Shown here piece by piece: positions 1 to 64,000 of a stretch of 64,000 bases of DNA. The stretch covers positions 466-64,465 of the forward strand of contig DAONGE010000002.1 in assembly GCA_035403965.1 (NCBI GenBank). The letters are read 5' to 3'. The position numbers and the translations under genes are program-made. Below the pieces are notes generated by a model. It worked only from the letters and a program-made list of their open reading frames with translations, was not told the origin of the DNA and did not search any database. This stretch comes from Candidatus Omnitrophota bacterium. Its GTDB lineage: Bacteria > Omnitrophota > Gorgyraeia > Tantalellales > Tantalellaceae. Position 1 is the stretch's first letter. Each line of letters opens with the position of its first letter.

Positions 1-9
1 AAGGTAGTT

Positions 10-1056
10 ATGGCGGAAAGAAAACGGGATGACAGGAATTTACTGGTCCTGACGCACATTATCAGGTTGTATGTTTCCACGGCCGCGCCGGTCAGTTCTA
101 AGGCGGTTGTGGAACGTATGGGGAACACCGTTTCCAGCGCTACCGTGCGTAACGTTATGGCTGAACTTGAGGAAAAGGGGCTTATCGAGCAGCCGCATAC
201 TTCGGCCGGAAGGATACCGACCGATCGCGGGTATCGGAAATACGTTGATCACATAAAAGAGAGGCTTAGGACGGAAAAACGTACGGTTGAGCATCTCGCG
301 AAGCAGTATTCGGAATGCATACAGACGATACAGGAGCTTATATCCGAGACCTCGATGATCATAAATAAGGAATTGCGTCACGCGAGTCTTATTATGTTGC
401 CCACGATAGGGAATCTGTATCTGAAAAAACTGGAGCTTATTAAGATCAGGGCACAGAATATCATGGGTGTTCTTGTGACCGTGCCGAACGTAGTGAGAAA
501 CTATATCATAACTTTGGACCGGGATGTGGATAACGGCGAACTGGAAAAAGTGGCCAATTATATTAACGATAAATGTGAAAAAAGGGAAATGGCTGGGATC
601 CCGTCGTATCTTGAGAGTTTGATAGCCGATGAAGAGGCCGGCGAAATGATAAAGACCGCCGCCACGGCGCTGGAAGTAATGAGGAACATAGTCAGACAGA
701 ACGCGGAGAATGAGATATTTTTCGATGGTGTGAACTTTTTCGGACAGGAACCGGAATTCGGGCATCCGGAGATAGTGCGGAGGCTTCTCCGTATAGTAGC
801 CGACAAAAAAGAAATAGCGCGTTTGATGAGAGAAGAGCTTCCGTATCGAGGAGTGAAAATATATATTGGCAGGGAGAACCATGCGGATGAGCTTATGGAT
901 TTCAGTCTTATCACTTCGGGATACGATCTTGGAGGGAATACGGTCGGGCGGATAGGCGTCATTGGGCCAACGCGAATGGATTACGATAACGCGCTGACCG
1001 TTATAGATTGTCTGTCGGGGCTTATCAGCTCAAAACTTGAAGAGATGAACGGATAA
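10..1056 (+). CDS. hrcA: Heat-inducible transcription repressor HrcA
   Basis: 348 aa; N-terminal winged-helix region then HrcA C-terminal domain; sits immediately upstream of grpE-dnaK-dnaJ, the classic hrcA-grpE-dnaK-dnaJ operon order. Confidence 0.85.
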   Translation: MAERKRDDRNLLVLTHIIRLYVSTAAPVSSKAVVERMGNTVSSATVRNVMAELEEKGLIEQPHTSAGRIPTDRGYRKYVDHIKERLRTEKRTVEHLAKQYSECIQTIQELISETSMIINKELRHASLIMLPTIGNLYLKKLELIKIRAQNIMGVLVTVPNVVRNYIITLDRDVDNGELEKVANYINDKCEKREMAGIPSYLESLIADEEAGEMIKTAATALEVMRNIVRQNAENEIFFDGVNFFGQEPEFGHPEIVRRLLRIVADKKEIARLMREELPYRGVKIYIGRENHADELMDFSLITSGYDLGGNTVGRIGVIGPTRMDYDNALTVIDCLSGLISSKLEEMNG

Positions 1057-1094
1057 TAACCGGGCCTATAGAGAGAACACAGAGGTGAGAATTT

Positions 1095-1739
1095 ATGGAA
1101 GACAAAAAAAATAATATGAATAGTAATTCGCAGAAAGAGAATCCGGAAAAAACCGTCGACAATGCGGCCTCCGTGAAGAATAACAATAAAAAAACTGAAC
1201 ATAATAACGAAAAAAAAGAAAAAATGGCGGTTATCGGCGAGAATGAGTTGGCGCAGCTTAAAGCAAAAGCTGCGGAGCGTGATGAGTATTATGAAAGAAT
1301 GCTGAAAACGTTGGCCGAGAGCGATAATCTGCGTAAAAGACTTGAAAAAGAGAAATCGGAACATGTCAAGTACGCGAACGAAGGGATCATCCTGGAATTT
1401 CTGGGGATACTGGACAATTTTGAGCGCGGAGTGAAATTCGCCGAACAGAAAAAAGATTTTGATCTGTTGCATCAGGGCGTCGAAATGATACTTAAGCAGA
1501 TATACAAATTGCTTGAGGAAAAAGGGCTTAAAAAGATAGCCAGCAAGGGTGAGAAATTCGATCCGTACAGACATGAGGTTTTGGAGGTAGTGGAGGGTGA
1601 AAAGGAAGAGGACGGTAAAGTGTCCGAAGAGCTGCAGTCCGGGTACGAGCTGAACGGACGTGTTATACGTCCGGGTAAGGTTAAGGTCATAAGGGCGAAC
1701 GAAAATAATAACGAAAAAGATAATATAAAGGAGGAGTAA
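1095..1739 (+). CDS. grpE: Nucleotide exchange factor GrpE, with a roughly 50-aa N/K/E-rich low-complexity N-terminal extension
   Basis: 214 aa; coiled-coil plus C-terminal beta-domain typical of GrpE; lies between hrcA and dnaK; GGTGAG RBS upstream. Confidence 0.85.
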
Positions 1740-1740
1740 T

Positions 1741-3609
1741 ATGGCTAAAGTTATAGGGATAGATCTTGGAACATCAAATTCGGCGGCCGCGGTTATGGAA
1801 GCGGGTCGTCCTGTGATCATACCGTCGGCGGAAGGCGCGGGTGTTGCCAGCGGAAAGGCTTTTCCTTCGGTGATATGTTTCACTAAAGACGGACAGCGCC
1901 TTATCGGCGAACCTGCCAGAAGGCAGTCTGCTGTTAATCCTGAGGGAACGATAATGGCGGCAAAGAGGAAGATGGGGATGGATCATAAATTCAAGATATA
2001 CGGCAAAGAATATACGCCGCAACAGATATCGGCGTTCATTCTTCAGAAGATAAAACAGGACGCCGAGGCGTATCTTGGCGATACCGTTAACGAAGCTGTT
2101 ATCACGGTTCCTGCGTATTTCAATGATAACCAGAGACAGGCGACGAAAGACGCCGGAGAGATAGCGGGTCTAAAGGTTTTGAGGATAGTGAATGAGCCGA
2201 CAGCGGCGTGTCTCGCGTACGGGCTTAATAAAGTCGGGAAAGAAATGAAGATTCTGGTATTCGACCTCGGTGGCGGTACGCTGGATGTTACGATCATGGA
2301 AATGTGGGCCGAAGGCGGATTCGAGGTTCTTTCTACAAGCGGAGATACTCAGCTCGGTGGAACGGATATGGACAACGTGTTTTTGAACTATATCGCCGAT
2401 GATTTTAAAAAACAGACAGGTATAGATATTCGGAACGATAAGATGGCGATGCAGAGGTTACGCGAAGCCGCAGAAAAAGCGAAAATAGAATTATCCAGTA
2501 CCGTAACGACGGATATAAATCTTCCGTTCATTACCGCGGACGCGAGCGGACCGAAACATCTTACTATGTCCGTGAACAGGGCCAAGCTGGAAGAGCTGAT
2601 CGGTTCTATCATCGAAAGATGTAAAGCCCCGTTGAAGCAGGCATTGGATGACGCAAAGCTTACACCGCAGAATATAGATAAGATCATCATGGTCGGCGGA
2701 CCCACGAGAATGCCGATTGTTCAGAAATTCGTCGAGGAATACGTAGGTAAGAAAATAGAACGAGGTATCGATCCGATGGAATGCGTCGCGCTCGGCGCCG
2801 CTGTACAGGCCGCGATCATTACCGGTGAGACGAAGGATGTGGTTCTTCTGGATGTTACCCCGCTTTCTTTAGGTCTCGAAACACTTGGCGGCGTATGCAC
2901 AAAACTTATCGAGCGGAATACTACGATACCGACGAAAAAGAGTCAGGTGTTCTCGACGGCCGGAGATAATCAGACCGCAGTGACGATACGCGTTCTGCAG
3001 GGCGAACGAGAGATGGCCGACGGTAACGTTGAGCTTGGCAGGTTCGATCTTGTGGGTATACCTCCCGCGCCGCGCGGTGTTCCGCAGATAGAAGTAGCTT
3101 TCGATATAGATAAAGACGGTATCGTTCATGTTTCGGCTAAAGATCTCGGGACGGGGAAAGAACAGTCTATAAGGATAACCGCTCCCAAAAAACTGTCTAA
3201 AGAAGAGATCGATAAAATGGTGAAGGAAGCGGAGAAATTCTCGGATCAGGATAAAAAACGCAAAGAGGTCATCGAGGTCAAGAACCAGGCGGATTCAATG
3301 ATGTACGCCACAGAAAAAACGATGAAGGATCTCGGCGATAAGATCTCAGCGCAAGATAAAACTAACATCGAGGAAAAGATAAAGGATCTTAAGGAAAAAG
3401 TTAAAACGGATAATCTGGACGAGATAAAGAAAGGTATAGACGAACTGACGAAGGCGTCTTACAAAATATCCGAGGAAGTGTATAAACAGGCCGCTCAGAA
3501 TAAACAGGGGGCTTCGGGGGCCGGTGCTCAAGGGGCGGCTCAGCCGGAAGGTAAAAAGAAAGACGACGATGTCGTGGACGCGGATTTCAAGGTTGACGAC
3601 GGCAAATAA
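1741..3609 (+). CDS. dnaK: Molecular chaperone DnaK (Hsp70)
   Basis: 622 aa; [18 protein letters not shown] and other Hsp70 signatures; one-base gap after grpE. Confidence 0.95.
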
Positions 3610-3631
3610 AGAAGGATAGAGAAAGGTATCA

Positions 3632-4768
3632 ATGTCCAAAAAAGATTATTATGAGATACTCGGTGTGAGCCGGGATGTTTCGGAGGAAGAATTAAAAAAG
3701 GCGTATAGAAAACTCGCGGTGAAATATCACCCGGACAAAAATCCGGGTGATAAGGCCGCTGAGGAGCATTTCAAGGAAATCGCACACGCGTATGAGATGC
3801 TGAGCGATCCGGATAAGCGCCGTAAATATGATCAGTATGGTGAAGCCGCGTTTCAGTACGGCGGCGCGGGGGCCGGAGGGTTTCACGATCCTTTCGATGT
3901 GTTCCGGGATGTCTTTTCGGGGAATTTTGGCGATATGTTCGGCGACGTGTTCGGTTTTGGCGGAGGCTCCGGATCGAGGAGAGGGCACAATCGCGGCAGG
4001 GATCTTGAATATTCCATCAAACTTGAGTTCATGGAAGCCGTGAACGGCGTGGAAAAAGAGATAAACGTTCGAAGGTTCGAGGCCTGCGAAGCGTGTAGCG
4101 GCAGCGGCGCTAAAAAAGGAAGCGGGCATACGACATGTCAGAGGTGCGGCGGCAGCGGCATGATAAGGCAGAGTGCCGGATTTTTCAGCATAAGCCAGAC
4201 TTGTGGCGCGTGCTCCGGGACCGGAAAAGTGATAAAGGATCCTTGTTCCTCCTGCGGCGGCAGCGGCAGAAAAGAGAATACGCGCAAGATCAAGGTGAGG
4301 ATCCCGGCAGGTGTGGATAACGGTATCCGTGTGCGACTTTCAGGCGAAGGCGAGGCCGGTCTTAACGGCGGGCCCAGCGGAGATCTTTATGTGTCCATGT
4401 CGGTTAAAAAACATGAGGTTTTTTCTAGGGAAGAATTTGATATTTATTGCGCGATCCCGGTCTCTTTTGCCGAATTAGTGTTGGGCGCGGAGATAGAAAT
4501 CCCCACAATAAGCGGGGTTACGACGGTAACGATACCGGCGGGAACAGCTTCCGGGCATGTGTTCCGGCTAAAAGGTCTTGGCGTGACACGGCTTGACGGC
4601 AGGGGTAAAGGGGATGAATTTGTTAAGATCGAGGTCGAGATCCCGCACGGTCTTAGCGCCGAACAGAAAAGGTTACTGAACGAATTTAACGACAGCATCA
4701 GCAAAAATAAAGATTATATGTCCGGAGCGAAAAAGATAGTAGATAAAATAAAAAAGGTTTTTGAATAA
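3632..4768 (+). CDS. dnaJ: Molecular chaperone DnaJ
   Basis: 378 aa; J-domain with HPD, G/F-rich linker, four CxxCxGxG zinc-finger repeats, C-terminal substrate-binding domains. Confidence 0.95.
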
Positions 4769-4789
4769 ATAAAAAAGCAAGGAGATAGT

Positions 4790-5032
4790 ATGCCGACGTA
4801 CGAGTATAAATGCGAGAAATGCGATCATGTTTTCGAAAAATTTCAGAAAATGACCGACGAACCCGTTAAAGAGTGCCCTAAATGTAAATCGCCCGTAAAA
4901 AAGGTCATCAATCCCGGGGCGGGTATTATCCTGAAGGGATCCGGGTTTTACCAGACAGACTATAAAAATCCTTCTTCAGGGAAGAGCCCTTGCGGTAAGG
5001 ATACTCCCTGTTCTTCATGCGGCTTGGATTGA
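4790..5032 (+). CDS. FmdB-family zinc-ribbon protein with an additional C-terminal Cys-rich tail
   Basis: 80 aa; MPTYEYKCEKCDHVFE...CPKCKS is the canonical FmdB putative regulatory zinc ribbon; extra CGKDTPCSSCG at the C-terminus. Confidence 0.7.
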   Translation: MPTYEYKCEKCDHVFEKFQKMTDEPVKECPKCKSPVKKVINPGAGIILKGSGFYQTDYKNPSSGKSPCGKDTPCSSCGLD

Positions 5033-5033
5033 A

Positions 5034-5429
5034 ATGCCCCGATCAACGAATAAGATAGTCTTCTTAAGATGGGCCATGACCGTTGGATGGGCCGGTATGG
5101 TTACTTTTCTGTCGCTTTGTCCAAGTGAGACTTTTCAGAATATCCAAACCCCGTTCTACGGGGAGGATAAACTTGTGCATTTTGTGATGTATATGGTTTT
5201 TTCGTTACTTTTGATCCGGGCGTTTTTGGTTTCCAGGGCTTGGAAAAAGGATAAAATACGCATTTTTTTGTTTACAGCGGTGTTTACCATAGGATATAGT
5301 ATCGTAATGGAAATCGCCCAGGGATTTCTTGCTACGAGGGTGGCAAGTTTCGGGGATATTGCCGCTAATGCGGCCGGGGTTGTAGCGTCGATCCTGTTGG
5401 TGAGAGAGGCAAAAGAATGGTTAAAGTGA
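5034..5429 (+). CDS. VanZ-like small membrane protein
   Basis: 131 aa; 3-4 predicted TM helices; size and hydrophobic pattern resemble the VanZ-like family; weak assignment. Confidence 0.4.
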   Translation: MPRSTNKIVFLRWAMTVGWAGMVTFLSLCPSETFQNIQTPFYGEDKLVHFVMYMVFSLLLIRAFLVSRAWKKDKIRIFLFTAVFTIGYSIVMEIAQGFLATRVASFGDIAANAAGVVASILLVREAKEWLK

Positions 5430-6697
5430 TCCCTTTCAGAGGGCTGCTTTACGATAAAAAGAAAGCCGGTGCAGATCTTTCTAAAGTGTGTGCGCCGCCG
5501 TATGACGTAATATCTGAAGATATGAGACGCGAACTTCATGACAAAAACGCATACAATATAATACGAGTGATACTGGGGTATTCCAATCCCGGGGACACTT
5601 CGGATGATAACGTATATACACGTGCTGGAAAGACTTTCGGAGGTTGGGTAGATAACGGCATTCTTGCGAGAGACGGACAGCCGGCGTTCTATGTTTATCA
5701 GCAAAAGTATAAATTGAACGGAAAAACCCTCAGTCGCATAGGGTTCATCGGCCGGATGAAGATTGAGGATTTCGGCAAGAACAAAGTTCTTCCGCATGAG
5801 CATACGCTTTCTTCGCCCAAGACAGATAGAATGAATCTTATAAAACAGGTCGGCGCAAATCTCAGTCCCATATTCGGTCTTTTTTCGGACTATAAAGGCA
5901 ATATAAGCGCCATACTTAAAAAGGCGGCGGCTAAAAAACCGGCGATCGATATCGTGATAAACGGGGAACGTCATAAACTTTGGCGGATTGACGATGAAAA
6001 ACAGACCGGCAAAATATCGGAACTCATGAAAGATAAGAGGATATTCATCGCCGATGGGCATCACCGTTACGAAGTGGCGAAGTCCTACCGGGATGTCGCG
6101 AGCGCCGAGAAAAAACATAACGGGAACGCGGATTATATCATGATGTATTTTGCCGATATGGACGGGGCCAATAAACTGTCGGTTCTTGCCACACACAGGG
6201 TCATTAAGAATATGCCGATGCTGAGCGATGACGATGTGGTCTCGAAGGTAAAAGGTGTGTTCAAGGCGGTCGAATGTAAGAACTGGAAAGAACTAGCTTC
6301 AAAGATGGCGAAGAAAACAAAAAAACACGTGTTTGGTTTTTGGGGCGGGAAAAAATATATATTTCTCGAGTTGAAAGACGAGAAGAAGGCCCTGGAAATG
6401 ATAGAAGAGAATAAATCGGTAGACTGGAAAAAACTGGATGTCAGTATTTTGCATTATTTGCTATTTAAAAAACTGCTGGATGTCAGGGCCGAGGAAGGCA
6501 ATATAACTTATGTAAAAAATCCGGAGGAAGCTATATCTCTGGTGAACAAAGGGTCACACGCGTGCGCTTTCTTTCTGAATCCAACAAAGGTTCAGGAACT
6601 TACGGCGGTAGCTGAAAGCGGGGATATGATGCCCCAGAAATCGACCTATTTCTATCCTAAATTGTTGACGGGTCTTGTGATGAATAAATTTGATTAG
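5417..6697 (+). CDS. DUF1015 family protein
   Basis: 426 aa; N-terminal V(I)PFRGLLYD...PPYDVIS is the hallmark start of DUF1015 proteins. Confidence 0.8.
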   Translation: MVKVIPFRGLLYDKKKAGADLSKVCAPPYDVISEDMRRELHDKNAYNIIRVILGYSNPGDTSDDNVYTRAGKTFGGWVDNGILARDGQPAFYVYQQKYKLNGKTLSRIGFIGRMKIEDFGKNKVLPHEHTLSSPKTDRMNLIKQVGANLSPIFGLFSDYKGNISAILKKAAAKKPAIDIVINGERHKLWRIDDEKQTGKISELMKDKRIFIADGHHRYEVAKSYRDVASAEKKHNGNADYIMMYFADMDGANKLSVLATHRVIKNMPMLSDDDVVSKVKGVFKAVECKNWKELASKMAKKTKKHVFGFWGGKKYIFLELKDEKKALEMIEENKSVDWKKLDVSILHYLLFKKLLDVRAEEGNITYVKNPEEAISLVNKGSHACAFFLNPTKVQELTAVAESGDMMPQKSTYFYPKLLTGLVMNKFD

Positions 6698-6730
6698 AGG
6701 ACAGTCAGCCGTTCGGATGAAAGGAGCAAT

Positions 6731-7585
6731 ATGTCATTTTTTGCGAAGAAACCTAAAATATTCAAGATCGAGAGAAAAAAGGATATGCCAGGAGGGCTCT
6801 GGACAAAGTGTCCGGAATGCGGCGAGCTTTTGTATAACAAACGCTTGACGGAAAACATGGAGACATGCCCTAAGTGTGATTACCATTTTCGCATCGGGGC
6901 GTATGAACGTATACAGGTTGTGTTGGACGCCGATAGTTTTCGTGAAATGTTCCAGGGAATGCAGAGTAAAGATCCATTAAATTTTAAAGGACCTAAAGAT
7001 TATCCTTCCAAGATCAAAAAAGACCAGAAATTGACCGGGCTTAATGAGGCCGCCGTCGTGGGAGAAGGTACTATTAACGGGCGTCGCGTCGCTCTCGGTG
7101 TTACCGACTCACGTTTCATTATGGGATCGATGGGATCTGTGGTTGGTGAAAAAATAACAAGATTGATAGAATATGCCAATGCGGAAAGAATCCCGCTTAT
7201 AGTTATTTCCGGTTCAGGCGGAGGTGCGAGGATGTATGAAGGAGTCCTTTCTCTGATGCAGATGGCCAAGACAAGCGCCGCGCTCGAGAAGCTTCATAAG
7301 AACGGAGGCTTTTTTGTTTCGGTTCTGACCAATCCCACAATGGCCGGTATAATGGCCAGTTTCGCTTCATTGGGCGATATCATAATGGCCGAACCAAGGG
7401 CACTTATCGGGTTTACCGGGCCGCGAGTTATTCAGCAGACCATAAAACAGGAATTGCCGGAAGGATTTCAAAGCTCGGAGTTTCTTTTGGAACACGGCCT
7501 TATCGACATGGTAGTTCGGCGGTGTGATATGAAAGAAACCTTATTCAAGCTGATGGAACATTTCAAGGTATTGGCCCGCAAATAA
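6731..7585 (+). CDS. accD: Acetyl-CoA carboxylase carboxyltransferase beta subunit AccD
   Basis: 284 aa; N-terminal CxxC...CxxC zinc ribbon (CPECGE...CPKCDYH) followed by the carboxyltransferase domain. Confidence 0.9.
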   Translation: MSFFAKKPKIFKIERKKDMPGGLWTKCPECGELLYNKRLTENMETCPKCDYHFRIGAYERIQVVLDADSFREMFQGMQSKDPLNFKGPKDYPSKIKKDQKLTGLNEAAVVGEGTINGRRVALGVTDSRFIMGSMGSVVGEKITRLIEYANAERIPLIVISGSGGGARMYEGVLSLMQMAKTSAALEKLHKNGGFFVSVLTNPTMAGIMASFASLGDIIMAEPRALIGFTGPRVIQQTIKQELPEGFQSSEFLLEHGLIDMVVRRCDMKETLFKLMEHFKVLARK

Positions 7586-7653
7586 GGACAGATGCAGTAT
7601 TTCCGTGTATTGTCCGGTGGGAAGTGTTCAAGGGGGCGCGGGTGTTATACTTA

Positions 7654-7682
7654 TTGACATCATAGGGTATATATAGTATATA
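7654..7682 (+). promoter_or_regulatory. Putative sigma70 promoter (TTGACA-17-TATATA) in the 154-bp gap upstream of the ABC ATPase gene
   Basis: TTGACA at 7654-7659, 17-nt spacer, TATATA at 7677-7682; largest intergenic gap in the housekeeping part. Confidence 0.45.
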
Positions 7683-7739
7683 GAAATGATGTTTTAAGTT
7701 GGCACAGTCTGATTTTTTAGAACGGTAATAGGTGGTGGA

Positions 7740-8843
7740 ATGGCTCAAGTAAGTCTACGGCATGTTAAGAAAACGTATCCGGGAGGAGTCTGCGCCGTCA
7801 ATAATGTCAGTTTTGGCGTCGATAACAAGGAATTTGTGGTTCTTGTAGGACCTTCGGGGTGCGGAAAATCCACGACTTTGCGTCTGATAGCCGGTCTTGA
7901 AACCCTTACTGAAGGAGATGTATACATTGGAGACCGAAAGGTCAACAATGTCCAGCCAAAAGACCGAGATATAGCGATGGTATTCCAGAATTATGCGTTA
8001 TATCCGCATATGAATGTGTATGAAAATATGGCTTTTGGGCTCAAGCTTAAGAAATATCCTAAAGAAGAAATAGTATCTCGTGTTAAAGAAGCCGCGTCGA
8101 TATTGGGCCTGGAACAGCTGTTGGATAGAAAACCCCGTGAGCTTTCAGGGGGGCAGCGGCAGAGGGTAGCCGTCGGCAGGGCCATAGTCAGAAAACCGCT
8201 GGTGTTTCTTTTCGATGAACCGCTAAGTAATCTTGACGCTAAACTAAGGGTGATGATGCGTACGGAGCTGCACCGGATACACATACGGTTACAGTCCACG
8301 ATGATATATGTTACGCATGATCAGACCGAGGCCATGACGCTTGGGGATCGCATAGTCGTGATGAGGGACGGCGAGATACAGCAGATCGATACGCCGAACA
8401 ACGTGTATAACAATCCGGTAAATAAATTTGTAGCGAGTTTTATCGGAGAGCCTCCGATGAATTTTATGGAAGGGCGCATAATAAAGAAAGACGGGAAATT
8501 TTATTTTGACGAGGGCAATTTTAAGGTAAAGATAGTTGAAAGCATGTATGATATCCTGCGCGAGTATGCGGATATGCGTATCATAATGGGCATCAGGAGC
8601 GAGGACATATACGATAAACTTTTTGTCTCCGAAGCTCCTCCAGAGAATATAGTTACGCTGACCTGTGATGTGGTGGAACATCTCGGGTCGGCTGTTTATA
8701 TACACCTGAATACCGGCAAAAATTTTCTTGTTGCCAGGGTTTCCGGCGAGGCGGATCCGCAGATAAATCAGGATATGGATGTTGTTCTGGATATGAGCAA
8801 GGTTCATTTCTTTGATAAATCGACGGAAAAAACAATTATATAA
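7740..8843 (+). CDS. ABC transporter ATP-binding protein, MalK/UgpC/MsmX-type (carbohydrate importer ATPase with C-terminal TOBE domain); orphan, no permease adjacent
   Basis: 367 aa; Walker A GPSGCGKST, signature LSGGQRQR, Walker B LFDEPLSNLD, H-loop; C-terminal regulatory/TOBE-like region. Confidence 0.85.
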   Translation: MAQVSLRHVKKTYPGGVCAVNNVSFGVDNKEFVVLVGPSGCGKSTTLRLIAGLETLTEGDVYIGDRKVNNVQPKDRDIAMVFQNYALYPHMNVYENMAFGLKLKKYPKEEIVSRVKEAASILGLEQLLDRKPRELSGGQRQRVAVGRAIVRKPLVFLFDEPLSNLDAKLRVMMRTELHRIHIRLQSTMIYVTHDQTEAMTLGDRIVVMRDGEIQQIDTPNNVYNNPVNKFVASFIGEPPMNFMEGRIIKKDGKFYFDEGNFKVKIVESMYDILREYADMRIIMGIRSEDIYDKLFVSEAPPENIVTLTCDVVEHLGSAVYIHLNTGKNFLVARVSGEADPQINQDMDVVLDMSKVHFFDKSTEKTII

Positions 8844-8849
8844 AAATTC

Positions 8850-10286
8850 ATGACTCCTTTCGTAAAAAGGAATCTTCTAGTACCATTCTCGACCGTATTT
8901 TTTGTGGGACTTCTATGCGGGCTGGTATATCTTGTGCCGCTCCTGAACAACAGGGTCCAGCATCTCGAGCTTTTTATACTAAGCTTTCTAGTTATGCTCA
9001 CACTTGCGGTCATGCTCTTCTGGGCGCTTCTTGGCGCGGTAGGAGGGTTGCTTGCTTTCCTTCTGGCGATGATATTCATCTATAAACCCCTCACGGGGAT
9101 GAACCCGTACTATTACAGCATTCTGCTTATGGCGTTTTTCCTTAACGGTATACTCGGGCACTATATTTATAAAAAAATAAACCGTTCAAAACAGGAATAT
9201 ACCGTTACGATCGAAAAAGTGGAGGAAGACACCAATCTTATCAAAGATCATTTCGAGAACAGAGTGGCCGAGATCTCGGCGATGGAAGAGAAGATAGACA
9301 GCTTGATTAAGCTGAAGGGGATATCGGATGAGCTAAATCTTTCCCTTTCGACCGAAGAGGTCATAAAAATATCCGTCGATCGGACGTTCGACAAATTTAA
9401 AGGCGATGTGCGCGTTATGCTTTTTCTTGTGGATGACAAAACCAAGGAACTGGTTCTGTCGACTACCGTAAAAGCCGATAACAGGGAAACCCCTCAAATG
9501 AAGAAAGGCGGCATATTTGAACGTTGGGTCATGAAAAACATGCAGAGTCTTTTGGTGAAAGACATCAACAAGGATTATAGGTTTTCTGTAGAGGGCGAGG
9601 ATAGAGGGGAGAATATAATATCGTTGATGTGCAAACCGCTTATCAGCGAAGGATATCTGTGCGGAATACTAAGAGTTGACAGCACGGAGCATGACAGGTT
9701 CAGTCAGCATGATCTCAGGATACTAGATATCGTTGGGGAACTTACGGCTGTAGGGCTTGAGAACGCGAAATTATACAAAAAGACGGAGGAGCTTGCTATA
9801 AGCGATAGTCTGACCGGATTATATGTTCATCGTTATTTTATGGAAAGGCTCGAGGAAGAGGTTAAAAGGGCTTTGCGCAGCAGCAGTGTCTTTTCGCTCT
9901 TGATTCTTGATATAGACGATTTTAAGAATTTCAACGACAGATACGGTCATATCGCCGGAGATATTGTGCTTAAGAACGTAAGCCGTGTGCTGAAAAATAA
10001 ATCTTCAGCTGGTGATATCATATGCCGTTACGGCGGAGAAGAGTTCGCGTTTATCGCGTTGAATCATAACAGAGAATCGGCGTTGAAATTGGCCGAAGAG
10101 ATCCGTGAAGAAGTGCAAAATAGTTTTGTGACGATACGGCGCGAGAATAAATCAGTGACCGTTTCTATAGGGATTGCGGTTTTCCCGGACGATGCTAAAC
10201 TCAGAGAAGATCTGATATGGGAAGCCGACAGGCGTATGTATCAGGCCAAAACAAAGGGTAAGAACAGGGTAGTATGTTCAAAGTGA
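8850..10286 (+). CDS. Membrane-anchored GAF-GGDEF diguanylate cyclase; GGEEF intact, no RxxD I-site
   Basis: 478 aa; N-terminal TM helices, central GAF-like region, C-terminal GGDEF with RYGGEEF; SAGD in place of the RxxD I-site upstream of GGEEF. Confidence 0.8.
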   Translation: MTPFVKRNLLVPFSTVFFVGLLCGLVYLVPLLNNRVQHLELFILSFLVMLTLAVMLFWALLGAVGGLLAFLLAMIFIYKPLTGMNPYYYSILLMAFFLNGILGHYIYKKINRSKQEYTVTIEKVEEDTNLIKDHFENRVAEISAMEEKIDSLIKLKGISDELNLSLSTEEVIKISVDRTFDKFKGDVRVMLFLVDDKTKELVLSTTVKADNRETPQMKKGGIFERWVMKNMQSLLVKDINKDYRFSVEGEDRGENIISLMCKPLISEGYLCGILRVDSTEHDRFSQHDLRILDIVGELTAVGLENAKLYKKTEELAISDSLTGLYVHRYFMERLEEEVKRALRSSSVFSLLILDIDDFKNFNDRYGHIAGDIVLKNVSRVLKNKSSAGDIICRYGGEEFAFIALNHNRESALKLAEEIREEVQNSFVTIRRENKSVTVSIGIAVFPDDAKLREDLIWEADRRMYQAKTKGKNRVVCSK

Positions 10287-11668
10287 ACAAGCTTATATTT
10301 TTTGTCGTAAACATCCTGCTGATAGTAGCGAGCATCGGACTGCGAGTAGTTCCGCGGGGCGATGAGTATATTATCCTTTTCGTTATCCCGCTTTTATTCA
10401 TTATATCCCCGTATGTTCTTGGTGTGCGCCAGACGATCTTTATGATATCCATCAACGCGGTATTTTTTGTATCCGGGGTTTTCTTCAGGATACTCGAAGT
10501 CGAAGACGTTATAATGTTGACGACGTTGCTTGTGGTGTGCGCCGGTGTAAGCAGGACGTTGATGACGCTTGGCAGGGAATTTGATATCTATAACAGGTCC
10601 AAGATCATCGACGAGGAAAGAAAATATAACGGCATAGTGAAAGAGCTGGAAGGAGTTGAACGCGAAGGCCGCGTAGTGGAGAAGGAACTTGTCAGGATAT
10701 CCAGACTTTATGAGATTACAAAGCAGCTCGGGTCAGTTCTGAAATTTGGCGATCTTCTCGACGCGTTGCTTGATTTTTTGGAGAACAACTTTCGGTTCGA
10801 GACGGCGCATTTGCTGGTTTTCAGCAAAGGAGAATTTACGCATGGCGTTTCGCGCAGTGTTTCTCTCGGTAAGGATAGCCCGGGCGCGCAGCAGGCAAAG
10901 ATAGAATACAAAGCCCTGGTGGAGTATATGAAGGAAAGAGACTTCAAACCTTTTTATCTTGAAAGGGAAGAAGCTAAGGAATTTTTCGAGAAAGTTTCTA
11001 TTAAATCGGATACTTTTTTTGCTTTCCCACTTTTTGTGGAACACATTTCCGCGATACTTGCCCTTGAGGGGGCTAATAAAGTAGGTTTCAGCAGGTTCGG
11101 TATAGTTGTGCCGCAGATCGCGCTTGAGCTCAGGAAAGTCGAATTATATGAACAGGTGGAAAAACTGTCGATAATAGACGGTCTGACCGGTATATATCTC
11201 CGACGGTATCTGATAGACAGACTTGAGGAAGAAGTAGACAGGGCAAGACGTCTTAATCTGACATTTTCTGTCGGGATGATAGATATAGATCATTTTAAAA
11301 AGATCAACGATACATATGGGCATCTTGTTGGTGACGCCGTTCTTAAGGAGATAGCGGAAAGGCTTAAATTGTCGGTTCGCGAGGTCGATATGGTCGCCAG
11401 ATACGGCGGAGAGGAATTCTGTGTGGTTCTTCCGGAGACGACAAGCGATCTCGCTCGGACAGTAGCTGAACGTTTGCGAAAATCCGTGGAATCCGGTGTC
11501 GTTAAAGCTTTTGATGAAAAAATAAAGGTATCGGTCAGTATCGGCGTGGCGACATATCCGGCCGACGGGAACTCGGCGTCGGTTCTTATAGATTCCGCGG
11601 ATAATGCTCTGTACAGAGCGAAAAGAAAAGGACGGAACAGGGTGTGTCTTGCGGGAAGTAAGGAATAA
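10274..11668 (+). CDS. Membrane-anchored GGDEF diguanylate cyclase; GGEEF plus RxxD I-site
   Basis: 464 aa; TM N-terminus, sensor region, GGDEF with RYGGEEF preceded by REVD (I-site); overlaps the upstream paralogue by 13 nt. Confidence 0.8.
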   Translation: MFKVNKLIFFVVNILLIVASIGLRVVPRGDEYIILFVIPLLFIISPYVLGVRQTIFMISINAVFFVSGVFFRILEVEDVIMLTTLLVVCAGVSRTLMTLGREFDIYNRSKIIDEERKYNGIVKELEGVEREGRVVEKELVRISRLYEITKQLGSVLKFGDLLDALLDFLENNFRFETAHLLVFSKGEFTHGVSRSVSLGKDSPGAQQAKIEYKALVEYMKERDFKPFYLEREEAKEFFEKVSIKSDTFFAFPLFVEHISAILALEGANKVGFSRFGIVVPQIALELRKVELYEQVEKLSIIDGLTGIYLRRYLIDRLEEEVDRARRLNLTFSVGMIDIDHFKKINDTYGHLVGDAVLKEIAERLKLSVREVDMVARYGGEEFCVVLPETTSDLARTVAERLRKSVESGVVKAFDEKIKVSVSIGVATYPADGNSASVLIDSADNALYRAKRKGRNRVCLAGSKE

Positions 11669-11669
11669 G

Positions 11670-11697
11670 TTGCGATATGACGCAAAGTATGTATAAT
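11670..11697 (+). promoter_or_regulatory. Putative sigma70 promoter TTGCGA-16-TATAAT upstream of the lptD-like gene
   Basis: TTGCGA 11670-11675, TATAAT 11692-11697, 16-nt spacer. Confidence 0.4.
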
Positions 11698-11748
11698 AAT
11701 CACGTTGATATATAAACCTGTGCAATTCAACGAGAAACCGGACAGTAG

Positions 11749-14004
11749 ATGAATAAGAGATCGGTGTCATTTAAAGGAATAGTTTGCAAAAAACTCGCGG
11801 CAGTTTCTGCCTTTTTATCTTTTAGCCTTGCCCTTATGCCCGTACAAAATTCTTTCGCTCAGGATCCGAGCGTGCTTGCGAGTAAAATGAAAAAAGATAC
11901 GCCGGTCGTTGTCGACGGCGACAAGGTGGAATATTTCGATAAGGAGAACAAAATAACCGCCGACGGAAATGTTGTCGTTACATATGGGGATGTGACGTTG
12001 AAATGCGATAGGATAGAAGTTTATACAAAAGCCCAACAGGCCGCGTGTTACGGGCATGTAAAGATAGAGCACCCGGACGGAGTTCTTACCGGTGATCATA
12101 TAATTTACGATCTTAAAAATAGAAAAGGTGAACTGGCAGGCGCGGATGTCAAGGCGTTCCCGTGGTTCGGCCAGGCGGATGAAACCAGGCGCGTTTCCGA
12201 AACCGAGTATGAAATGAAGAATGGGTATATTACAACGTGCGATCTGGACGAACCGCATTACCGCATCAAGGCCAAGGAAATAAAAGTTTTCCCGGACGAT
12301 AAGATCATTGCCAAAGATACGATCATATATATCGGCGATACGCCGGTCATGTGGTTGCCGTACTATTATCACCCCATAGTGCAAAGCCGGTCCAAAGTAC
12401 AGTTTATTCCCGGCTATAGTAGCGACTGGGGATATTTTTTATTATCTTCGTGGAGATTCTATATAAAAGGGAACACTAAGGTGGATGTCCTTCTTGATTA
12501 TAGAACTAAGAAAGGGTTTGCCGAAGGGGCCAATTTTTATTATTTCGCCGATGATCTGGGGCTGGAAGGTCTTGGGAGCGGGATTTTTAGGGGATACTAT
12601 GTGGAGCAGAATGGATGGGGTACATACGACAAAACGGCGTTCAGAGACGAAGAGGGAACGGATCCGAAACTTCGCAACAGGTTCCAGTGGCAGCACAGAG
12701 TCGATTTTGATGAAAATACGCTCGGCCTAATAGGTATGAACAAGATAAGCGACAAATATGTACTAAAGGATTATTTCTACAACGAATATGAAGAAAACAG
12801 CCAGGACGCGCAAAATTATGTATATTTTACGACGGGACAGGAAAATTTCATTGCGAGCGTGCAGGCAACTCCGAGAATAAACGATTTTTATACACAGGTG
12901 CAAAAACTTCCGGAAGCCGAGATAGTTGTTCCAAACCAGAGACTTGGCGAAACATCTTTTTTCTATACTTCCGAAACTTCCGCGACATATTTTGATAAGG
13001 AGTATGAGGACGGAAGCTCAAATCCTTCCGAACGTGTGGCGCGATTCGATACATGCCACAGGCTTTCTTATGTGGAAAAATTGGGCTGTATGCGGGTTAT
13101 CCCGTACGGGGAGTTCCGCGAGACCGCGTATAATAGAAAACGTTGGCAGAGTGAGGGCGCGTATGACCGCCAGACCTTCGGTGGCGGCCTTGATACCTCG
13201 ACACGATTCTACAATTTATACAATGTAAAAACAGATTTCGCGGGAATGGATATAAACGGGCTTCGTCATATTGTTATGCCGGGTGTGGAATATTTTACAC
13301 GGCATCAGCCTACGATAGGACCGGACAGCCTTTATCAGATGGATGACGTGGATGCGATCAGTAAAAGCAACGGGATGACGTTTTATTTGGAGAATAAATT
13401 GCAGACCAAGCGCCACGCAAAAGACGGAAGTCTCTATACTGTCGATTTTATCCGGTATATTTTTAGCACCGACTACTATTTTTATATGAAAAAAGACGAG
13501 TGCGCGTTCGAGAGAAAGAGCGCATTGCTTGACAATATGAAGATGCAGGGTGATTTTAATCCGTATGAATGGTTATACCTCAGATCAGAGATGGAATTGG
13601 TGCCGAATAATCAGTCGGTTAAGACCGGTATAGCCGAATTTACCGTTACGCCGCCGGGAAAACGGTTTCATGCCACCTGCGGTTATAGGTACGAGAAAAA
13701 AGCGGATGATCCCCGTAACCAGTTTACGTTTGATACAAGCTATATTTTGAGTCCTAAATGGCGGTTTGACTGGTATGAAAGAGTCAATTTCCAGGATAAT
13801 AATATCGAATATCAGCAATATACAATCGTAAGGGATCTTCATTGCTGGGAAGTGGAATTTTCTTATTCCGTAGAGGGAGATAATTTTTTCAAAGACAACT
13901 ATACGGTCTGGATAGCATTCCGTATTAAGGCGTTCCCCGATCTTCAATTGGGGCTTAACCGAGGATTTTCCAACCGGCCGGCCGGTTCATCTATCGACCA
14001 TTGA
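11749..14004 (+). CDS. lptD: LPS-assembly protein LptD/OstA-like outer-membrane protein
   Basis: 751 aa; signal peptide; N-terminal OstA/LptA-like beta-jellyroll (DGDKVEY...GNVVVTYGD...) followed by a large beta-rich domain with aromatic-rich strands, ending in a terminal aromatic. Confidence 0.6.
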   Translation: MNKRSVSFKGIVCKKLAAVSAFLSFSLALMPVQNSFAQDPSVLASKMKKDTPVVVDGDKVEYFDKENKITADGNVVVTYGDVTLKCDRIEVYTKAQQAACYGHVKIEHPDGVLTGDHIIYDLKNRKGELAGADVKAFPWFGQADETRRVSETEYEMKNGYITTCDLDEPHYRIKAKEIKVFPDDKIIAKDTIIYIGDTPVMWLPYYYHPIVQSRSKVQFIPGYSSDWGYFLLSSWRFYIKGNTKVDVLLDYRTKKGFAEGANFYYFADDLGLEGLGSGIFRGYYVEQNGWGTYDKTAFRDEEGTDPKLRNRFQWQHRVDFDENTLGLIGMNKISDKYVLKDYFYNEYEENSQDAQNYVYFTTGQENFIASVQATPRINDFYTQVQKLPEAEIVVPNQRLGETSFFYTSETSATYFDKEYEDGSSNPSERVARFDTCHRLSYVEKLGCMRVIPYGEFRETAYNRKRWQSEGAYDRQTFGGGLDTSTRFYNLYNVKTDFAGMDINGLRHIVMPGVEYFTRHQPTIGPDSLYQMDDVDAISKSNGMTFYLENKLQTKRHAKDGSLYTVDFIRYIFSTDYYFYMKKDECAFERKSALLDNMKMQGDFNPYEWLYLRSEMELVPNNQSVKTGIAEFTVTPPGKRFHATCGYRYEKKADDPRNQFTFDTSYILSPKWRFDWYERVNFQDNNIEYQQYTIVRDLHCWEVEFSYSVEGDNFFKDNYTVWIAFRIKAFPDLQLGLNRGFSNRPAGSSIDH

Positions 14005-14021
14005 TTGGGCCATTTTCCCGC

Positions 14022-14050
14022 TTGTAACTTGCGCACACAGTTGATATAAT
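14022..14050 (+). promoter_or_regulatory. Putative sigma70 promoter with extended -10 (TTGTAA-17-TGaTATAAT) heading the first glycosylation module
   Basis: TTGTAA 14022-14027; TG 14042-14043; TATAAT 14045-14050; AT-rich leader, then GGGGG RBS before ATG 14116. Confidence 0.5.
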
Positions 14051-14115
14051 CAAACGATAAATTCATATATTGTTATAAACTATTATAAGTAATAATAATA
14101 TGTCCGGGGGAAACC

Positions 14116-15420
14116 ATGAATATCGCAATCATAGGGGCGGGATATGTCGGCCTTGTTACGGGTACTTGTTTTTCGGAATTGGGGAACAATGTGTTCTGTG
14201 CCGATAATGATGAGCGTAAGATAGCGGTTTTGAAAGAAGGCGGCGTTCCGATATATGAGCCGGGACTAGAGGAATTGATTCGGAAAAACATGACGAAGGG
14301 GCGGCTGAAATTCACGTCGGATATCAAAGAAGCGGTTCGTGCGGCACAGGTCGTATTTATTTGTGTGGGAACTCCGTCCAGAGAAGACGGTAGCGCGGAC
14401 CTTACTGCGATAGAAAAGGTCTCGAAGGCAATAGCCGAAAGCATCGATTCATATAAGCTGATAGTTGAAAAAAGTACAGTACCGGTCGAGACCGGGGAAT
14501 GGGTTAAGAAAACCATCAACACTTTCAAAAAGAATACCGTTGAATTCGATGTCGCCTCGAATCCCGAGTTTTTAAAAGAAGGGTCGGCCATTGAGGATTT
14601 TATGAAGCCTGACAGGGTGGTTGTTGGCGTCGAGTCGAAAAAGGCCGAGGAAATATTCCGGGAACTTTACGGACCGCTGGGGACAAAGATAGTAGTTACG
14701 AATATTCAAGGCGCCGAAATAATAAAACACGCCTCTAATTCATTTCTTGCCATGAAGATCTCGTTCGCGAACGCGCTTAGCAATATCTGCGAACGTACCG
14801 GTGCCGACGTGAATGCCGTCGCGGAAGGGATAGGTCTGGATAAAAGGATAAATACGCATTTTCTCAAGGCGGGTATAGGGTTTGGAGGGTCGTGTTTTCC
14901 GAAGGACCTTAAAGCGTTCATTTATATCGCCGAAAAACTCGGTTATCCGATGCATCTTTTGGAAGAAGTAGAGAAAATAAACGACATGCAAAAAACTCTT
15001 GTCATAAAGAAAATAAAAGAACTTTTGTGGAATATACCAGAAAAATGTATCGGGGTGTGGGGGCTTGCATTTAAACCCGATACGGATGACATCCGATCCG
15101 CTCCGGCCATTGAGATAATTAAGATGCTGCTCGCGGAAAGGGCGCACATAAAGGCGTTTGATCCGGCGGCGATGAAAAGGACGAAAGAAGAATTAGGCGA
15201 TAAGATACAATACTGTCAGGATATTTACGATGTGGCTAAGGATGCTGATTGTGTGATACTTATGACGGAATGGAATGAATTCAAGGAAATAGACTGGGAA
15301 CGCCTTAAAAATATTATGAAACAGCCGGTGATCCTTGATGGTCGTAATATATATGATCCGGACAAACTTACAAAATTGGGTTTCAGATATGCAGGTATAG
15401 GACGAAAGAATAAGGCATGA
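14116..15420 (+). CDS. ugd: UDP-glucose 6-dehydrogenase
   Basis: 434 aa; N-terminal GAGYVG Rossmann motif; catalytic GFGGSCFPKD. Confidence 0.9.
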   Translation: MNIAIIGAGYVGLVTGTCFSELGNNVFCADNDERKIAVLKEGGVPIYEPGLEELIRKNMTKGRLKFTSDIKEAVRAAQVVFICVGTPSREDGSADLTAIEKVSKAIAESIDSYKLIVEKSTVPVETGEWVKKTINTFKKNTVEFDVASNPEFLKEGSAIEDFMKPDRVVVGVESKKAEEIFRELYGPLGTKIVVTNIQGAEIIKHASNSFLAMKISFANALSNICERTGADVNAVAEGIGLDKRINTHFLKAGIGFGGSCFPKDLKAFIYIAEKLGYPMHLLEEVEKINDMQKTLVIKKIKELLWNIPEKCIGVWGLAFKPDTDDIRSAPAIEIIKMLLAERAHIKAFDPAAMKRTKEELGDKIQYCQDIYDVAKDADCVILMTEWNEFKEIDWERLKNIMKQPVILDGRNIYDPDKLTKLGFRYAGIGRKNKA

Positions 15421-15442
15421 TGAACAGAACTGTGAATAAATT

Positions 15443-16756
15443 ATGAGCATATATTCGGTGTTGAAAACGAAAATAGAAAAGAAATCGGCGGTTGTCACCG
15501 TAATAGGCCTTGGATATGTAGGGCTCCCGATGGCGATGGAGTTTTGCAAGAACGGATATAAAGTAAATGGCCTCGATACGAGCGAAAAACGTATTGCGAA
15601 GCTCAAGAAAAAAGAATCATATATCAACGATATATCATCCGGCGAGATCGCAAAAGTTTTTAAGACCGGACGATTCAGCGTTACGTTGGATGACAGCGTG
15701 CTATCCGCGTCGGATGCAATAGTGATCTGCGTGCCTACGCCTTTAAGGAAGACGTATCAGCCGGATGTTTCGTATATCGTAAGCGTGGGAAAAACATTGG
15801 CGAAAAGAGTCAAGCGCGGACAGTTGATAATACTTGAAAGTACAACATATCCGGGAACGACCCGTGAAATAATACTGCCTATGCTTGAAAAAAACAAGCT
15901 CGTTCTGAATAAGGATTTTTATCTGGCGTTCTCGCCGGAAAGGATCGACCCAGGCAACGCGAAATATGATTTTACAAATATCCCGAAAGTCGTTGGAGGT
16001 TTTACTGCTGAGAGCACGGAATTGGGAAGGATGTTATATTCCAAAGTTGTTAAAAAGGTAATTGGGGTATCAAGTCCTGAAACAGCGGAAGTAACGAAAC
16101 TGCTTGAGAATACATTTCGCATAGTGAATATCGGTCTTATTAATGAATTCGCGAATCTGTGCCATAAGCTGGAAATAGATGTGTGGGAAGTTATACGTGC
16201 CGCCGAGACCAAGCCTTTCGGTTTTATGCCGTTCTATCCGGGGCCTGGAATAGGAGGGCATTGTATCCCGGCAGATCCGATATATCTTTCTTGGAAAGCG
16301 CGTAAAATAGGTTTTGAGACTAAAATGATCGACCTGGCAGCTCTTGTTAACAGGGAAATGCCCGGGCATATAGTGGACAGGACCGAACAGATGCTGAAAT
16401 CCCGCGGGAAAAAGATAAAAGGCGCCAAAGTATTTATAATGGGAGTGACATACAAGAAGGATGTGAATGATCTAAGAGAGTCTCCGGCACTGGAGATAAT
16501 TGAGAATCTTGAGAAGAAAAAAGCTAAAATAGCGTATTATGATCCATATATTCCTTATCTCGATCTTTATAAGATAAAGGGTTGTTCTGTTGCCCCCAAG
16601 CCGGATATCCTGAAAAAACAGGATATAGTGATAGTTGTGACCGATCATTCTAACGTTGATTATGGATCGATTGCCAAACATTCGAGGATCGTGTTCGATA
16701 CGCGCAACGTATTCGAGAGAAAAGGTATCCGATCCGGCAATGTAATAAAACTATGA
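15443..16756 (+). CDS. Nucleotide-sugar dehydrogenase, UDP-N-acetyl-D-glucosamine/mannosamine 6-dehydrogenase-like (WbpA/WecC family)
   Basis: 437 aa; GLGYVGLP Rossmann; GPGIGGHCIP active-site motif typical of the UDP-GlcNAc/ManNAc dehydrogenase subfamily. Confidence 0.8.
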   Translation: MSIYSVLKTKIEKKSAVVTVIGLGYVGLPMAMEFCKNGYKVNGLDTSEKRIAKLKKKESYINDISSGEIAKVFKTGRFSVTLDDSVLSASDAIVICVPTPLRKTYQPDVSYIVSVGKTLAKRVKRGQLIILESTTYPGTTREIILPMLEKNKLVLNKDFYLAFSPERIDPGNAKYDFTNIPKVVGGFTAESTELGRMLYSKVVKKVIGVSSPETAEVTKLLENTFRIVNIGLINEFANLCHKLEIDVWEVIRAAETKPFGFMPFYPGPGIGGHCIPADPIYLSWKARKIGFETKMIDLAALVNREMPGHIVDRTEQMLKSRGKKIKGAKVFIMGVTYKKDVNDLRESPALEIIENLEKKKAKIAYYDPYIPYLDLYKIKGCSVAPKPDILKKQDIVIVVTDHSNVDYGSIAKHSRIVFDTRNVFERKGIRSGNVIKL

Positions 16757-18582
16757 ACGAAAAAAACATCTATATTCTGGGGATATCGGCGTATTATCAT
16801 GACGCGGCCGCTGCGCTCCTTTGCAACGGTGAAATAATCGCTGCGGCACAGGAAGAACGGTTTACGCGGAAAAAGCATGACCCGTCTTTCCCTTCCAACG
16901 CGGTAGCATATTGTCTTAAAGAAGCCGGAGTGTCGATCGGAGATGTTGCAGTCGTTGCTTTTTATGATAAACCGTTCCTAAAATTCGAAAGACTTCTTGA
17001 GACCTATCTTGCTTTCGCGCCAAAGGGGTTAAGGTCGTTTATATCGTCGATGCCGGTATGGGTCAAAGAAAAAATATTTATGAAGGACCATTTGAGGTCC
17101 GAATTGGGGTATTCAGGAAAGATAATATTCCCTGAACATCATCATTCGCACGCAGCCAGCGCTTTTTATCCGTCGCCTTTTAAAGAAGCCGCGATACTTA
17201 CGGTTGATGGAGTGGGTGAATGGGCAACCGTAAGCTTCGGCACGGGGTGCGGGAATAAAATAGAACTTTCGCATGAGATGCGTTTTCCGCATTCACTAGG
17301 CCTTTTGTATTCGGCATTCACATACTATTGTGGTTTCAAGGTCAACTCGGGTGAATATAAACTTATGGGACTTGCGCCGTACGGCGAACCCAAATATGTC
17401 GACCTTATTCTTAAACACCTGGTGGATGTAAAAGAAGACGGTTCTTTTAAACTAAATCTGAAATATTTTGATTATTGTACAGGACTTCGTATGACGAATA
17501 AATATTTTCACGATCTTTTCGGAGGCGAACCCAGAAAACCGGAAGATAAGCTCGAAGAAAGGCATATGGACATCGCCCGGTCAATACAGGCCGTTACCGA
17601 AATGATAACGATGAAAATGGCCGTACATGTCCATCATGTTACGGGTATGGATAATTTATGTCTTGCGGGAGGGGTCTCACTTAACTGTGTTTCAAACGGG
17701 AAAATATTAAGGGAAGGACCTTTTAAAAATATATGGGTACAGCCCGCCGCGTCTGATGCCGGTGGCGCTCTCGGAGCCGCGCTTGTGGCGTGGCATAAAT
17801 ATCTGGGAAATGAGAGAAATGTTGTTCCAGAACATGACGCGCAAAAGGCAACGCTTTTGGGGCCGTCTTTCACAGATGACGATATAGAAGGATATTTTAA
17901 CCGCGAGCATATCCCATACAGACGCTTTAAATATTCGGATATTCCGGATATCACGGCCAAGCTTATAGCGGAACAAAAAGTAATTGGCTGGTTTCAGGGG
18001 AAAATGGAATTTGGTCCCAGGGCTCTCGGGGCACGGAGTATTCTTGGGGATCCGAGGTCTGCGGAAATGCAGTCATTGATAAACAGAAAAATAAAATTCA
18101 GGGAATCCTTTAGGCCTTTTGCTCCGTCCGTGCTTCTTGAGAACGCCGAAGAGTATTTCGACCTCAAAGCGGAAAGCCCGTATATGCTTATCGTGGCGAT
18201 TATCAGCGAGGGGAAAAGGCTGAAGATCGACGGGTCTGATAACCTGACAGGCCTCAATAAATTAAAGGCCAAAAGGTCGGTCGTTCCGGCAGTGACCCAT
18301 GTCGATAATTCCGTAAGGGTGCAGACCGTAAAAAGAGAAGATAATCCACTCTATTACGATGTGATCAAAAGATTCAAGGATAATTATGGATGTCCGCTCG
18401 TGATAAACACCTCGTTCAATGTGAGAGGGGAGCCTATAGTTTGTACTCCGAACGATGCGTATAGATGTTTCATGCGCACGAATATCGATTATCTAATAAT
18501 TGGGTGTTTTGTTGTGGATAAAAAAGAGCAGGATCCGGCGCGGTTAAAACTTGAGGAAGTGAACGAATTCGCCCCGGATTAA
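16753..18582 (+). CDS. Carbamoyltransferase (NodU/CmcH/NovN family)
   Basis: 609 aa; N-terminal ILGISAYYHDAAAAL..EERFTRKKHD is the characteristic carbamoyltransferase N-domain; start overlaps the upstream stop (ATGA). Confidence 0.9.
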   Translation: MNEKNIYILGISAYYHDAAAALLCNGEIIAAAQEERFTRKKHDPSFPSNAVAYCLKEAGVSIGDVAVVAFYDKPFLKFERLLETYLAFAPKGLRSFISSMPVWVKEKIFMKDHLRSELGYSGKIIFPEHHHSHAASAFYPSPFKEAAILTVDGVGEWATVSFGTGCGNKIELSHEMRFPHSLGLLYSAFTYYCGFKVNSGEYKLMGLAPYGEPKYVDLILKHLVDVKEDGSFKLNLKYFDYCTGLRMTNKYFHDLFGGEPRKPEDKLEERHMDIARSIQAVTEMITMKMAVHVHHVTGMDNLCLAGGVSLNCVSNGKILREGPFKNIWVQPAASDAGGALGAALVAWHKYLGNERNVVPEHDAQKATLLGPSFTDDDIEGYFNREHIPYRRFKYSDIPDITAKLIAEQKVIGWFQGKMEFGPRALGARSILGDPRSAEMQSLINRKIKFRESFRPFAPSVLLENAEEYFDLKAESPYMLIVAIISEGKRLKIDGSDNLTGLNKLKAKRSVVPAVTHVDNSVRVQTVKREDNPLYYDVIKRFKDNYGCPLVINTSFNVRGEPIVCTPNDAYRCFMRTNIDYLIIGCFVVDKKEQDPARLKLEEVNEFAPD

Positions 18583-18728
18583 AGGATGGAAGGTATAACG
18601 AAAAGAAGTAGTGTGCGATCTTGCGAGGAGAAACGCGGCGAAGCAATCTTTGCAAAAATCAAACCCATGAGATGCTCATTATCAGTCGTTCGCAATGACC
18701 CGGGAAATGGCAATGTTAAAATTGAGGG

Positions 18729-19145
18729 ATGGAAAACAATATGGAAAAGAACAAAGAAGTTACAATAAAAGACCTTAAACAATTCGGCATTGTGCTGGCG
18801 CTGATACTCTGGGTATTCGGGGCCATCCAATTTTTCAAAGGCAGGGATATTTATATCTGGTTTGCCGCGGCCGGAATGGTTTCCGCCGGGATGGCAGTAT
18901 TCGCCGTCCCGGGACTTAGACCGGTATACAAAGGATTTATAAAGTTAGCACATGCGATCGGATGGGTAAATGCCAGGGTTATACTTTTCCTTGTATATTA
19001 TCTGCTGGTGTTCCCGATAGGTGTTTTGATGCGGTTGGCCGGGAAAGATTCGATGTCAGCTAATTGGGATAAAAAATCGGATACATATTGGATCGAACGT
19101 CCTTTGGTAGTGGATACAAAGGAAAGTTTGGAAAACCAGTTTTAA
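18729..19145 (+). CDS. SxtJ-like small membrane protein (alternative start at 18741)
   Basis: 138 aa; 3 TM helices; resembles the SxtJ family that typically follows carbamoyltransferase genes. Confidence 0.55.
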   Translation: MENNMEKNKEVTIKDLKQFGIVLALILWVFGAIQFFKGRDIYIWFAAAGMVSAGMAVFAVPGLRPVYKGFIKLAHAIGWVNARVILFLVYYLLVFPIGVLMRLAGKDSMSANWDKKSDTYWIERPLVVDTKESLENQF

Positions 19146-19157
19146 TTTTGGAGAGCA

Positions 19158-19316
19158 ATGGGAAAGATGGAGATATTAAAAGAACTTTGGGATTTCCTGA
19201 AGGTCAGGAAAAGATGGTGGCTGTTGCCGATAATAGTTTTTCTGCTTCTTTTAGGGCTTCTGATAATATTTTCCGAATCGTCGGCTGTGGGCCCTTTTAT
19301 CTATACGTTGTTTTAA
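19158..19316 (+). CDS. DUF5989-like 52-aa membrane protein; not in the ORF track because it is under 60 aa
   Basis: My translation MGKMEILKELWDFLKVRKRWWLLPIIVFLLLLGLLIIFSESSAVGPFIYTLF; single TM; conserved KxRKRWWL motif of the DUF5989 family seen beside SxtJ/carbamoyltransferase genes. Confidence 0.55.
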   Translation: MGKMEILKELWDFLKVRKRWWLLPIIVFLLLLGLLIIFSESSAVGPFIYTLF

Positions 19317-19332
19317 TTGACGGGAGAACATA

Positions 19333-20283
19333 ATGGATGTTTTGATCACAGGTGGAGCGGGTTTTATCGGATCTCATCTTGCGGATAGATTGCTGGCGGA
19401 CGGTCATTCTGTTATTGCAGTCGATAATCTGATAACCGGCAGTACGGACAATATCGCGCATCTTATGGGTAACAAGAAATTCGAATTTATCGAACATGAT
19501 GTGTCTAACTACATTTTTGTAGGGAAAAAGATAGATTTTATCCTGCATTTCGCATCGCCGGCAAGTCCGGTGGATTATTTGACGCATCCTATCAAAACAC
19601 TTAAGGTAGGTTCTTTAGGTACGCATAACGCGCTCGGGGTGGCGCGTAAATACGGAGCCAAATTTCTCTTAGCTTCGACCTCAGAGGTTTACGGCGATCC
19701 GCTGGTTAACCCGCAGCCGGAAACTTATTGGGGTAATGTTAATCCCGTCGGACCGCGTGGTGTTTATGACGAAGCTAAACGTTTTGCGGAAGCGATGACG
19801 CTTGCGTATTACAGAAGCCACGGCATTGACGCGAAAATAATCAGGATATTTAATACATATGGGGAGAGAATGCGTAAGAACGACGGTAGGGTGATACCGA
19901 ATTTTATAGATCAGGCGTTGAACGACCAGCCTATTACGGTTTACGGCGACGGTTCTCAGACCAGAAGTTTTTGTTATGTTTCAGATCTTGTCGAAGGGAT
20001 CGTGAGACTTATGAAGTCGGATCTTAACGAGCCGGTGAATATTGGCAATCCGAACGAGATGACAATGAACGAGATCGCCGCGAAGATAAAAAATATCACA
20101 GGCGCAAAAAGCGAGATCGTATATGAGCCGCTTCCGGTAGACGATCCTAAAAAAAGACGGCCCGATATTACGAAAGCCAAGTCAAAATTAGGATGGGAAC
20201 CTAAGGTGTTATTGGAAGATGGGCTCAAAAAGACGATAGAATATTTTAAAATGAAAAAAAACGAAGGAAATGGCAGTGCATAG
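19333..20283 (+). CDS. UDP-glucuronate decarboxylase (UDP-xylose synthase-like extended SDR)
   Basis: 316 aa; [10 protein letters not shown]; catalytic YxxxK (YDEAKR); high similarity pattern to UXS/ArnA-decarboxylase-type enzymes. Confidence 0.85.
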
Positions 20284-20291
20284 GGAAGTAC

Positions 20292-20316
20292 CATGTGTCA
20301 AAGTGTCATGTGTCAT
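20292..20316 (+). repeat. Direct repeat CATGTGTCA x2 (three GTGTCA cores) in the UXS-gmd intergenic region
   Basis: CATGTGTCA at 20292-20300 and 20307-20315, with a third GTGTCA at 20303-20308. Confidence 0.5.
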
Positions 20317-20366
20317 ATGGGTAGGAGGATTGAGGATTTGTTTACGAGTACGACAGGGGAATAATT

Positions 20367-21356
20367 ATGAAAAAGAAAAAAGCATTGATTACTGGAATTA
20401 CCGGGCAGGATGGAAGTTATCTTGCGGAATATCTGCTGGATCTCGGGTATGAAGTGCACGGTATTATCCGGAGAGTGGCGATTGAGGACCAATCGCACAG
20501 ACTCTGGCGCATAAAAGACATAAAAGATAAAATAAAACTCCACTGCGGTTCGCTTGAAAGCTATCCCAGCATATTTAAGATTGTGACAGACGTTCAGCCT
20601 GACGAGTGCTATCATCTTGCCGCTCAAAGTTTTGTAAGCTATGCCTTTGAAGACGAATTCTCGACATTGAACGCCAATATGAACGGTACGCATTACGTCC
20701 TGTCGTCTATAAAAAATGCTGCGCCTCATTGTCGGTTCTATTTCGCGGCCTCAAGCGAGATGTTCGGTAAGGTTGAAGAAACTCCGCAGAGCGAAAAGAC
20801 AAAGTTTCATCCGCGTTCGGTATATGGGATATCAAAAGTTGCGGGGTATGATCTCACAAGAAATTACAGGGAAGCTTATAAAATGTATGCCGCGAGTGGT
20901 ATACTTTTTAACCATGAATCGCCGCGAAGAGGATATGAATTCGTCACGCGTAAAATAACAGCTGCGGCTGTTCAGATAAAATTAGGGGTTATGGACAAAT
21001 TGTATTTAGGTAATCTCGATGCTAAACGCGATTGGGGACACGCAAAGGAATATGTAAAGGCCATGCATTCGATGATGCAGCTGGATAAACCCGAGGATAT
21101 CGTGGTCGGAACAGGGGCAACACACTCCGTTCGTGAATTTGCTGATATAGCGTTTAGGCTGATGGGGCTTAATTACAAGAAGCATGTGATCGTTGATAAA
21201 AACCTTTTTCGTCCTGCGGAAGTCGAGCTTTTGGTTGCGGACTGTCGTAAAGCGAAAAGACTGCTAAAATGGAAATATAAACTTACGTTTGAGAATTTGA
21301 TAGAGGATATGATAAGGAATGACTATGACCATTTCAGCAGTAAATTGAAACAATAA
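20367..21356 (+). CDS. gmd: GDP-mannose 4,6-dehydratase
   Basis: 329 aa; ALITGITGQDGSYLAEYLL N-terminus and FNHESPRRG motif are diagnostic of Gmd. Confidence 0.9.
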   Translation: MKKKKALITGITGQDGSYLAEYLLDLGYEVHGIIRRVAIEDQSHRLWRIKDIKDKIKLHCGSLESYPSIFKIVTDVQPDECYHLAAQSFVSYAFEDEFSTLNANMNGTHYVLSSIKNAAPHCRFYFAASSEMFGKVEETPQSEKTKFHPRSVYGISKVAGYDLTRNYREAYKMYAASGILFNHESPRRGYEFVTRKITAAAVQIKLGVMDKLYLGNLDAKRDWGHAKEYVKAMHSMMQLDKPEDIVVGTGATHSVREFADIAFRLMGLNYKKHVIVDKNLFRPAEVELLVADCRKAKRLLKWKYKLTFENLIEDMIRNDYDHFSSKLKQ

Positions 21357-21368
21357 AACGGAGAAAAA

Positions 21369-22499
21369 ATGCAGATACCATTGTTGGACCTTAAGGCACA
21401 GTACGCTTCTATTAAAACTGAAATCGATAAAGCTGTCGCTAGGGTTGTGGAAAGCCAGTATTTCATACTGTCGGACGAAGTGTCTTCACTGGAGAAAGAG
21501 GTAAGCGTATATACAGGAATAAAATATGCTGCGGGTGTTGCATCGGGAACGGATGCGCTGATATTGGCGTTAAGGGCTGTTGGAATAGGGGAAAAGGACC
21601 TTGTGCTCACGACGCCGTTTACTTTTTTCGCTACGGCGGAAGCCGCGTCGCTTTTGGGTGCGGAACCGGTATTTTCGGATATAGATCCGGAAACGTACAA
21701 TATCGATCCGGTCAAAGCGGAAAAAACGATAGGATCCTTGCCTGCGGAAAAAAGGAAAAGATTGAAAGCGATAATCCCGGTTCATTTATATGGACAGTGT
21801 GCGGATATGGACGGAATAATGGAGTTGGCTAAAAAGTATAAACTAAAAGTGATCGAAGATTGCGCTCAGGCTATAGGGGCGACATACAAAGGCAGACAGG
21901 CAGGGACCTTCGGGGATATTTCGTGTTTCAGCTTTTTCCCGAGCAAGAATTTAGGTGGATTTGGCGATGGAGGAATGGTGTTGTCAAACGATGAAGACCT
22001 GATAAAGAGTGTGAAAAAACTCAGGGTGCACGGCAGTGATAAACAGTATATCCATGACGAAATAGCGTATAATTCCCGTTTGGATAGTCTTCAGGCGGCT
22101 GTACTCAGAGTAAAACTCAAAAAATTGGACGAATGGCTCGATGGCAGGCGTAAGGTCGCGGAAAAATATAACGCCGCGTTGGCCGGGCTTCCGGTGGTTA
22201 CTCCGAAAGTCGCAAAAGAGTGCGTCCATACATATCATCAATATATGTTGGCGACGGACAAGCGTGACGCGCTTATGAAACATCTTAACGATAATGGCGT
22301 AGCGTCCCGTATTTATTACCCCGTACCGCTGCATATACAGCCATGTTATAAAGATCTTGGCTATAAGAACGGCAGTATGCCAGTATCTGAAAAAGCGGCT
22401 TGTGCGGTTTTATCTCTGCCGATATATCCGGAGCTTACCGGCGAGCAGATAAAATATATAACCGATACGATAAAAGCATTCTTTGGGGATGTCAGGTAA
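21369..22499 (+). CDS. DegT/DnrJ/EryC1/StrS-family PLP-dependent sugar aminotransferase (GDP-perosamine synthase-like, given gmd upstream)
   Basis: 376 aa; DegT fold with conserved FSFFPSKNLG lysine region. Confidence 0.8.
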   Translation: MQIPLLDLKAQYASIKTEIDKAVARVVESQYFILSDEVSSLEKEVSVYTGIKYAAGVASGTDALILALRAVGIGEKDLVLTTPFTFFATAEAASLLGAEPVFSDIDPETYNIDPVKAEKTIGSLPAEKRKRLKAIIPVHLYGQCADMDGIMELAKKYKLKVIEDCAQAIGATYKGRQAGTFGDISCFSFFPSKNLGGFGDGGMVLSNDEDLIKSVKKLRVHGSDKQYIHDEIAYNSRLDSLQAAVLRVKLKKLDEWLDGRRKVAEKYNAALAGLPVVTPKVAKECVHTYHQYMLATDKRDALMKHLNDNGVASRIYYPVPLHIQPCYKDLGYKNGSMPVSEKAACAVLSLPIYPELTGEQIKYITDTIKAFFGDVR

Positions 22500-22559
22500 A
22501 ATATGCGCCTGTCTGCAGGGATAGGGCGGCAAGTTAAAATTGTATGAGCTGATAACTTA

Positions 22560-23294
22560 ATGTGTAGTATGAGGATGGAAATGATAAGAAAAGTTTCGAT
22601 AATACTTCCGACGTTTAATGAAAAAGACAATATAGGTGCTCTTATCGATGGGCTGAGCGATAGCGTCAAGGTTGCGGAACTTGAGATAATCGTTGTTGAT
22701 GACGATTCGCCCGATATGACATGGAAGATTGCGCAGGATATGCACCGTGCGAATGTGAAAGTGAAACGACGACAGGGTGAGCGTGGACTGGCGACGGCGA
22801 TCGCTTGTGGACTGGATATCTCTTCGGGCGATGTTGTCGGCTGGCTGGATGCCGACATGTGCCATCCTCCGGCGGTAATGTCCGAAATGCTGGGTTTGAT
22901 CGGCCAGTATGATATTGTGATCGGATCTCGGTATGTCCCGGGAGGGGCGGATAAAAGAGGAAGATTGCGTGTCATGACCAGCAGAATAATAAACTGGTTT
23001 GCCGGATTGATGTTGGGCTTTGAGATCAAAGATTATGACAGCGGTTTTATCGTGATGAAAAAGGATGTTTTCGGAAAAGTGGATTTCCCGGCCGATGGAT
23101 ATGGTGATTATTTTATTGAATTAATGGCTAAAAGTAAAAAGGCCGGATTCAAAATAAAAGAAGTGCCGTTTGTGTTTTTCGACAGGGCCAAAGGCGAATC
23201 TAAAAGTGCCGGCACTATATTTGATTTTTGCCGGCTCGGATTCGGATACGTGTGGCGTATTATAAAAATACGGTTTAAAGTACAATCGATGTAG
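22560..23294 (+). CDS. GT2 family glycosyltransferase, polyprenyl-phosphate sugar synthase type (DPM1/ArnC-like)
   Basis: 244 aa; SIILPTFNE...VVDDDSPD (DxD); soluble single-domain GT2 typical of Und-P/Dol-P sugar synthases. Confidence 0.75.
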   Translation: MCSMRMEMIRKVSIILPTFNEKDNIGALIDGLSDSVKVAELEIIVVDDDSPDMTWKIAQDMHRANVKVKRRQGERGLATAIACGLDISSGDVVGWLDADMCHPPAVMSEMLGLIGQYDIVIGSRYVPGGADKRGRLRVMTSRIINWFAGLMLGFEIKDYDSGFIVMKKDVFGKVDFPADGYGDYFIELMAKSKKAGFKIKEVPFVFFDRAKGESKSAGTIFDFCRLGFGYVWRIIKIRFKVQSM

Positions 23295-23309
23295 AGGCGG
23301 AGGTGGATT

Positions 23310-23714
23310 ATGGAATGTATAAGCTCGCACAAAAAGAATATAATCGCGATAGTGATCCGGAGTAATGAGAAAAGTCGGGGGGTTAAGTTTTTTACGCCTC
23401 TGGATTTTTCCCAGCAGGTAGGACTCCTGGGGCATAAAAAAGGCGCCGTGGTGAATCCGCATGTCCATAAACTGGTAAAACGTAAGGTTGAAAGGACGCA
23501 GGAAGTATTGCATATGAAAAAAGGGAGAGCCGCCGTATATTTGTATGATGAAACAAAGAAGCATATAGCGACGCGTGTTTTGAAGGCAGGGGATACCATT
23601 ATCCTGGCGAGCGCAGGGCACGGTGTGAAAATTCTGGAAGACAGTTTGATCCTTGAGATAAAACAAGGGCCGTATGCCGGTTTTGAGGATAAGGAATATA
23701 TCGCAAAATTTTAA
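23310..23714 (+). CDS. WxcM-like/FdtA-like cupin (putative NDP-4-keto-6-deoxyhexose 3,4-ketoisomerase)
   Basis: 134 aa; small cupin with NPHVHK His-cluster resembling the RGxHAHK motif; directly precedes a DegT aminotransferase, the usual FdtA-FdtB arrangement. Confidence 0.45.
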   Translation: MECISSHKKNIIAIVIRSNEKSRGVKFFTPLDFSQQVGLLGHKKGAVVNPHVHKLVKRKVERTQEVLHMKKGRAAVYLYDETKKHIATRVLKAGDTIILASAGHGVKILEDSLILEIKQGPYAGFEDKEYIAKF

Positions 23715-23722
23715 GGAGAAAG

Positions 23723-24847
23723 ATGATTCCAGTTAACGCTCCGTTTTTGGGAAAACAAGAACTTTGTAATGTGGCGGATTGTGTGAAATCCGGTTGGATA
23801 TCGTCCAAGGGAAAATATATAAAACAATTTGAAGAGGAATTCGCACGTTTTTGCGGAACTAAATATGCGATCTCGACCACCAGCGGGACGACGGCTCTGC
23901 ATCTTGCTGTAAGTGCATTGGGAATAGGCAAGGGCGACGAGGTTATTATGCCGACATTTACGATGATCGCCACCGCCTATGCCGTTCTTTATACTGGCGC
24001 TAAGCCGGTATTCATAGATTCCGAGCCAAGAACATGGAATATAGATGTTACAAAGATCGAACGTGCGATCACGAGGAAAACACGCGCCATATTGCCTGTG
24101 CATATTTACGGACATCCTGCCGATATGGACGCGATCCGCAAGCTTGCCAGAAAGTATGATCTTTTTGTCATTGAAGATGCCGCGCAGGCTCACGGTGCCG
24201 AATATAATAGTGAAAAATGCGGCGCAATGAGCGATATCGGGTGCTTCAGTTTTTACGCGAATAAGATCATAACTACGGGTGAAGGTGGTATGGTTATTAC
24301 CGACGATAAAAAACTTGCCGAACGATGCCGGCTTTTGAAAGACCTGGCGCATTCTCCGAAAAAAAGGTTTTTACATACAGATCTTGCGTACAATTATAGA
24401 ATGACCAACATGCAGGCTGCCGTCGGGTTGGCCCAGCTCGAACGCATAAAAGAATTCATAAAAATAAAACGGGATATGGCTGAACTTTATAGCGAGAAGT
24501 TATCGGGTATACCCGGTATTACCCTGCCAGTGGAAGAAAAGTGGGCAAAAAGTGTTTATTGGATGTATTCGATAATGATCGAAAAAGAATTTGGAATGAC
24601 AAGAGATGAGCTGATGTCCGAGCTTTTAAAGAATGGGGTAGAGACCAGGGCGTTTTTTGTGTCGATGCATGCACAGCCGGTCATGAAAGGTATGAAGATT
24701 TCCGGGCTGGCACAAAAATATCCTGTCGCAGAAGAGATATCCGAAAAAGGTTTATATCTCCCGTCCGGTCTAAGCCTTAAGAAAAAAGAAATTATCGCCG
24801 TATGCGATACGATGAAAAAACTTTCCTCTGGAGGGTTTAAAAAATAA
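23723..24847 (+). CDS. DegT/DnrJ/EryC1-family sugar aminotransferase
   Basis: 374 aa; DegT fold; FSFYANKIITTGEGG lysine region. Confidence 0.8.
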   Translation: MIPVNAPFLGKQELCNVADCVKSGWISSKGKYIKQFEEEFARFCGTKYAISTTSGTTALHLAVSALGIGKGDEVIMPTFTMIATAYAVLYTGAKPVFIDSEPRTWNIDVTKIERAITRKTRAILPVHIYGHPADMDAIRKLARKYDLFVIEDAAQAHGAEYNSEKCGAMSDIGCFSFYANKIITTGEGGMVITDDKKLAERCRLLKDLAHSPKKRFLHTDLAYNYRMTNMQAAVGLAQLERIKEFIKIKRDMAELYSEKLSGIPGITLPVEEKWAKSVYWMYSIMIEKEFGMTRDELMSELLKNGVETRAFFVSMHAQPVMKGMKISGLAQKYPVAEEISEKGLYLPSGLSLKKKEIIAVCDTMKKLSSGGFKK

Positions 24848-24850
24848 TCG

Positions 24851-26251
24851 ATGAACTATAGAAAAAAGTTATATATATATTACGGTTTGTTTTTGTGCTC
24901 GTTTCTGGTGTTATTTTTTATCCCTAAATTGGCGGTGTTTTTTAACGATACGTTTTTGCCGCCGATGACCAGGATGGTCAGATTTCCGTTGGTAGGGCTG
25001 TTCTTTGTGATGAGCTGTTTATACGTTCTTTTTTTACGCGCGTATAAGATAGAAAATATAAGCTTTTGGGGCTCAGACTCAGGTTCCGTTTTTTTTCGTA
25101 CCAGCGGAATAGTGTTTCTGTTGATTTTATGTTCTGCCGCCGCAGTTTTATCCTCGGATCTTTATGAATATCCTATGCGTGCCCGCATGCTTTCGATATA
25201 CGGACTAAACCCGTATCTGCATGTCCCAAGTGAGGTTCAGCAGGATCCGTTTTATCAGCTGATATTTTGGAAGGATATCCCGGAGTGTTATGGTCCGGGG
25301 TGGGTATTGTTAGGGGCGCTTAGTTCGCTTTCGTTCAAAAACAATGTGTTTTTAACGGTTTTTGCGCACAAGTTGTTGTTGATGCTGTTTTTTATAATGA
25401 GCGGATATTTTTTTAAAAAGATAGCCGATGAACTTAGACTGGAAAAAGCGGATATGTTGTCGGTGGCGTTCGTTGCGAATCCAATTTTATTGACGATGAC
25501 GATGATAGACGGACATAACGAAATAGTCATGATAGCATTTTTAATGGCATCGGCTTATTTTCTGCTCAAAGAAAGATATGCATTGTCGCTTGTGATCATG
25601 GCCGCTGCGATAAATGTTAAATTTGTTTACGTTTTACTTATTCCGTTCTGGCTTCTGTATATTCTATTTAAAAAGGGCGGGAGCAGTTTGATAGGGCGAA
25701 TTGTAAAGATCGCGATCGGCGGCATATCGTCATTGCTTCTCACAGTATTACTGTGGAGCCCATTCGGGGTAGAAAGTGTTTCGGCTGTACTGAAATATTA
25801 TAAGGAACTTAGCAGTAACCTGTGGCCTGATTCCATCCCATATGCGGTGTGTGCATTAATCGGGTTTTTGGGATGTGCAGTTTCTTTAAAAACGGTCGCA
25901 TATATATTTTCGGTAATTTTTGCAGTCGTGTATTTCGGATCCGTTTTTTGTTTTGTAAAAAAGATAAATGATGACAGACAAATACTGTTCGGCATAGGCG
26001 GCATGGTTCTTTTGACTTTACTTTTTACGAATGCTACGCCATTCCAGACGTGGTATGTGCTATGGGCGGTTCCGTTGGTGTTGTTGAGCAGGATAAAGAC
26101 AAAATTTATTCTGGTTACTTTGTTGACGACGTTCTTAATGCTTACATTCTGGAAAAGAATGTCGGTATTGGCGGTGCCGATGTGGAGCATGTATTTTATA
26201 GCGTTAAAGTTCAAAGAAAGCAAAATAGTACGGTTAATTAACCTGGATTAA
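24851..26251 (+). CDS. Polytopic membrane protein, putative GT-C-fold glycosyltransferase
   Basis: 466 aa; about 12 TM helices; no soluble domain; sits between the DegT gene and a GT2 Und-P-sugar synthase. Confidence 0.35.
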   Translation: MNYRKKLYIYYGLFLCSFLVLFFIPKLAVFFNDTFLPPMTRMVRFPLVGLFFVMSCLYVLFLRAYKIENISFWGSDSGSVFFRTSGIVFLLILCSAAAVLSSDLYEYPMRARMLSIYGLNPYLHVPSEVQQDPFYQLIFWKDIPECYGPGWVLLGALSSLSFKNNVFLTVFAHKLLLMLFFIMSGYFFKKIADELRLEKADMLSVAFVANPILLTMTMIDGHNEIVMIAFLMASAYFLLKERYALSLVIMAAAINVKFVYVLLIPFWLLYILFKKGGSSLIGRIVKIAIGGISSLLLTVLLWSPFGVESVSAVLKYYKELSSNLWPDSIPYAVCALIGFLGCAVSLKTVAYIFSVIFAVVYFGSVFCFVKKINDDRQILFGIGGMVLLTLLFTNATPFQTWYVLWAVPLVLLSRIKTKFILVTLLTTFLMLTFWKRMSVLAVPMWSMYFIALKFKESKIVRLINLD

Positions 26252-26267
26252 AAATAGGGGTTTAATA

Positions 26268-26993
26268 ATGTATCTTTCAATTGTGATCCCAGCATATAAC
26301 GAGGAAAAGAGAATAGGTATGACTTTGGATCGGATCCGTGAGTATGTGGACGGAAAAACATACGGATATGAGATTATTGTGGTGGATGACGGCAGTGTGG
26401 ACGGAACGGTCGATGTCGTCTGCAAAAGCAAATTATTTAAAACAGGGAAAATTAAAATAGTCAGGAATATTCAGAACTTAGGGAAGGGGTTTTCTGTCAG
26501 GGCCGGTGTACGTGAAAGTGTGGGAGAGTATGTTCTGTTTACCGATGCTGACCTGTCTACACCTATAAGCGAAATCGATAAGCTGTTCAGTGCCATGAAC
26601 AACGGGACAGATATTATTATCGGATCCAGGAACACGGCAGGATCTATGGTGAATTTGCGCCAGCCATGGTACAGAGAGATCATGGGCAAAACGTTTAATG
26701 TGTTTGTAAAGAAGATCATGCTGCTGGCTTTTAACGATACACAATGCGGATTTAAATTGTTCAGAGGAAATACCGTGCGAAAGATCGCCGAAATGGCTGT
26801 GATAAACGGGTTTTGTTTTGACGTGGAATTCTTGTATATCGCCAGTATCCTCGGGTATGAGATCAGAGAAATTGGAGTGGCCTGGGAAAATTCCGCGGAA
26901 AGCCGTGTCAAAATATTGTCAAGCCCGGTTAGTATGTTCGCGGATCTTATCAGATTAAGGATGAGGAAGGAGAAGCTGAAATATGTTAAGTGA
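26268..26993 (+). CDS. GT2 family glycosyltransferase, dolichyl/undecaprenyl-phosphate beta-glucosyltransferase-like
   Basis: 241 aa; LSIVIPAYNEE...VVDDGSVDGT; DAD motif. Confidence 0.75.
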   Translation: MYLSIVIPAYNEEKRIGMTLDRIREYVDGKTYGYEIIVVDDGSVDGTVDVVCKSKLFKTGKIKIVRNIQNLGKGFSVRAGVRESVGEYVLFTDADLSTPISEIDKLFSAMNNGTDIIIGSRNTAGSMVNLRQPWYREIMGKTFNVFVKKIMLLAFNDTQCGFKLFRGNTVRKIAEMAVINGFCFDVEFLYIASILGYEIREIGVAWENSAESRVKILSSPVSMFADLIRLRMRKEKLKYVK

Positions 26994-28290
26994 GATCCTT
27001 CCCGCGGTATTTATGGCGCTTTTTTATGCCTGCGCATGTTTTATATTTTTTAAGCGAAAAGAGTATATCGTCTACTTTATGTGTTTGACCGTCCCGTTAT
27101 ATGATTATTTTCCGGGTATTTTCTATAAGATAAACATGTTTGGGATAGCATTCACTTTAAAACCATATCTATTTTGCGAATTGGTGCTTCTTGGGGTATA
27201 TGTTCTTGATATGATAAAACATAAGCGAATGATCGAAGAAATCAGGAATATAAATGTCGTTTTTTTCCCGTTGGCTCTATTTGGGGTATTAGCATTATTT
27301 TTTACGGCAAAGGAACGAGAAAATTATTTTTGCGGGGTTAATCTGTGCCTGATGATCCTGACGGTAGCGGCATTGCCGTATTTTGTCAAAAAAGTATCCA
27401 TAAATGTCAACAAGGCACTGCGGTTCCTGATTTTAGGTTTTTTTATCAGCGCTGTGCCTATGATGAGTGCTATTTTTCTGTCAAAGATCGGCCTGTGCGC
27501 GGTGCGGTACGATTCTTTCAAGATATATGGCATGACGTTTTCAATTATAGCGATAATTATCATATTTAAATACATCACTGAAAACGATGTGCGAAGGTTT
27601 TTAAAAAAAACCGGTGTATTGTTCCTTGTCTTTGTTTTGATATTTTTAACCAGAGCGAGGGCCAGTTGGTTTAGTTTGTTTTTTTGTTTGCCGCTATTCG
27701 CTTTTTTTTCTCTAAAATATTGTTTTGCGCGAAAGGACAGGATAGTGTTGGCAAAAACCGCTATGGTTTGTCTTGTTTTAATTGCGGCTTTTTTTTGCGC
27801 CGTAAATATAGAAAAAAACATATATGGGGAATTTGTATCGTTGGATCAGATGTTTGATGCAAATAAACATATAACAAACAATGCAGACCCGATGATGTGG
27901 GGGATAAAAAATAAGGTTTTAAGGATGATATGGGCCTATTTGGCGCATGAAAGAACAATGGCCTGGCAGAAGGTTTTTAGCATTATGTATCAGAACCCTT
28001 TTCTGGGACATGGTCTAATTTATCTGCCGACGCACAATATTTTTATGGAGGCTTTTTTAGCTGGTGGCATCATTGGGATGATATTGTTTGTTTCCGGAAT
28101 GGTAAGTTTCTGTATTGAGCGTATTCATCAGATGTTTGTCTCCAGAAAGAATTTAGGGATGTATTATCTGAATGGGGCGTTTATGATATGCATTATGGTC
28201 TGGGCCATAAATGGGTTGTTTCAGACTAACTTGAATGAATATTTACCGTGGTTTATAATTGCACTGAGTTCATCGGATTTGAACTTATGA
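26983..28290 (+). CDS. Polytopic membrane protein, O-antigen ligase/polymerase (Wzy_C)-like
   Basis: 435 aa; about 10-12 TM helices with one larger periplasmic loop near the C-terminal third; start overlaps the GT2 gene end. Confidence 0.35.
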   Translation: MLSEILPAVFMALFYACACFIFFKRKEYIVYFMCLTVPLYDYFPGIFYKINMFGIAFTLKPYLFCELVLLGVYVLDMIKHKRMIEEIRNINVVFFPLALFGVLALFFTAKERENYFCGVNLCLMILTVAALPYFVKKVSINVNKALRFLILGFFISAVPMMSAIFLSKIGLCAVRYDSFKIYGMTFSIIAIIIIFKYITENDVRRFLKKTGVLFLVFVLIFLTRARASWFSLFFCLPLFAFFSLKYCFARKDRIVLAKTAMVCLVLIAAFFCAVNIEKNIYGEFVSLDQMFDANKHITNNADPMMWGIKNKVLRMIWAYLAHERTMAWQKVFSIMYQNPFLGHGLIYLPTHNIFMEAFLAGGIIGMILFVSGMVSFCIERIHQMFVSRKNLGMYYLNGAFMICIMVWAINGLFQTNLNEYLPWFIIALSSSDLNL

Positions 28291-30002
28291 GATCACTCAA
28301 GCCTTTATTTCTGATAATCGCCTTCATGGCGGTTGCTCTCCGATTATGGGGGATAGGTTTTGCTCTCCCGGATATTTTGCATCAGGATGAACCGATAATT
28401 GTGAATCATGCGTTGGCTTACGGTAGCGGTGATTTAAATCCCCATTTTTTTATTATTCCGCCGACCTGCTCATATCTTTTGTTCGTTGTATATGGTTTAT
28501 GTTTTTGTGTCGGCATTGTATTCGGATTTTTTTCAAATGCTGCGGATTTTGCCAGAGTTTTTTTTGCCGATCCTACGGTGTTTTATTTAATGGCTCGTCT
28601 TGTGCTGGGTTTTCTGCCTAGTCTCGGTAGCGTGTTCTTGACGTATCGGATATATATGAGATTTTTCAGCGATAGACGCGGCGCGATGTATGCTTCTTTA
28701 TTGTCAGCGGTAGCGTTTCTGAATGTCGTTAATGCGCATTATGCATACGTTGACAATATGCTGGTTTTTATGGTGCTTTGTGCGTGCATGATGTTTAACC
28801 GTGTGCTGGAAAGACATGACTTAAAAGGATATCTTTTGTCTGCGGCGTTCATAGGGCTGGCTGTCAACGTGAAATATAACGCTGTGATACTTCTGGTGGG
28901 ATTGTTTACGGCACATATCCTATCAAGGCGTAACATCACCGACCCGTTCACTAAAAGTACGGTTAACCGTTATTTTTTAGGGTCATTCATAATGCTTCCC
29001 GTGGTTATTGCTATAACGAATCCGTTCATGATATTCGATGGCGGACTTTTTATAGAACAACTTATGAAAATACGAAGTGAATCTCCGGGCTGGTCTCATC
29101 ATTTGTTGTACTCTCTTGCGGAAGGTATAAGCTGGCCGATTTTAGCCGCGGCTTTCGCCGGAATAGTTGTTGCATATATGAAAACAGACAGAAGGCGATT
29201 TTTTCTTTTGATTGGTTTCCCAGTATGTTTTTATATCCATCTGTCGCTGAAAAGCCAGTTGTTTTCGAGATATGCATTACCTCTCATACCGTTTTTGGCG
29301 GTGTATAGTGCGTATTTTATAAGTAATTTATACGCCAGTGTGGTGAAGAAGGGAGGTGTATGGCTGAAATTCACGGCTACGGTATGTGTGTTGCTTGTTT
29401 TAGCGCCTACATTTGTTAAATCCGTAAAGGCTGACCTATTGTTTTCTAAACCGGATACACGTAGTATCGCGAGGAAATGGATGGAAGAAAACTTACCGGC
29501 TAAGACCGCGGTCGTTGTCGATCATACGTCTTTTCGCCCCGCTATATTTCAGACTAAAGAACAGATCGAAAGCAAGAAGGCTATTGCCGGTACTGAAAAC
29601 GGATTGGAAGGGATAAAAAACCGTAAAATACAGATGATGTCGGATGCTATCGGAAATAAGAAGACATTTACGGTATATTTTCTGAATCAAAAAGGAAACG
29701 AAGAAATGAGATTTTTGGCGCAGTCGCCGACGATAAATCCTTCTTTGGATGAGTTCAAGGAGCATGGGGTAAGATATGTTACCATTAATTATAATAATCG
29801 CGACTGGGGAAACGATGAGTTTTTGCCGGAATTAAAGAAACAAGCGGTTCTGATAAAGGAATTTAGTCCTTATAACGATGGCGGGATGAGAATGCCCAAG
29901 GATAGAATAGACTACACGTATATGCCGATTTCCGGTTCCGAATTGTTTTCTAGGTGTGCTACCGGGCCGTGTATGGCGATTTATATGCTAAAAGATGAAT
30001 AA
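28287..30002 (+). CDS. GT39/ArnT/PMT-family polyprenyl-phosphate-sugar-dependent glycosyltransferase (GT-C)
   Basis: 572 aa from the ATG at 28287 (ATGA overlap with the upstream stop); N-terminal TM then DE motif (HQDEP) in the first periplasmic loop; multi-TM core plus C-terminal soluble domain. Confidence 0.6.
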   Translation: MRSLKPLFLIIAFMAVALRLWGIGFALPDILHQDEPIIVNHALAYGSGDLNPHFFIIPPTCSYLLFVVYGLCFCVGIVFGFFSNAADFARVFFADPTVFYLMARLVLGFLPSLGSVFLTYRIYMRFFSDRRGAMYASLLSAVAFLNVVNAHYAYVDNMLVFMVLCACMMFNRVLERHDLKGYLLSAAFIGLAVNVKYNAVILLVGLFTAHILSRRNITDPFTKSTVNRYFLGSFIMLPVVIAITNPFMIFDGGLFIEQLMKIRSESPGWSHHLLYSLAEGISWPILAAAFAGIVVAYMKTDRRRFFLLIGFPVCFYIHLSLKSQLFSRYALPLIPFLAVYSAYFISNLYASVVKKGGVWLKFTATVCVLLVLAPTFVKSVKADLLFSKPDTRSIARKWMEENLPAKTAVVVDHTSFRPAIFQTKEQIESKKAIAGTENGLEGIKNRKIQMMSDAIGNKKTFTVYFLNQKGNEEMRFLAQSPTINPSLDEFKEHGVRYVTINYNNRDWGNDEFLPELKKQAVLIKEFSPYNDGGMRMPKDRIDYTYMPISGSELFSRCATGPCMAIYMLKDE

Positions 30003-32265
30003 TATATCAAAAAAAGAAAACTGTGTTTTTGCGATATTGTTTATCGGTATCGTTTGTGCGGTATTTTTTGATGTCGTTTCATTAAGAAAAACTTTTTTAA
30101 AAGGTGATTATCTGCAGCAGTTTTTCCCGTGGTATGAGGTATACGCTTCAAACTTGAAAACAGGGCATCTGACATTTTGGATGAAAGAGATACAATGCGG
30201 GTTCCCCTTATTTGCGGAAGGGCAGATAGGACAGCTATATCCGTTAAATGTGCTATTTTTTCTTTTATTACCGTTCAAGGCGGCATATAACTATTCGTTT
30301 ATCTTTCATTTTATTATCGGGGGAATGGCGACTTATTTTTTTGCCAGAAGAAAAGGCGCCTGTTTATTGGGAGGGTTGTTATCGGCCATTCTGATCTCTT
30401 TCGGGAGCGTGTATTCCGGATGTTTTGTAAATATATCCGCGATGAAAACATTGGTATGGTTCCCGTTCGTGTTAATGCTTTATGATATATATTTAAGTAC
30501 ACAAAAGAAGAAATTTATCCTGTTTGCCGGGTTGATCCTCGGCTTGCAGTGTCTGGCCGGTTCGATGCAGATGTCGCTTTACTCGGCATTCTTCTACGCG
30601 ATCTATTTCTTTTATCAAAATCATGAAAAAGGGAACAATCCGTACTGTGCTGTCAAAGATATCATTTTGGTGGGGATGATTGCTGCTCTTGTTTCTTTGC
30701 CGCAGACGGTTGAAACTTATATTTTATCGGGCTTTTCCAATAGGGCGGCGCGAACTGTAGATTTTGCCCTGTGGAATTCGTTATCCCCGGTCGCGTTAAC
30801 GGGAACGGTACTGCCGTCTATAGGTTCAATATTTTCTCGGGGGAACATGATATATGTCGGGTCTCTGAGCCTTTTTTTTGCCATGATAGCCGTGTGGCTT
30901 TCAAAGGACGACCGCAGACAACGTATATCCGTCATTTTTCTTGCTGTAGCGTTGTTTTTTGCGCTGGGGAAATTTAACCCGCTTTATGTGGTGGCTTTAA
31001 AAATATCGGGATTTTATTCAATGCGCGCACCATCAAGATTTTTGTATTTTGCAGTGTTTGCGTTAGCTATATTGTCCGGGATAGGATTTACATATTTTCT
31101 GAAAAACAGATCGTGCGTGCCCAATCGGATCATTAAGATATTTACAGGGCTTATTTGTGCCACGGTGGGGGTGATTGTGGCTGCCAGATTGACGCTGATA
31201 TTTTTTGGGGAAAAGATACTAACGTTAGCTAAGGATTATGTATCGATGAATATATACGGCAAACCTTTTCACCGGTATGATATCGACGTATATATGGCTA
31301 AAACTGAGGGGATCTATAACGCGATCGTCAAAAACTTCTCGTTTAATAATTTTGATCTATGGATGAGCATATGTTTTCTGATCGGCGCAGTGTTTTTGGT
31401 GTGTGTGGGCACAGTATATTTTTTGAGGTCAAAAAAGTTTATAGGAATTATTTGTTTATGTTATGTGGCGGCGGAATTATTGTATTTTTCCAATTTCTCT
31501 GTCGGAGTATGGCCCGAACTGGATGATTTTAACTCTGTGTTGCCTCGTGAACAAAAAATATATCAGAAGATCAAGAATGATGCCGATAATTTTAGGATAT
31601 GTCCTTTTGGGGAATTCTCAAAAATGCCTTTCTGGATAAGGCCCGCGATGAATGCCGTCTACGGGATTGATAGCATATCAATATATACCCCTTTGGCCGA
31701 CAGTAGGTACTTTTTTATGATGGAAGGACTGGGGACAGTCGATGATTCCATGGGGATATTCCCGGCCGACAAAGGTGCATTATATAAAAAACTTAATATG
31801 TTGTCGGAACTGAACGTGAAATATATTGTTTCTACGATGGACTTGAGCGATCCGTCGCTGGAATTTGTCCTAAAAGAAAACAAGATCTATCTGTATCAAC
31901 TGAAAAAGTTTGTTTCCAGATACAGGTTTCGTACAAATGTCGTATCCGGAAATGCTCCATCTTTTGATCTTTTAGTGGAAAAAGAAACAAGTGGACTCTC
32001 TATGCTAAAGATTTTTTCAGAAAACGGCGGACGCCTTGTATTCGCACAGAAGTGTTATCCGGGATGGGAGGTTTTAGTGGATGGCCAGAAACAAGTCCCG
32101 GAATTTTCAAACGGAGTATTGCAGGGTGTTGTTTTATCCGGCGGTGTGCATAACGTTATTTTTAGGTATCGGCCGATATGTTTTAATGTATTCTTTCCGA
32201 TATCTTTAACGATATTTATCGTCGTAGCGCTATTGGCAATAACGGGGGATCGGAAAGATGAATAA
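29995..32265 (+). CDS. YfhO-like large polytopic membrane protein (GT-C superfamily)
   Basis: 756 aa; many TM helices with a C-terminal periplasmic beta-rich domain and a final TM; architecture of the YfhO family. Confidence 0.45.
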   Translation: MNNISKKENCVFAILFIGIVCAVFFDVVSLRKTFLKGDYLQQFFPWYEVYASNLKTGHLTFWMKEIQCGFPLFAEGQIGQLYPLNVLFFLLLPFKAAYNYSFIFHFIIGGMATYFFARRKGACLLGGLLSAILISFGSVYSGCFVNISAMKTLVWFPFVLMLYDIYLSTQKKKFILFAGLILGLQCLAGSMQMSLYSAFFYAIYFFYQNHEKGNNPYCAVKDIILVGMIAALVSLPQTVETYILSGFSNRAARTVDFALWNSLSPVALTGTVLPSIGSIFSRGNMIYVGSLSLFFAMIAVWLSKDDRRQRISVIFLAVALFFALGKFNPLYVVALKISGFYSMRAPSRFLYFAVFALAILSGIGFTYFLKNRSCVPNRIIKIFTGLICATVGVIVAARLTLIFFGEKILTLAKDYVSMNIYGKPFHRYDIDVYMAKTEGIYNAIVKNFSFNNFDLWMSICFLIGAVFLVCVGTVYFLRSKKFIGIICLCYVAAELLYFSNFSVGVWPELDDFNSVLPREQKIYQKIKNDADNFRICPFGEFSKMPFWIRPAMNAVYGIDSISIYTPLADSRYFFMMEGLGTVDDSMGIFPADKGALYKKLNMLSELNVKYIVSTMDLSDPSLEFVLKENKIYLYQLKKFVSRYRFRTNVVSGNAPSFDLLVEKETSGLSMLKIFSENGGRLVFAQKCYPGWEVLVDGQKQVPEFSNGVLQGVVLSGGVHNVIFRYRPICFNVFFPISLTIFIVVALLAITGDRKDE

Positions 32266-33910
32266 GGATATTGTAGTTAAGTCAGCAGTTGTTGGCTTGT
32301 TGCTTGTATTTGCTTTGCTGGTTTTTTCAAGTATTTTCCCGGCTAAGAAGTCTCCCACATGTGATGAGCTTGCTCACCATGTTCCTGTGGCGTACATCCT
32401 TTTGACAAAATGGGATTTTAAAATGGATCCCTCGCAACCGCCGTTGGCCAGATATATTATGGCGATCCCGCTTAAACTTTTTTTAAATCTACATGTGCCG
32501 GAAAAGAAATCAGACTGGAGACGGGAAGACCGTTCGGAATACGGCCATGATTTTTTCTATGTTTATAATAGCGATCCCGATAAGATCATTCTTTTGGCGC
32601 GCACCGCTATGATTTGTGTCGGTATTTTTACGGCGTTCCTTGTTTTTTATGCCGCCAGAAGATTTTATGGGAATGCCGCCGCTCTTTTCAGTCTCTTCCT
32701 GTTTGTTTTTTGTCCGAATATGATAGCTAATGCCCAGCTGGCAACAATAGATATGACGGCGTCATGTTTTATTCTGCTTTCCGTTGTTATGTTTTGTGAG
32801 TTCGCAGATAATCACTCCCGGATAAATATTATCTTGGCGGGAGTTGCTCTCGGGCTGGCGCAATTATCCAAATATACTTCGATATTCCTGTATCCGTTTT
32901 TTTTGCTGATGATAATCCCAAGGGCGTATTCGGATAAGGGGACGAAAAAGATTTTGATCCGGACAATGTATGTTTTTGCAATATCGGTCATGATCGTTTG
33001 GGCAGGTTATGGGTTTAACTCGGACCCTATATTATCAGACTCGATGCGTATAGATGAAAAGCTCTCGCTTGTACATAATATGGTCCAAAAAATACCTTTT
33101 TGGCAGACGGCGTGGGATCCGGCGCTTGATAACATGTTTTTAAAATGGCCTTTTCCGCTCGGGGCTCATGTAATGGGGATACTGGGGGTGGCACGTCACG
33201 GATATGAAGGCCATAGCGTCTATTTTATGGGGGAATGGGGAAAAGGGAGCCCCTTTTATTTTTTAATCGCCTTTTTGATAAAAACTCCGGTGCCGTCGAT
33301 CATTTTTATTTTACTGGGTATTTGTTTGACGTTTTTTAAAATGCGCCCGGCATGGAGAGATAAATTTTTATTAGCCACTGTCCTGGTGATATTTTTGATG
33401 GCAAGTTTCAGTAAGCTGCAGCTTGGATTGCGCTATATTTTGCCGATGTATCCGATATTCTTTATATTGGCCGGAAGGAGTGTCGAGGCTTTTAGGTGGA
33501 AGTATTTTAAACCTATCGGGATAGTTCTTGCCGTATGGTATATTTTTAGCGCGGTTAATACATGGCCTAATTATCTAAGTTATTTTAACGAATTTATCGG
33601 CGGGCCGGCTAACGGCTATAAATATCTCAGGGATTCGAACCTCGACTGGGGGCAGGATCTGCCCGAGCTTTCGGCGTATCTTAAAAAAAATAAAATAGAA
33701 AATATCAAACTGCTTTATTTTGGGACGGCCGATCCCGATAGGTACGGTATAAAATATGAACCGTTGGACGCTAAGGAATATTTATCTCCGGCTGAAAGTA
33801 TTTATGCCATAAGCGTGCACAAACTGGATACCGTTAAATGGACAAAAGATAAAGAACCTATTGCGAAGATCGGATATTCAATATTTGTGTATGATTGCAG
33901 GAGCCGATAA
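32258..33910 (+). CDS. GT39/ArnT-like glycosyltransferase (GT-C)
   Basis: 550 aa; N-terminal TM, DE motif (CDELAHH) in the first loop, about 11 TM helices, C-terminal periplasmic domain. Confidence 0.6.
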   Translation: MNKDIVVKSAVVGLLLVFALLVFSSIFPAKKSPTCDELAHHVPVAYILLTKWDFKMDPSQPPLARYIMAIPLKLFLNLHVPEKKSDWRREDRSEYGHDFFYVYNSDPDKIILLARTAMICVGIFTAFLVFYAARRFYGNAAALFSLFLFVFCPNMIANAQLATIDMTASCFILLSVVMFCEFADNHSRINIILAGVALGLAQLSKYTSIFLYPFFLLMIIPRAYSDKGTKKILIRTMYVFAISVMIVWAGYGFNSDPILSDSMRIDEKLSLVHNMVQKIPFWQTAWDPALDNMFLKWPFPLGAHVMGILGVARHGYEGHSVYFMGEWGKGSPFYFLIAFLIKTPVPSIIFILLGICLTFFKMRPAWRDKFLLATVLVIFLMASFSKLQLGLRYILPMYPIFFILAGRSVEAFRWKYFKPIGIVLAVWYIFSAVNTWPNYLSYFNEFIGGPANGYKYLRDSNLDWGQDLPELSAYLKKNKIENIKLLYFGTADPDRYGIKYEPLDAKEYLSPAESIYAISVHKLDTVKWTKDKEPIAKIGYSIFVYDCRSR

Positions 33911-33926
33911 ATGGTAAAAATAATAA

Positions 33927-34202
33927 AAAATCCGATCTTCATTACAGTCCGATAGAAAAGCTATTTATGGCGGTCTTGATCCAAGAGAAACGGAAGTATA
34001 TTTGCTTAATAACGCTTTGGCCGATATTGCAAAAAAGAAAAATATACCTGTACTGGATTTGACGGATAAATTTGAGGAAAGTTGGAAAAAGGATGCGCAA
34101 CGTTTCGAGTTTAACGGAGATAATCATTGGAACCCTTATGCCCATAGGATTGTTGCAGCGGCTGTAAAGGAAAAGCTCGAAGAGTTGGGTTGGTACTACT
34201 GA
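33927..34202 (+). pseudogene. Truncated remnant of an SGNH/GDSL hydrolase (C-terminal ~90 codons only, no start codon, no GDS block)
   Basis: Open frame from 33927 reads ...AIYGGLDPRETEVYLLNNALADIAKKKNIPVLDLT...GDNHWNPYAHRIVA; the DxxH catalytic dyad block of SGNH hydrolases is present, the N-terminal Ser block is absent; upstream frame is interrupted. Confidence 0.5.
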
Positions 34203-34272
34203 TTTTGGCCTCTTTTTTGTTTGCCCTTGTTAAAGACAAGCCCTGATATCTAGTGACTACTATAGAATGTTT

Positions 34273-34301
34273 TTGACATCTAAAGACATATTTGCTATAA
34301 T
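34273..34301 (+). promoter_or_regulatory. Near-consensus sigma70 promoter with extended -10 (TTGACA-17-TGcTATAAT) heading the nonulosonic-acid module
   Basis: TTGACA 34273-34278; TG 34293-34294; TATAAT 34296-34301; AGGAGCGG RBS before ATG 34333. Confidence 0.6.
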
Positions 34302-34332
34302 TTCAATGCACACAGGCATTTAGGAGCGGAAA

Positions 34333-35793
34333 ATGTCACAAAAAAGTCTTAAGATCGCGTTTTTGCAGACGGGAGATGTCCCGTACCTGGGGATAATGAG
34401 CTTGTCCGCTGTCCTCAAAAAAAGAGGGTTCGTAACAGATGTGTTTTGTATCGGTATAGATAACGATATCGAGAACAAGATAATCGGATCCGGTGCGGAT
34501 ATCCTTGCCTGTAGCGCCATGACCCCTACTTTTTCCGGCATACGTAAAGTATATAGCGCCGTGAAAAAGAAAGCCCCTCATATTTATACCATATTGGGCG
34601 GGCCGCATAGCACCTTTTTCCCGAACGTTCTTCATGAAGACAAAGACCTGGATGCGATATGTATCGGCGAGGGAGAAGGCGCATTGATAGAACTTGCTAC
34701 GGCTTTACGCGATAAGAGCCCCAGGACCGATATCAAGAACATCTGGTTCAAGGATAAAGGACGCATAGTGGAGAACGAGATAAGGGACCTTATCGACGAC
34801 CTTGACGCTCTTCCTTTCCTGGACAGAGACGTGTTCTTTGAGAAGTATCCTTTTATGGCGGCAGGAACGGTACGTTTCATAACGGCCAGAGGCTGTCCCT
34901 TCCGGTGCACATATTGCTTTAATATCGGCATGCAAAGATTGTATAAAGGCAAAGGGAACTGGGTCAGATATCACAGTATAGAAAGAAGTCTTTCGGAAAT
35001 AAAGGATATTAAAGAAAGATATCCGCTTAAGTGGGTCTCTTTTATGGATGATACGTTCAACCTGGATAAAAAAAGGCTGAAAGAGTTTCTGCTTAGGTAT
35101 AAAAAAGAAATCGATGTGCCTTTTCTCTGCCAGCTCAGGGTGGATGTCACGGAAGAAGAGCAGATAGAATGGCTTAAGAACGCCGGAGTGTCGCGCATAA
35201 CCATAGGGATAGAACATGGGAACGAGACCGTCAGGAAGAACATCTTGTCGAGGAACATTAGCAACGAACAGATCCTTAACTGCGCGAAATGGATCAATGA
35301 ACGGAAAGTCCGTCTTACTACGCAGAACCTGATAGGATTGCCGTGGGAGACTGTCGATACGGCGCTTGAGACGATAAAGATAAATGCTAAAATAAAACCG
35401 GAGATCGCCAACGTTAACATACTTAACCCGTATCCTGGCACGGCGATATACAGCTTGCTGGAAAAAGAAGGATTATTGGCGGACGATTTCGATTTTAACG
35501 CGCTTTTGGACCACAGTAACTCTTATAGCAATTCACACGCCAGGATACATAGCTATGTTAAGAACAAGGTGATGCCGCAGCTTATAAGTTTACGTTGTTT
35601 TTTCTCGGTTCTTATCGCGTGCCCGTGGCTTGAGCCGCTCGTGCGGTTGCTGATAAAAATACGATATAACCGGGTCTATGAGTTCATATGGCAAGTGAGC
35701 ACCGGGACTTTTAGGGTGTCTTGGAAATACGGCGGATGGCGCGACCGAAAAGTGTTGATGAGAAAACTTTTTGCAGTTCTGATCAAAGGATAA
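34333..35793 (+). CDS. B12-binding domain radical SAM enzyme
   Basis: 486 aa; N-terminal cobalamin-binding Rossmann-like domain; CPFRCTYC (CxxxCxxC) radical SAM core. Confidence 0.85.
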   Translation: MSQKSLKIAFLQTGDVPYLGIMSLSAVLKKRGFVTDVFCIGIDNDIENKIIGSGADILACSAMTPTFSGIRKVYSAVKKKAPHIYTILGGPHSTFFPNVLHEDKDLDAICIGEGEGALIELATALRDKSPRTDIKNIWFKDKGRIVENEIRDLIDDLDALPFLDRDVFFEKYPFMAAGTVRFITARGCPFRCTYCFNIGMQRLYKGKGNWVRYHSIERSLSEIKDIKERYPLKWVSFMDDTFNLDKKRLKEFLLRYKKEIDVPFLCQLRVDVTEEEQIEWLKNAGVSRITIGIEHGNETVRKNILSRNISNEQILNCAKWINERKVRLTTQNLIGLPWETVDTALETIKINAKIKPEIANVNILNPYPGTAIYSLLEKEGLLADDFDFNALLDHSNSYSNSHARIHSYVKNKVMPQLISLRCFFSVLIACPWLEPLVRLLIKIRYNRVYEFIWQVSTGTFRVSWKYGGWRDRKVLMRKLFAVLIKG

Positions 35794-35809
35794 CGGGAGA
35801 AAAGGGAAC

Positions 35810-36061
35810 ATGGAGATAAACGAGAACGAAGTATATACCGTGCAGGAGGTGCAGAAGATCCTTAAAGTGAGCCCCAGCACGTCGATGAGGCTCATAAAAA
35901 AAGGCATAATCAGAGCCGCCAAAGTCGGGAAACAATACAGAATACTGGGCAAAGAACTGTTAAGGCTGGTCTCTCCGACGTTGGAAGACAAAGTGGGTAA
36001 AATATACAATAAAGGACGTCATTGGCTGCATGAGGACGATGATAAGGCAGAGAGCATATGA
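35810..36061 (+). CDS. Excisionase-family helix-turn-helix DNA-binding protein
   Basis: 83 aa; VYTVQEVQKILKVSPSTSMRLIKKG matches the MerR-like/excisionase HTH (TIGR01764-type). Confidence 0.6.
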   Translation: MEINENEVYTVQEVQKILKVSPSTSMRLIKKGIIRAAKVGKQYRILGKELLRLVSPTLEDKVGKIYNKGRHWLHEDDDKAESI

Positions 36062-37056
36062 GAGCCAGAGGGAAAAAGGTATTGGTGACGGGATCGGAAG
36101 GATTTATTGGGTCGCATCTGGTGGAAGGGCTTCTTGATGCCGGATATAAAGTACGGGCCTTCGTATTATATAATTCGTTCAATGCCTGGGGTTGGCTAGA
36201 TACTTTTTCAAAAGACCGGATGAAGAATGTAGAAGTATTTACGGGAGATGTAAGGGATCCTAACGGTGTGAGAAAAGCAGTAGAAGGGGTTGATACGATC
36301 TTTCACCTTGCGGCGCTGATCGGCATCCCTTTTTCATATAATTCCCCGGATACTTATGTTGACACGAATGTAAAGGGAACTCTCAATATTTTGCAGGCGG
36401 CGAGGATGTGCGGGACAAGAAGAATATTGATCACCAGTACTTCCGAGGTTTACGGGACGGCCAAATATATGCCGATAGACGAGAAACATCCTTTACAGGG
36501 CCAATCTCCATACAGTGCGACAAAGATTGCCGCGGATAAGATCTCGGAATCTTTTTACAGGTCGTTCGGATCGCCTGTCACTATCGTGCGGCCGTTCAAT
36601 ACGTACGGTCCCCGTCAGTCGGCCAGGGCCGTTATTCCGACGATAATCACGCAGCTTCTTGCCGGGAAAAAAGAGATCAGGTTAGGATCGACGTATACGA
36701 CGCGCGATCTTGTCTATGTAAAGGATACGGTAAAAGGGTTTTTGTCCATTGCCCGCGCCGACAATACGATCGGGGAGGAAATAAATATCGCCACGGGGAA
36801 AGGCCTGTCTATCGGGAAAATCGCCGAAAAAATAATAAACAGGATAAATCCTAAAACGAGGATAGTGTGTGATAAGGAAAGGGTCCGTCCGAAGAGAAGC
36901 GAAGTGGAGCATCTTTTAGGATCCAATAAAAAGATAAAAGAACTGGCGGGATGGAAACCGGAATATACGATAGATAGCGGGCTTGATGAAACTGTAAAAT
37001 GGTTTTCGGATGCAACGAATGTAAGAAACTACAAGGCGGATATATATAATGTCTGA
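36058..37056 (+). CDS. NAD-dependent NDP-sugar 4,6-dehydratase/epimerase (LegB/RfbB-like extended SDR)
   Basis: 332 aa; VTGSEGFIGSHL, STSEVYG, YSATKIAADK (YxxxK); RfbB/LegB-like dehydratase pattern. Confidence 0.7.
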   Translation: MRARGKKVLVTGSEGFIGSHLVEGLLDAGYKVRAFVLYNSFNAWGWLDTFSKDRMKNVEVFTGDVRDPNGVRKAVEGVDTIFHLAALIGIPFSYNSPDTYVDTNVKGTLNILQAARMCGTRRILITSTSEVYGTAKYMPIDEKHPLQGQSPYSATKIAADKISESFYRSFGSPVTIVRPFNTYGPRQSARAVIPTIITQLLAGKKEIRLGSTYTTRDLVYVKDTVKGFLSIARADNTIGEEINIATGKGLSIGKIAEKIINRINPKTRIVCDKERVRPKRSEVEHLLGSNKKIKELAGWKPEYTIDSGLDETVKWFSDATNVRNYKADIYNV

Positions 37057-38149
37057 GCGTATTTTTCTAGATGCCCCGGACATAGGAGTATTTGAAAAAA
37101 AGTATCTTTCTAAAGCCGTTGATTCGGGCTATGTATCAACGGTGGGGCCGTTCGTACCGGAATTCGAGAAGAAGTTCGCAAAATGTATAGGAACAAAGAA
37201 TGCGATTTCTACTCAAAGTGGGACTGCGGCCATTCATATGGCATTATATGAGATGAAAATTGGCAAAGGGGATGAGGTTATCGTGCCTGCTTTATCCTTT
37301 GTGGCAACCACAAATCCTGTGCTTTATGTCGGGGCAGAACCCGTGTTTGCCGATGTTGATCCGGACACATGGTGTATTTCGCCACTATCGATAGAAAAAC
37401 TTATTACAAAGAAAACGAAGGCGATCATTCCGGTTCATCTTTACGGAAACCCCTGCGATATGAAAACCATAAATCGTATCGCTAAGGAACATAAAATAAT
37501 GGTTATAGAAGATGCAACCGAAAGCCTTGGGGCTGTTTATTGCGGAAAATTTACCGGGGCACTGGGAAATTTTGGGTGTTTTAGCTTTAATGGAAATAAG
37601 ACCATAACTACCGGCGGAGGTGGTATGGTCGTAAGTGGCAACAAAGCGGCAATAGAGCACATAAAGTTTCTTGTTAACCAAGCCCGCGATGAGAAAAAAG
37701 GCTATTATCATCCGGAAATGGGATTTAACTATCGAATGACTAATATTGAGGCGGCACTTGGGCTTGCGCAGTTAGAACGGATGGAAAAGCTTCTTCAGAG
37801 GAAAAGAAGGATTAATGAGATATATCATGAAGAGCTTGATGGGAACGATAAAATATCGTTTCAGGGAGAATATGAGGGGGCGAAAAGTTCTGATTGGCTT
37901 AATAGCGTTCTGATCAGAGCCGATATTCGCCGAATGATAACGTTATTAAAAGAAAAAAATATTCCGGCAAGGCGGATATTCATGCCAATGACAATGTTCC
38001 CGTATTATCGTAATGCGAGGAAAGATAAACTAAGAAATACACTGGATATATATAAGAATGGCATCTGTTTGCCAAGCTCAACGCGGAACAGCGAGGATGA
38101 TATACGGTTTGTGTGCGATGTTATAAATAAAATACTTAAGGGCGCATGA
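37049..38149 (+). CDS. DegT-family NDP-4-keto-sugar aminotransferase (LegC/PglE-like)
   Basis: 366 aa; DegT fold; FSFNGNKTITTGGGG lysine region; follows the 4,6-dehydratase. Confidence 0.8.
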   Translation: MSERIFLDAPDIGVFEKKYLSKAVDSGYVSTVGPFVPEFEKKFAKCIGTKNAISTQSGTAAIHMALYEMKIGKGDEVIVPALSFVATTNPVLYVGAEPVFADVDPDTWCISPLSIEKLITKKTKAIIPVHLYGNPCDMKTINRIAKEHKIMVIEDATESLGAVYCGKFTGALGNFGCFSFNGNKTITTGGGGMVVSGNKAAIEHIKFLVNQARDEKKGYYHPEMGFNYRMTNIEAALGLAQLERMEKLLQRKRRINEIYHEELDGNDKISFQGEYEGAKSSDWLNSVLIRADIRRMITLLKEKNIPARRIFMPMTMFPYYRNARKDKLRNTLDIYKNGICLPSSTRNSEDDIRFVCDVINKILKGA

Positions 38150-38793
38150 TGAAAAAGAATAAAGATATAATCTTAATCGGTGGCGGAGGACATGCCAGAG
38201 TGATAATGGATGCTATCCTGTCGGGCGGAGTTTTTAAGATAAAAGGGATAGTTGATCCCGCGATGGGAAAAGGGACCATGGTTGCAGGGTATAAGGTTTT
38301 GGGAGGGGATGAGATCCTTGGGGAAATATTTTCTTCAGGCGTTCGCAACGCTATTGTAGCGGTTGGTTCTGTAAAACCATCAGAATTAAGAAAGAAACTT
38401 TATGAAAAAGCCAGGAAGATCGGTTTTAATTTTCCGGTAGTGATACATCCCTCTGCAGTTATCGCACGGGATGTTTTAATTGAGGAAGGAACATTTGTCG
38501 CCCCGTCAGCCACTGTAAATACCGGAAGTCGAATCGGTAAAAACGCAATAATAAACACATCGTCGTCTATCGACCATGATTGCTCCATCGGGGATTTTGT
38601 ACACATAGCTCCGGGGGTTGTATTATCCGGGGAAGTATGTGTTGGGTCGGGGACGCATGTGGGCACGGGGGCTGTTGTTGTTAACGATATTAGAATTGGG
38701 GAAAACTGTTTTATATCTGCCGGGCACAGGGTGTCCGTGGATTTGCGCGAGGGGATGAAACATTCCATGACTTTTAGGATGAAGGGAAAGTAA
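38146..38793 (+). CDS. Hexapeptide-repeat sugar N-acetyltransferase (PglD/LegH/NeuD family)
   Basis: 215 aa; N-terminal Rossmann-like ILIGGGGHARV then left-handed beta-helix hexapeptide repeats. Confidence 0.8.
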   Translation: MMKKNKDIILIGGGGHARVIMDAILSGGVFKIKGIVDPAMGKGTMVAGYKVLGGDEILGEIFSSGVRNAIVAVGSVKPSELRKKLYEKARKIGFNFPVVIHPSAVIARDVLIEEGTFVAPSATVNTGSRIGKNAIINTSSSIDHDCSIGDFVHIAPGVVLSGEVCVGSGTHVGTGAVVVNDIRIGENCFISAGHRVSVDLREGMKHSMTFRMKGK

Positions 38794-38804
38794 AGGAGAA
38801 GGAT

Positions 38805-39479
38805 ATGCCAAAAGTGCTATTTATTGCATGCCACCCGGATGATGAGACGCTGGGATGCGGTGGGACAATATTAAAGCATAAAGCCCTTGGCGATGAGATA
38901 TATTGGGCTATTTTGACCAACATAGACGAAAATAACGGATGGCCGAAGGATAAGGTTCTATCGAGACAATGTGAGATATCTGCAGTGGCAAGAGCATACG
39001 GTTTTAAAAAAGTGTTCAAACTTGATTTTCCGACGACAAAGTTAGATGCAATACCCATGAATACCATTGTGTCGGCAATTTCAAACACATTAAATGAAAT
39101 AAAACCGGAAGTCATATATGTTCCTAATAAGAGTGATATTCATAGTGACCACAAAACCACTTTTGACGCAGTTATGAGCTGCACAAAAACTTTCAGGTTC
39201 CCATATATCAAACGGGTTTTAATGTATGAGTGTCTTTCAGAAACAGAATTTGCCCCGGCTATTTCTAATTTGGCTTTTACGCCGAATGTATTTGTAAATA
39301 TAAGTGCGTACGTGTCAGAAAAAATAAAGATAATGAACATGTACGAAGGCGAAATGGGTGCGTTTCCATTTCCAAGAAGTGCGGAAAACATTGAGGCATT
39401 AGCAAGGTATCGCGGGGCGACGGCGGGTTTTTGCGGCGCAGAAGCTTTTGTTCTTATAAAGGAAAGATGTGATGATTAA
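38805..39479 (+). CDS. PIG-L/LmbE-family N-acetyl-sugar deacetylase
   Basis: 224 aa; N-terminal HPDDE motif (ACHPDDETLGCGG) and downstream His/Asp metal ligands. Confidence 0.75.
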   Translation: MPKVLFIACHPDDETLGCGGTILKHKALGDEIYWAILTNIDENNGWPKDKVLSRQCEISAVARAYGFKKVFKLDFPTTKLDAIPMNTIVSAISNTLNEIKPEVIYVPNKSDIHSDHKTTFDAVMSCTKTFRFPYIKRVLMYECLSETEFAPAISNLAFTPNVFVNISAYVSEKIKIMNMYEGEMGAFPFPRSAENIEALARYRGATAGFCGAEAFVLIKERCDD

Positions 39480-40494
39480 AAAAAATAGAACAATGATAAT
39501 CGCCGAGGCCGGTGTTAACCACAACGGGGAGATCGAACTGGCTAAAAAACTAATAGACGCGGCGGCTTTTGCAGGTGCCGACGCTGTGAAGTTTCAGCTT
39601 TTTGTCCCGGAATTATTGGTTTCTCCGAAAGCCCAGATGTCATTATATCAGCAAAATAATATGGGAAAAAAAATGTCCCAGATGGAAATGTTAAAACAAT
39701 ATGTATTTGACGAAAAGATTTTAATAAAACTGATAGAATATGCCAAAAAAAGACGGATATCTCTTTTGATAACCCCGTTTGATAATGAAAGCCTGAAAGT
39801 GGTCAAACGGCTTGGGCGGCCATACATTAAGGTTGATTCCGGCGCTATAACAGATCATCCATTCCTTGAAAAGATAGCCAAAACAGGCATCCCGGTTATA
39901 TTGTCTACGGGGGCTTCGACAGTAAAAGAGATAAAAGAAGCGGTGGCGGTGATAGAACAATATCACAGGAAGATCTGTATACTCCATTGTACTTCATTGT
40001 ATCCCTCCCCGTATAATAAAATAAACCTGAATGCAATTGTTACAATGATGAAAGCATTTAAATATCCGGTTGGATATTCAGACCATTCTATCGGCATTGA
40101 AGTAGCGATAGCTGCCGTTGCTATGGGGGCTAAGGTTATAGAGAAACATTTTACACTAAATAAAAAAATGAAAGGTCCGGATCATAAAGCGTCGATAGAT
40201 CCGTATGAACTGGTCGCAATGGTTAGAGCTATAAGAAATGTGGAAGATGCATTAGGATCTTTTGAAAAAAAACCTTCACCGGATGAAAAGACAGTGATGA
40301 AAAATGGGAGAAGAAGCATTGTTGCTTTGCAGAATATGGATAAAGGCACGATTTTGCGAGAAAAAGATCTGGCTGTTAGGCGTCCGGGTACCGGTATTTC
40401 TCCGAAATATTTCAAGAGGGTAATTGGTAAGGTTTTATTACGTAAAGTTGATAGAGATGAACCTCTAATGTTGTCACATATAGGAGATATCTGA
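39469..40494 (+). CDS. NeuB-family nonulosonic acid synthase (N-acetylneuraminate/legionaminate synthase-like)
   Basis: 341 aa; IIAEAGVNHNGEIELAKKLIDAA..GADAVKFQ TIM-barrel N-terminus and C-terminal SAF/antifreeze-like domain. Confidence 0.85.
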   Translation: MMIKKNRTMIIAEAGVNHNGEIELAKKLIDAAAFAGADAVKFQLFVPELLVSPKAQMSLYQQNNMGKKMSQMEMLKQYVFDEKILIKLIEYAKKRRISLLITPFDNESLKVVKRLGRPYIKVDSGAITDHPFLEKIAKTGIPVILSTGASTVKEIKEAVAVIEQYHRKICILHCTSLYPSPYNKINLNAIVTMMKAFKYPVGYSDHSIGIEVAIAAVAMGAKVIEKHFTLNKKMKGPDHKASIDPYELVAMVRAIRNVEDALGSFEKKPSPDEKTVMKNGRRSIVALQNMDKGTILREKDLAVRRPGTGISPKYFKRVIGKVLLRKVDRDEPLMLSHIGDI

Positions 40495-40496
40495 AA

Positions 40497-42326
40497 ATGG
40501 ATAGTTTACTGATCACAGTGCCGGTCTCAAGTCCCTTGCATCCTCAGGCGATGTTGCCTTGTTTGCAAGCTTTTTTGGAAAAAAAGGGTTTTTCCGTTAA
40601 GAGCATAGATTCAAATATTGATTTTTTTTGGTATATGCTGGGCAAAGATTATGACATATCGACGCTTAAGGCATTCGATGAAAGCCCCATTAACGTATTG
40701 TCATTTTATAATAAGATGGAAAGTGATCTCGCTAAAAAATCAGTTAAATATAAAGGGTGTAGGGTTGGGCTTCGTAGTGTGAAAGTTTGTTATAATAGAA
40801 CTTCTTTTGAAGACGTGGCAAAGGCGGTATATGATACCGAAGCCAATCCGTTTATTGAATATTATGACCAGCTTATAGAAAAAAAGATAGCACCTGAAAG
40901 TCCCAAAATAGTTGGGATTTCCATAACTTTTCAAGATCAGATCGTCGCGGCATTTACCTTAGCGCGTATGCTTAGAGAGAAAATGCCTTCGGTAAAAATA
41001 GTTCTTGGCGGACAAATGATTACGCGGTGCCATGACACTCTTTTTGGTTCCGACGAACTGAGAACATTTTGGGACTATCTTGTGTTATGGGAGGGGGAAG
41101 TGCCGCTATGGGATATACACGAAGAGATCATTAACCATAAAGAGGTGGAGTATATAAACGTGTTGGTAAATGGGAAACCATTCAAGGGTATTGACAGAAG
41201 CAAAAAAGGGCTTTCGGCGAATGAACAGTATCCGCCGGTTTTTAAGGATATAGAGTTCGATAGGTATTTTTATTCTGATTTTCTTATACCGATACAAACA
41301 TCGAGAAGCTGTTATGGCAAATGTGAGTTTTGTGCTATTCCCTTTGGTGCAAATTCTAATTTTAGGACAAAAACTGCCGATCAGTTATTGGAACATGTAA
41401 TGCGGATAAAAGAAGAAGTAAAGGCCAAATACGGGCGAGATGCCATATTCTTTAAATTTATGGATGATACTTCTTTGTCGAAAGTGCTATTCGAATTTTC
41501 AAAAAAAGTGGAAAAGATGGAAGTGAATATTAAATGGGAAGCATTTGTGCGACTTGATGAGGATTATGCGGACGACGAATTTATGGCCCAGCTTTACAGG
41601 GGTGGCTGCCGGAAACTTTGCTGGGGTTTAGAATCCAGCGATCCCGATATTCTTGAAAAGATGAACAAAAAAAATACCAATAATCGGAGCACCAGAATTT
41701 TAAACGCTTCAGCGAAAGCGGGCATTCTGAATTTTTGTTTCGTCCTTGTGGGCTTCCCGGGCGAGACACAGAAACAGAGAGATAATATGACGGAATACAT
41801 TATAAACAATCCGGACGTGCATGTTTTAACGATATCGACGTTTGATTTTACGAGGTTTTCAAATATGCACATAAATTATTCATATCCAAATAAATACGGC
41901 CTTTTTAGCGAAAAAGCTCAAGGTTTTGAAGTCAGGTTGCCATATGTAATTGATGGGTCAGATAATTGGAAGCATATGATAGTTACACAGGCTCATGAGA
42001 TGCTTTTTAAAATAATTTCAAAGCGCCCGGATATCGGTTTTATGAGCTTGTTTCCGGATCAGATCAGAATGACGTATTGCGATATTTTTGGGAATGGATG
42101 GGGAAGGGAATTTGTAAAAAAATATGGTGAAGATAATATCAGATCTTTTTTAACCGGAACGGAAGATTTTATTAAAGCTTTCAAGGATGGGGATGAATTG
42201 GATGTGTCAAAATTACCCGAACCTATTCTGAGGGAATATCATCGCGAAATAGAAGATTTAGAGGCGATCAGACAAGCTATTGAAAGAAGAAAAGCCTATG
42301 AAAATAGGCGGATGGATCAGGTATGA
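40497..42326 (+). CDS. B12-binding domain radical SAM enzyme (second copy)
   Basis: 609 aa; N-terminal B12-binding-like region; CYGKCEFC CxxxCxxC radical SAM motif. Confidence 0.75.
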   Translation: MDSLLITVPVSSPLHPQAMLPCLQAFLEKKGFSVKSIDSNIDFFWYMLGKDYDISTLKAFDESPINVLSFYNKMESDLAKKSVKYKGCRVGLRSVKVCYNRTSFEDVAKAVYDTEANPFIEYYDQLIEKKIAPESPKIVGISITFQDQIVAAFTLARMLREKMPSVKIVLGGQMITRCHDTLFGSDELRTFWDYLVLWEGEVPLWDIHEEIINHKEVEYINVLVNGKPFKGIDRSKKGLSANEQYPPVFKDIEFDRYFYSDFLIPIQTSRSCYGKCEFCAIPFGANSNFRTKTADQLLEHVMRIKEEVKAKYGRDAIFFKFMDDTSLSKVLFEFSKKVEKMEVNIKWEAFVRLDEDYADDEFMAQLYRGGCRKLCWGLESSDPDILEKMNKKNTNNRSTRILNASAKAGILNFCFVLVGFPGETQKQRDNMTEYIINNPDVHVLTISTFDFTRFSNMHINYSYPNKYGLFSEKAQGFEVRLPYVIDGSDNWKHMIVTQAHEMLFKIISKRPDIGFMSLFPDQIRMTYCDIFGNGWGREFVKKYGEDNIRSFLTGTEDFIKAFKDGDELDVSKLPEPILREYHREIEDLEAIRQAIERRKAYENRRMDQV

Positions 42327-43465
42327 ATATAGAAAAATATATATTGTCGAAGAAGACTGTTTTAGACAGCGCATCACAGTGCCAATGGAAGGCGCGTTTA
42401 GACACGAAAATGGGATTTTTTAACGGAATTAAAGAGAAACCGCATGAGCTCTATCAATATTTTGAAAGAAGAGTGCGAACCGAAGAATTAAAAGCTTGGT
42501 ATAGCTCTCCGGATCCCGGTGACCTTTTCCAGGGAACATCTATATCGTCGCTGGTTATCCCTGCAACATTCAAAAGGCCGTTGGAGATAAAAGGAGTAGA
42601 ACAGCTGGTAGAGGAGATAGCGGATTGCTATATCAGGTATCACGATAAATATGCTAAAGCCGTAAGTGATGCGATTGTTGAGAGCGTTGAGGGATGGATA
42701 AAAGAGGGGCTATTTTATGGAGTTGTTTTGCCGTCAAAGATCATTTCGCAGGCTTTTGATCTAGCTGTTGACACTCGGTCACTGGTAGTTGATATCGAAG
42801 GTGACGCGATCGATCCGCATGAAATTACCTCGTATCCCGCAGAGATAAGAGAAAAATATTTTAACTCTGTAAGGCCTGGTATTGAATGTTTAAGCGACAT
42901 GAATATTAGCAGACAGGAGTTTGAGGCGAGTTTAATTCTTGCCGATGTAAGCAAACCAAAAATACAAAAGTATAAAGGAAAGGCGCTCTTGGGCCCTATT
43001 AAATGTAACGAGATCGCGGCATATATGGCGCAGGATATAAAAGCCCTGATACGGTCTAAGACGAAAGGGAGGATTTCTCCGCGCAGTTTTGAAGTGGTCA
43101 TATATGATACCGATACACCATATACATATCATCATGTAATGGAGTATAACGGTGATCCAGACGCTCCCTGTTTACCCGGATTGACGCTTCTTGGAGCCAG
43201 CGGTTCAATAGATGCTTTTAGATGGTTGTATGCGTATAGAGTGAGCCTTGTTGCGCAAAAAATGATGAAAGGGTCTTTGTATTCGCAGTACAAGGCATCA
43301 TTTACGCCATTTGTTTTTATGGGAGTATTGGTGCCACGTGATGCGGAGATACTTATAGATATGAATGACCTGGATCTATTGCGCTACGAAGGTAATATTT
43401 CACCAAGAGTTGAGTTTGGATATCTTGCGGAAGAGATGATGAATTATATTAAAAGGGGTAAATAA
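42323..43465 (+). CDS. Hypothetical protein (380 aa), translationally coupled to the upstream radical SAM gene
   Basis: ATGA overlap with the upstream gene; no motif I can recognise by eye. Confidence 0.5.
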   Translation: MNIEKYILSKKTVLDSASQCQWKARLDTKMGFFNGIKEKPHELYQYFERRVRTEELKAWYSSPDPGDLFQGTSISSLVIPATFKRPLEIKGVEQLVEEIADCYIRYHDKYAKAVSDAIVESVEGWIKEGLFYGVVLPSKIISQAFDLAVDTRSLVVDIEGDAIDPHEITSYPAEIREKYFNSVRPGIECLSDMNISRQEFEASLILADVSKPKIQKYKGKALLGPIKCNEIAAYMAQDIKALIRSKTKGRISPRSFEVVIYDTDTPYTYHHVMEYNGDPDAPCLPGLTLLGASGSIDAFRWLYAYRVSLVAQKMMKGSLYSQYKASFTPFVFMGVLVPRDAEILIDMNDLDLLRYEGNISPRVEFGYLAEEMMNYIKRGK

Positions 43466-44215
43466 ATGTGTACCATCGGGACCGATCGGTCGTTAAATAT
43501 TATTTTTAAGAATCGGGACAAAAATATCGATACTACAGAGGAGGTTATACACGGCAAAGGGTTTCTTGCGGTAAGGACCAAAGGCGCCGGATATTACAGT
43601 TTGGGTTTCAATGATATGGGTTGTGGGTTTGTTAGTGCGGCTGTAAATTCCCCGGAATGGACGTATTTGGCAGAGAATGGGAAGGCCGAAGCCGCCAAAG
43701 AGCTGGCACAAAAAGAAAATGAGGGACTTGTGTCCCCGACGGTTATAGTTTCGTCCATGTTGTCGGAGATCAGTACGGTAGATGAATGGATAAATAGTAT
43801 TGAACGGCAGAAAGTTGCATATAAGGGTTATAAAGTATTAATGGCGGATAAGTGCAAAGCCTGCATAGTTGAAACGTATAAAAACAAAGTGGTTGTTACC
43901 GATTTTCCGTCTGGCAAGGGGGAAAGTACCAATCATTTTTTTAATATTAAATTTGGTCCGATTAAGTATGAAGATTATCCCAGTTCCTTCGACAGGTATA
44001 AATATATAACAGAGAAAATGAGATCTGTAAAAAAGATAGAAGATGTATTTTTGGTTTTAAATCCTAAGGATCCGTCGGATAGAGAGCGTATCTGGAGATC
44101 TGGTAAAAACGGAAAATTTTTTACTATTTCTTCAAGTGTGGTTGATTTGAAAAGGAAATGTTTGTATTTCCTGAAAAATGGCGAAAATCAGTATAAAAAA
44201 ACTTGTATTCAATAG
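43466..44215 (+). CDS. Hypothetical protein with an Met-Cys-Thr N-terminus (possible Ntn-hydrolase/acyl-transferase-type fold)
   Basis: 249 aa; begins MCTIG..; Cys2 as N-terminal nucleophile is typical of choloylglycine-hydrolase/IAT-like Ntn enzymes; assignment is tentative. Confidence 0.3.
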   Translation: MCTIGTDRSLNIIFKNRDKNIDTTEEVIHGKGFLAVRTKGAGYYSLGFNDMGCGFVSAAVNSPEWTYLAENGKAEAAKELAQKENEGLVSPTVIVSSMLSEISTVDEWINSIERQKVAYKGYKVLMADKCKACIVETYKNKVVVTDFPSGKGESTNHFFNIKFGPIKYEDYPSSFDRYKYITEKMRSVKKIEDVFLVLNPKDPSDRERIWRSGKNGKFFTISSSVVDLKRKCLYFLKNGENQYKKTCIQ

Positions 44216-44223
44216 GAGGAATC

Positions 44224-44988
44224 ATGAATAAGGGATTACACACAGATGTGTTTAAAGGAAATGCCAAAAAGATCGAGATGTCACGGTATATAGATCTTGA
44301 TATATACCACAGAGTTGAAAGAACCCATCCATTTTATGTTGAGATGGTCGGCGAAATGTGTGATCAGATCTCGAATAATGTAGAAGCGGTCGCTCAGCCA
44401 AGGATACTTGAGATAGGTGCGGGAACCGGGCTTCTCACTGCCGAGATATTGAAGCTCGGTAATATGAGAATAGATGCGGTAGAGTTGGATGAGGAGTGTT
44501 GTACCATACTTGAGAAATATGTGAGTGATCCCAGATGTAAATGTATTTGCGATAACGCGGTCACCTTTTCAGATACCGAAAAGTATGATGTTGTAGTTTC
44601 GTCTTTCGCCCATGATCATATTCATTATGATCAAAGATATGATTTTGCTAAGAATATTAAAAAGAATCTAAAACCGGGAGGCGTATATATAATGGGCGGC
44701 GAAGTTCTGCCATATTATACGAACGACATTGAGAGAGCAAAAGCCCTGTACGATTATCATGGTTTTATTGTAGATAAAGCTCTTAGAGACAGAAACTTTG
44801 AAGTGGCGCAGATCGAGATAAACGCGTTAAAGTCAGGGTTGGATATGACGGGTGATTTTAAAAGGCATGAGGCTATGTTCGAGGAGGAAATGGGTTCCTC
44901 CGGGTTGAATATGATTGTTAAGAAAAAAATAGGGCCGGTCGATAAAAATACGGTCGGCGGAGTTTTTGTCTATGTATACCAGAAATAA
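44224..44988 (+). CDS. Class I SAM-dependent methyltransferase
   Basis: AGGAGG RBS then ATG 44224; motif I ILEIGAGTGLLT, post-I acidic residue, motif II DVVVSS. Confidence 0.8.
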   Translation: MNKGLHTDVFKGNAKKIEMSRYIDLDIYHRVERTHPFYVEMVGEMCDQISNNVEAVAQPRILEIGAGTGLLTAEILKLGNMRIDAVELDEECCTILEKYVSDPRCKCICDNAVTFSDTEKYDVVVSSFAHDHIHYDQRYDFAKNIKKNLKPGGVYIMGGEVLPYYTNDIERAKALYDYHGFIVDKALRDRNFEVAQIEINALKSGLDMTGDFKRHEAMFEEEMGSSGLNMIVKKKIGPVDKNTVGGVFVYVYQK

Positions 44989-45214
44989 AAAGGATCTTGA
45001 TATTGCCATAAAAAAGATATTTGCGGAGACGTTTAACATCGCGGATGTCAGCGACGATGACTCTATAGAGACGATATCTTTGTGGGATTCTATGGGGCAT
45101 ATGGAGCTGATCTCCAGGATAGAAAACGATTTTAATGTTCGCATTGATCCGGAGGATATTATTAAACTAGTATCAGTAACGAGTATAAAAGAATTCTTGA
45201 GGGGGAAAGAATGA
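44966..45214 (+). CDS. Acyl/aminoacyl carrier protein (DltC/ACP-like)
   Basis: 82 aa; four-helix size; phosphopantetheine-attachment motif LWDSMGHMEL (DSx). Confidence 0.7.
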   Translation: MSMYTRNKKDLDIAIKKIFAETFNIADVSDDDSIETISLWDSMGHMELISRIENDFNVRIDPEDIIKLVSVTSIKEFLRGKE

Positions 45215-46692
45215 TTGGAACTTTTTATGAAAAGCTGATGGCCCCGTTTTTGAGATCTACCCGTATATTCTATAAGTATTTCGACGAGGAATATACATAT
45301 GGCCGGGCTTATTCCCTGATGAAGATAATAAATCATACGCTGAACCGTAATAATAAAAACCGTAAAAAGATAGTAGTATACGGGGGGAAAAGTTTTCCGG
45401 TATATTGCGCGATTTATAGCATTATATTGTCGGATAATGTGTGGATACCTATAACGCCGGGCATTCCGCCGGATAGACTTATGGCCATGATGGAGTTGCT
45501 TCATCCGGATATTTTTTTATATGAAGAGGAGATCCCTCAAGGGGTTGTCGAATCTGCGGGTAAAATCAAAATGGAAGTTATATCTTTGACTGATGTGGCG
45601 GAACGGAAAGAAAGTATGGATTTCGAAATGTGTAAATATTCCCCGAACGATTGGGCATATGTGATGTTCACTTCCGGGTCCACGGGTGTTCCTAAAGGCG
45701 TTCCGATGACCCATTTAAACTATATAAACTTCATAAATAATGCGATGGAGATATTACCTTTTCAAAAAGGTGAGATTTTTTCGGATTATCATGATTTTGC
45801 GTTTGATATTTCCATATTTTATATTTTCTGTGCGCCGCTTACCGAGGGTACTATTGCGCCGATAAGGAAAAAAGAAGAGCGCATGTTCCCGCTCAATCAC
45901 ATACAAAAGAACAAAATAACGGTATGGTCGTCGGTTCCGTCCGTAATAGCCTGCATACAGCGGCTCCGTCCCGCGGGCAAACTTGAAAACAGTATCAGGA
46001 TAATGTTTCTGTGCGGAGAGCCCTTCAGCCTGAGCATATTAAAATATTGCTATGAGAATTTAGATATCAAGGAAGTATATGATTTTTATGGTTTGACCGA
46101 AACCGGTGTTGAGAATTTTTACCATCATTGCTCTATAGACGATCTTGAACGCTTTAGGGAAAAGGGATTTGTCCCAATAGGCAGGCCATTGAAAGGGAAC
46201 GATATAAAGGTGACGGAGGAAAAAGAATTGCTTTTGAGCGGGTGCCAGGTGACGCCGGGATACTTAGGTAACATTGAACAGGGGCGTTTCGAGACAATAG
46301 AAGGGGATCGCTGGTATCACACCGGTGATATAGTTGAAAAATTTGAAGATGTTTATTTTTGTAAAGGGCGCATTGATTCCCAGGTGAAAATAAGCGGACA
46401 TAGGATAGAGCTGATGGATATTGAGGTGCATATAAAACAATTTCCCGGGATAAAAGAGGCGATATGTTTTGTGACCGAACAGACGATGGGTGTGAAACGG
46501 TTGGCATGTGCTGTAGAAACACAAGATCAGGCCGATACAGTTATTCCAGGGCTCGAAGGATGGCTTAGAGGCAAACTGCCGGAATATATGGTTCCCAAAG
46601 TGATACATCATATTAAGGCGATGCCTACTAATAATAACGGCAAGATAGACAGAAAAGCTATTCGGGAGATGTTTTCCCAAGGTGCGCGGTGA
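45211..46692 (+). CDS. AMP-dependent synthetase/ligase (adenylation enzyme, DltA/NRPS-A-domain-like) that loads the adjacent carrier protein
   Basis: 493 aa; core motifs YVMFTSGSTGVPKGV (A3), WYHTGD (A7), GRIDSQVKISGHRIEL (A8); start overlaps the ACP stop (ATGA). Confidence 0.85.
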   Translation: MIGTFYEKLMAPFLRSTRIFYKYFDEEYTYGRAYSLMKIINHTLNRNNKNRKKIVVYGGKSFPVYCAIYSIILSDNVWIPITPGIPPDRLMAMMELLHPDIFLYEEEIPQGVVESAGKIKMEVISLTDVAERKESMDFEMCKYSPNDWAYVMFTSGSTGVPKGVPMTHLNYINFINNAMEILPFQKGEIFSDYHDFAFDISIFYIFCAPLTEGTIAPIRKKEERMFPLNHIQKNKITVWSSVPSVIACIQRLRPAGKLENSIRIMFLCGEPFSLSILKYCYENLDIKEVYDFYGLTETGVENFYHHCSIDDLERFREKGFVPIGRPLKGNDIKVTEEKELLLSGCQVTPGYLGNIEQGRFETIEGDRWYHTGDIVEKFEDVYFCKGRIDSQVKISGHRIELMDIEVHIKQFPGIKEAICFVTEQTMGVKRLACAVETQDQADTVIPGLEGWLRGKLPEYMVPKVIHHIKAMPTNNNGKIDRKAIREMFSQGAR

Positions 46693-46696
46693 AATA

Positions 46697-47548
46697 ATGC
46701 CTAACGGTAAACCGATCGAAATAGCGTGTGTTCAAACGCCCAAAGAATTAATTGGGATCAAAGCGGGAGTGCAGGCCCTTTTCTTTGACGTTTTTGGGAA
46801 ACGTTTAAATGATAAAGCATGGGAACATTATTATCTGAACTCTCCGTATGGTAATGCTGCGGTGTTTATTGCGATGGTTGGGTCGAGAATAATCGCACAC
46901 GGAGGTATAATTCCGCAATTATTGGGTTCCGTAACGGGCGAAAGTATTCCATATTATCTGCAGACGGCTATTATGGTCGATGAAAAATACAGAAACCTTA
47001 TCGTATTTAAAAAACTCATGGATGCGATACATTCATATGTCGAAGCGAAAAAGACCTTTGTCATAGCTTTCCCTAATGATCATTCGTTCGGGCCATTCGT
47101 CAAACTTCTTAAATGGAAAAAAATCACAGAGTACAACATATCGCAGTATGAAGAATGTAATTCAAACTGTTCCGGGGCGACGGGTAGCGCGGGGGAGTAT
47201 AGATATGACATTAAGATCGATAGACAATTTCTTTCCTGGCGCGGAGAATTAAATGGTATTAAAAAAGAAGAAACATCTAATTATAAAATGATCTGCAAAG
47301 AATATGAAGGAGCGCTTGAGATATTATATGTGGATGGGCACGGAATTGATTTTAGGGAGATCATGAAAAGAACGGCGCATAAACGGATAAATATACCGGA
47401 TTGTTTCTTGCCGTATGGAAAAATGGACGGGCTGATACGCGTAGGACAGGTTGGCATACCGCAGAGGTTTTGCGCATATCCGGGAGAGTCCGATAAAATG
47501 AAATATTCCGATATCAAACCGTCATTATTGTTATCGGATGTTTTTTAA
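46697..47548 (+). CDS. Hypothetical protein, possible GNAT-fold/FemAB-like acyltransferase
   Basis: 284 aa from ATG 46697; alternating beta/alpha pattern reminiscent of GNAT; weak. Confidence 0.3.
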   Translation: MPNGKPIEIACVQTPKELIGIKAGVQALFFDVFGKRLNDKAWEHYYLNSPYGNAAVFIAMVGSRIIAHGGIIPQLLGSVTGESIPYYLQTAIMVDEKYRNLIVFKKLMDAIHSYVEAKKTFVIAFPNDHSFGPFVKLLKWKKITEYNISQYEECNSNCSGATGSAGEYRYDIKIDRQFLSWRGELNGIKKEETSNYKMICKEYEGALEILYVDGHGIDFREIMKRTAHKRINIPDCFLPYGKMDGLIRVGQVGIPQRFCAYPGESDKMKYSDIKPSLLLSDVF

Positions 47549-47558
47549 GGGGGATTGA

Positions 47559-48728
47559 ATGCGAAAAAAAATAGTGGCATTATCGGGCATACGTTCAGAG
47601 TATGATATATTGTTTCCGGTCATAGAAGCCATAAAAAGTGATGATGCTTTTGACGTTTCAATAATTGCCTGTGGAGCGCATCTTTCAGAGAGTTTTGGAT
47701 ATACCGTTAAAGATATTGAAAAGGATGGAGTCAGGATAGATGCCCGTATAAATAATCTTTTGGATAGTGATAGTGAGATTGGTAAGGCAAAAGGAGCCGG
47801 TTTGTTAGCGGTAGGGCTTAGCGATGTGCTCGATAGGCTTAGGCCGGATTATTTAATGGTTGTAGGAGATAGGGAGGAATCGGTTATAGCAGGAGTTATA
47901 TGTACATATTTAGGTATACCATTTGTGCATTTGTGCGGAGGAGATAGAACGGATCCTAAAGCAGGAGATGTCGATGAGCCTATCCGACATGCTGCCTCGA
48001 AAATGGCAGCGCTCCATTTTACAATGAATGAGCAGCACCGGGAAAGATTGATCAGGATGGGTGAGGAGCCATGGCGTGTTCATAATGTCGGAGATCCTGG
48101 GTTGGACAGGTTTGCTAAAGTAGAGAAAATGGAAAAACATGAGGTTTTGGGATATTTCGGTTTTAATGCAATCCCGGAGAAGCCCCTTATTCTTGTATTG
48201 CAGCACGTTATCAGCGGGGAGGCGGAGAAAGCACATGAACAGATCGAAGTTACCCTGGAGGCTGTGACAAAATTAAAAGCGAATTGTGTGATCAATTATC
48301 CGAATAGTGACATGGGAAGCCGTGCGATCATAAACGTTATAGAGAGTTATAGAGAATATCCGAATGTGAAGATAACTAAAAATATCCCAAGAAAGGAATT
48401 TGTAAATTTATTGAGGAATGTCGATCTTGTTGTGGGGAATTCAAGTATGTCTATTTTAGAAGGATGCTTTTTGAGGTTTCCCGCAATAAATGTCGGTGAA
48501 AGAAATCAGGATAGAATGAACGGCGGAAATGTTGTTTTTGTCGAAGAGAATTTCGCAAAAATAAAGGAAACAGCCGAGCGAATATTATCGGATAAAGTGT
48601 ATTCCGGAGAGCTTAAAGCATGCCGGCCGGTATATGGTGACGGGAATGCTTCAAAAAGAATTGTAGAAATACTTAAAGGGATCCCGAAGACGAGAACGGA
48701 ATTACTCGCAAAAAGGATGACCTATTGA
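47559..48728 (+). CDS. UDP/GDP-N-acetylglucosamine 2-epimerase (hydrolysing), NeuC/LegG family
   Basis: 389 aa; KIVALSGIRSEYDILFPVIEAI N-terminus and HVE/GGDR motifs typical of hydrolysing 2-epimerases. Confidence 0.8.
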   Translation: MRKKIVALSGIRSEYDILFPVIEAIKSDDAFDVSIIACGAHLSESFGYTVKDIEKDGVRIDARINNLLDSDSEIGKAKGAGLLAVGLSDVLDRLRPDYLMVVGDREESVIAGVICTYLGIPFVHLCGGDRTDPKAGDVDEPIRHAASKMAALHFTMNEQHRERLIRMGEEPWRVHNVGDPGLDRFAKVEKMEKHEVLGYFGFNAIPEKPLILVLQHVISGEAEKAHEQIEVTLEAVTKLKANCVINYPNSDMGSRAIINVIESYREYPNVKITKNIPRKEFVNLLRNVDLVVGNSSMSILEGCFLRFPAINVGERNQDRMNGGNVVFVEENFAKIKETAERILSDKVYSGELKACRPVYGDGNASKRIVEILKGIPKTRTELLAKRMTY

Positions 48729-49810
48729 TCGTTAAGAATCGGAGGCACATAGTGGATCGAAAGAAAGAAATGAAGGAATATATAGACAATTTTAGGGATA
48801 TGCCGGATCGGCTGCTGAAATATAACGAGATTTTACTGGAAGGAGCGGATGCTACTCCCGAGTGCTATCAAGATACGTTATCATATCGGCGCATAGCCGT
48901 AGCACTTACAACGCGATGCAACCTGAACTGCAAATGGTGCTATCGGTTGGATCCGCAATATAAGGAAATACTGAATAAAGAACTTGATTTCGATACCTAT
49001 AAAAACTTTGTAGCAAATACTAAAGGGAAGTTCAGAATGGTCCACTTTGGCGGTCTGGGCGAACCGACGTTATATCCTAAGCTGATGGACATTATTAAAC
49101 TTTCCAAAAACCTCTCGGATAAGCTCAAAATAACCACTAATTGTGCAGCGGTGAAAGAAGAAGATATTCTTGAATATGTTTCAGCCGGATTGACGCATAT
49201 TGAGATAAGCGCGGATGCTTTTGAAAAAGATAAGCTATTGGAATACAGAGGGGTTGATATTGACAATATACATCGAATCGCCAAGTTTATAAAAGAAAAA
49301 ACCCCGCTACATTTGCAGATCAACTCGGTTGTTTCTACAAAAAATTGCAAAGACCTCATTCGTATTGTTGATACGTTTGAAGATATCCCAAACCTTGATG
49401 TGTGGCATACGATCCCTCTTTTTGAGACGGCGCAGATGATATCTCAGAATATCAAACCATTAAGCATAGCGGATTATCAAGAGTTGTTGTTGTACGTTGA
49501 AAATGAAATAAAAAAGAAAGGTCTTAAGTGGAAGGTTTCTCCGAACGCACACGGCGTGCGCCTTGATCCGGTTATTGAGATGAAAAGAAGGCGGAATATA
49601 TGCTTTTCATGTTTTGAGGATCCATACATAAGCGTGACGGGACGATTAAATTATTGTTCCAGGCAGGAATATAGTTCTGTTGCGGATATTTCCGAAGGGT
49701 TCGAAAAATCCTGGAATCACCCGGAGCTTTTAAAGTTTCGTAAAGATATGCTGAATGGAAAATATCCGGAATATTGCGGAAGACTGTGTGTGCTGAAAAG
49801 GAAAAGTTGA
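48725..49810 (+). CDS. Radical SAM enzyme with C-terminal SPASM/twitch-like Cys cluster
   Basis: 361 aa; CNLNCKWC CxxxCxxC; C-terminal CFSCFED...YCSRQ...CGRLC auxiliary cluster cysteines. Confidence 0.7.
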   Translation: MIVKNRRHIVDRKKEMKEYIDNFRDMPDRLLKYNEILLEGADATPECYQDTLSYRRIAVALTTRCNLNCKWCYRLDPQYKEILNKELDFDTYKNFVANTKGKFRMVHFGGLGEPTLYPKLMDIIKLSKNLSDKLKITTNCAAVKEEDILEYVSAGLTHIEISADAFEKDKLLEYRGVDIDNIHRIAKFIKEKTPLHLQINSVVSTKNCKDLIRIVDTFEDIPNLDVWHTIPLFETAQMISQNIKPLSIADYQELLLYVENEIKKKGLKWKVSPNAHGVRLDPVIEMKRRRNICFSCFEDPYISVTGRLNYCSRQEYSSVADISEGFEKSWNHPELLKFRKDMLNGKYPEYCGRLCVLKRKS

Positions 49811-49817
49811 GGCAAAA

Positions 49818-50897
49818 ATGCAGAATATCGATCGATATAAAGTATTGCAGACTTTATCTATAAAGGATGCGATAAAAAAGATGGATGCCGGCGGGATAGG
49901 TGTGATCATATGTGTTGACGGCAATGATAATGTTGTAGGGATTGTTACAGATGGTGATTTTCGCAGAGCGGTTCTTGGCGAAGTTAGCCTGAAAAACAGG
50001 ATAAGCGACATAATGAATAAAGATTTTTTTGCCGTGCAATCGGGGTATACAAAGAGTGATGCCTTAAAAGTGTTTGAAAACCCTGTTTCGGGACACATCC
50101 CGGTATTGAAAGGGAAAAAATTGGTTGATATTTTGGTGAGAGAAAAGTTTCTTAGTTCAGAAGGCGTTGATATTTGGGATAAATCGGCGATAAAACAGTT
50201 GCAAGCCCCGGTTGTTATAATGGCCGGTGGTAAAGGGACGCGAATGGATCCTTTTACGCGTATTTTGCCAAAGGGGCTTATCCCTATCGGTGAAAAGGCG
50301 ATGGTGGAGATTATAATGGACGGCTTCGCTAAGTATGGAATAAATGACTTTTATCTAATGGTAAATCATAAAGCTGCGATATTCCGGTTATATTTTGAAG
50401 ATGCGGCTAAATCGTACACGATCTCTTTTATTGAAGAGGATAGGCCTATGGGCACAGCAGGGGCGCTTAAATACTTGGAAGGCAAGATACAGATGCCATT
50501 TTTTCTTATTAACTGTGATACGGTGATTGATACGAATTACAGTGATATCATGGATTTCCACAATGAGGGAAAGTATAAGGTTACACTGGTGGCCTGTATG
50601 CAACATCACGTAATACCGTACGGTGTCTGCGAAATAGAACAGGGCGGATGTTTGAGAAGTATTACCGAAAAACCCGAGTATGATATTTTGATCAATACGG
50701 GTATGTATGTGGTCGATCCGGATATCATTAGATTCATTCCCGCTAATTCCAAGTTTGATATGACAGATCTAATAAGTGTTCTTAAGAAAAATCGGCAGAG
50801 GATTGGTGTATATCCGGTTTCAGAAAAATCATGGAATGATATAGGCCAGTGGGATGAATATAAAAAAACAATAGAAAAGCTCAGGCAGATGTTTTAA
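49818..50897 (+). CDS. CBS-pair + sugar-phosphate nucleotidyltransferase (PtmE-like, GlcNAc-1-P guanylyltransferase candidate)
   Basis: 359 aa; two CBS motifs at the N-terminus; IMAGGKGTRM NTP-transferase G-rich loop. Confidence 0.75.
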   Translation: MQNIDRYKVLQTLSIKDAIKKMDAGGIGVIICVDGNDNVVGIVTDGDFRRAVLGEVSLKNRISDIMNKDFFAVQSGYTKSDALKVFENPVSGHIPVLKGKKLVDILVREKFLSSEGVDIWDKSAIKQLQAPVVIMAGGKGTRMDPFTRILPKGLIPIGEKAMVEIIMDGFAKYGINDFYLMVNHKAAIFRLYFEDAAKSYTISFIEEDRPMGTAGALKYLEGKIQMPFFLINCDTVIDTNYSDIMDFHNEGKYKVTLVACMQHHVIPYGVCEIEQGGCLRSITEKPEYDILINTGMYVVDPDIIRFIPANSKFDMTDLISVLKKNRQRIGVYPVSEKSWNDIGQWDEYKKTIEKLRQMF

Positions 50898-50911
50898 TAG
50901 GCGGAGGGCCA

Positions 50912-51631
50912 ATGTTCCGGGGGAAAAAAATACTTGCAATTGTGCCGGCAAGGAGCGGAAGCAAAGGGTTGCCAAACAAGAATATCAAGCTATTCTGCGG
51001 GAAACCACTTATATGCTGGACGATATCCGAGGCCAAGCGTAGTAAATATATTGATGATGTGACCGTAAGTACGGACAGCCCGCGGATAGCGGAAATATCA
51101 AAAAAAGCCGGCGCAATAGTACCTTTTTTACGCCCGCCCGAATTAGCGACTGATACAGCGTCGTCTATGGACGTGGTGTTTCATGCGATTAGTGAGTTTG
51201 AGAAAATAAACGGGCGATATGAAATCGTATTGCTTTTACAACCGACGTCGCCTTTAAGAGTATCGGAAGATATAGATAACGCCGTGGAACTGCTTATTAA
51301 ACAAAAGGCAAAAGCCATAGTTTCGTTGACGGAAGCGTTGGTGAATCCTTCGTGGGTGAATGTATTGCCAGCAAATGGGTGCATTAAAGATTTTTTGCAC
51401 TGTAGTGTCATCAATAAACGGAGACAGGTACTGCCAAAGTACTTCCAGCTTAACGGAGCGGTGTTTCTTGGTTACGCTAAATATTTGAAAGGTACAGGCA
51501 CTTTTTATACTGCTAAGACATATGCGTACATAATGCCGCGGGAAAGATCGGTGGATATAGATGATATTTTTGATTTCAAACTGGCTGAAATAATCATGAG
51601 AGAAAGAATGAAAAATAAAAGGAGAAAGTGA
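50912..51631 (+). CDS. Acylneuraminate cytidylyltransferase-family protein (CMP-nonulosonic acid synthetase, NeuA/LegF-like)
   Basis: 239 aa; ILAIVPARSGSKGLPNKNI P-loop-like motif of the CMP-NeuAc synthetase family. Confidence 0.8.
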   Translation: MFRGKKILAIVPARSGSKGLPNKNIKLFCGKPLICWTISEAKRSKYIDDVTVSTDSPRIAEISKKAGAIVPFLRPPELATDTASSMDVVFHAISEFEKINGRYEIVLLLQPTSPLRVSEDIDNAVELLIKQKAKAIVSLTEALVNPSWVNVLPANGCIKDFLHCSVINKRRQVLPKYFQLNGAVFLGYAKYLKGTGTFYTAKTYAYIMPRERSVDIDDIFDFKLAEIIMRERMKNKRRK

Positions 51632-52608
51632 TGAAAGGTATTTTAAAAGGGAAAACGGTGCTTGTTACCGGCGGTACGGGATCGTTCGGACAAAAGTTCA
51701 CACAGACTGTTCTTGCGCAGCATGCGCCCAAGAAACTTATAATTTTCAGCAGGGATGAAATGAAACAGTATGAGATGGCCAAGAAGTTCAAAAATGAGAA
51801 CATTCGTTTTTTTATAGGAGATGTGCGGGATACGGAGAGATTGTACCGTGCTTTTAACGGTGTCGATGTGGTCGTTCACGCGGCTGCTATAAAAATAGTT
51901 CCGACAGCGGAATATAATCCGTTTGAGGCGGTAAAAACTAACGTGATCGGCGCGGAAAATGTTATAAACGCTGCGATAGATAACAAAGTGAAAAAAGTCA
52001 TAGCGTTAAGTACCGATAAAGCGGCCAATCCGATAAATCTTTACGGTGCAACGAAATTATGCGCTGAAAAGATGTTCGTAGCGGCTAATAACTATTCAAC
52101 TTTAAAAGGAACCAGATTCGCCGTTGTGAGGTATGGCAATGTTTTTGGGTCCAGAGGCAGTGTTGTACCGTTTTTTAAGGAATGCCGTAAAACCGGGGTT
52201 GTTCCTATCACCGACGAAAAAATGACGAGATTCTGGATCACATTAAAACAGGGTGTCGCCTTTGTGCTGGAATGTCTTGAGGAAATGGAAGGCGGAGAGA
52301 TCTTTATCCCAAAGATACCGAGCATGAGAGTTACGGATCTGGCTAAAGCCATATGCCCCGATTGTAAACAAAAATTCATCGGGATAAGGGCGGGAGAAAA
52401 ATTGCATGAAACCCTGGTTCCTAGTGATGAATGCATGAATACTCGGGAATATGCCACACGTTTTGTTATATATCCGTATATAGTGGAGCACAGCAAAAAA
52501 GACGGTGGGAAAATAATGGGACCGGAGTTTGAAGGATATCGCAGCGATAATAACGATAAATGGCTTACTGTAAAGCAGCTCGCTGTCATGGCGGAAGAGA
52601 GAGAATGA
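51631..52608 (+). CDS. pseB: UDP-N-acetylglucosamine 4,6-dehydratase (inverting) PseB/FlaA1
   Basis: 325 aa; KTVLVTGGTGSFGQKF start and overall CapD/FlaA1-like extended SDR pattern diagnostic of PseB. Confidence 0.85.
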   Translation: MKGILKGKTVLVTGGTGSFGQKFTQTVLAQHAPKKLIIFSRDEMKQYEMAKKFKNENIRFFIGDVRDTERLYRAFNGVDVVVHAAAIKIVPTAEYNPFEAVKTNVIGAENVINAAIDNKVKKVIALSTDKAANPINLYGATKLCAEKMFVAANNYSTLKGTRFAVVRYGNVFGSRGSVVPFFKECRKTGVVPITDEKMTRFWITLKQGVAFVLECLEEMEGGEIFIPKIPSMRVTDLAKAICPDCKQKFIGIRAGEKLHETLVPSDECMNTREYATRFVIYPYIVEHSKKDGGKIMGPEFEGYRSDNNDKWLTVKQLAVMAEERE

Positions 52609-52609
52609 A

Positions 52610-53779
52610 ATGAAACGGATTCCGTACGGAAAACATAAGATAGAAGAAGACGATATTGCGTCGGTTGTACCGGTTCTGCGGGACGGCTGGATAACGCAGG
52701 GGCCTATGGTCGAAAAATTCGAAAAGGATCTTGCCGCGTATTGCGGCGCGAAATATGCCGTGGCCGTATCTAATGGGACCGCGGCTTTGCATCTTGCCCT
52801 TTTGGCGGCCGGTATAGGCAAAGGAGACGAGGTTATTACGACGCCTATAACTTTTCTTGCGACGCCGAATTCTGTATTGTATACGCAGGCTAAGCCGGTT
52901 TTTGCGGATATAAAGTCGTCTACCGTCAATATAGATCCTGACGATATCGAAAAGAAATTGACGAAAAGAACCGCGGCCATAATGCCGGTGCATTTTGCCG
53001 GACTCCCGTGTGCGATGGGGAAGATAAAAAATCTTGCAGGCAAAAAAAATATTGTAGTTATCGAAGATGCCTGTCACGCTCTGGGTGCCGGATATGTGTA
53101 TGCCGGAAAAAAAGAGAAAGTTGGGAGTTGTCGTCATTCCGACATGTGTGTTTTCAGTTTTCATCCGGTTAAGACCATAACCACCGGAGAAGGCGGGGCG
53201 ATAACTACAAATTCTGAAAAATTTTACGATAAAATGATGGCCCTGAGAAGTCATGGAAAATACAAAGATAAAAAAACGGCCGTAAAAGGGCCCTGGTATT
53301 ATGAAATGCGTGAATTGGGATATAACTACCGGATAACGGATATACAATGCGCGTTAGGGGTAAGTCAGCTTAAGAAAATTGATCGTTTTGTCTCTAAACG
53401 TAGAGAGGTGGCATCTTACTATGACGAAAGGTTTAGGGAAATAAGGGATCTGATAGAACTTCCGGATCAGGATCAAGGTGACTCGGTACATGCCAGGCAT
53501 TTGTATCTTTTGAGATTAAATCTCAAAAAACTGTCCTGTGGCAGAAAATACATATTTGAAGAGCTCGAGAGGAACGGCATAGGGGTGCAAGTGCATTATG
53601 CGCCGGTCTATAAACAGCCGTATTATCAGAAGAACGGTTATCGGGCTGTTCAATGTACGCAAGCCGAAAAATATTATGCCGGGGCGATATCGTTGCCGAT
53701 ATTTTACGATATAAGCAAAGAGGATATGACGTATGTGGCTGATACGGTTATAAAAGTGGTAAAAGCGGGATCAAAATGA
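52610..53779 (+). CDS. pseC: UDP-4-amino-4,6-dideoxy-N-acetyl-beta-L-altrosamine transaminase PseC
   Basis: 389 aa; IPYGKHKIEEDDI...GWITQGP N-terminus typical of PseC; DegT fold; immediately follows pseB. Confidence 0.85.
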   Translation: MKRIPYGKHKIEEDDIASVVPVLRDGWITQGPMVEKFEKDLAAYCGAKYAVAVSNGTAALHLALLAAGIGKGDEVITTPITFLATPNSVLYTQAKPVFADIKSSTVNIDPDDIEKKLTKRTAAIMPVHFAGLPCAMGKIKNLAGKKNIVVIEDACHALGAGYVYAGKKEKVGSCRHSDMCVFSFHPVKTITTGEGGAITTNSEKFYDKMMALRSHGKYKDKKTAVKGPWYYEMRELGYNYRITDIQCALGVSQLKKIDRFVSKRREVASYYDERFREIRDLIELPDQDQGDSVHARHLYLLRLNLKKLSCGRKYIFEELERNGIGVQVHYAPVYKQPYYQKNGYRAVQCTQAEKYYAGAISLPIFYDISKEDMTYVADTVIKVVKAGSK

Positions 53780-54696
53780 CCAAGAAAAAAGCGAAGGCTC
53801 CTTTTTTAACATTAGGAACGGCGCAGTTAGGGTTTGATTACGGCGTAGCCAACAAGTCTGGAGTCCCGGCGGAAAAAGAGGCATTGCGCATACTTGACGA
53901 AGCGTGGAAATGCGGGATACGCAGTTTCGATACAGCATCGGATTATGGGAGGAGCGAAAGGATCATAGGGGTTTTTATAAGGGAACGCGCCGTGAGTAAA
54001 GAGATTATAGTCGCTTCTAAGCTCCCAAGAGTAAAAGCTCCGACCGGAAGCTCCGAGGAAAAAATATACAAAATAGTCAAGAATCACATGGAAAGATCGT
54101 TGAAGGTGTTAGGTCTGGACAAAATGCCGTTGTATCTTATGCATAATGCGGCCGATATGACCTCTTACGGTGGAAAGGTATTTCGGAGCTTGATACGCCT
54201 CAAGGAGGAAGGATTGATAGGGACTGTTGGAGTGTCGATATATCATCCCTCGGAAGCGATAACGGCGCTGAAAAAAAAGGATATCGATGTGGTTCAACTG
54301 CCGATTAATTTGTTTGATCAGCGTTTTGTCAGGAAATCGCTTGTTAAAAAACTTTGTGATAGCGGGAAGAGTGTGTTTGCGAGAAGTGTATTTTTGCAGG
54401 GGCTGTTCTTCCTTGAGGAAAAGGAAGTTCCAAAAAAATTATTTCCGGCCGTGAAGTATTTAAGAAAACTGAGAGAGATGTCGCTTGCCGAAAAAATGGC
54501 GATTGATGATATCGCCATGCGTTTCGTTTTGTCCGTTCCAGGTGTTGCCAGTGTGATCGTAGGGGCGGAATCGGTGGCGCAGGTAAAAAGGAATGCCGCT
54601 ATGGGAGGGAAAGTTCTCTCTAGAAAAATCGGTAAAAAAATAACGGTCTGTTTCAAAAATGTACCACGCAAAATAATGCTTCCGTATATGTGGTGA
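53776..54696 (+). CDS. Aldo/keto reductase family oxidoreductase
   Basis: 306 aa; LGTAQLG..YG, FDTASDYG, AKR TIM-barrel signatures. Confidence 0.8.
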   Translation: MTKKKAKAPFLTLGTAQLGFDYGVANKSGVPAEKEALRILDEAWKCGIRSFDTASDYGRSERIIGVFIRERAVSKEIIVASKLPRVKAPTGSSEEKIYKIVKNHMERSLKVLGLDKMPLYLMHNAADMTSYGGKVFRSLIRLKEEGLIGTVGVSIYHPSEAITALKKKDIDVVQLPINLFDQRFVRKSLVKKLCDSGKSVFARSVFLQGLFFLEEKEVPKKLFPAVKYLRKLREMSLAEKMAIDDIAMRFVLSVPGVASVIVGAESVAQVKRNAAMGGKVLSRKIGKKITVCFKNVPRKIMLPYMW

Positions 54697-54709
54697 AAAA
54701 GGAGCGACA

Positions 54710-55498
54710 ATGACTATACAGGAATTGTTCGGGCTAAAAGGAAAAACGGCGGTTGTTACCGGCGGGACGGGGAATCTAGGCAGGTCGATGTGCGAAGTGT
54801 TGGCGGCGGCCGGGGCCAAAGTGATCGTAACCGGGAGGAATGAAAAAAAATGCCGCGAAGAAGCAGCCCGTCTTAACGGACTATACAATACGGATTGTTG
54901 CGGGTATAAGATGGATATCTCGGATATGAAAGACATAAAGAACGGCATGAAGAAAGCGGCCGGTAAAAAAGGCCGCATAGATATTCTTGTGAACAACGCG
55001 GTTTATTGCGAAATGGGAAATCCTGAAAGTATGACAGAAGAAGAATGGGCCTATGGGGTTGACGGCACGCTGAATTCTGCGTACAGATGTTTGAAGGCGG
55101 TGATCCCGTATATGGGTAATGGCTCAAAGATAGTTAATATATCGTCTATGTATGGAATGATTTCTCCGGACATGAGGATATACAGAGAGCATCCTGATTT
55201 TTTCAGCCCGCCGAATTACGGAGCGGCTAAAGCAGGGATAATTCAGCTTACAAAATATTTCGCAGTATATCTTGCCGCAAAGGGTATCGGGGTTAATTGT
55301 TTAACTCCGGGGTCATTCCCATCTAAAGAGGTCAGGAAGAGCAAAGGGTTTATAAAAGAACTGACAAAAAAGATCCCGATCGGAAGAGTCGGTGAACCGC
55401 ATGAACTCGGAGGTGCGGTTTTGTTCCTGTCTTCCGGGGCGTCTTCTTACGTTACAGGTCAGAATATTATAGTAGACGGCGGATGGACAATCTGGTGA
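54710..55498 (+). CDS. Short-chain dehydrogenase/reductase (SDR, classical)
   Basis: 262 aa; TGGTGNLG cofactor motif; NNAV; catalytic YGAAK. Confidence 0.85.
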   Translation: MTIQELFGLKGKTAVVTGGTGNLGRSMCEVLAAAGAKVIVTGRNEKKCREEAARLNGLYNTDCCGYKMDISDMKDIKNGMKKAAGKKGRIDILVNNAVYCEMGNPESMTEEEWAYGVDGTLNSAYRCLKAVIPYMGNGSKIVNISSMYGMISPDMRIYREHPDFFSPPNYGAAKAGIIQLTKYFAVYLAAKGIGVNCLTPGSFPSKEVRKSKGFIKELTKKIPIGRVGEPHELGGAVLFLSSGASSYVTGQNIIVDGGWTIW

Positions 55499-55508
55499 TA
55501 GGCGGTAA

Positions 55509-56231
55509 ATGATGGTAGGGGCTATAATACAGGCGCGTATTTCTTCGGAAAGACTTCCGGGAAAGGTCATGATGGATCTCCCGTACGGGACGGGTATTAC
55601 CGTTGTGGAGAATATAGTCTCGCGTATAAAAGGTGTTAAAAAAATAGAAAAAATAATACTTGCGACCACCGTACGTAAGGAAGACGATGCGCTAGAGAGG
55701 CTGTCTCGCAAATTGGGCATAAAATGTTTTAGAGGTGATAGGGATAATGTTTTGTCGCGTTTTATCGGGGCTTGTTCAAAATATGGCATAGGTACGGCGT
55801 TAAGACTTACAGCTGATAACCCGTGTATCGATCCGTCGGTTATAAAAAAGGTTCTGGATAATCATATAAGAAATACAGCTGAGTATACGTTGACCAGCGG
55901 GTATCCTCTTGGGACCAATATCGAAATAGTATCATTTGAAGCATTGAAAAAAGTAGAAAAAATGGCTTCCGACAAGTTTTCCCTGGAGCATGTGACGTCA
56001 TACATAAACGAACATCCGGATAGATTTAAAATTATAAAATTGAGCGCCGAAAAGCGTTTAAGGATGCCGCAGTTAAGATTTACTATGGATACGATGGCAG
56101 ATTATATATTTTTATGTTGTCTGTTCGGTCTCTCCGGGAAAAAAAATTTCGGGATAAAGGACAGTATAGATATTGTAAAGAAGAATAAGTATTTGACTAT
56201 GATAAATAAAGACATAAAACAACGAAGCTAA
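55509..56231 (+). CDS. pseF: Pseudaminic acid cytidylyltransferase PseF-like (SpsF/CMP-sugar synthetase family)
   Basis: 240 aa; GAIIQARISSERLPGKV N-terminal motif of PseF/SpsF-type cytidylyltransferases. Confidence 0.7.
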   Translation: MMVGAIIQARISSERLPGKVMMDLPYGTGITVVENIVSRIKGVKKIEKIILATTVRKEDDALERLSRKLGIKCFRGDRDNVLSRFIGACSKYGIGTALRLTADNPCIDPSVIKKVLDNHIRNTAEYTLTSGYPLGTNIEIVSFEALKKVEKMASDKFSLEHVTSYINEHPDRFKIIKLSAEKRLRMPQLRFTMDTMADYIFLCCLFGLSGKKNFGIKDSIDIVKKNKYLTMINKDIKQRS

Positions 56232-56243
56232 TGCAGGGGTCTG

Positions 56244-57230
56244 ATGGCGAAAAAAGTACTTATTATTACGGAAACGGGGACAAATATCGGATTGGGGCAC
56301 CTGTCAAGATGTTTTGGTTTATATGAAGCGCTTGAGGCCGTGGGTGCGGTGCCTGAGATAATACTGAAACTCGACGGCGCTTTTGAAATATCTTTTGAAG
56401 ACAAAAATATTAAAGTGCTCGACTGGTGGGAAGAGAATAATATAAACCGGATCGATAATAGCGGGTACGGGGCTGTGGTGCTTGATTCGTATAACGCCAC
56501 TCCTGGGATTTATGAGTATATGATGGGAGCCGACTTTCCGGTGTTTTTTGATGACATGGGATCGCGATATGAGAAAGGGACGGTGATAAACGGTGCCGTT
56601 AAAGCCGAGACATTGGATTATCCACAGAGGGGAAATGTCTCATATTTGCTCGGGACAAAATATCTTTGTTTGCGAAAAGTTTTTTGGGATATTGCGGACA
56701 AGAAAAACAAAAAGGATGTCGGTAATATTCTTGTGGCTTTAGGAGGCGGAGATCCACGGGGCATAACAAGGATTGTTTTGGAGGCAATCTCGGAAAATTT
56801 TCCTACGATCAGCAAAAATATCGTTCTTGGGAAAGGATCCGCAGGGTATGATGTTGAGAAATATGTTACTGGAAAAGACAAGGTGTTCCAATCCCTTTCC
56901 GGAACGGCTATGAAAAGGCTGGAAGAGAACGCGGATATATGTATCTGCGGCATGGGACAGACTTTGTATGAATGTGCATGCGTGGGTACCGGTGCGATAA
57001 GTATAGCGATGTCGGATAATCAGAGATATGACGTCGATAGGTGGCGGGATGTAGGATTTATGGAGTATGCCGGTATGTGGTCGGACGGGGATCTTACGGA
57101 AAAGTTGATCGGTAAGATAACCTTTCTTTTGGATAAAACAGAGCGAGAGCGAAGATCTTGCATCGGGAAAAAACTTGTGGACGGGCAAGGATCTTCCAGG
57201 GTCGCCGGATATATTGTCGAAAGAATATGA
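56244..57230 (+). CDS. pseG: UDP-2,4-diacetamido-2,4,6-trideoxy-beta-L-altropyranose hydrolase PseG-like
   Basis: 328 aa; VLIITETGTNIGLGHLSRC N-terminus (GT-B MurG-like, GxGHxxR) characteristic of PseG; lies between pseF and pseI. Confidence 0.65.
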   Translation: MAKKVLIITETGTNIGLGHLSRCFGLYEALEAVGAVPEIILKLDGAFEISFEDKNIKVLDWWEENNINRIDNSGYGAVVLDSYNATPGIYEYMMGADFPVFFDDMGSRYEKGTVINGAVKAETLDYPQRGNVSYLLGTKYLCLRKVFWDIADKKNKKDVGNILVALGGGDPRGITRIVLEAISENFPTISKNIVLGKGSAGYDVEKYVTGKDKVFQSLSGTAMKRLEENADICICGMGQTLYECACVGTGAISIAMSDNQRYDVDRWRDVGFMEYAGMWSDGDLTEKLIGKITFLLDKTERERRSCIGKKLVDGQGSSRVAGYIVERI

Positions 57231-57239
57231 AAGGTACGA

Positions 57240-58574
57240 ATGAAATATCAGGAAATGTTGGATAAAAAAATAGAAACGATGAGCATGGGCGAATTGTCGC
57301 AAAAAATAGAAAAGCCTCTTTTGAGTAGGCAGATCAAAAGGGTTTTTGAGAATTCTGTTTTTTATAGGGATAAATTCAAAAAAAACGGAATCAATAAAAA
57401 ATATTTTACTAGCGGGAAAATATCCATTCATGATCTGCCATTTACCGAAAAGGCCGAGATAATCGAGGATCAAAGAACAAATGCACCGTTTGGAAATTTG
57501 CTAGCCGTTCCGGCCGATAAAATTATAAGGATACACCGGACATCCGGATATTCCGGAAGGCCTGTTCTTATCGCGTTGACGGCTAACGATATAAAGGATA
57601 CGCATGAAGCCGGGGCGAGGATGTTCTGGTGTGCCGGAGTAAGGCCGGATGATATTGTTGTTCATTGTTTGAACTATTGTCTATGGATAGGAGGAATAAC
57701 CGATCATCTTTCTCTGGAAGCGGTTGGCGCTACGGTGATCCCTTATGGCGTGGGCAATACAAAAAAACTACTGGAACTTATGATACAACTGTCTCCGACG
57801 GCCATTTCATGTACGCCGTCATATTTGCGTAGGCTTGAACAAGTTTTGGCTGAAGAATTCAGGATGAAACCAAATGAATTGGGTATAAAGAAAGGCGTAT
57901 TCGGCGGTGAGGCCGGTATTCAAGATCCTGTCATAAGGAACAGTATAGAAAAAAAATGGGATATGCGTGCGATAGACGCAAATTATGGGGTTTCTGATGT
58001 TTTAAGCGCTTTTGGCTCGGAATGTGATGTACGTAACGGTCTTCACTACCATGCTCAGGGTATAGTACTTCCGGAACTTATTGATCCGGTAACCGGGGAA
58101 AAGCTTGAGATCAAAGCCGGGCAGACCGGTGAAATGGTATATACGAATCTGAAACGGGAGGCCCAGCCTCTTATCAGATTCAGAACGCGTGATACTGTGG
58201 AGATCGTGCATGTAGGAAAATGCCCATGCGGACGATCAGGTTTCAGATTCAAAGTTTTGGGACGAAGCGACGATATGCTGGTAGTGAAAGGGATAAATGT
58301 TTTTCCAGCGGCTATCCAGACGGTTTTGTTACGGTATCCGGAAGAACTGAACGGTGAATTTGAAATTGTCCTTTCCGGGAAACCTCCGTATGAGAGTCTT
58401 TCCGTCAAAGTTGAAATAAGAAAGGATATGAAACCGTGCGATGCCAGGCGCCTTAAGTGTAAAATAGAGAACGACATCAAAGAAGAACTTACCGTAAAGA
58501 CAGTCATTGAGCTTGTGCGGGAAAACAGCATTCCGAGAGAGGGAGATAAGGTAAAGCGTATCAGAAGAATTTAG
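57240..58574 (+). CDS. Phenylacetate-CoA ligase-like (PaaK/CapK/F390 synthetase family) adenylate-forming enzyme
   Basis: 444 aa; PaaK-type N-terminal domain and truncated ANL core (TSGYSGRPV P-loop analogue). Confidence 0.65.
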   Translation: MKYQEMLDKKIETMSMGELSQKIEKPLLSRQIKRVFENSVFYRDKFKKNGINKKYFTSGKISIHDLPFTEKAEIIEDQRTNAPFGNLLAVPADKIIRIHRTSGYSGRPVLIALTANDIKDTHEAGARMFWCAGVRPDDIVVHCLNYCLWIGGITDHLSLEAVGATVIPYGVGNTKKLLELMIQLSPTAISCTPSYLRRLEQVLAEEFRMKPNELGIKKGVFGGEAGIQDPVIRNSIEKKWDMRAIDANYGVSDVLSAFGSECDVRNGLHYHAQGIVLPELIDPVTGEKLEIKAGQTGEMVYTNLKREAQPLIRFRTRDTVEIVHVGKCPCGRSGFRFKVLGRSDDMLVVKGINVFPAAIQTVLLRYPEELNGEFEIVLSGKPPYESLSVKVEIRKDMKPCDARRLKCKIENDIKEELTVKTVIELVRENSIPREGDKVKRIRRI

Positions 58575-58594
58575 GTAAAGGCAAAGGGGATAAT

Positions 58595-59503
58595 ATGAGG
58601 AGAAAAAATTCAGTTAAAGCGTTAAAGATCGCAACATTCCTTAAGGCCAAGCTTTTCGGCAAGGACGTTGATATAAAAAAAGTAGCGTCGATAGGCGACT
58701 TGGAAGAAGGGGCATTGTGCTTTGTACGTAAATTCGATGAGCGTTATGTAGATGCGCTGAAAAAGTGCGGCAAATGTTTTGTTGTCTGTACCGATGAATA
58801 TAAAGGGAAAATAAATTGCTCCTATGTGGTTTCGGATGATCCCGGACTTGATTTTTCCAGGGCTGTAAAGAAATTTTTTTACGAACAAGATAAAAAAGGG
58901 GTAATAAATAAAAAAGCGGATATTGATAAAAAGGCCAGTATCGGTAAAGGCGTGGGTATTGGGGCGTACAGCGTGATCGGTCCGGAAGTCAAGATCGGCG
59001 ACGACACTGTGATACACGAAAATGTGGTTATCAAAGGCCGGGTAGTTATAGGTAAAGGGTGCACAATAAAGTCCGGTGCGGTTATCGGAGAAGAGGGTTT
59101 TGGTTTTGAATATGATGAATTCGGGTCGCCCGAGCATTTTACGCACATCGGAGGGATACAGATAGGAGACAATGTCTGGATAGGGGCGGGATCGACGATA
59201 GAGATAGCGCATATAGATAGTACTGTGATAAAGGATAATGTAAAAATAGACGATCTGGTACAGGTGGGACATAATTGTCTGCTCGGTAAAAACAGCATAG
59301 TTGCCGCCGGTACTATTATCTGTGGCGCGGTTACTGTCGGGGAAAATTGCTGGGTAGCTCCGAATTGCAGTATAAAAGAGAAGCTAAAAATAGGTGACGG
59401 ATCTCTTGTAGGATTGGGCTCGGTCGTTATAAACGATGTTCAGGAAAAAACGGTAGTCGCCGGAAATCCGGCTAAGATCCTGAGAACAATAGATAAAAGG
59501 TGA
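58595..59503 (+). CDS. LpxD-like hexapeptide-repeat N-acyltransferase (acyl-ACP-dependent family)
   Basis: 302 aa; LpxD-like N-terminal domain then a long left-handed beta-helix of [LIV]GxxxxI repeats. Confidence 0.7.
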   Translation: MRRKNSVKALKIATFLKAKLFGKDVDIKKVASIGDLEEGALCFVRKFDERYVDALKKCGKCFVVCTDEYKGKINCSYVVSDDPGLDFSRAVKKFFYEQDKKGVINKKADIDKKASIGKGVGIGAYSVIGPEVKIGDDTVIHENVVIKGRVVIGKGCTIKSGAVIGEEGFGFEYDEFGSPEHFTHIGGIQIGDNVWIGAGSTIEIAHIDSTVIKDNVKIDDLVQVGHNCLLGKNSIVAAGTIICGAVTVGENCWVAPNCSIKEKLKIGDGSLVGLGSVVINDVQEKTVVAGNPAKILRTIDKR

Positions 59504-59507
59504 TATT

Positions 59508-60632
59508 ATGCAGAAAAAAACGCAGGGAAAAGAAATTATATCGGATTTTTTAAAAGAAAAAATGAGCAAAATCGCCGATAAATACGGCAGGGACTCTAGG
59601 GAATATAAGGGCTTGGCATTACAGTATGTGTTCGATCCGCGGGAAGAAATAAGCGATTATAAGACGGAGCGGCGCAGACATTACGAGGCGGATATCGAGA
59701 AGGACTCAGAGGGTCACGTCCTTAAAGGCGTTGAGCGACTGTATCGGAGGGCGGCGGTGATCGAGCTTACGACCGCCTGTTTTGCGCGATGCAGGTGGTG
59801 TCTTAGGGCGAATTATAATCCTTTCACGCTCTCGGAAGATGAGATAGTTCTTGCCGCTAAGTATTTTGGCAATAAGGCAAACCGGGAAAATCTTCGGGAA
59901 ATACTGATCACCGGCGGGGATCCTCTGGCGGCGCCGGGGCTTCTGAATATCGCGATAAACGCGATAATGAAACATGCGCCCAATATAGAAATAATCCGAA
60001 TAGGAACGCGGCTCCCTGTACATAAACCATCGGCTGTTTTCAGCGATGATACCAAAAAAGTATTACGTAAAAGAGAAGGGATCAGGCTTGAGATCGGAAC
60101 GCAAATAAATCATCCGATTGAATTGTTTAAAGAATCTCAGGATGCGTATAAGTATCTGTTGGATTCTGTATCGAAGATATACAATCAGCAGGTTCTTCTT
60201 AAGGACGTTAATGATGATATTGATACGTTAGCGGCGCTTTATGACAGTCTGCGCCGGCTTAATATCGAGTCTCACTATATGTTCCATTGCGTTCCGATAA
60301 GGGGGATGCGCCATCACAGAACTACTATCGCAAAGGGGCTGGAATTAATAAAAAAGCTTACGTCTTCAGGTTGTATTTCAGGACGGAGTAAACCGATGTA
60401 TACGGCCATGACCGATATCGGCAAGATCACTTTTTATGAGAATACTATAATAGAGAAAAGAGCGGATCTTGTTTTGCTGCAAAGTTCTTATAAAAAAGAA
60501 GAAAGATTGAAGTGGAATCCGCTTTGGAAAATGCCGGAGTCTTGTGAAGTGGATGATGGCGGGTACTTGAGGGTATGGTACAAAGACGCTGAAATGCACA
60601 ATAAAGGATGGAGAGCGCCATATGCGCTTTGA
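59508..60632 (+). CDS. KamA-family radical SAM aminomutase (lysine/glutamate 2,3-aminomutase-like)
   Basis: 374 aa; CFARCRWC (Cx3Cx2C in the KamA-type context), TGGDPL motif, KamA-like length. Confidence 0.7.
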   Translation: MQKKTQGKEIISDFLKEKMSKIADKYGRDSREYKGLALQYVFDPREEISDYKTERRRHYEADIEKDSEGHVLKGVERLYRRAAVIELTTACFARCRWCLRANYNPFTLSEDEIVLAAKYFGNKANRENLREILITGGDPLAAPGLLNIAINAIMKHAPNIEIIRIGTRLPVHKPSAVFSDDTKKVLRKREGIRLEIGTQINHPIELFKESQDAYKYLLDSVSKIYNQQVLLKDVNDDIDTLAALYDSLRRLNIESHYMFHCVPIRGMRHHRTTIAKGLELIKKLTSSGCISGRSKPMYTAMTDIGKITFYENTIIEKRADLVLLQSSYKKEERLKWNPLWKMPESCEVDDGGYLRVWYKDAEMHNKGWRAPYAL

Positions 60633-60642
60633 GGGGAAAGGA

Positions 60643-61695
60643 ATGAAAAACTTTCGTGTTGGGAATAAGTCTGTCGGGGAAGACGCCCCAGCTTTTATTA
60701 TTGCCGAAATATCCGCTAATCACGGACAGGATTTTGACAGGGCCGTTCGGACGATCGCGGCGGCCGCCGAGTGTGGGGTAGATGCGGTAAAATTCCAGAC
60801 ATATACGCCGGACACGATCACGATGAAGTCTAATGATAAAAGTTTTAGGATAGATGAAAAACTTTGGAGAGGGAAGACGTTGTATGATCTTTACAAAGAG
60901 GCCTATACGCCGTGGCATTGGTTCAAAAAACTGAAACGTGCGGCGGAAGACCACGGATTGGTATTTTTCTCCACGGCTTTTGACAGAACCGCTGTGGATC
61001 TTTTGGAAGAGATCGATGTCCCGGCGCATAAAATTGCCTCGTTCGAGCTGGTGGACATACCGCTCATAGAATACGCGGCGGGTACCGGGAAACCGTTATT
61101 CATGTCGACAGGGATGGCATCGATACGTGAAGTGTCAGATGCCGTGCAGGCGGCCAAAAGGTCCGGCACCAAAAAGATATGTTTATTGAAATGCGTGAGC
61201 GGATATCCGGCCAGGCCGGAGGATTTCAATCTCAACACGATACCTGACATGGGGAAGCGGTTCGGCGCTGTGACGGGTTTATCCGACCACAGTCTAGGGA
61301 CAGTCGTTTCCGTGGCCAGTATACCTTTGGGCGCGAAGGTGGTAGAGAAGCATTTTACATTGTCGAGGAAGCTGAGAACGCCAGATAATTTCTTTTCGCT
61401 TGAACCGGCCGAGATGAAGAGTCTTGTGGAAAATGTCCGTTCCGTTGAGGCAAGTCTTGGCCGTGTTAAATATGGCTGTTCGTCCGAAGAAGAAAAGAAG
61501 AACATAAAATATAGAAGATCTCTTTTTGCCTCAGCGGACATAAAAAAAGGAGAGGCCTTTACAGAAGAGAATGTAAGATCCATTAGACCGGCAGGAGGTC
61601 TTGCACCCAAATATATGCGTAGTGTGATCGGAAAAAAAACTCGAATAGAGATCAAAAAAGGCACCCCGATAACATGGGGCGCTGTACAAAGGTAG
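60643..61695 (+). CDS. pseI: Pseudaminic acid synthase PseI (NeuB family)
   Basis: 350 aa from ATG 60643 (GAGGGGAAAGGA RBS); FIIAEISANHGQDFDRA...GVDAVKFQTY; C-terminal SAF domain; sits in the pseB/C/F/G cluster. Confidence 0.8.
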   Translation: MKNFRVGNKSVGEDAPAFIIAEISANHGQDFDRAVRTIAAAAECGVDAVKFQTYTPDTITMKSNDKSFRIDEKLWRGKTLYDLYKEAYTPWHWFKKLKRAAEDHGLVFFSTAFDRTAVDLLEEIDVPAHKIASFELVDIPLIEYAAGTGKPLFMSTGMASIREVSDAVQAAKRSGTKKICLLKCVSGYPARPEDFNLNTIPDMGKRFGAVTGLSDHSLGTVVSVASIPLGAKVVEKHFTLSRKLRTPDNFFSLEPAEMKSLVENVRSVEASLGRVKYGCSSEEEKKNIKYRRSLFASADIKKGEAFTEENVRSIRPAGGLAPKYMRSVIGKKTRIEIKKGTPITWGAVQR

Positions 61696-61699
61696 TGAT

Positions 61700-63535
61700 A
61701 TGGAGAAAGCTCCGGATGAACGAGTAAAAAAGACCCTGATCTTACAGGCGCCCGGGCGGGGGATCCTCCCGGGAGAGGGCCCGATATATCTGGGGCCATG
61801 GTGTTGCTTGGACAGGGACCGTGCGCTTGCGGGATCCGGTGCGATAACGGTATCTATACCCGGATATACTACGGATGATCTTTTGAAGAACGCGGAAATA
61901 TGCGAAAAGGCATACACCCATATGCTCGGCGTCCTGACGTCAACGCTTAATGGCATGCACGGTGTGAAAAAGAGTGCTGCATACTGGTCTGTTATGCTCA
62001 ATCCGTGGCTTATGTTCCACATCAATATGATGCATGAACGGTACGTCAGGATACGGGCGGCTCTGGAGAAGTACGGGAAAGATCTTTTTTTTGATCCTCT
62101 CCCGGAAATAAAATACTGTGCACCGGCCGATAACTATGAGTTCCTTGATACACGCGTGGGCAGCGAGGATTACAATCTGTGTTTATCGTCCGTTATCCTT
62201 TCTTTGCTGATCCCCGGCAGCGCAAAGGAGATCGCTGCGGACGATAAAGGTAACCCCGGGATCAGGGGTAAAAGCGCGGCAGTTTCGTTAAGATCCATGA
62301 TAAAAAAAACCGTGTTGACATTACAGCAAAGACTGCGTGGACAAAGCGATATCGCGATGATAGATATGTTACACATGGATTTCGGGGATATGACGAAGTT
62401 CAATACGCTCATGGGGGGCGTATGTTCGCTTGACCATATTTTCGGATCGGGGCGGCGCGCCATGCCGGCGCACGATATAAAGATGCGGTCCTGTCTTGAA
62501 TTCAAGGATCGGGATGAAGACGTTTTTACGGAGTCAGTCAAAAAGAGCATCAGGTTCACTATGCCGCGTTGTTGCGTGGAAGGGTATGCGGATACGGCCG
62601 GCCAGGTATCCAACATACGTCGTAAGCCGCCCAAGATGATACTTTCGGATACTGGCTGGTACTTTAACGAAATTTTCAAGTGTTACGCCGCCGAGATGCA
62701 GGAAAAGGGAGTAAAGCTCGTTGGCGTGCAGCACGGTGGGAATTACGGGTTCAGCCTTTATCACAGTGTGTTCGCTTTCGAAAAAGAGAATAAATATAAA
62801 TTCATAAGCTGGGGATGGGGGCAGGGCAGAGAGAACACCAAAGACCTGCCGGACCCGGCCCTTTCCGCTATCGGGCAGGTATCGGCGAAGAAGAACGGTA
62901 CGGTGCTTTATGTGTCGTTCAATGATCATGTGTATCCGTACTCTTTGTCCGGGTACCCGGGCGCCGACGGCATGGAAAAATATTTTGACGATCAAATGTT
63001 TTTTCTGGGGATGCTCGGGGATGATATGAAAAGGAAAGTGCGTTATCGTGCCGCCCGCTGTGATCACGGGAGGGGGATCCTCGCAAGGGTAAAGGCAGTG
63101 TCAGACCTTATCGGTTTTGCCGGAGAAGAGAAATGCACCCGCCTGATGGGCCGCGCGAGTATAGTCGTTGTGGATCACCCGATGACCGCGTTCATAGAAG
63201 CGCTGGTGATGAATGTGCCGCTACTTCTTTTTTGGGATAGGACGCTATGGAGGATGAACGAAGAAGCGAAAAGATATTTTGACGGGTTTAGGAAAGCCGG
63301 TGTTCTTTTTGACGGCCCTGCCGCGGCGGCCTCGCAGCTTAAAGAAGTATATGACGATCCCGCGTCATGGTGGGAAAGGAAAGAGATACAGGAACACAGA
63401 GAGAGGTTCGTTAATAGATACGGCCAGAATAACAGGGAATGGGCGGCCATATGGGTCCGGGAACTGAAAGCGCTGTGCCCGGGCACGGACGCAAACAGAG
63501 GAGGGACAGGATTTGTCGGTAATAAAATTTTTTAG
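61700..63535 (+). CDS. Large hypothetical protein (611 aa); candidate nonulosonic-acid/glycosyl transferase
   Basis: No motif I can assign by eye; soluble; terminal position in the Pse module directly before an ABC exporter. Confidence 0.5.
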   Translation: MEKAPDERVKKTLILQAPGRGILPGEGPIYLGPWCCLDRDRALAGSGAITVSIPGYTTDDLLKNAEICEKAYTHMLGVLTSTLNGMHGVKKSAAYWSVMLNPWLMFHINMMHERYVRIRAALEKYGKDLFFDPLPEIKYCAPADNYEFLDTRVGSEDYNLCLSSVILSLLIPGSAKEIAADDKGNPGIRGKSAAVSLRSMIKKTVLTLQQRLRGQSDIAMIDMLHMDFGDMTKFNTLMGGVCSLDHIFGSGRRAMPAHDIKMRSCLEFKDRDEDVFTESVKKSIRFTMPRCCVEGYADTAGQVSNIRRKPPKMILSDTGWYFNEIFKCYAAEMQEKGVKLVGVQHGGNYGFSLYHSVFAFEKENKYKFISWGWGQGRENTKDLPDPALSAIGQVSAKKNGTVLYVSFNDHVYPYSLSGYPGADGMEKYFDDQMFFLGMLGDDMKRKVRYRAARCDHGRGILARVKAVSDLIGFAGEEKCTRLMGRASIVVVDHPMTAFIEALVMNVPLLLFWDRTLWRMNEEAKRYFDGFRKAGVLFDGPAAAASQLKEVYDDPASWWERKEIQEHRERFVNRYGQNNREWAAIWVRELKALCPGTDANRGGTGFVGNKIF

Positions 63536-64000
63536 ACAGATATTCGCGAAGGCACCGTTCCGGATCGTCCAATTGATATTTTTCATGATCGTTGCCGGAG
63601 CGCTGGAGGGTATCGGGTTTACGGTGTTCATCCCTCTTGTTAAAGCCGTGACTTCACCCGGAGATACGGCCCGATCCGGCGGGGAGATACTTCCGGACTG
63701 GGTGTTCTCATGCCTTGGGCCGAATAACAGGCTATTCGTGATACTTGCTTTTCTAATCGCCGTTATCGCGTTCAAGAACATATTCACGTATTTTCAGAGG
63801 ATATGCACGGCGAAGATCAGCGTGGATTTCGAAGTGGACCTTAAAAAAGATATTTCCGCGTCTGTTTTGGCCTCGGACTGGAGGTTCTACTTGGACCAGA
63901 AGTCCGGAACGATAATGAACGCGCTGGGGCAGGGTTCCAAAATAGCCGCCATGGGTTTTCAAGTAGTGTCGCTTTTCTGCGCGGAGGTAGTCAATGTTAT
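63513..64000 (+). CDS. ABC exporter, N-terminal transmembrane domain (MsbA-like; partial, runs off the window; TTG or downstream ATG start)
   Basis: Open frame from TTG 63513 (not in the ORF track); hydrophobic TM helices with short loops typical of type I ABC exporter TMDs (FRIVQLIFFMIVAGALEGIGFTVFIPLV...). Confidence 0.5.
   Translation, partial: MSVIKFFRQIFAKAPFRIVQLIFFMIVAGALEGIGFTVFIPLVKAVTSPGDTARSGGEILPDWVFSCLGPNNRLFVILAFLIAVIAFKNIFTYFQRICTAKISVDFEVDLKKDISASVLASDWRFYLDQKSGTIMNALGQGSKIAAMGFQVVSLFCAEVVNV

Follow-up and report, generated by a model that had tools for sequence, protein, structure and literature searches.

Pseudaminic (Pse) and legionaminic (Leg) acids are nonulosonic acids which coat flagella, capsules and lipopolysaccharide (LPS). 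Their N-acyl groups set antigenicity, charge and recognition by phages or lectins. In Campylobacter and Helicobacter, the canonical Pse pathway comprises PseB, PseC, the GNAT enzyme PseH, PseG, PseI and PseF. Sugar N-acyltransferases also occur among the left-handed β-helix (LbH) proteins. PglD, NeuD, VioB and QdtC belong to this group, as does AntD of anthrose synthesis, an example of the members with non-acetyl acyl-CoA donors. These trimeric β-helix enzymes transfer the acyl group of a CoA thioester to the 4-amino (or 3-amino) group of a nucleotide sugar. The PLP/radical-SAM aminomutases also act in known pairings: EpmB works with EpmA, and KamA/AblA with the acetyltransferase AblB. In lysine 2,3-aminomutase, Asp293 and Asp330 bind the ε-ammonium group of the substrate.

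Variant nonulosonic acids such as 3-hydroxybutanoyl-Pse, N-methylglutamyl-Leg and Leg5Ac7AcAla bear non-acetyl acyl groups, aminoacyl groups included, at N5 or N7, which is the type of modification proposed below. To our knowledge, the genes for most non-acetyl Pse/Leg substituents are not known, a radical SAM aminomutase has been reported in none of these variant systems, and a β-aminoacyl substituent has been described on no nonulosonic acid. Leg5Ac7AcAla of Vibrio vulnificus, cited in PMC7371886, is a nonulosonic acid with an amino-acid N-substituent.

The window analyzed here is a stretch of 64,000 nucleotides from a Candidatus Omnitrophota bacterium, and all coordinates refer to it. It harbors a Pse module on the plus strand. 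The first step is assigned to PseB, the inverting UDP-GlcNAc 4,6-dehydratase (51628..52608; TIGR03589, 501.3 bits, cut-off 407.75). The aminotransferase PseC (52610..53779; TIGR03588, 488.4 bits, cut-off 423.5) makes the acceptor amine, UDP-4-amino-4,6-dideoxy-β-L-AltNAc. Two accessory genes follow: an aldo/keto reductase (53776..54696; PF00248, E 4.4e-36), homologues of which also lie near PseF in loci L052 and L066, and a FabG-like short-chain dehydrogenase which reaches no NCBIfam cut-off (54710..55498; PF13561, E 6e-50). A CMP-sugar cytidylyltransferase (55509..56231; PF02348, E 2.4e-27) presumably fills the PseF role; a second cytidylyltransferase at 50912-51631 scores 169.8 bits with the PseF model TIGR03584, below the cut-off of 205.7. 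The UDP-sugar hydrolase is PseG-like and divergent (56244..57230), with TIGR03590 as its sole match (104.8 bits, below 153.55). PseI, the pseudaminic acid synthase, is found at 60622..61695 (TIGR03586, 455.8 bits, cut-off 340.25) and precedes a LIC12162-family transferase which is a candidate nonulosonic acid transferase (61700..63535; TIGR04331, 330.2 bits, cut-off 225). PseB, PseC and PseI, all above their equivalog cut-offs and encoded by the same operon, identify the module as one for pseudaminic acid. With its PseG-like hydrolase and cytidylyltransferase, it shares the logic of the canonical pathway.

In contrast to the canonical pathway, no PseH (TIGR03585/GNAT) was found among the scanned ORFs of the window, four large ORFs (14116-18582, 32258-33910) lying outside the scan. 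The sole GNAT-like ORF among those scanned encodes 288 residues at 46682-47548 and gives a sub-threshold match. Instead, three genes lie between the weak PseG upstream and the strong PseI downstream, all of them real ORFs on the plus strand: a PaaK-family adenylate-forming ligase (57240..58574; 444 aa), a short LpxD-like LbH N-acyltransferase (58595..59503; 302 aa) and a KamA-family PLP/radical-SAM enzyme (59508..60632; 374 aa). The initial annotation had proposed that an LbH enzyme takes over from PseH, and the gene content agrees with this. The gaps between the PseG-like, PaaK-like, LbH and KamA-like genes are 9, 20 and 4 nt, and the end of the KamA-like ORF overlaps the start of PseI by 11 nt; we therefore consider the trio operonic. 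It had also been described as inserted between pseG and pseI. This holds as gene order only, since the GC content of the trio resembles that of neighboring genes and a Planctomycetia MAG (L007) has the identical order PseF-PseG-PaaK-LbH-KamA-PseI.

The three family names given in the initial annotation stand as homology, on the basis of profile, PDB and fold matches. The KamA-like protein matches KamA (PDB 2A5H) by sequence (E 1e-27) and by fold (E 5.6e-20), and KamA was its sole close match in the fold search. It shares with KamA/AblA and EpmB the fold, the iron–sulfur motif CxxxCxxC (C91/C95/C98), the PLP lysine (K306, corresponding to K337 of 2A5H) and the α-carboxylate Arg; R100 and the SAM-binding GGD (G136-G137-D138) are retained. 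The PLP lysine and SAM-binding residues, whose loss would have spoken against an aminomutase, are thus in place. Across the KamA-like alignment, C125/C129/C132, R134, G171-D172, R198, Q258 and K337 are invariant in 29 of 29 family members, as is the whole GGD motif. However, identity to KamA/AblA and EpmB is only 22-25%, and the C-terminal Cys cluster of these enzymes is missing. The protein lies below every NCBIfam KamA cut-off: the general model TIGR00238 gives 118.9 bits against 199.2, and the equivalogs give 140.5 against 600 (Arg), 123.3 against 650 (Glu), 121.8 against 525 (Lys) and 107.8 against 369 (EpmB).

Further differences concern the distal end of the substrate pocket. The Asp293/Asp330 pair of KamA/AblA and EpmB is replaced by I/V and M in the KamA-like protein. 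All 29 of 29 family members have I, V, L, C or A at position 293 and M or L at position 330, whereas the lysine-type references (2A5H, AblA, EpmB, AblA-like-2 and a Deinococcus protein) all retain D293 and D/E330. Because both aspartates which would hold the lysine amine are hydrophobic across the family, lysine is not the substrate, and arginine is ruled out on the same grounds. To judge from these residues, the substrate is probably a neutral amino acid with a side chain that is probably small or hydrophobic. We propose that the family is a new subfamily of PLP/radical-SAM enzymes with a hydrophobic distal pocket and a candidate amino acid 2,3-aminomutase. Family-specific changes at R112, R116 and Y287 may alter cofactor binding, and the reaction could then be something other than a 2,3-amino shift. 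As in the EpmB/EpmA system, the gene has that of an ATP-dependent enzyme as its partner, which in our proposal attaches the product to an amine. The target proposed here is nevertheless a nucleotide sugar, whereas the KamA/AblA and EpmB systems lead to an osmolyte or EF-P.

The LbH protein resembles LpxD in architecture. Its AF2 model (pLDDT 94.7) has LpxD as top Foldseek matches (TMq 0.79-0.86), N-terminal domain included. This uridine-binding domain is matched by PF04613 with E 3.4e-5, below the gathering score, and the model aligns with LpxD over the full length. The protein is 32% identical to E. coli LpxD, and H226 aligns with the catalytic His239 of that enzyme. The C-terminal half also aligns with the NeuD/PglB/VioB model TIGR03570 (117.7 bits). 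Its trimeric β-helix relatives PglD and QdtC differ in that the N-terminal domain and overall similarity of the window protein are LpxD-type. In contrast to LpxD, the protein has one coil fewer and no C-terminal helices: it terminates 10 residues past the last helix-turn motif, the model ends in β strands, and the alignment leaves about 30 residues at the C-terminus of E. coli LpxD unmatched. This helical extension we take to be the ACP-docking element (structures 4IHF, 4IHG and 4IHH). The best 120 homologues are all 261-320 aa long and so leave no room for ACP-recognition helices. The donor is probably acyl-CoA, unlike that of LpxD.

The PaaK-like ligase has both the N-terminal domain of the PaaK fold family and the PF14535 C-terminal domain with its Lys. 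PF14535 and PF00501 are matched, and PDB entries 4R1L (222 bits over the full length), 2Y4O and 6HDW, a 2-hydroxyisobutyryl-CoA synthetase, align over the full length, C-terminal Lys included. A bona fide phenylacetate-CoA ligase was considered and rejected: TIGR02155 gives 270.7 bits (E 1.7e-80) against a cut-off of 646.3, and no paa genes lie nearby.

Synteny was studied in 80 species-level relatives from more than 10 phyla. PaaK and LbH lie within 4 kb of KamA on the same strand in 28 loci, a PaaK-like homologue adjoins KamA in 34, and a carboxylate-activating enzyme (PaaK-like, DltA-like or ATP-grasp) stands beside it in 54. Nonulosonic acid pathway genes are present in the KamA flanks of 38 of the 80 loci. 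PaaK, LbH and KamA thus form a conserved cassette, often beside Pse/Leg synthases, of which we found no published description. As the cassette recurs in many uncultured bacteria, it probably decorates a sugar of the cell surface with an unusual group derived from an amino acid. In three Thaumarchaeota loci, the place of the PaaK-like gene beside KamA and the same LbH is taken by the gene for an ADP-forming acyl-CoA synthetase, a protein which carries CoA-binding domains. This non-orthologous replacement of the ligase points to a CoA thioester donor.

We interpret the trio as a self-contained ‘make, activate, transfer’ cassette which would replace PseH, a reading which we consider about evenly poised between right and wrong. 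The KamA-like enzyme, with SAM, [4Fe-4S] and PLP, would move the α-amino group of a free neutral amino acid to C3, giving a β-amino acid. The PaaK-like ligase would adenylate this product and convert it to a CoA thioester. In the LbH enzyme, the LpxD-type N-terminal domain would bind the UDP-sugar, and the conserved His226 would serve to transfer the acyl group to the 4-amine of the UDP-4-amino-4,6-dideoxy-β-L-AltNAc made by PseB and PseC, with an acyl-CoA rather than an acylated carrier protein as donor. This N4 corresponds to N7 of Pse. An LbH enzyme in the place of PseH, together with its own ligase and an enzyme resembling aminomutases, implies a non-acetyl group on N7. PseG, PseI and the cytidylyltransferase would then yield CMP-Pse5Ac7(β-aminoacyl), which would be zwitterionic because of its free amine, for use in a surface polysaccharide. 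Among the points against this model, the catalytic His is missing from about 14 of the LbH copies linked to the cassette, and not all PaaK-family members make CoA thioesters.

Other readings differ in the donor or in the role of the partners. Delivery from a carrier protein, the initial proposal, would have an acyl-ACP-dependent LbH acylate N4 with a group carried by the ACP at 44966-45214 and loaded by the PaaK-like ligase or by the DltA-like adenylase at 45211-46692 (DltA model, 227 bits, below 476). This plus-strand pair (44966..46692) belongs to a Leg module in the same gene array 12 kb upstream of the cassette. The nearest solved LbH relatives, LpxD and then LpxA, are all acyl-ACP users, which also weighs against the preferred CoA-based transfer. 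Moreover, the KamA product clearly can reach a carrier protein elsewhere: 11 loci have ACP ORFs directly beside KamA, all with a DltA-like adenylase replacing PaaK and LbH. We nevertheless regard carrier delivery as quite unlikely and do not retain it. The LbH subfamily lacks the docking helices, ACP was not detected in any of the 28 PaaK+LbH loci, and archaea pair the same LbH with a CoA-binding ligase. The proposed link to the upstream pair fares no better. The window adenylase shares only 26-31% identity with the KamA-partner adenylases, against 36-59% within that group, and its A4 motif is FDISIFY against FDPS[ILV]FD. Both features argue that the pair is not orthologous to the KamA partners; followed by its own gene for the 288-residue GNAT-like protein, it is probably a separate acylation system. 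Slightly less probable still is an acetyl-CoA-dependent LbH which simply substitutes for PseH, the PaaK-like and KamA-like enzymes performing other chemistry, such as a different radical reaction on the sugar or its side chain, or making a separate metabolite. Sugar N-acetyltransferases of the LbH type are common, short homologues of the LbH enzyme exist without PaaK or KamA (e.g. in an Acetomicrobium-type context), and the window contains many other radical SAM genes. However, the trio is kept as a same-strand group in 28 species-level genomes from many phyla, KamA keeps another acid-activating enzyme beside it where PaaK and LbH are missing, and the PLP lysine and α-carboxylate Arg are invariant.

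The acceptor may also differ. The acyl group could go to the hexose N2 (nonulosonate N5) after LmbE-type de-N-acetylation, or to a Leg-pathway intermediate, while N4 of the Pse precursor would be acetylated by the NeuD-type enzyme at 38146-38793 or by the 288-residue GNAT-like protein. In about 9-12 loci, a deacetylase of the LmbE type is encoded next to the cassette. In several loci of the Leg type, PaaK-LbH-KamA is followed by NeuD-LegI-NeuC, so that an N4 acetyltransferase is present besides LbH. Such neighbors suggest that the cassette may frequently act on N5, the other amine, once it has been deacetylated. The Leg module of the window itself holds the NeuD-type acetyltransferase and an LmbE deacetylase, so that cross-talk with the cassette is possible. 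These two genes, however, lie between LegC and LegI, 19-20 kb upstream, whereas the cassette of the window, like that of L007, has PseG and PseI as its neighbors and belongs to a module without PseH; for the window, we consider this acceptor unlikely. Scarcely credible is a second bona fide LpxD located beside Pse genes by chance. The NCBI name of the protein, UDP-3-O-(3-hydroxymyristoyl)glucosamine N-acyltransferase, and the subfamily model NF002060 (219.7 bits, above the cut-off of 207) agree with it, and an LptD-like gene in the window indicates that the organism probably has LPS. Yet the score with the equivalog TIGR01853 is 212.1 bits where 242.5 are required, the protein lacks the C-terminal domain and one coil, the KamA and PaaK partners are conserved, and no lpxA, fabZ or lpxB was found near the gene. 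Orthologues occur in three Thaumarchaeota genomes and a homologue in Patescibacteria, groups without lipid A. The sugar-operon position and the thaumarchaeal orthologues argue that this is not a lipid A enzyme. Overall, the initial interpretation was right about the families, the missing PseH, the KamA residues and the distinction from LpxD; carrier delivery and the link to the upstream pair were not borne out.

A wider reading of the CoA-dependent cassette is more tentative, and we place it somewhat short of even. The new PLP/radical-SAM 2,3-aminomutase subfamily would act on a neutral amino acid. The β-aminoacyl groups which it supplies would go into zwitterionic nonulosonic acids of a new class, and in actinomycetes the enzyme would feed small peptide natural products. 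Three interchangeable activation/transfer systems would serve the subfamily: PaaK with LbH, an ADP-forming CoA ligase with LbH, and a DltA-like adenylase with ACP and an AAC(3)-like transferase. The cassette offers a concrete three-enzyme route to a new sugar substituent and points to a new class of substrate for a KamA-type enzyme. Several hundred database proteins called ‘LpxD’ or ‘lysine 2,3-aminomutase’ probably carry the wrong name. Relatives are encoded by at least 575 species-level genomes, SAR11 and ammonia-oxidizing Thaumarchaeota included. Since relatives are located in surface-glycan islands of SAR11 and Nitrosopumilus, this chemistry may shape the cell surfaces of some marine microbes that rank among the most abundant.

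The cassette consists of three forward-strand genes: a PaaK-like ligase (57240-58574, 444 aa), a short LpxD-like left-handed β-helix acyltransferase (LbH; ACYLTRANSFERASE, 58595-59503, 302 aa) and a KamA-like radical SAM protein (59508-60632, 374 aa). The initial annotation had the positions exactly right, and profile searches agree with its family assignments at the level of homology. Spacings around these ORFs are 9, 20 and 4 nt, and the KamA-like ORF runs 11 nt into the next gene. The PseG upstream is divergent, its sole profile match being below the cut-off at 104.8 bits. Downstream, a clear PseI (455.8 bits) is followed by a LIC12162-family transferase. The same gene string includes, further upstream, PseB (501 bits), PseC (488 bits), an aldo/keto reductase, a FabG-like dehydrogenase and a cytidylyltransferase, and the whole Pse module spans 51.6-63.5 kb. 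As first noted from the sequence, PseH appears to be missing: the window ORFs scanned, a set which excludes four large ones (14116-18582 and 32258-33910), include none for a GNAT of the PseH type. Public databases list an identical KamA-like protein as 'radical SAM protein [Candidatus Omnitrophota bacterium]'; the contig is present in several metagenome assemblies.

The surroundings are those of a surface-polysaccharide locus of about 45 kb. Housekeeping genes occupy 1-14 kb (hrcA-grpE-dnaK-dnaJ, accD, GGDEF proteins and an LptD-like protein). The polysaccharide locus begins at 19-34 kb with a GDP-mannose dehydratase, aminotransferases, glycosyltransferases, and Wzy-like and PMT-like proteins. 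A legionaminic-type module follows at 36-51 kb, with LegB, LegC, a NeuD-type acetyltransferase, an LmbE-type deacetylase, a NeuB/LegI synthase, NeuC, a PtmE-like nucleotidyltransferase and a cytidylyltransferase. It is interspersed with B12-radical-SAM enzymes, a methyltransferase, an ACP, a DltA-like adenylase and a 288-aa GNAT-like protein. Besides the KamA-like gene of the cassette, the radical SAM genes of the window thus include three in this Leg part (34333-35793, 40497-42326 and 48725-49810), two of the B12-binding HpnJ/PhpK-like methyltransferase type and one of the SPASM/twitch type. The same part also encodes a SAM methyltransferase (44203-44988), a C45-like protein (43466-44215) and an unassigned 380-aa protein (42323-43465), which suggests that the legionaminic-type sugar is heavily tailored by uncharacterised enzymes. 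The window carries two CMP-sugar cytidylyltransferase genes; the copy at 50912-51631 scores higher with the PseF model (169.8 bits, under the cut-off) than the Pse-module copy at 55509-56231.

The cassette is real and conserved. A scan at one genome per species yielded at least 575 genomes with a KamA-like relative, and the best 80 (42-65% identity) were compared, with synteny determined by tblastn. These 80 span Acidobacteriota, Planctomycetota, Hydrogenedentota, Elusimicrobiota, Bacteroidota, Desulfobacterota, Alpha- and Gammaproteobacteria (including SAR11), Actinomycetota and Thaumarchaeota. A PaaK-like gene is present in 34 of the 80 loci; in 28, both PaaK-like and LbH genes are found no more than 4 kb from KamA and in the same orientation, usually in the order PaaK-LbH-KamA. 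Nonulosonate pathway genes flank 38 of the 80, and a Pse or Leg/Neu synthase 23. A Planctomycetia locus (L007) repeats the window's order, PseF-PseG-PaaK-LbH-KamA-PseI, and in L011 the trio immediately precedes a NeuB-type synthase. An apparent LbH-KamA fusion in L011 proved to be two separate ORFs 3 nt apart. A plasmid search returned only distant KamA relatives (≤33% identity), which served as outgroups.

Other loci combine the KamA-like gene with different partners. A DltA-like adenylase stands beside it in 14 loci without PaaK and LbH, eight of them with an AAC(3)-type N-acyltransferase; several also carry an ACP and DUF4910, as exemplified by L052 of SAR11. In this locus, a 682-aa cytidylyltransferase fused to a class-III aminotransferase (7938-9986) is encoded directly upstream of the KamA-like gene, and DUF4910/DUF2172 and TauD-family genes come after the adenylase and ACP. 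In total, an acid-activating enzyme neighbours KamA in 54 of the 80 loci, as would be expected of a KamA product that is a carboxylic (amino) acid and has to be activated before its attachment. A PhyH-like (phytanoyl-CoA dioxygenase family) Fe/2OG oxygenase, absent in the window, is encoded beside KamA or close to it in nine loci of various phyla (L044, 14377-15195; L023, L031, L037, L043, L059, L064, L066 and L079). It might hydroxylate an acyl-CoA or an amino acid.

The KamA-like protein matches lysine 2,3-aminomutase (2A5H) by sequence (E 1e-27) and by fold (E 5.6e-20 versus 1.5e-6 for the next radical SAM fold), and is 25% identical to E. coli EpmB. It scores far under the cut-off of every curated KamA-family model; comparison with glutamate and arginine aminomutases was by HMM scores. 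An alignment set 29 members of the family (bacterial, SAR11, Nitrosopumilus and Streptomyces) against six references: 2A5H, an annotated AblA, EpmB, an AblA-like-2 protein, a Deinococcus protein and an unassigned Bradyrhizobium KamA-family protein. The initial annotation had made its reading depend on an intact PLP lysine and SAM-binding residues, both of which are present. All 29 members keep the PLP lysine K337, the cluster cysteines and G171-D172 (2A5H numbering), together with R198, Q258, N266-D267, Y288, H300-R302-T303 and R134, the α-carboxylate residue. D293 and D330, which hold the ε-amine of lysine, are replaced throughout, the former by I/V/L/C/A in all 29 and the latter by M in 28 and L in one. 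Five of the six references retain D293 and D/E330; the Bradyrhizobium protein keeps D293 and has Cys at 330. Further family-specific changes are R112 to L, R116 to T/V, Y287 to H, Y290 to F and Q291 to H. By these residue patterns, the KamA-like enzymes form a distinct subfamily whose predicted substrate is not basic. Since the distal pocket is filled and hydrophobic, the substrate side chain is probably neutral, and small or hydrophobic.

The PaaK-like ORF matches TIGR02155 (E 1.7e-80), contains an AMP-binding domain and a PaaK-type C-terminal domain, and aligns over its full length with PDB 4R1L, 2Y4O and 6HDW. Its close relatives are CoA ligases for small acids.

The identity of LbH requires more discussion, as the initial annotation had raised the alternative that it is a true LpxD merely co-located with the cassette. 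Profile and PDB sequence matches identify an LpxD-like hexapeptide-repeat protein, 32% identical to E. coli LpxD, with H226 aligned to the catalytic His239. Its AlphaFold model (30 homologues, pLDDT 94.7) resembles LpxD chains most closely, also in the N-terminal nucleotide-binding domain (TMq 0.79-0.86), and LpxA next. Nevertheless, LbH lacks one 18-residue coil and the final ~30 residues of E. coli LpxD in the alignment, and its modelled C-terminus consists of β-strands. In the LpxD-ACP complexes (4IHF/4IHG/4IHH), the ~30 residues that LbH lacks make up the ACP-recognition helices. LbH falls below the LpxD equivalog cut-off (212 versus 242.5) and passes a looser subfamily model, hence its LpxD name at NCBI. 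All of the 120 best homologues are of the short form (261-320 aa), and the C-terminal half aligns to the end of the NeuD/PglB/VioB sugar acetyltransferase model. Orthologues also adjoin the KamA-like gene in three genomes of Thaumarchaeota, which are not known to make lipid A. Taken together, these features argue against a co-located LpxD and for an LpxD-shaped, putative nucleotide-sugar N-acyltransferase. About 14 cassette-linked copies have S/G/A/N/Q/C at the catalytic His226 position (L012, L013, L014, L016, L018, L019, L024, L026, L030, L038, L040, L042, L053 and L068); in L013, L014, L018, L026 and L042 they stand in tandem with a His-bearing copy, and the window copy keeps its His. An Acetomicrobium-type homologue has a gene context without PaaK and KamA, and so did not lead to a cultured organism carrying the complete cassette.

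The acyl donor was initially proposed to be a carrier protein, with the upstream ACP/adenylase pair as partner of the cassette. A phmmer search with four ACP queries against all small ORFs of 85 loci detected ACPs in 11 loci of the DltA type, where the distance to KamA is often 1-85 bp, and in none of the 28 PaaK+LbH loci. The lack of ACP-docking helices in LbH, the small-acid CoA ligases related to the PaaK-like protein, and the Thaumarchaeota, where an ADP-forming acyl-CoA synthetase with CoA-binding domains adjoins the same LbH in place of the PaaK-like enzyme, all point to a CoA thioester. Adenylases adjacent to KamA resemble one another (36-59% mutual identity, A4 motif TFDPS[ILV]FD) and make up a single group. 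The window adenylase is only 26-31% identical to them, with the motif FAFDISIFY, which rules it out as their orthologue and leaves little probability that one KamA feeds both the Leg and Pse modules. The 288-aa protein shows no homology to the AAC(3)-type transferase of SAR11-type loci. For these reasons, we regard the ACP/adenylase pair as an acylation system in its own right that belongs to the Leg module. The ACP (82 aa), adenylase (493 aa) and weakly GNAT-like protein at 44966-47548 likely constitute that cluster's own aminoacylation module; an LmbE-type deacetylase (38805-39479) belongs to the same cluster. It is still reasonable to suppose that the future N7 of Pse bears an acyl group of a β-amino or otherwise unusual kind; carrier-protein delivery and a link to the upstream pair find no support.

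Gene content, residue conservation and co-inheritance suggest a four-step route, to which we give roughly even chances. The KamA-like enzyme would convert a neutral amino acid to its β-isomer, the PaaK-like ligase would form the adenylate and then the CoA thioester, and LbH would use this thioester to acylate the PseC product at N4. PseG, PseI and a cytidylyltransferase would then yield CMP-Pse5Ac7(β-aminoacyl). The absence of PseH favours N4 as the acceptor in the window. In many genomes, the cassette may instead re-acylate N5 after deacetylation, because about a dozen loci have an LmbE-type deacetylase directly beside it, and a NeuD-type acetyltransferase is often retained next to it in loci of the Leg type.

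A similar logic is found in EpmB/EpmA, where an aminomutase is followed by ATP-dependent attachment to an amine, and in LbH sugar N-acyltransferases using unusual acyl-CoAs. Aminoacylated nonulosonates are known, such as Leg5Ac7AcAla in Vibrio vulnificus (cited in PMC7371886). Within an incomplete coverage of the literature, we found no link of a radical SAM/KamA-type enzyme or PaaK-type ligase to nonulosonic acid synthesis. Searches for aminomutases with pseudaminic, legionaminic, glycosylation island or O-antigen cluster gave only irrelevant matches, e.g. glutamate-1-semialdehyde aminomutase, and neither the SugarBase preprint nor the Vibrionaceae nab paper mentions the PaaK-LbH-KamA cassette.

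Public names deserve caution. The short LbH (P0121 and homologues) is called 'UDP-3-O-(3-hydroxymyristoyl)glucosamine N-acyltransferase', a patescibacterial homologue bears the LpxD name at JGI, and the orthologues at thaumarchaeal loci are unannotated. KamA-like proteins (P0001 and homologues) are often 'lysine 2,3-aminomutase' at JGI. For these subfamilies, neither name is likely to be correct, and the LpxD-like transferase looks systematically mis-annotated.

The cassette is a variant of the N-acyl diversification of nonulosonic acids, and by its residues the aminomutase looks like a KamA-type enzyme with a new substrate class. In seven Streptomyces genomes (including L045, L056, L063, L070, L071 and L074), where PaaK and LbH are missing, KamA of the same subfamily is followed by a PGM1-type ATP-grasp peptide ligase and an MFS exporter. 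In Actinomadura (L057), the genes around KamA include those for NRPS condensation/adenylation, P450 and luciferase-like proteins. The β-amino acid may thus also feed small natural products in these genera, which are cultured organisms where the KamA-like enzyme could be studied.
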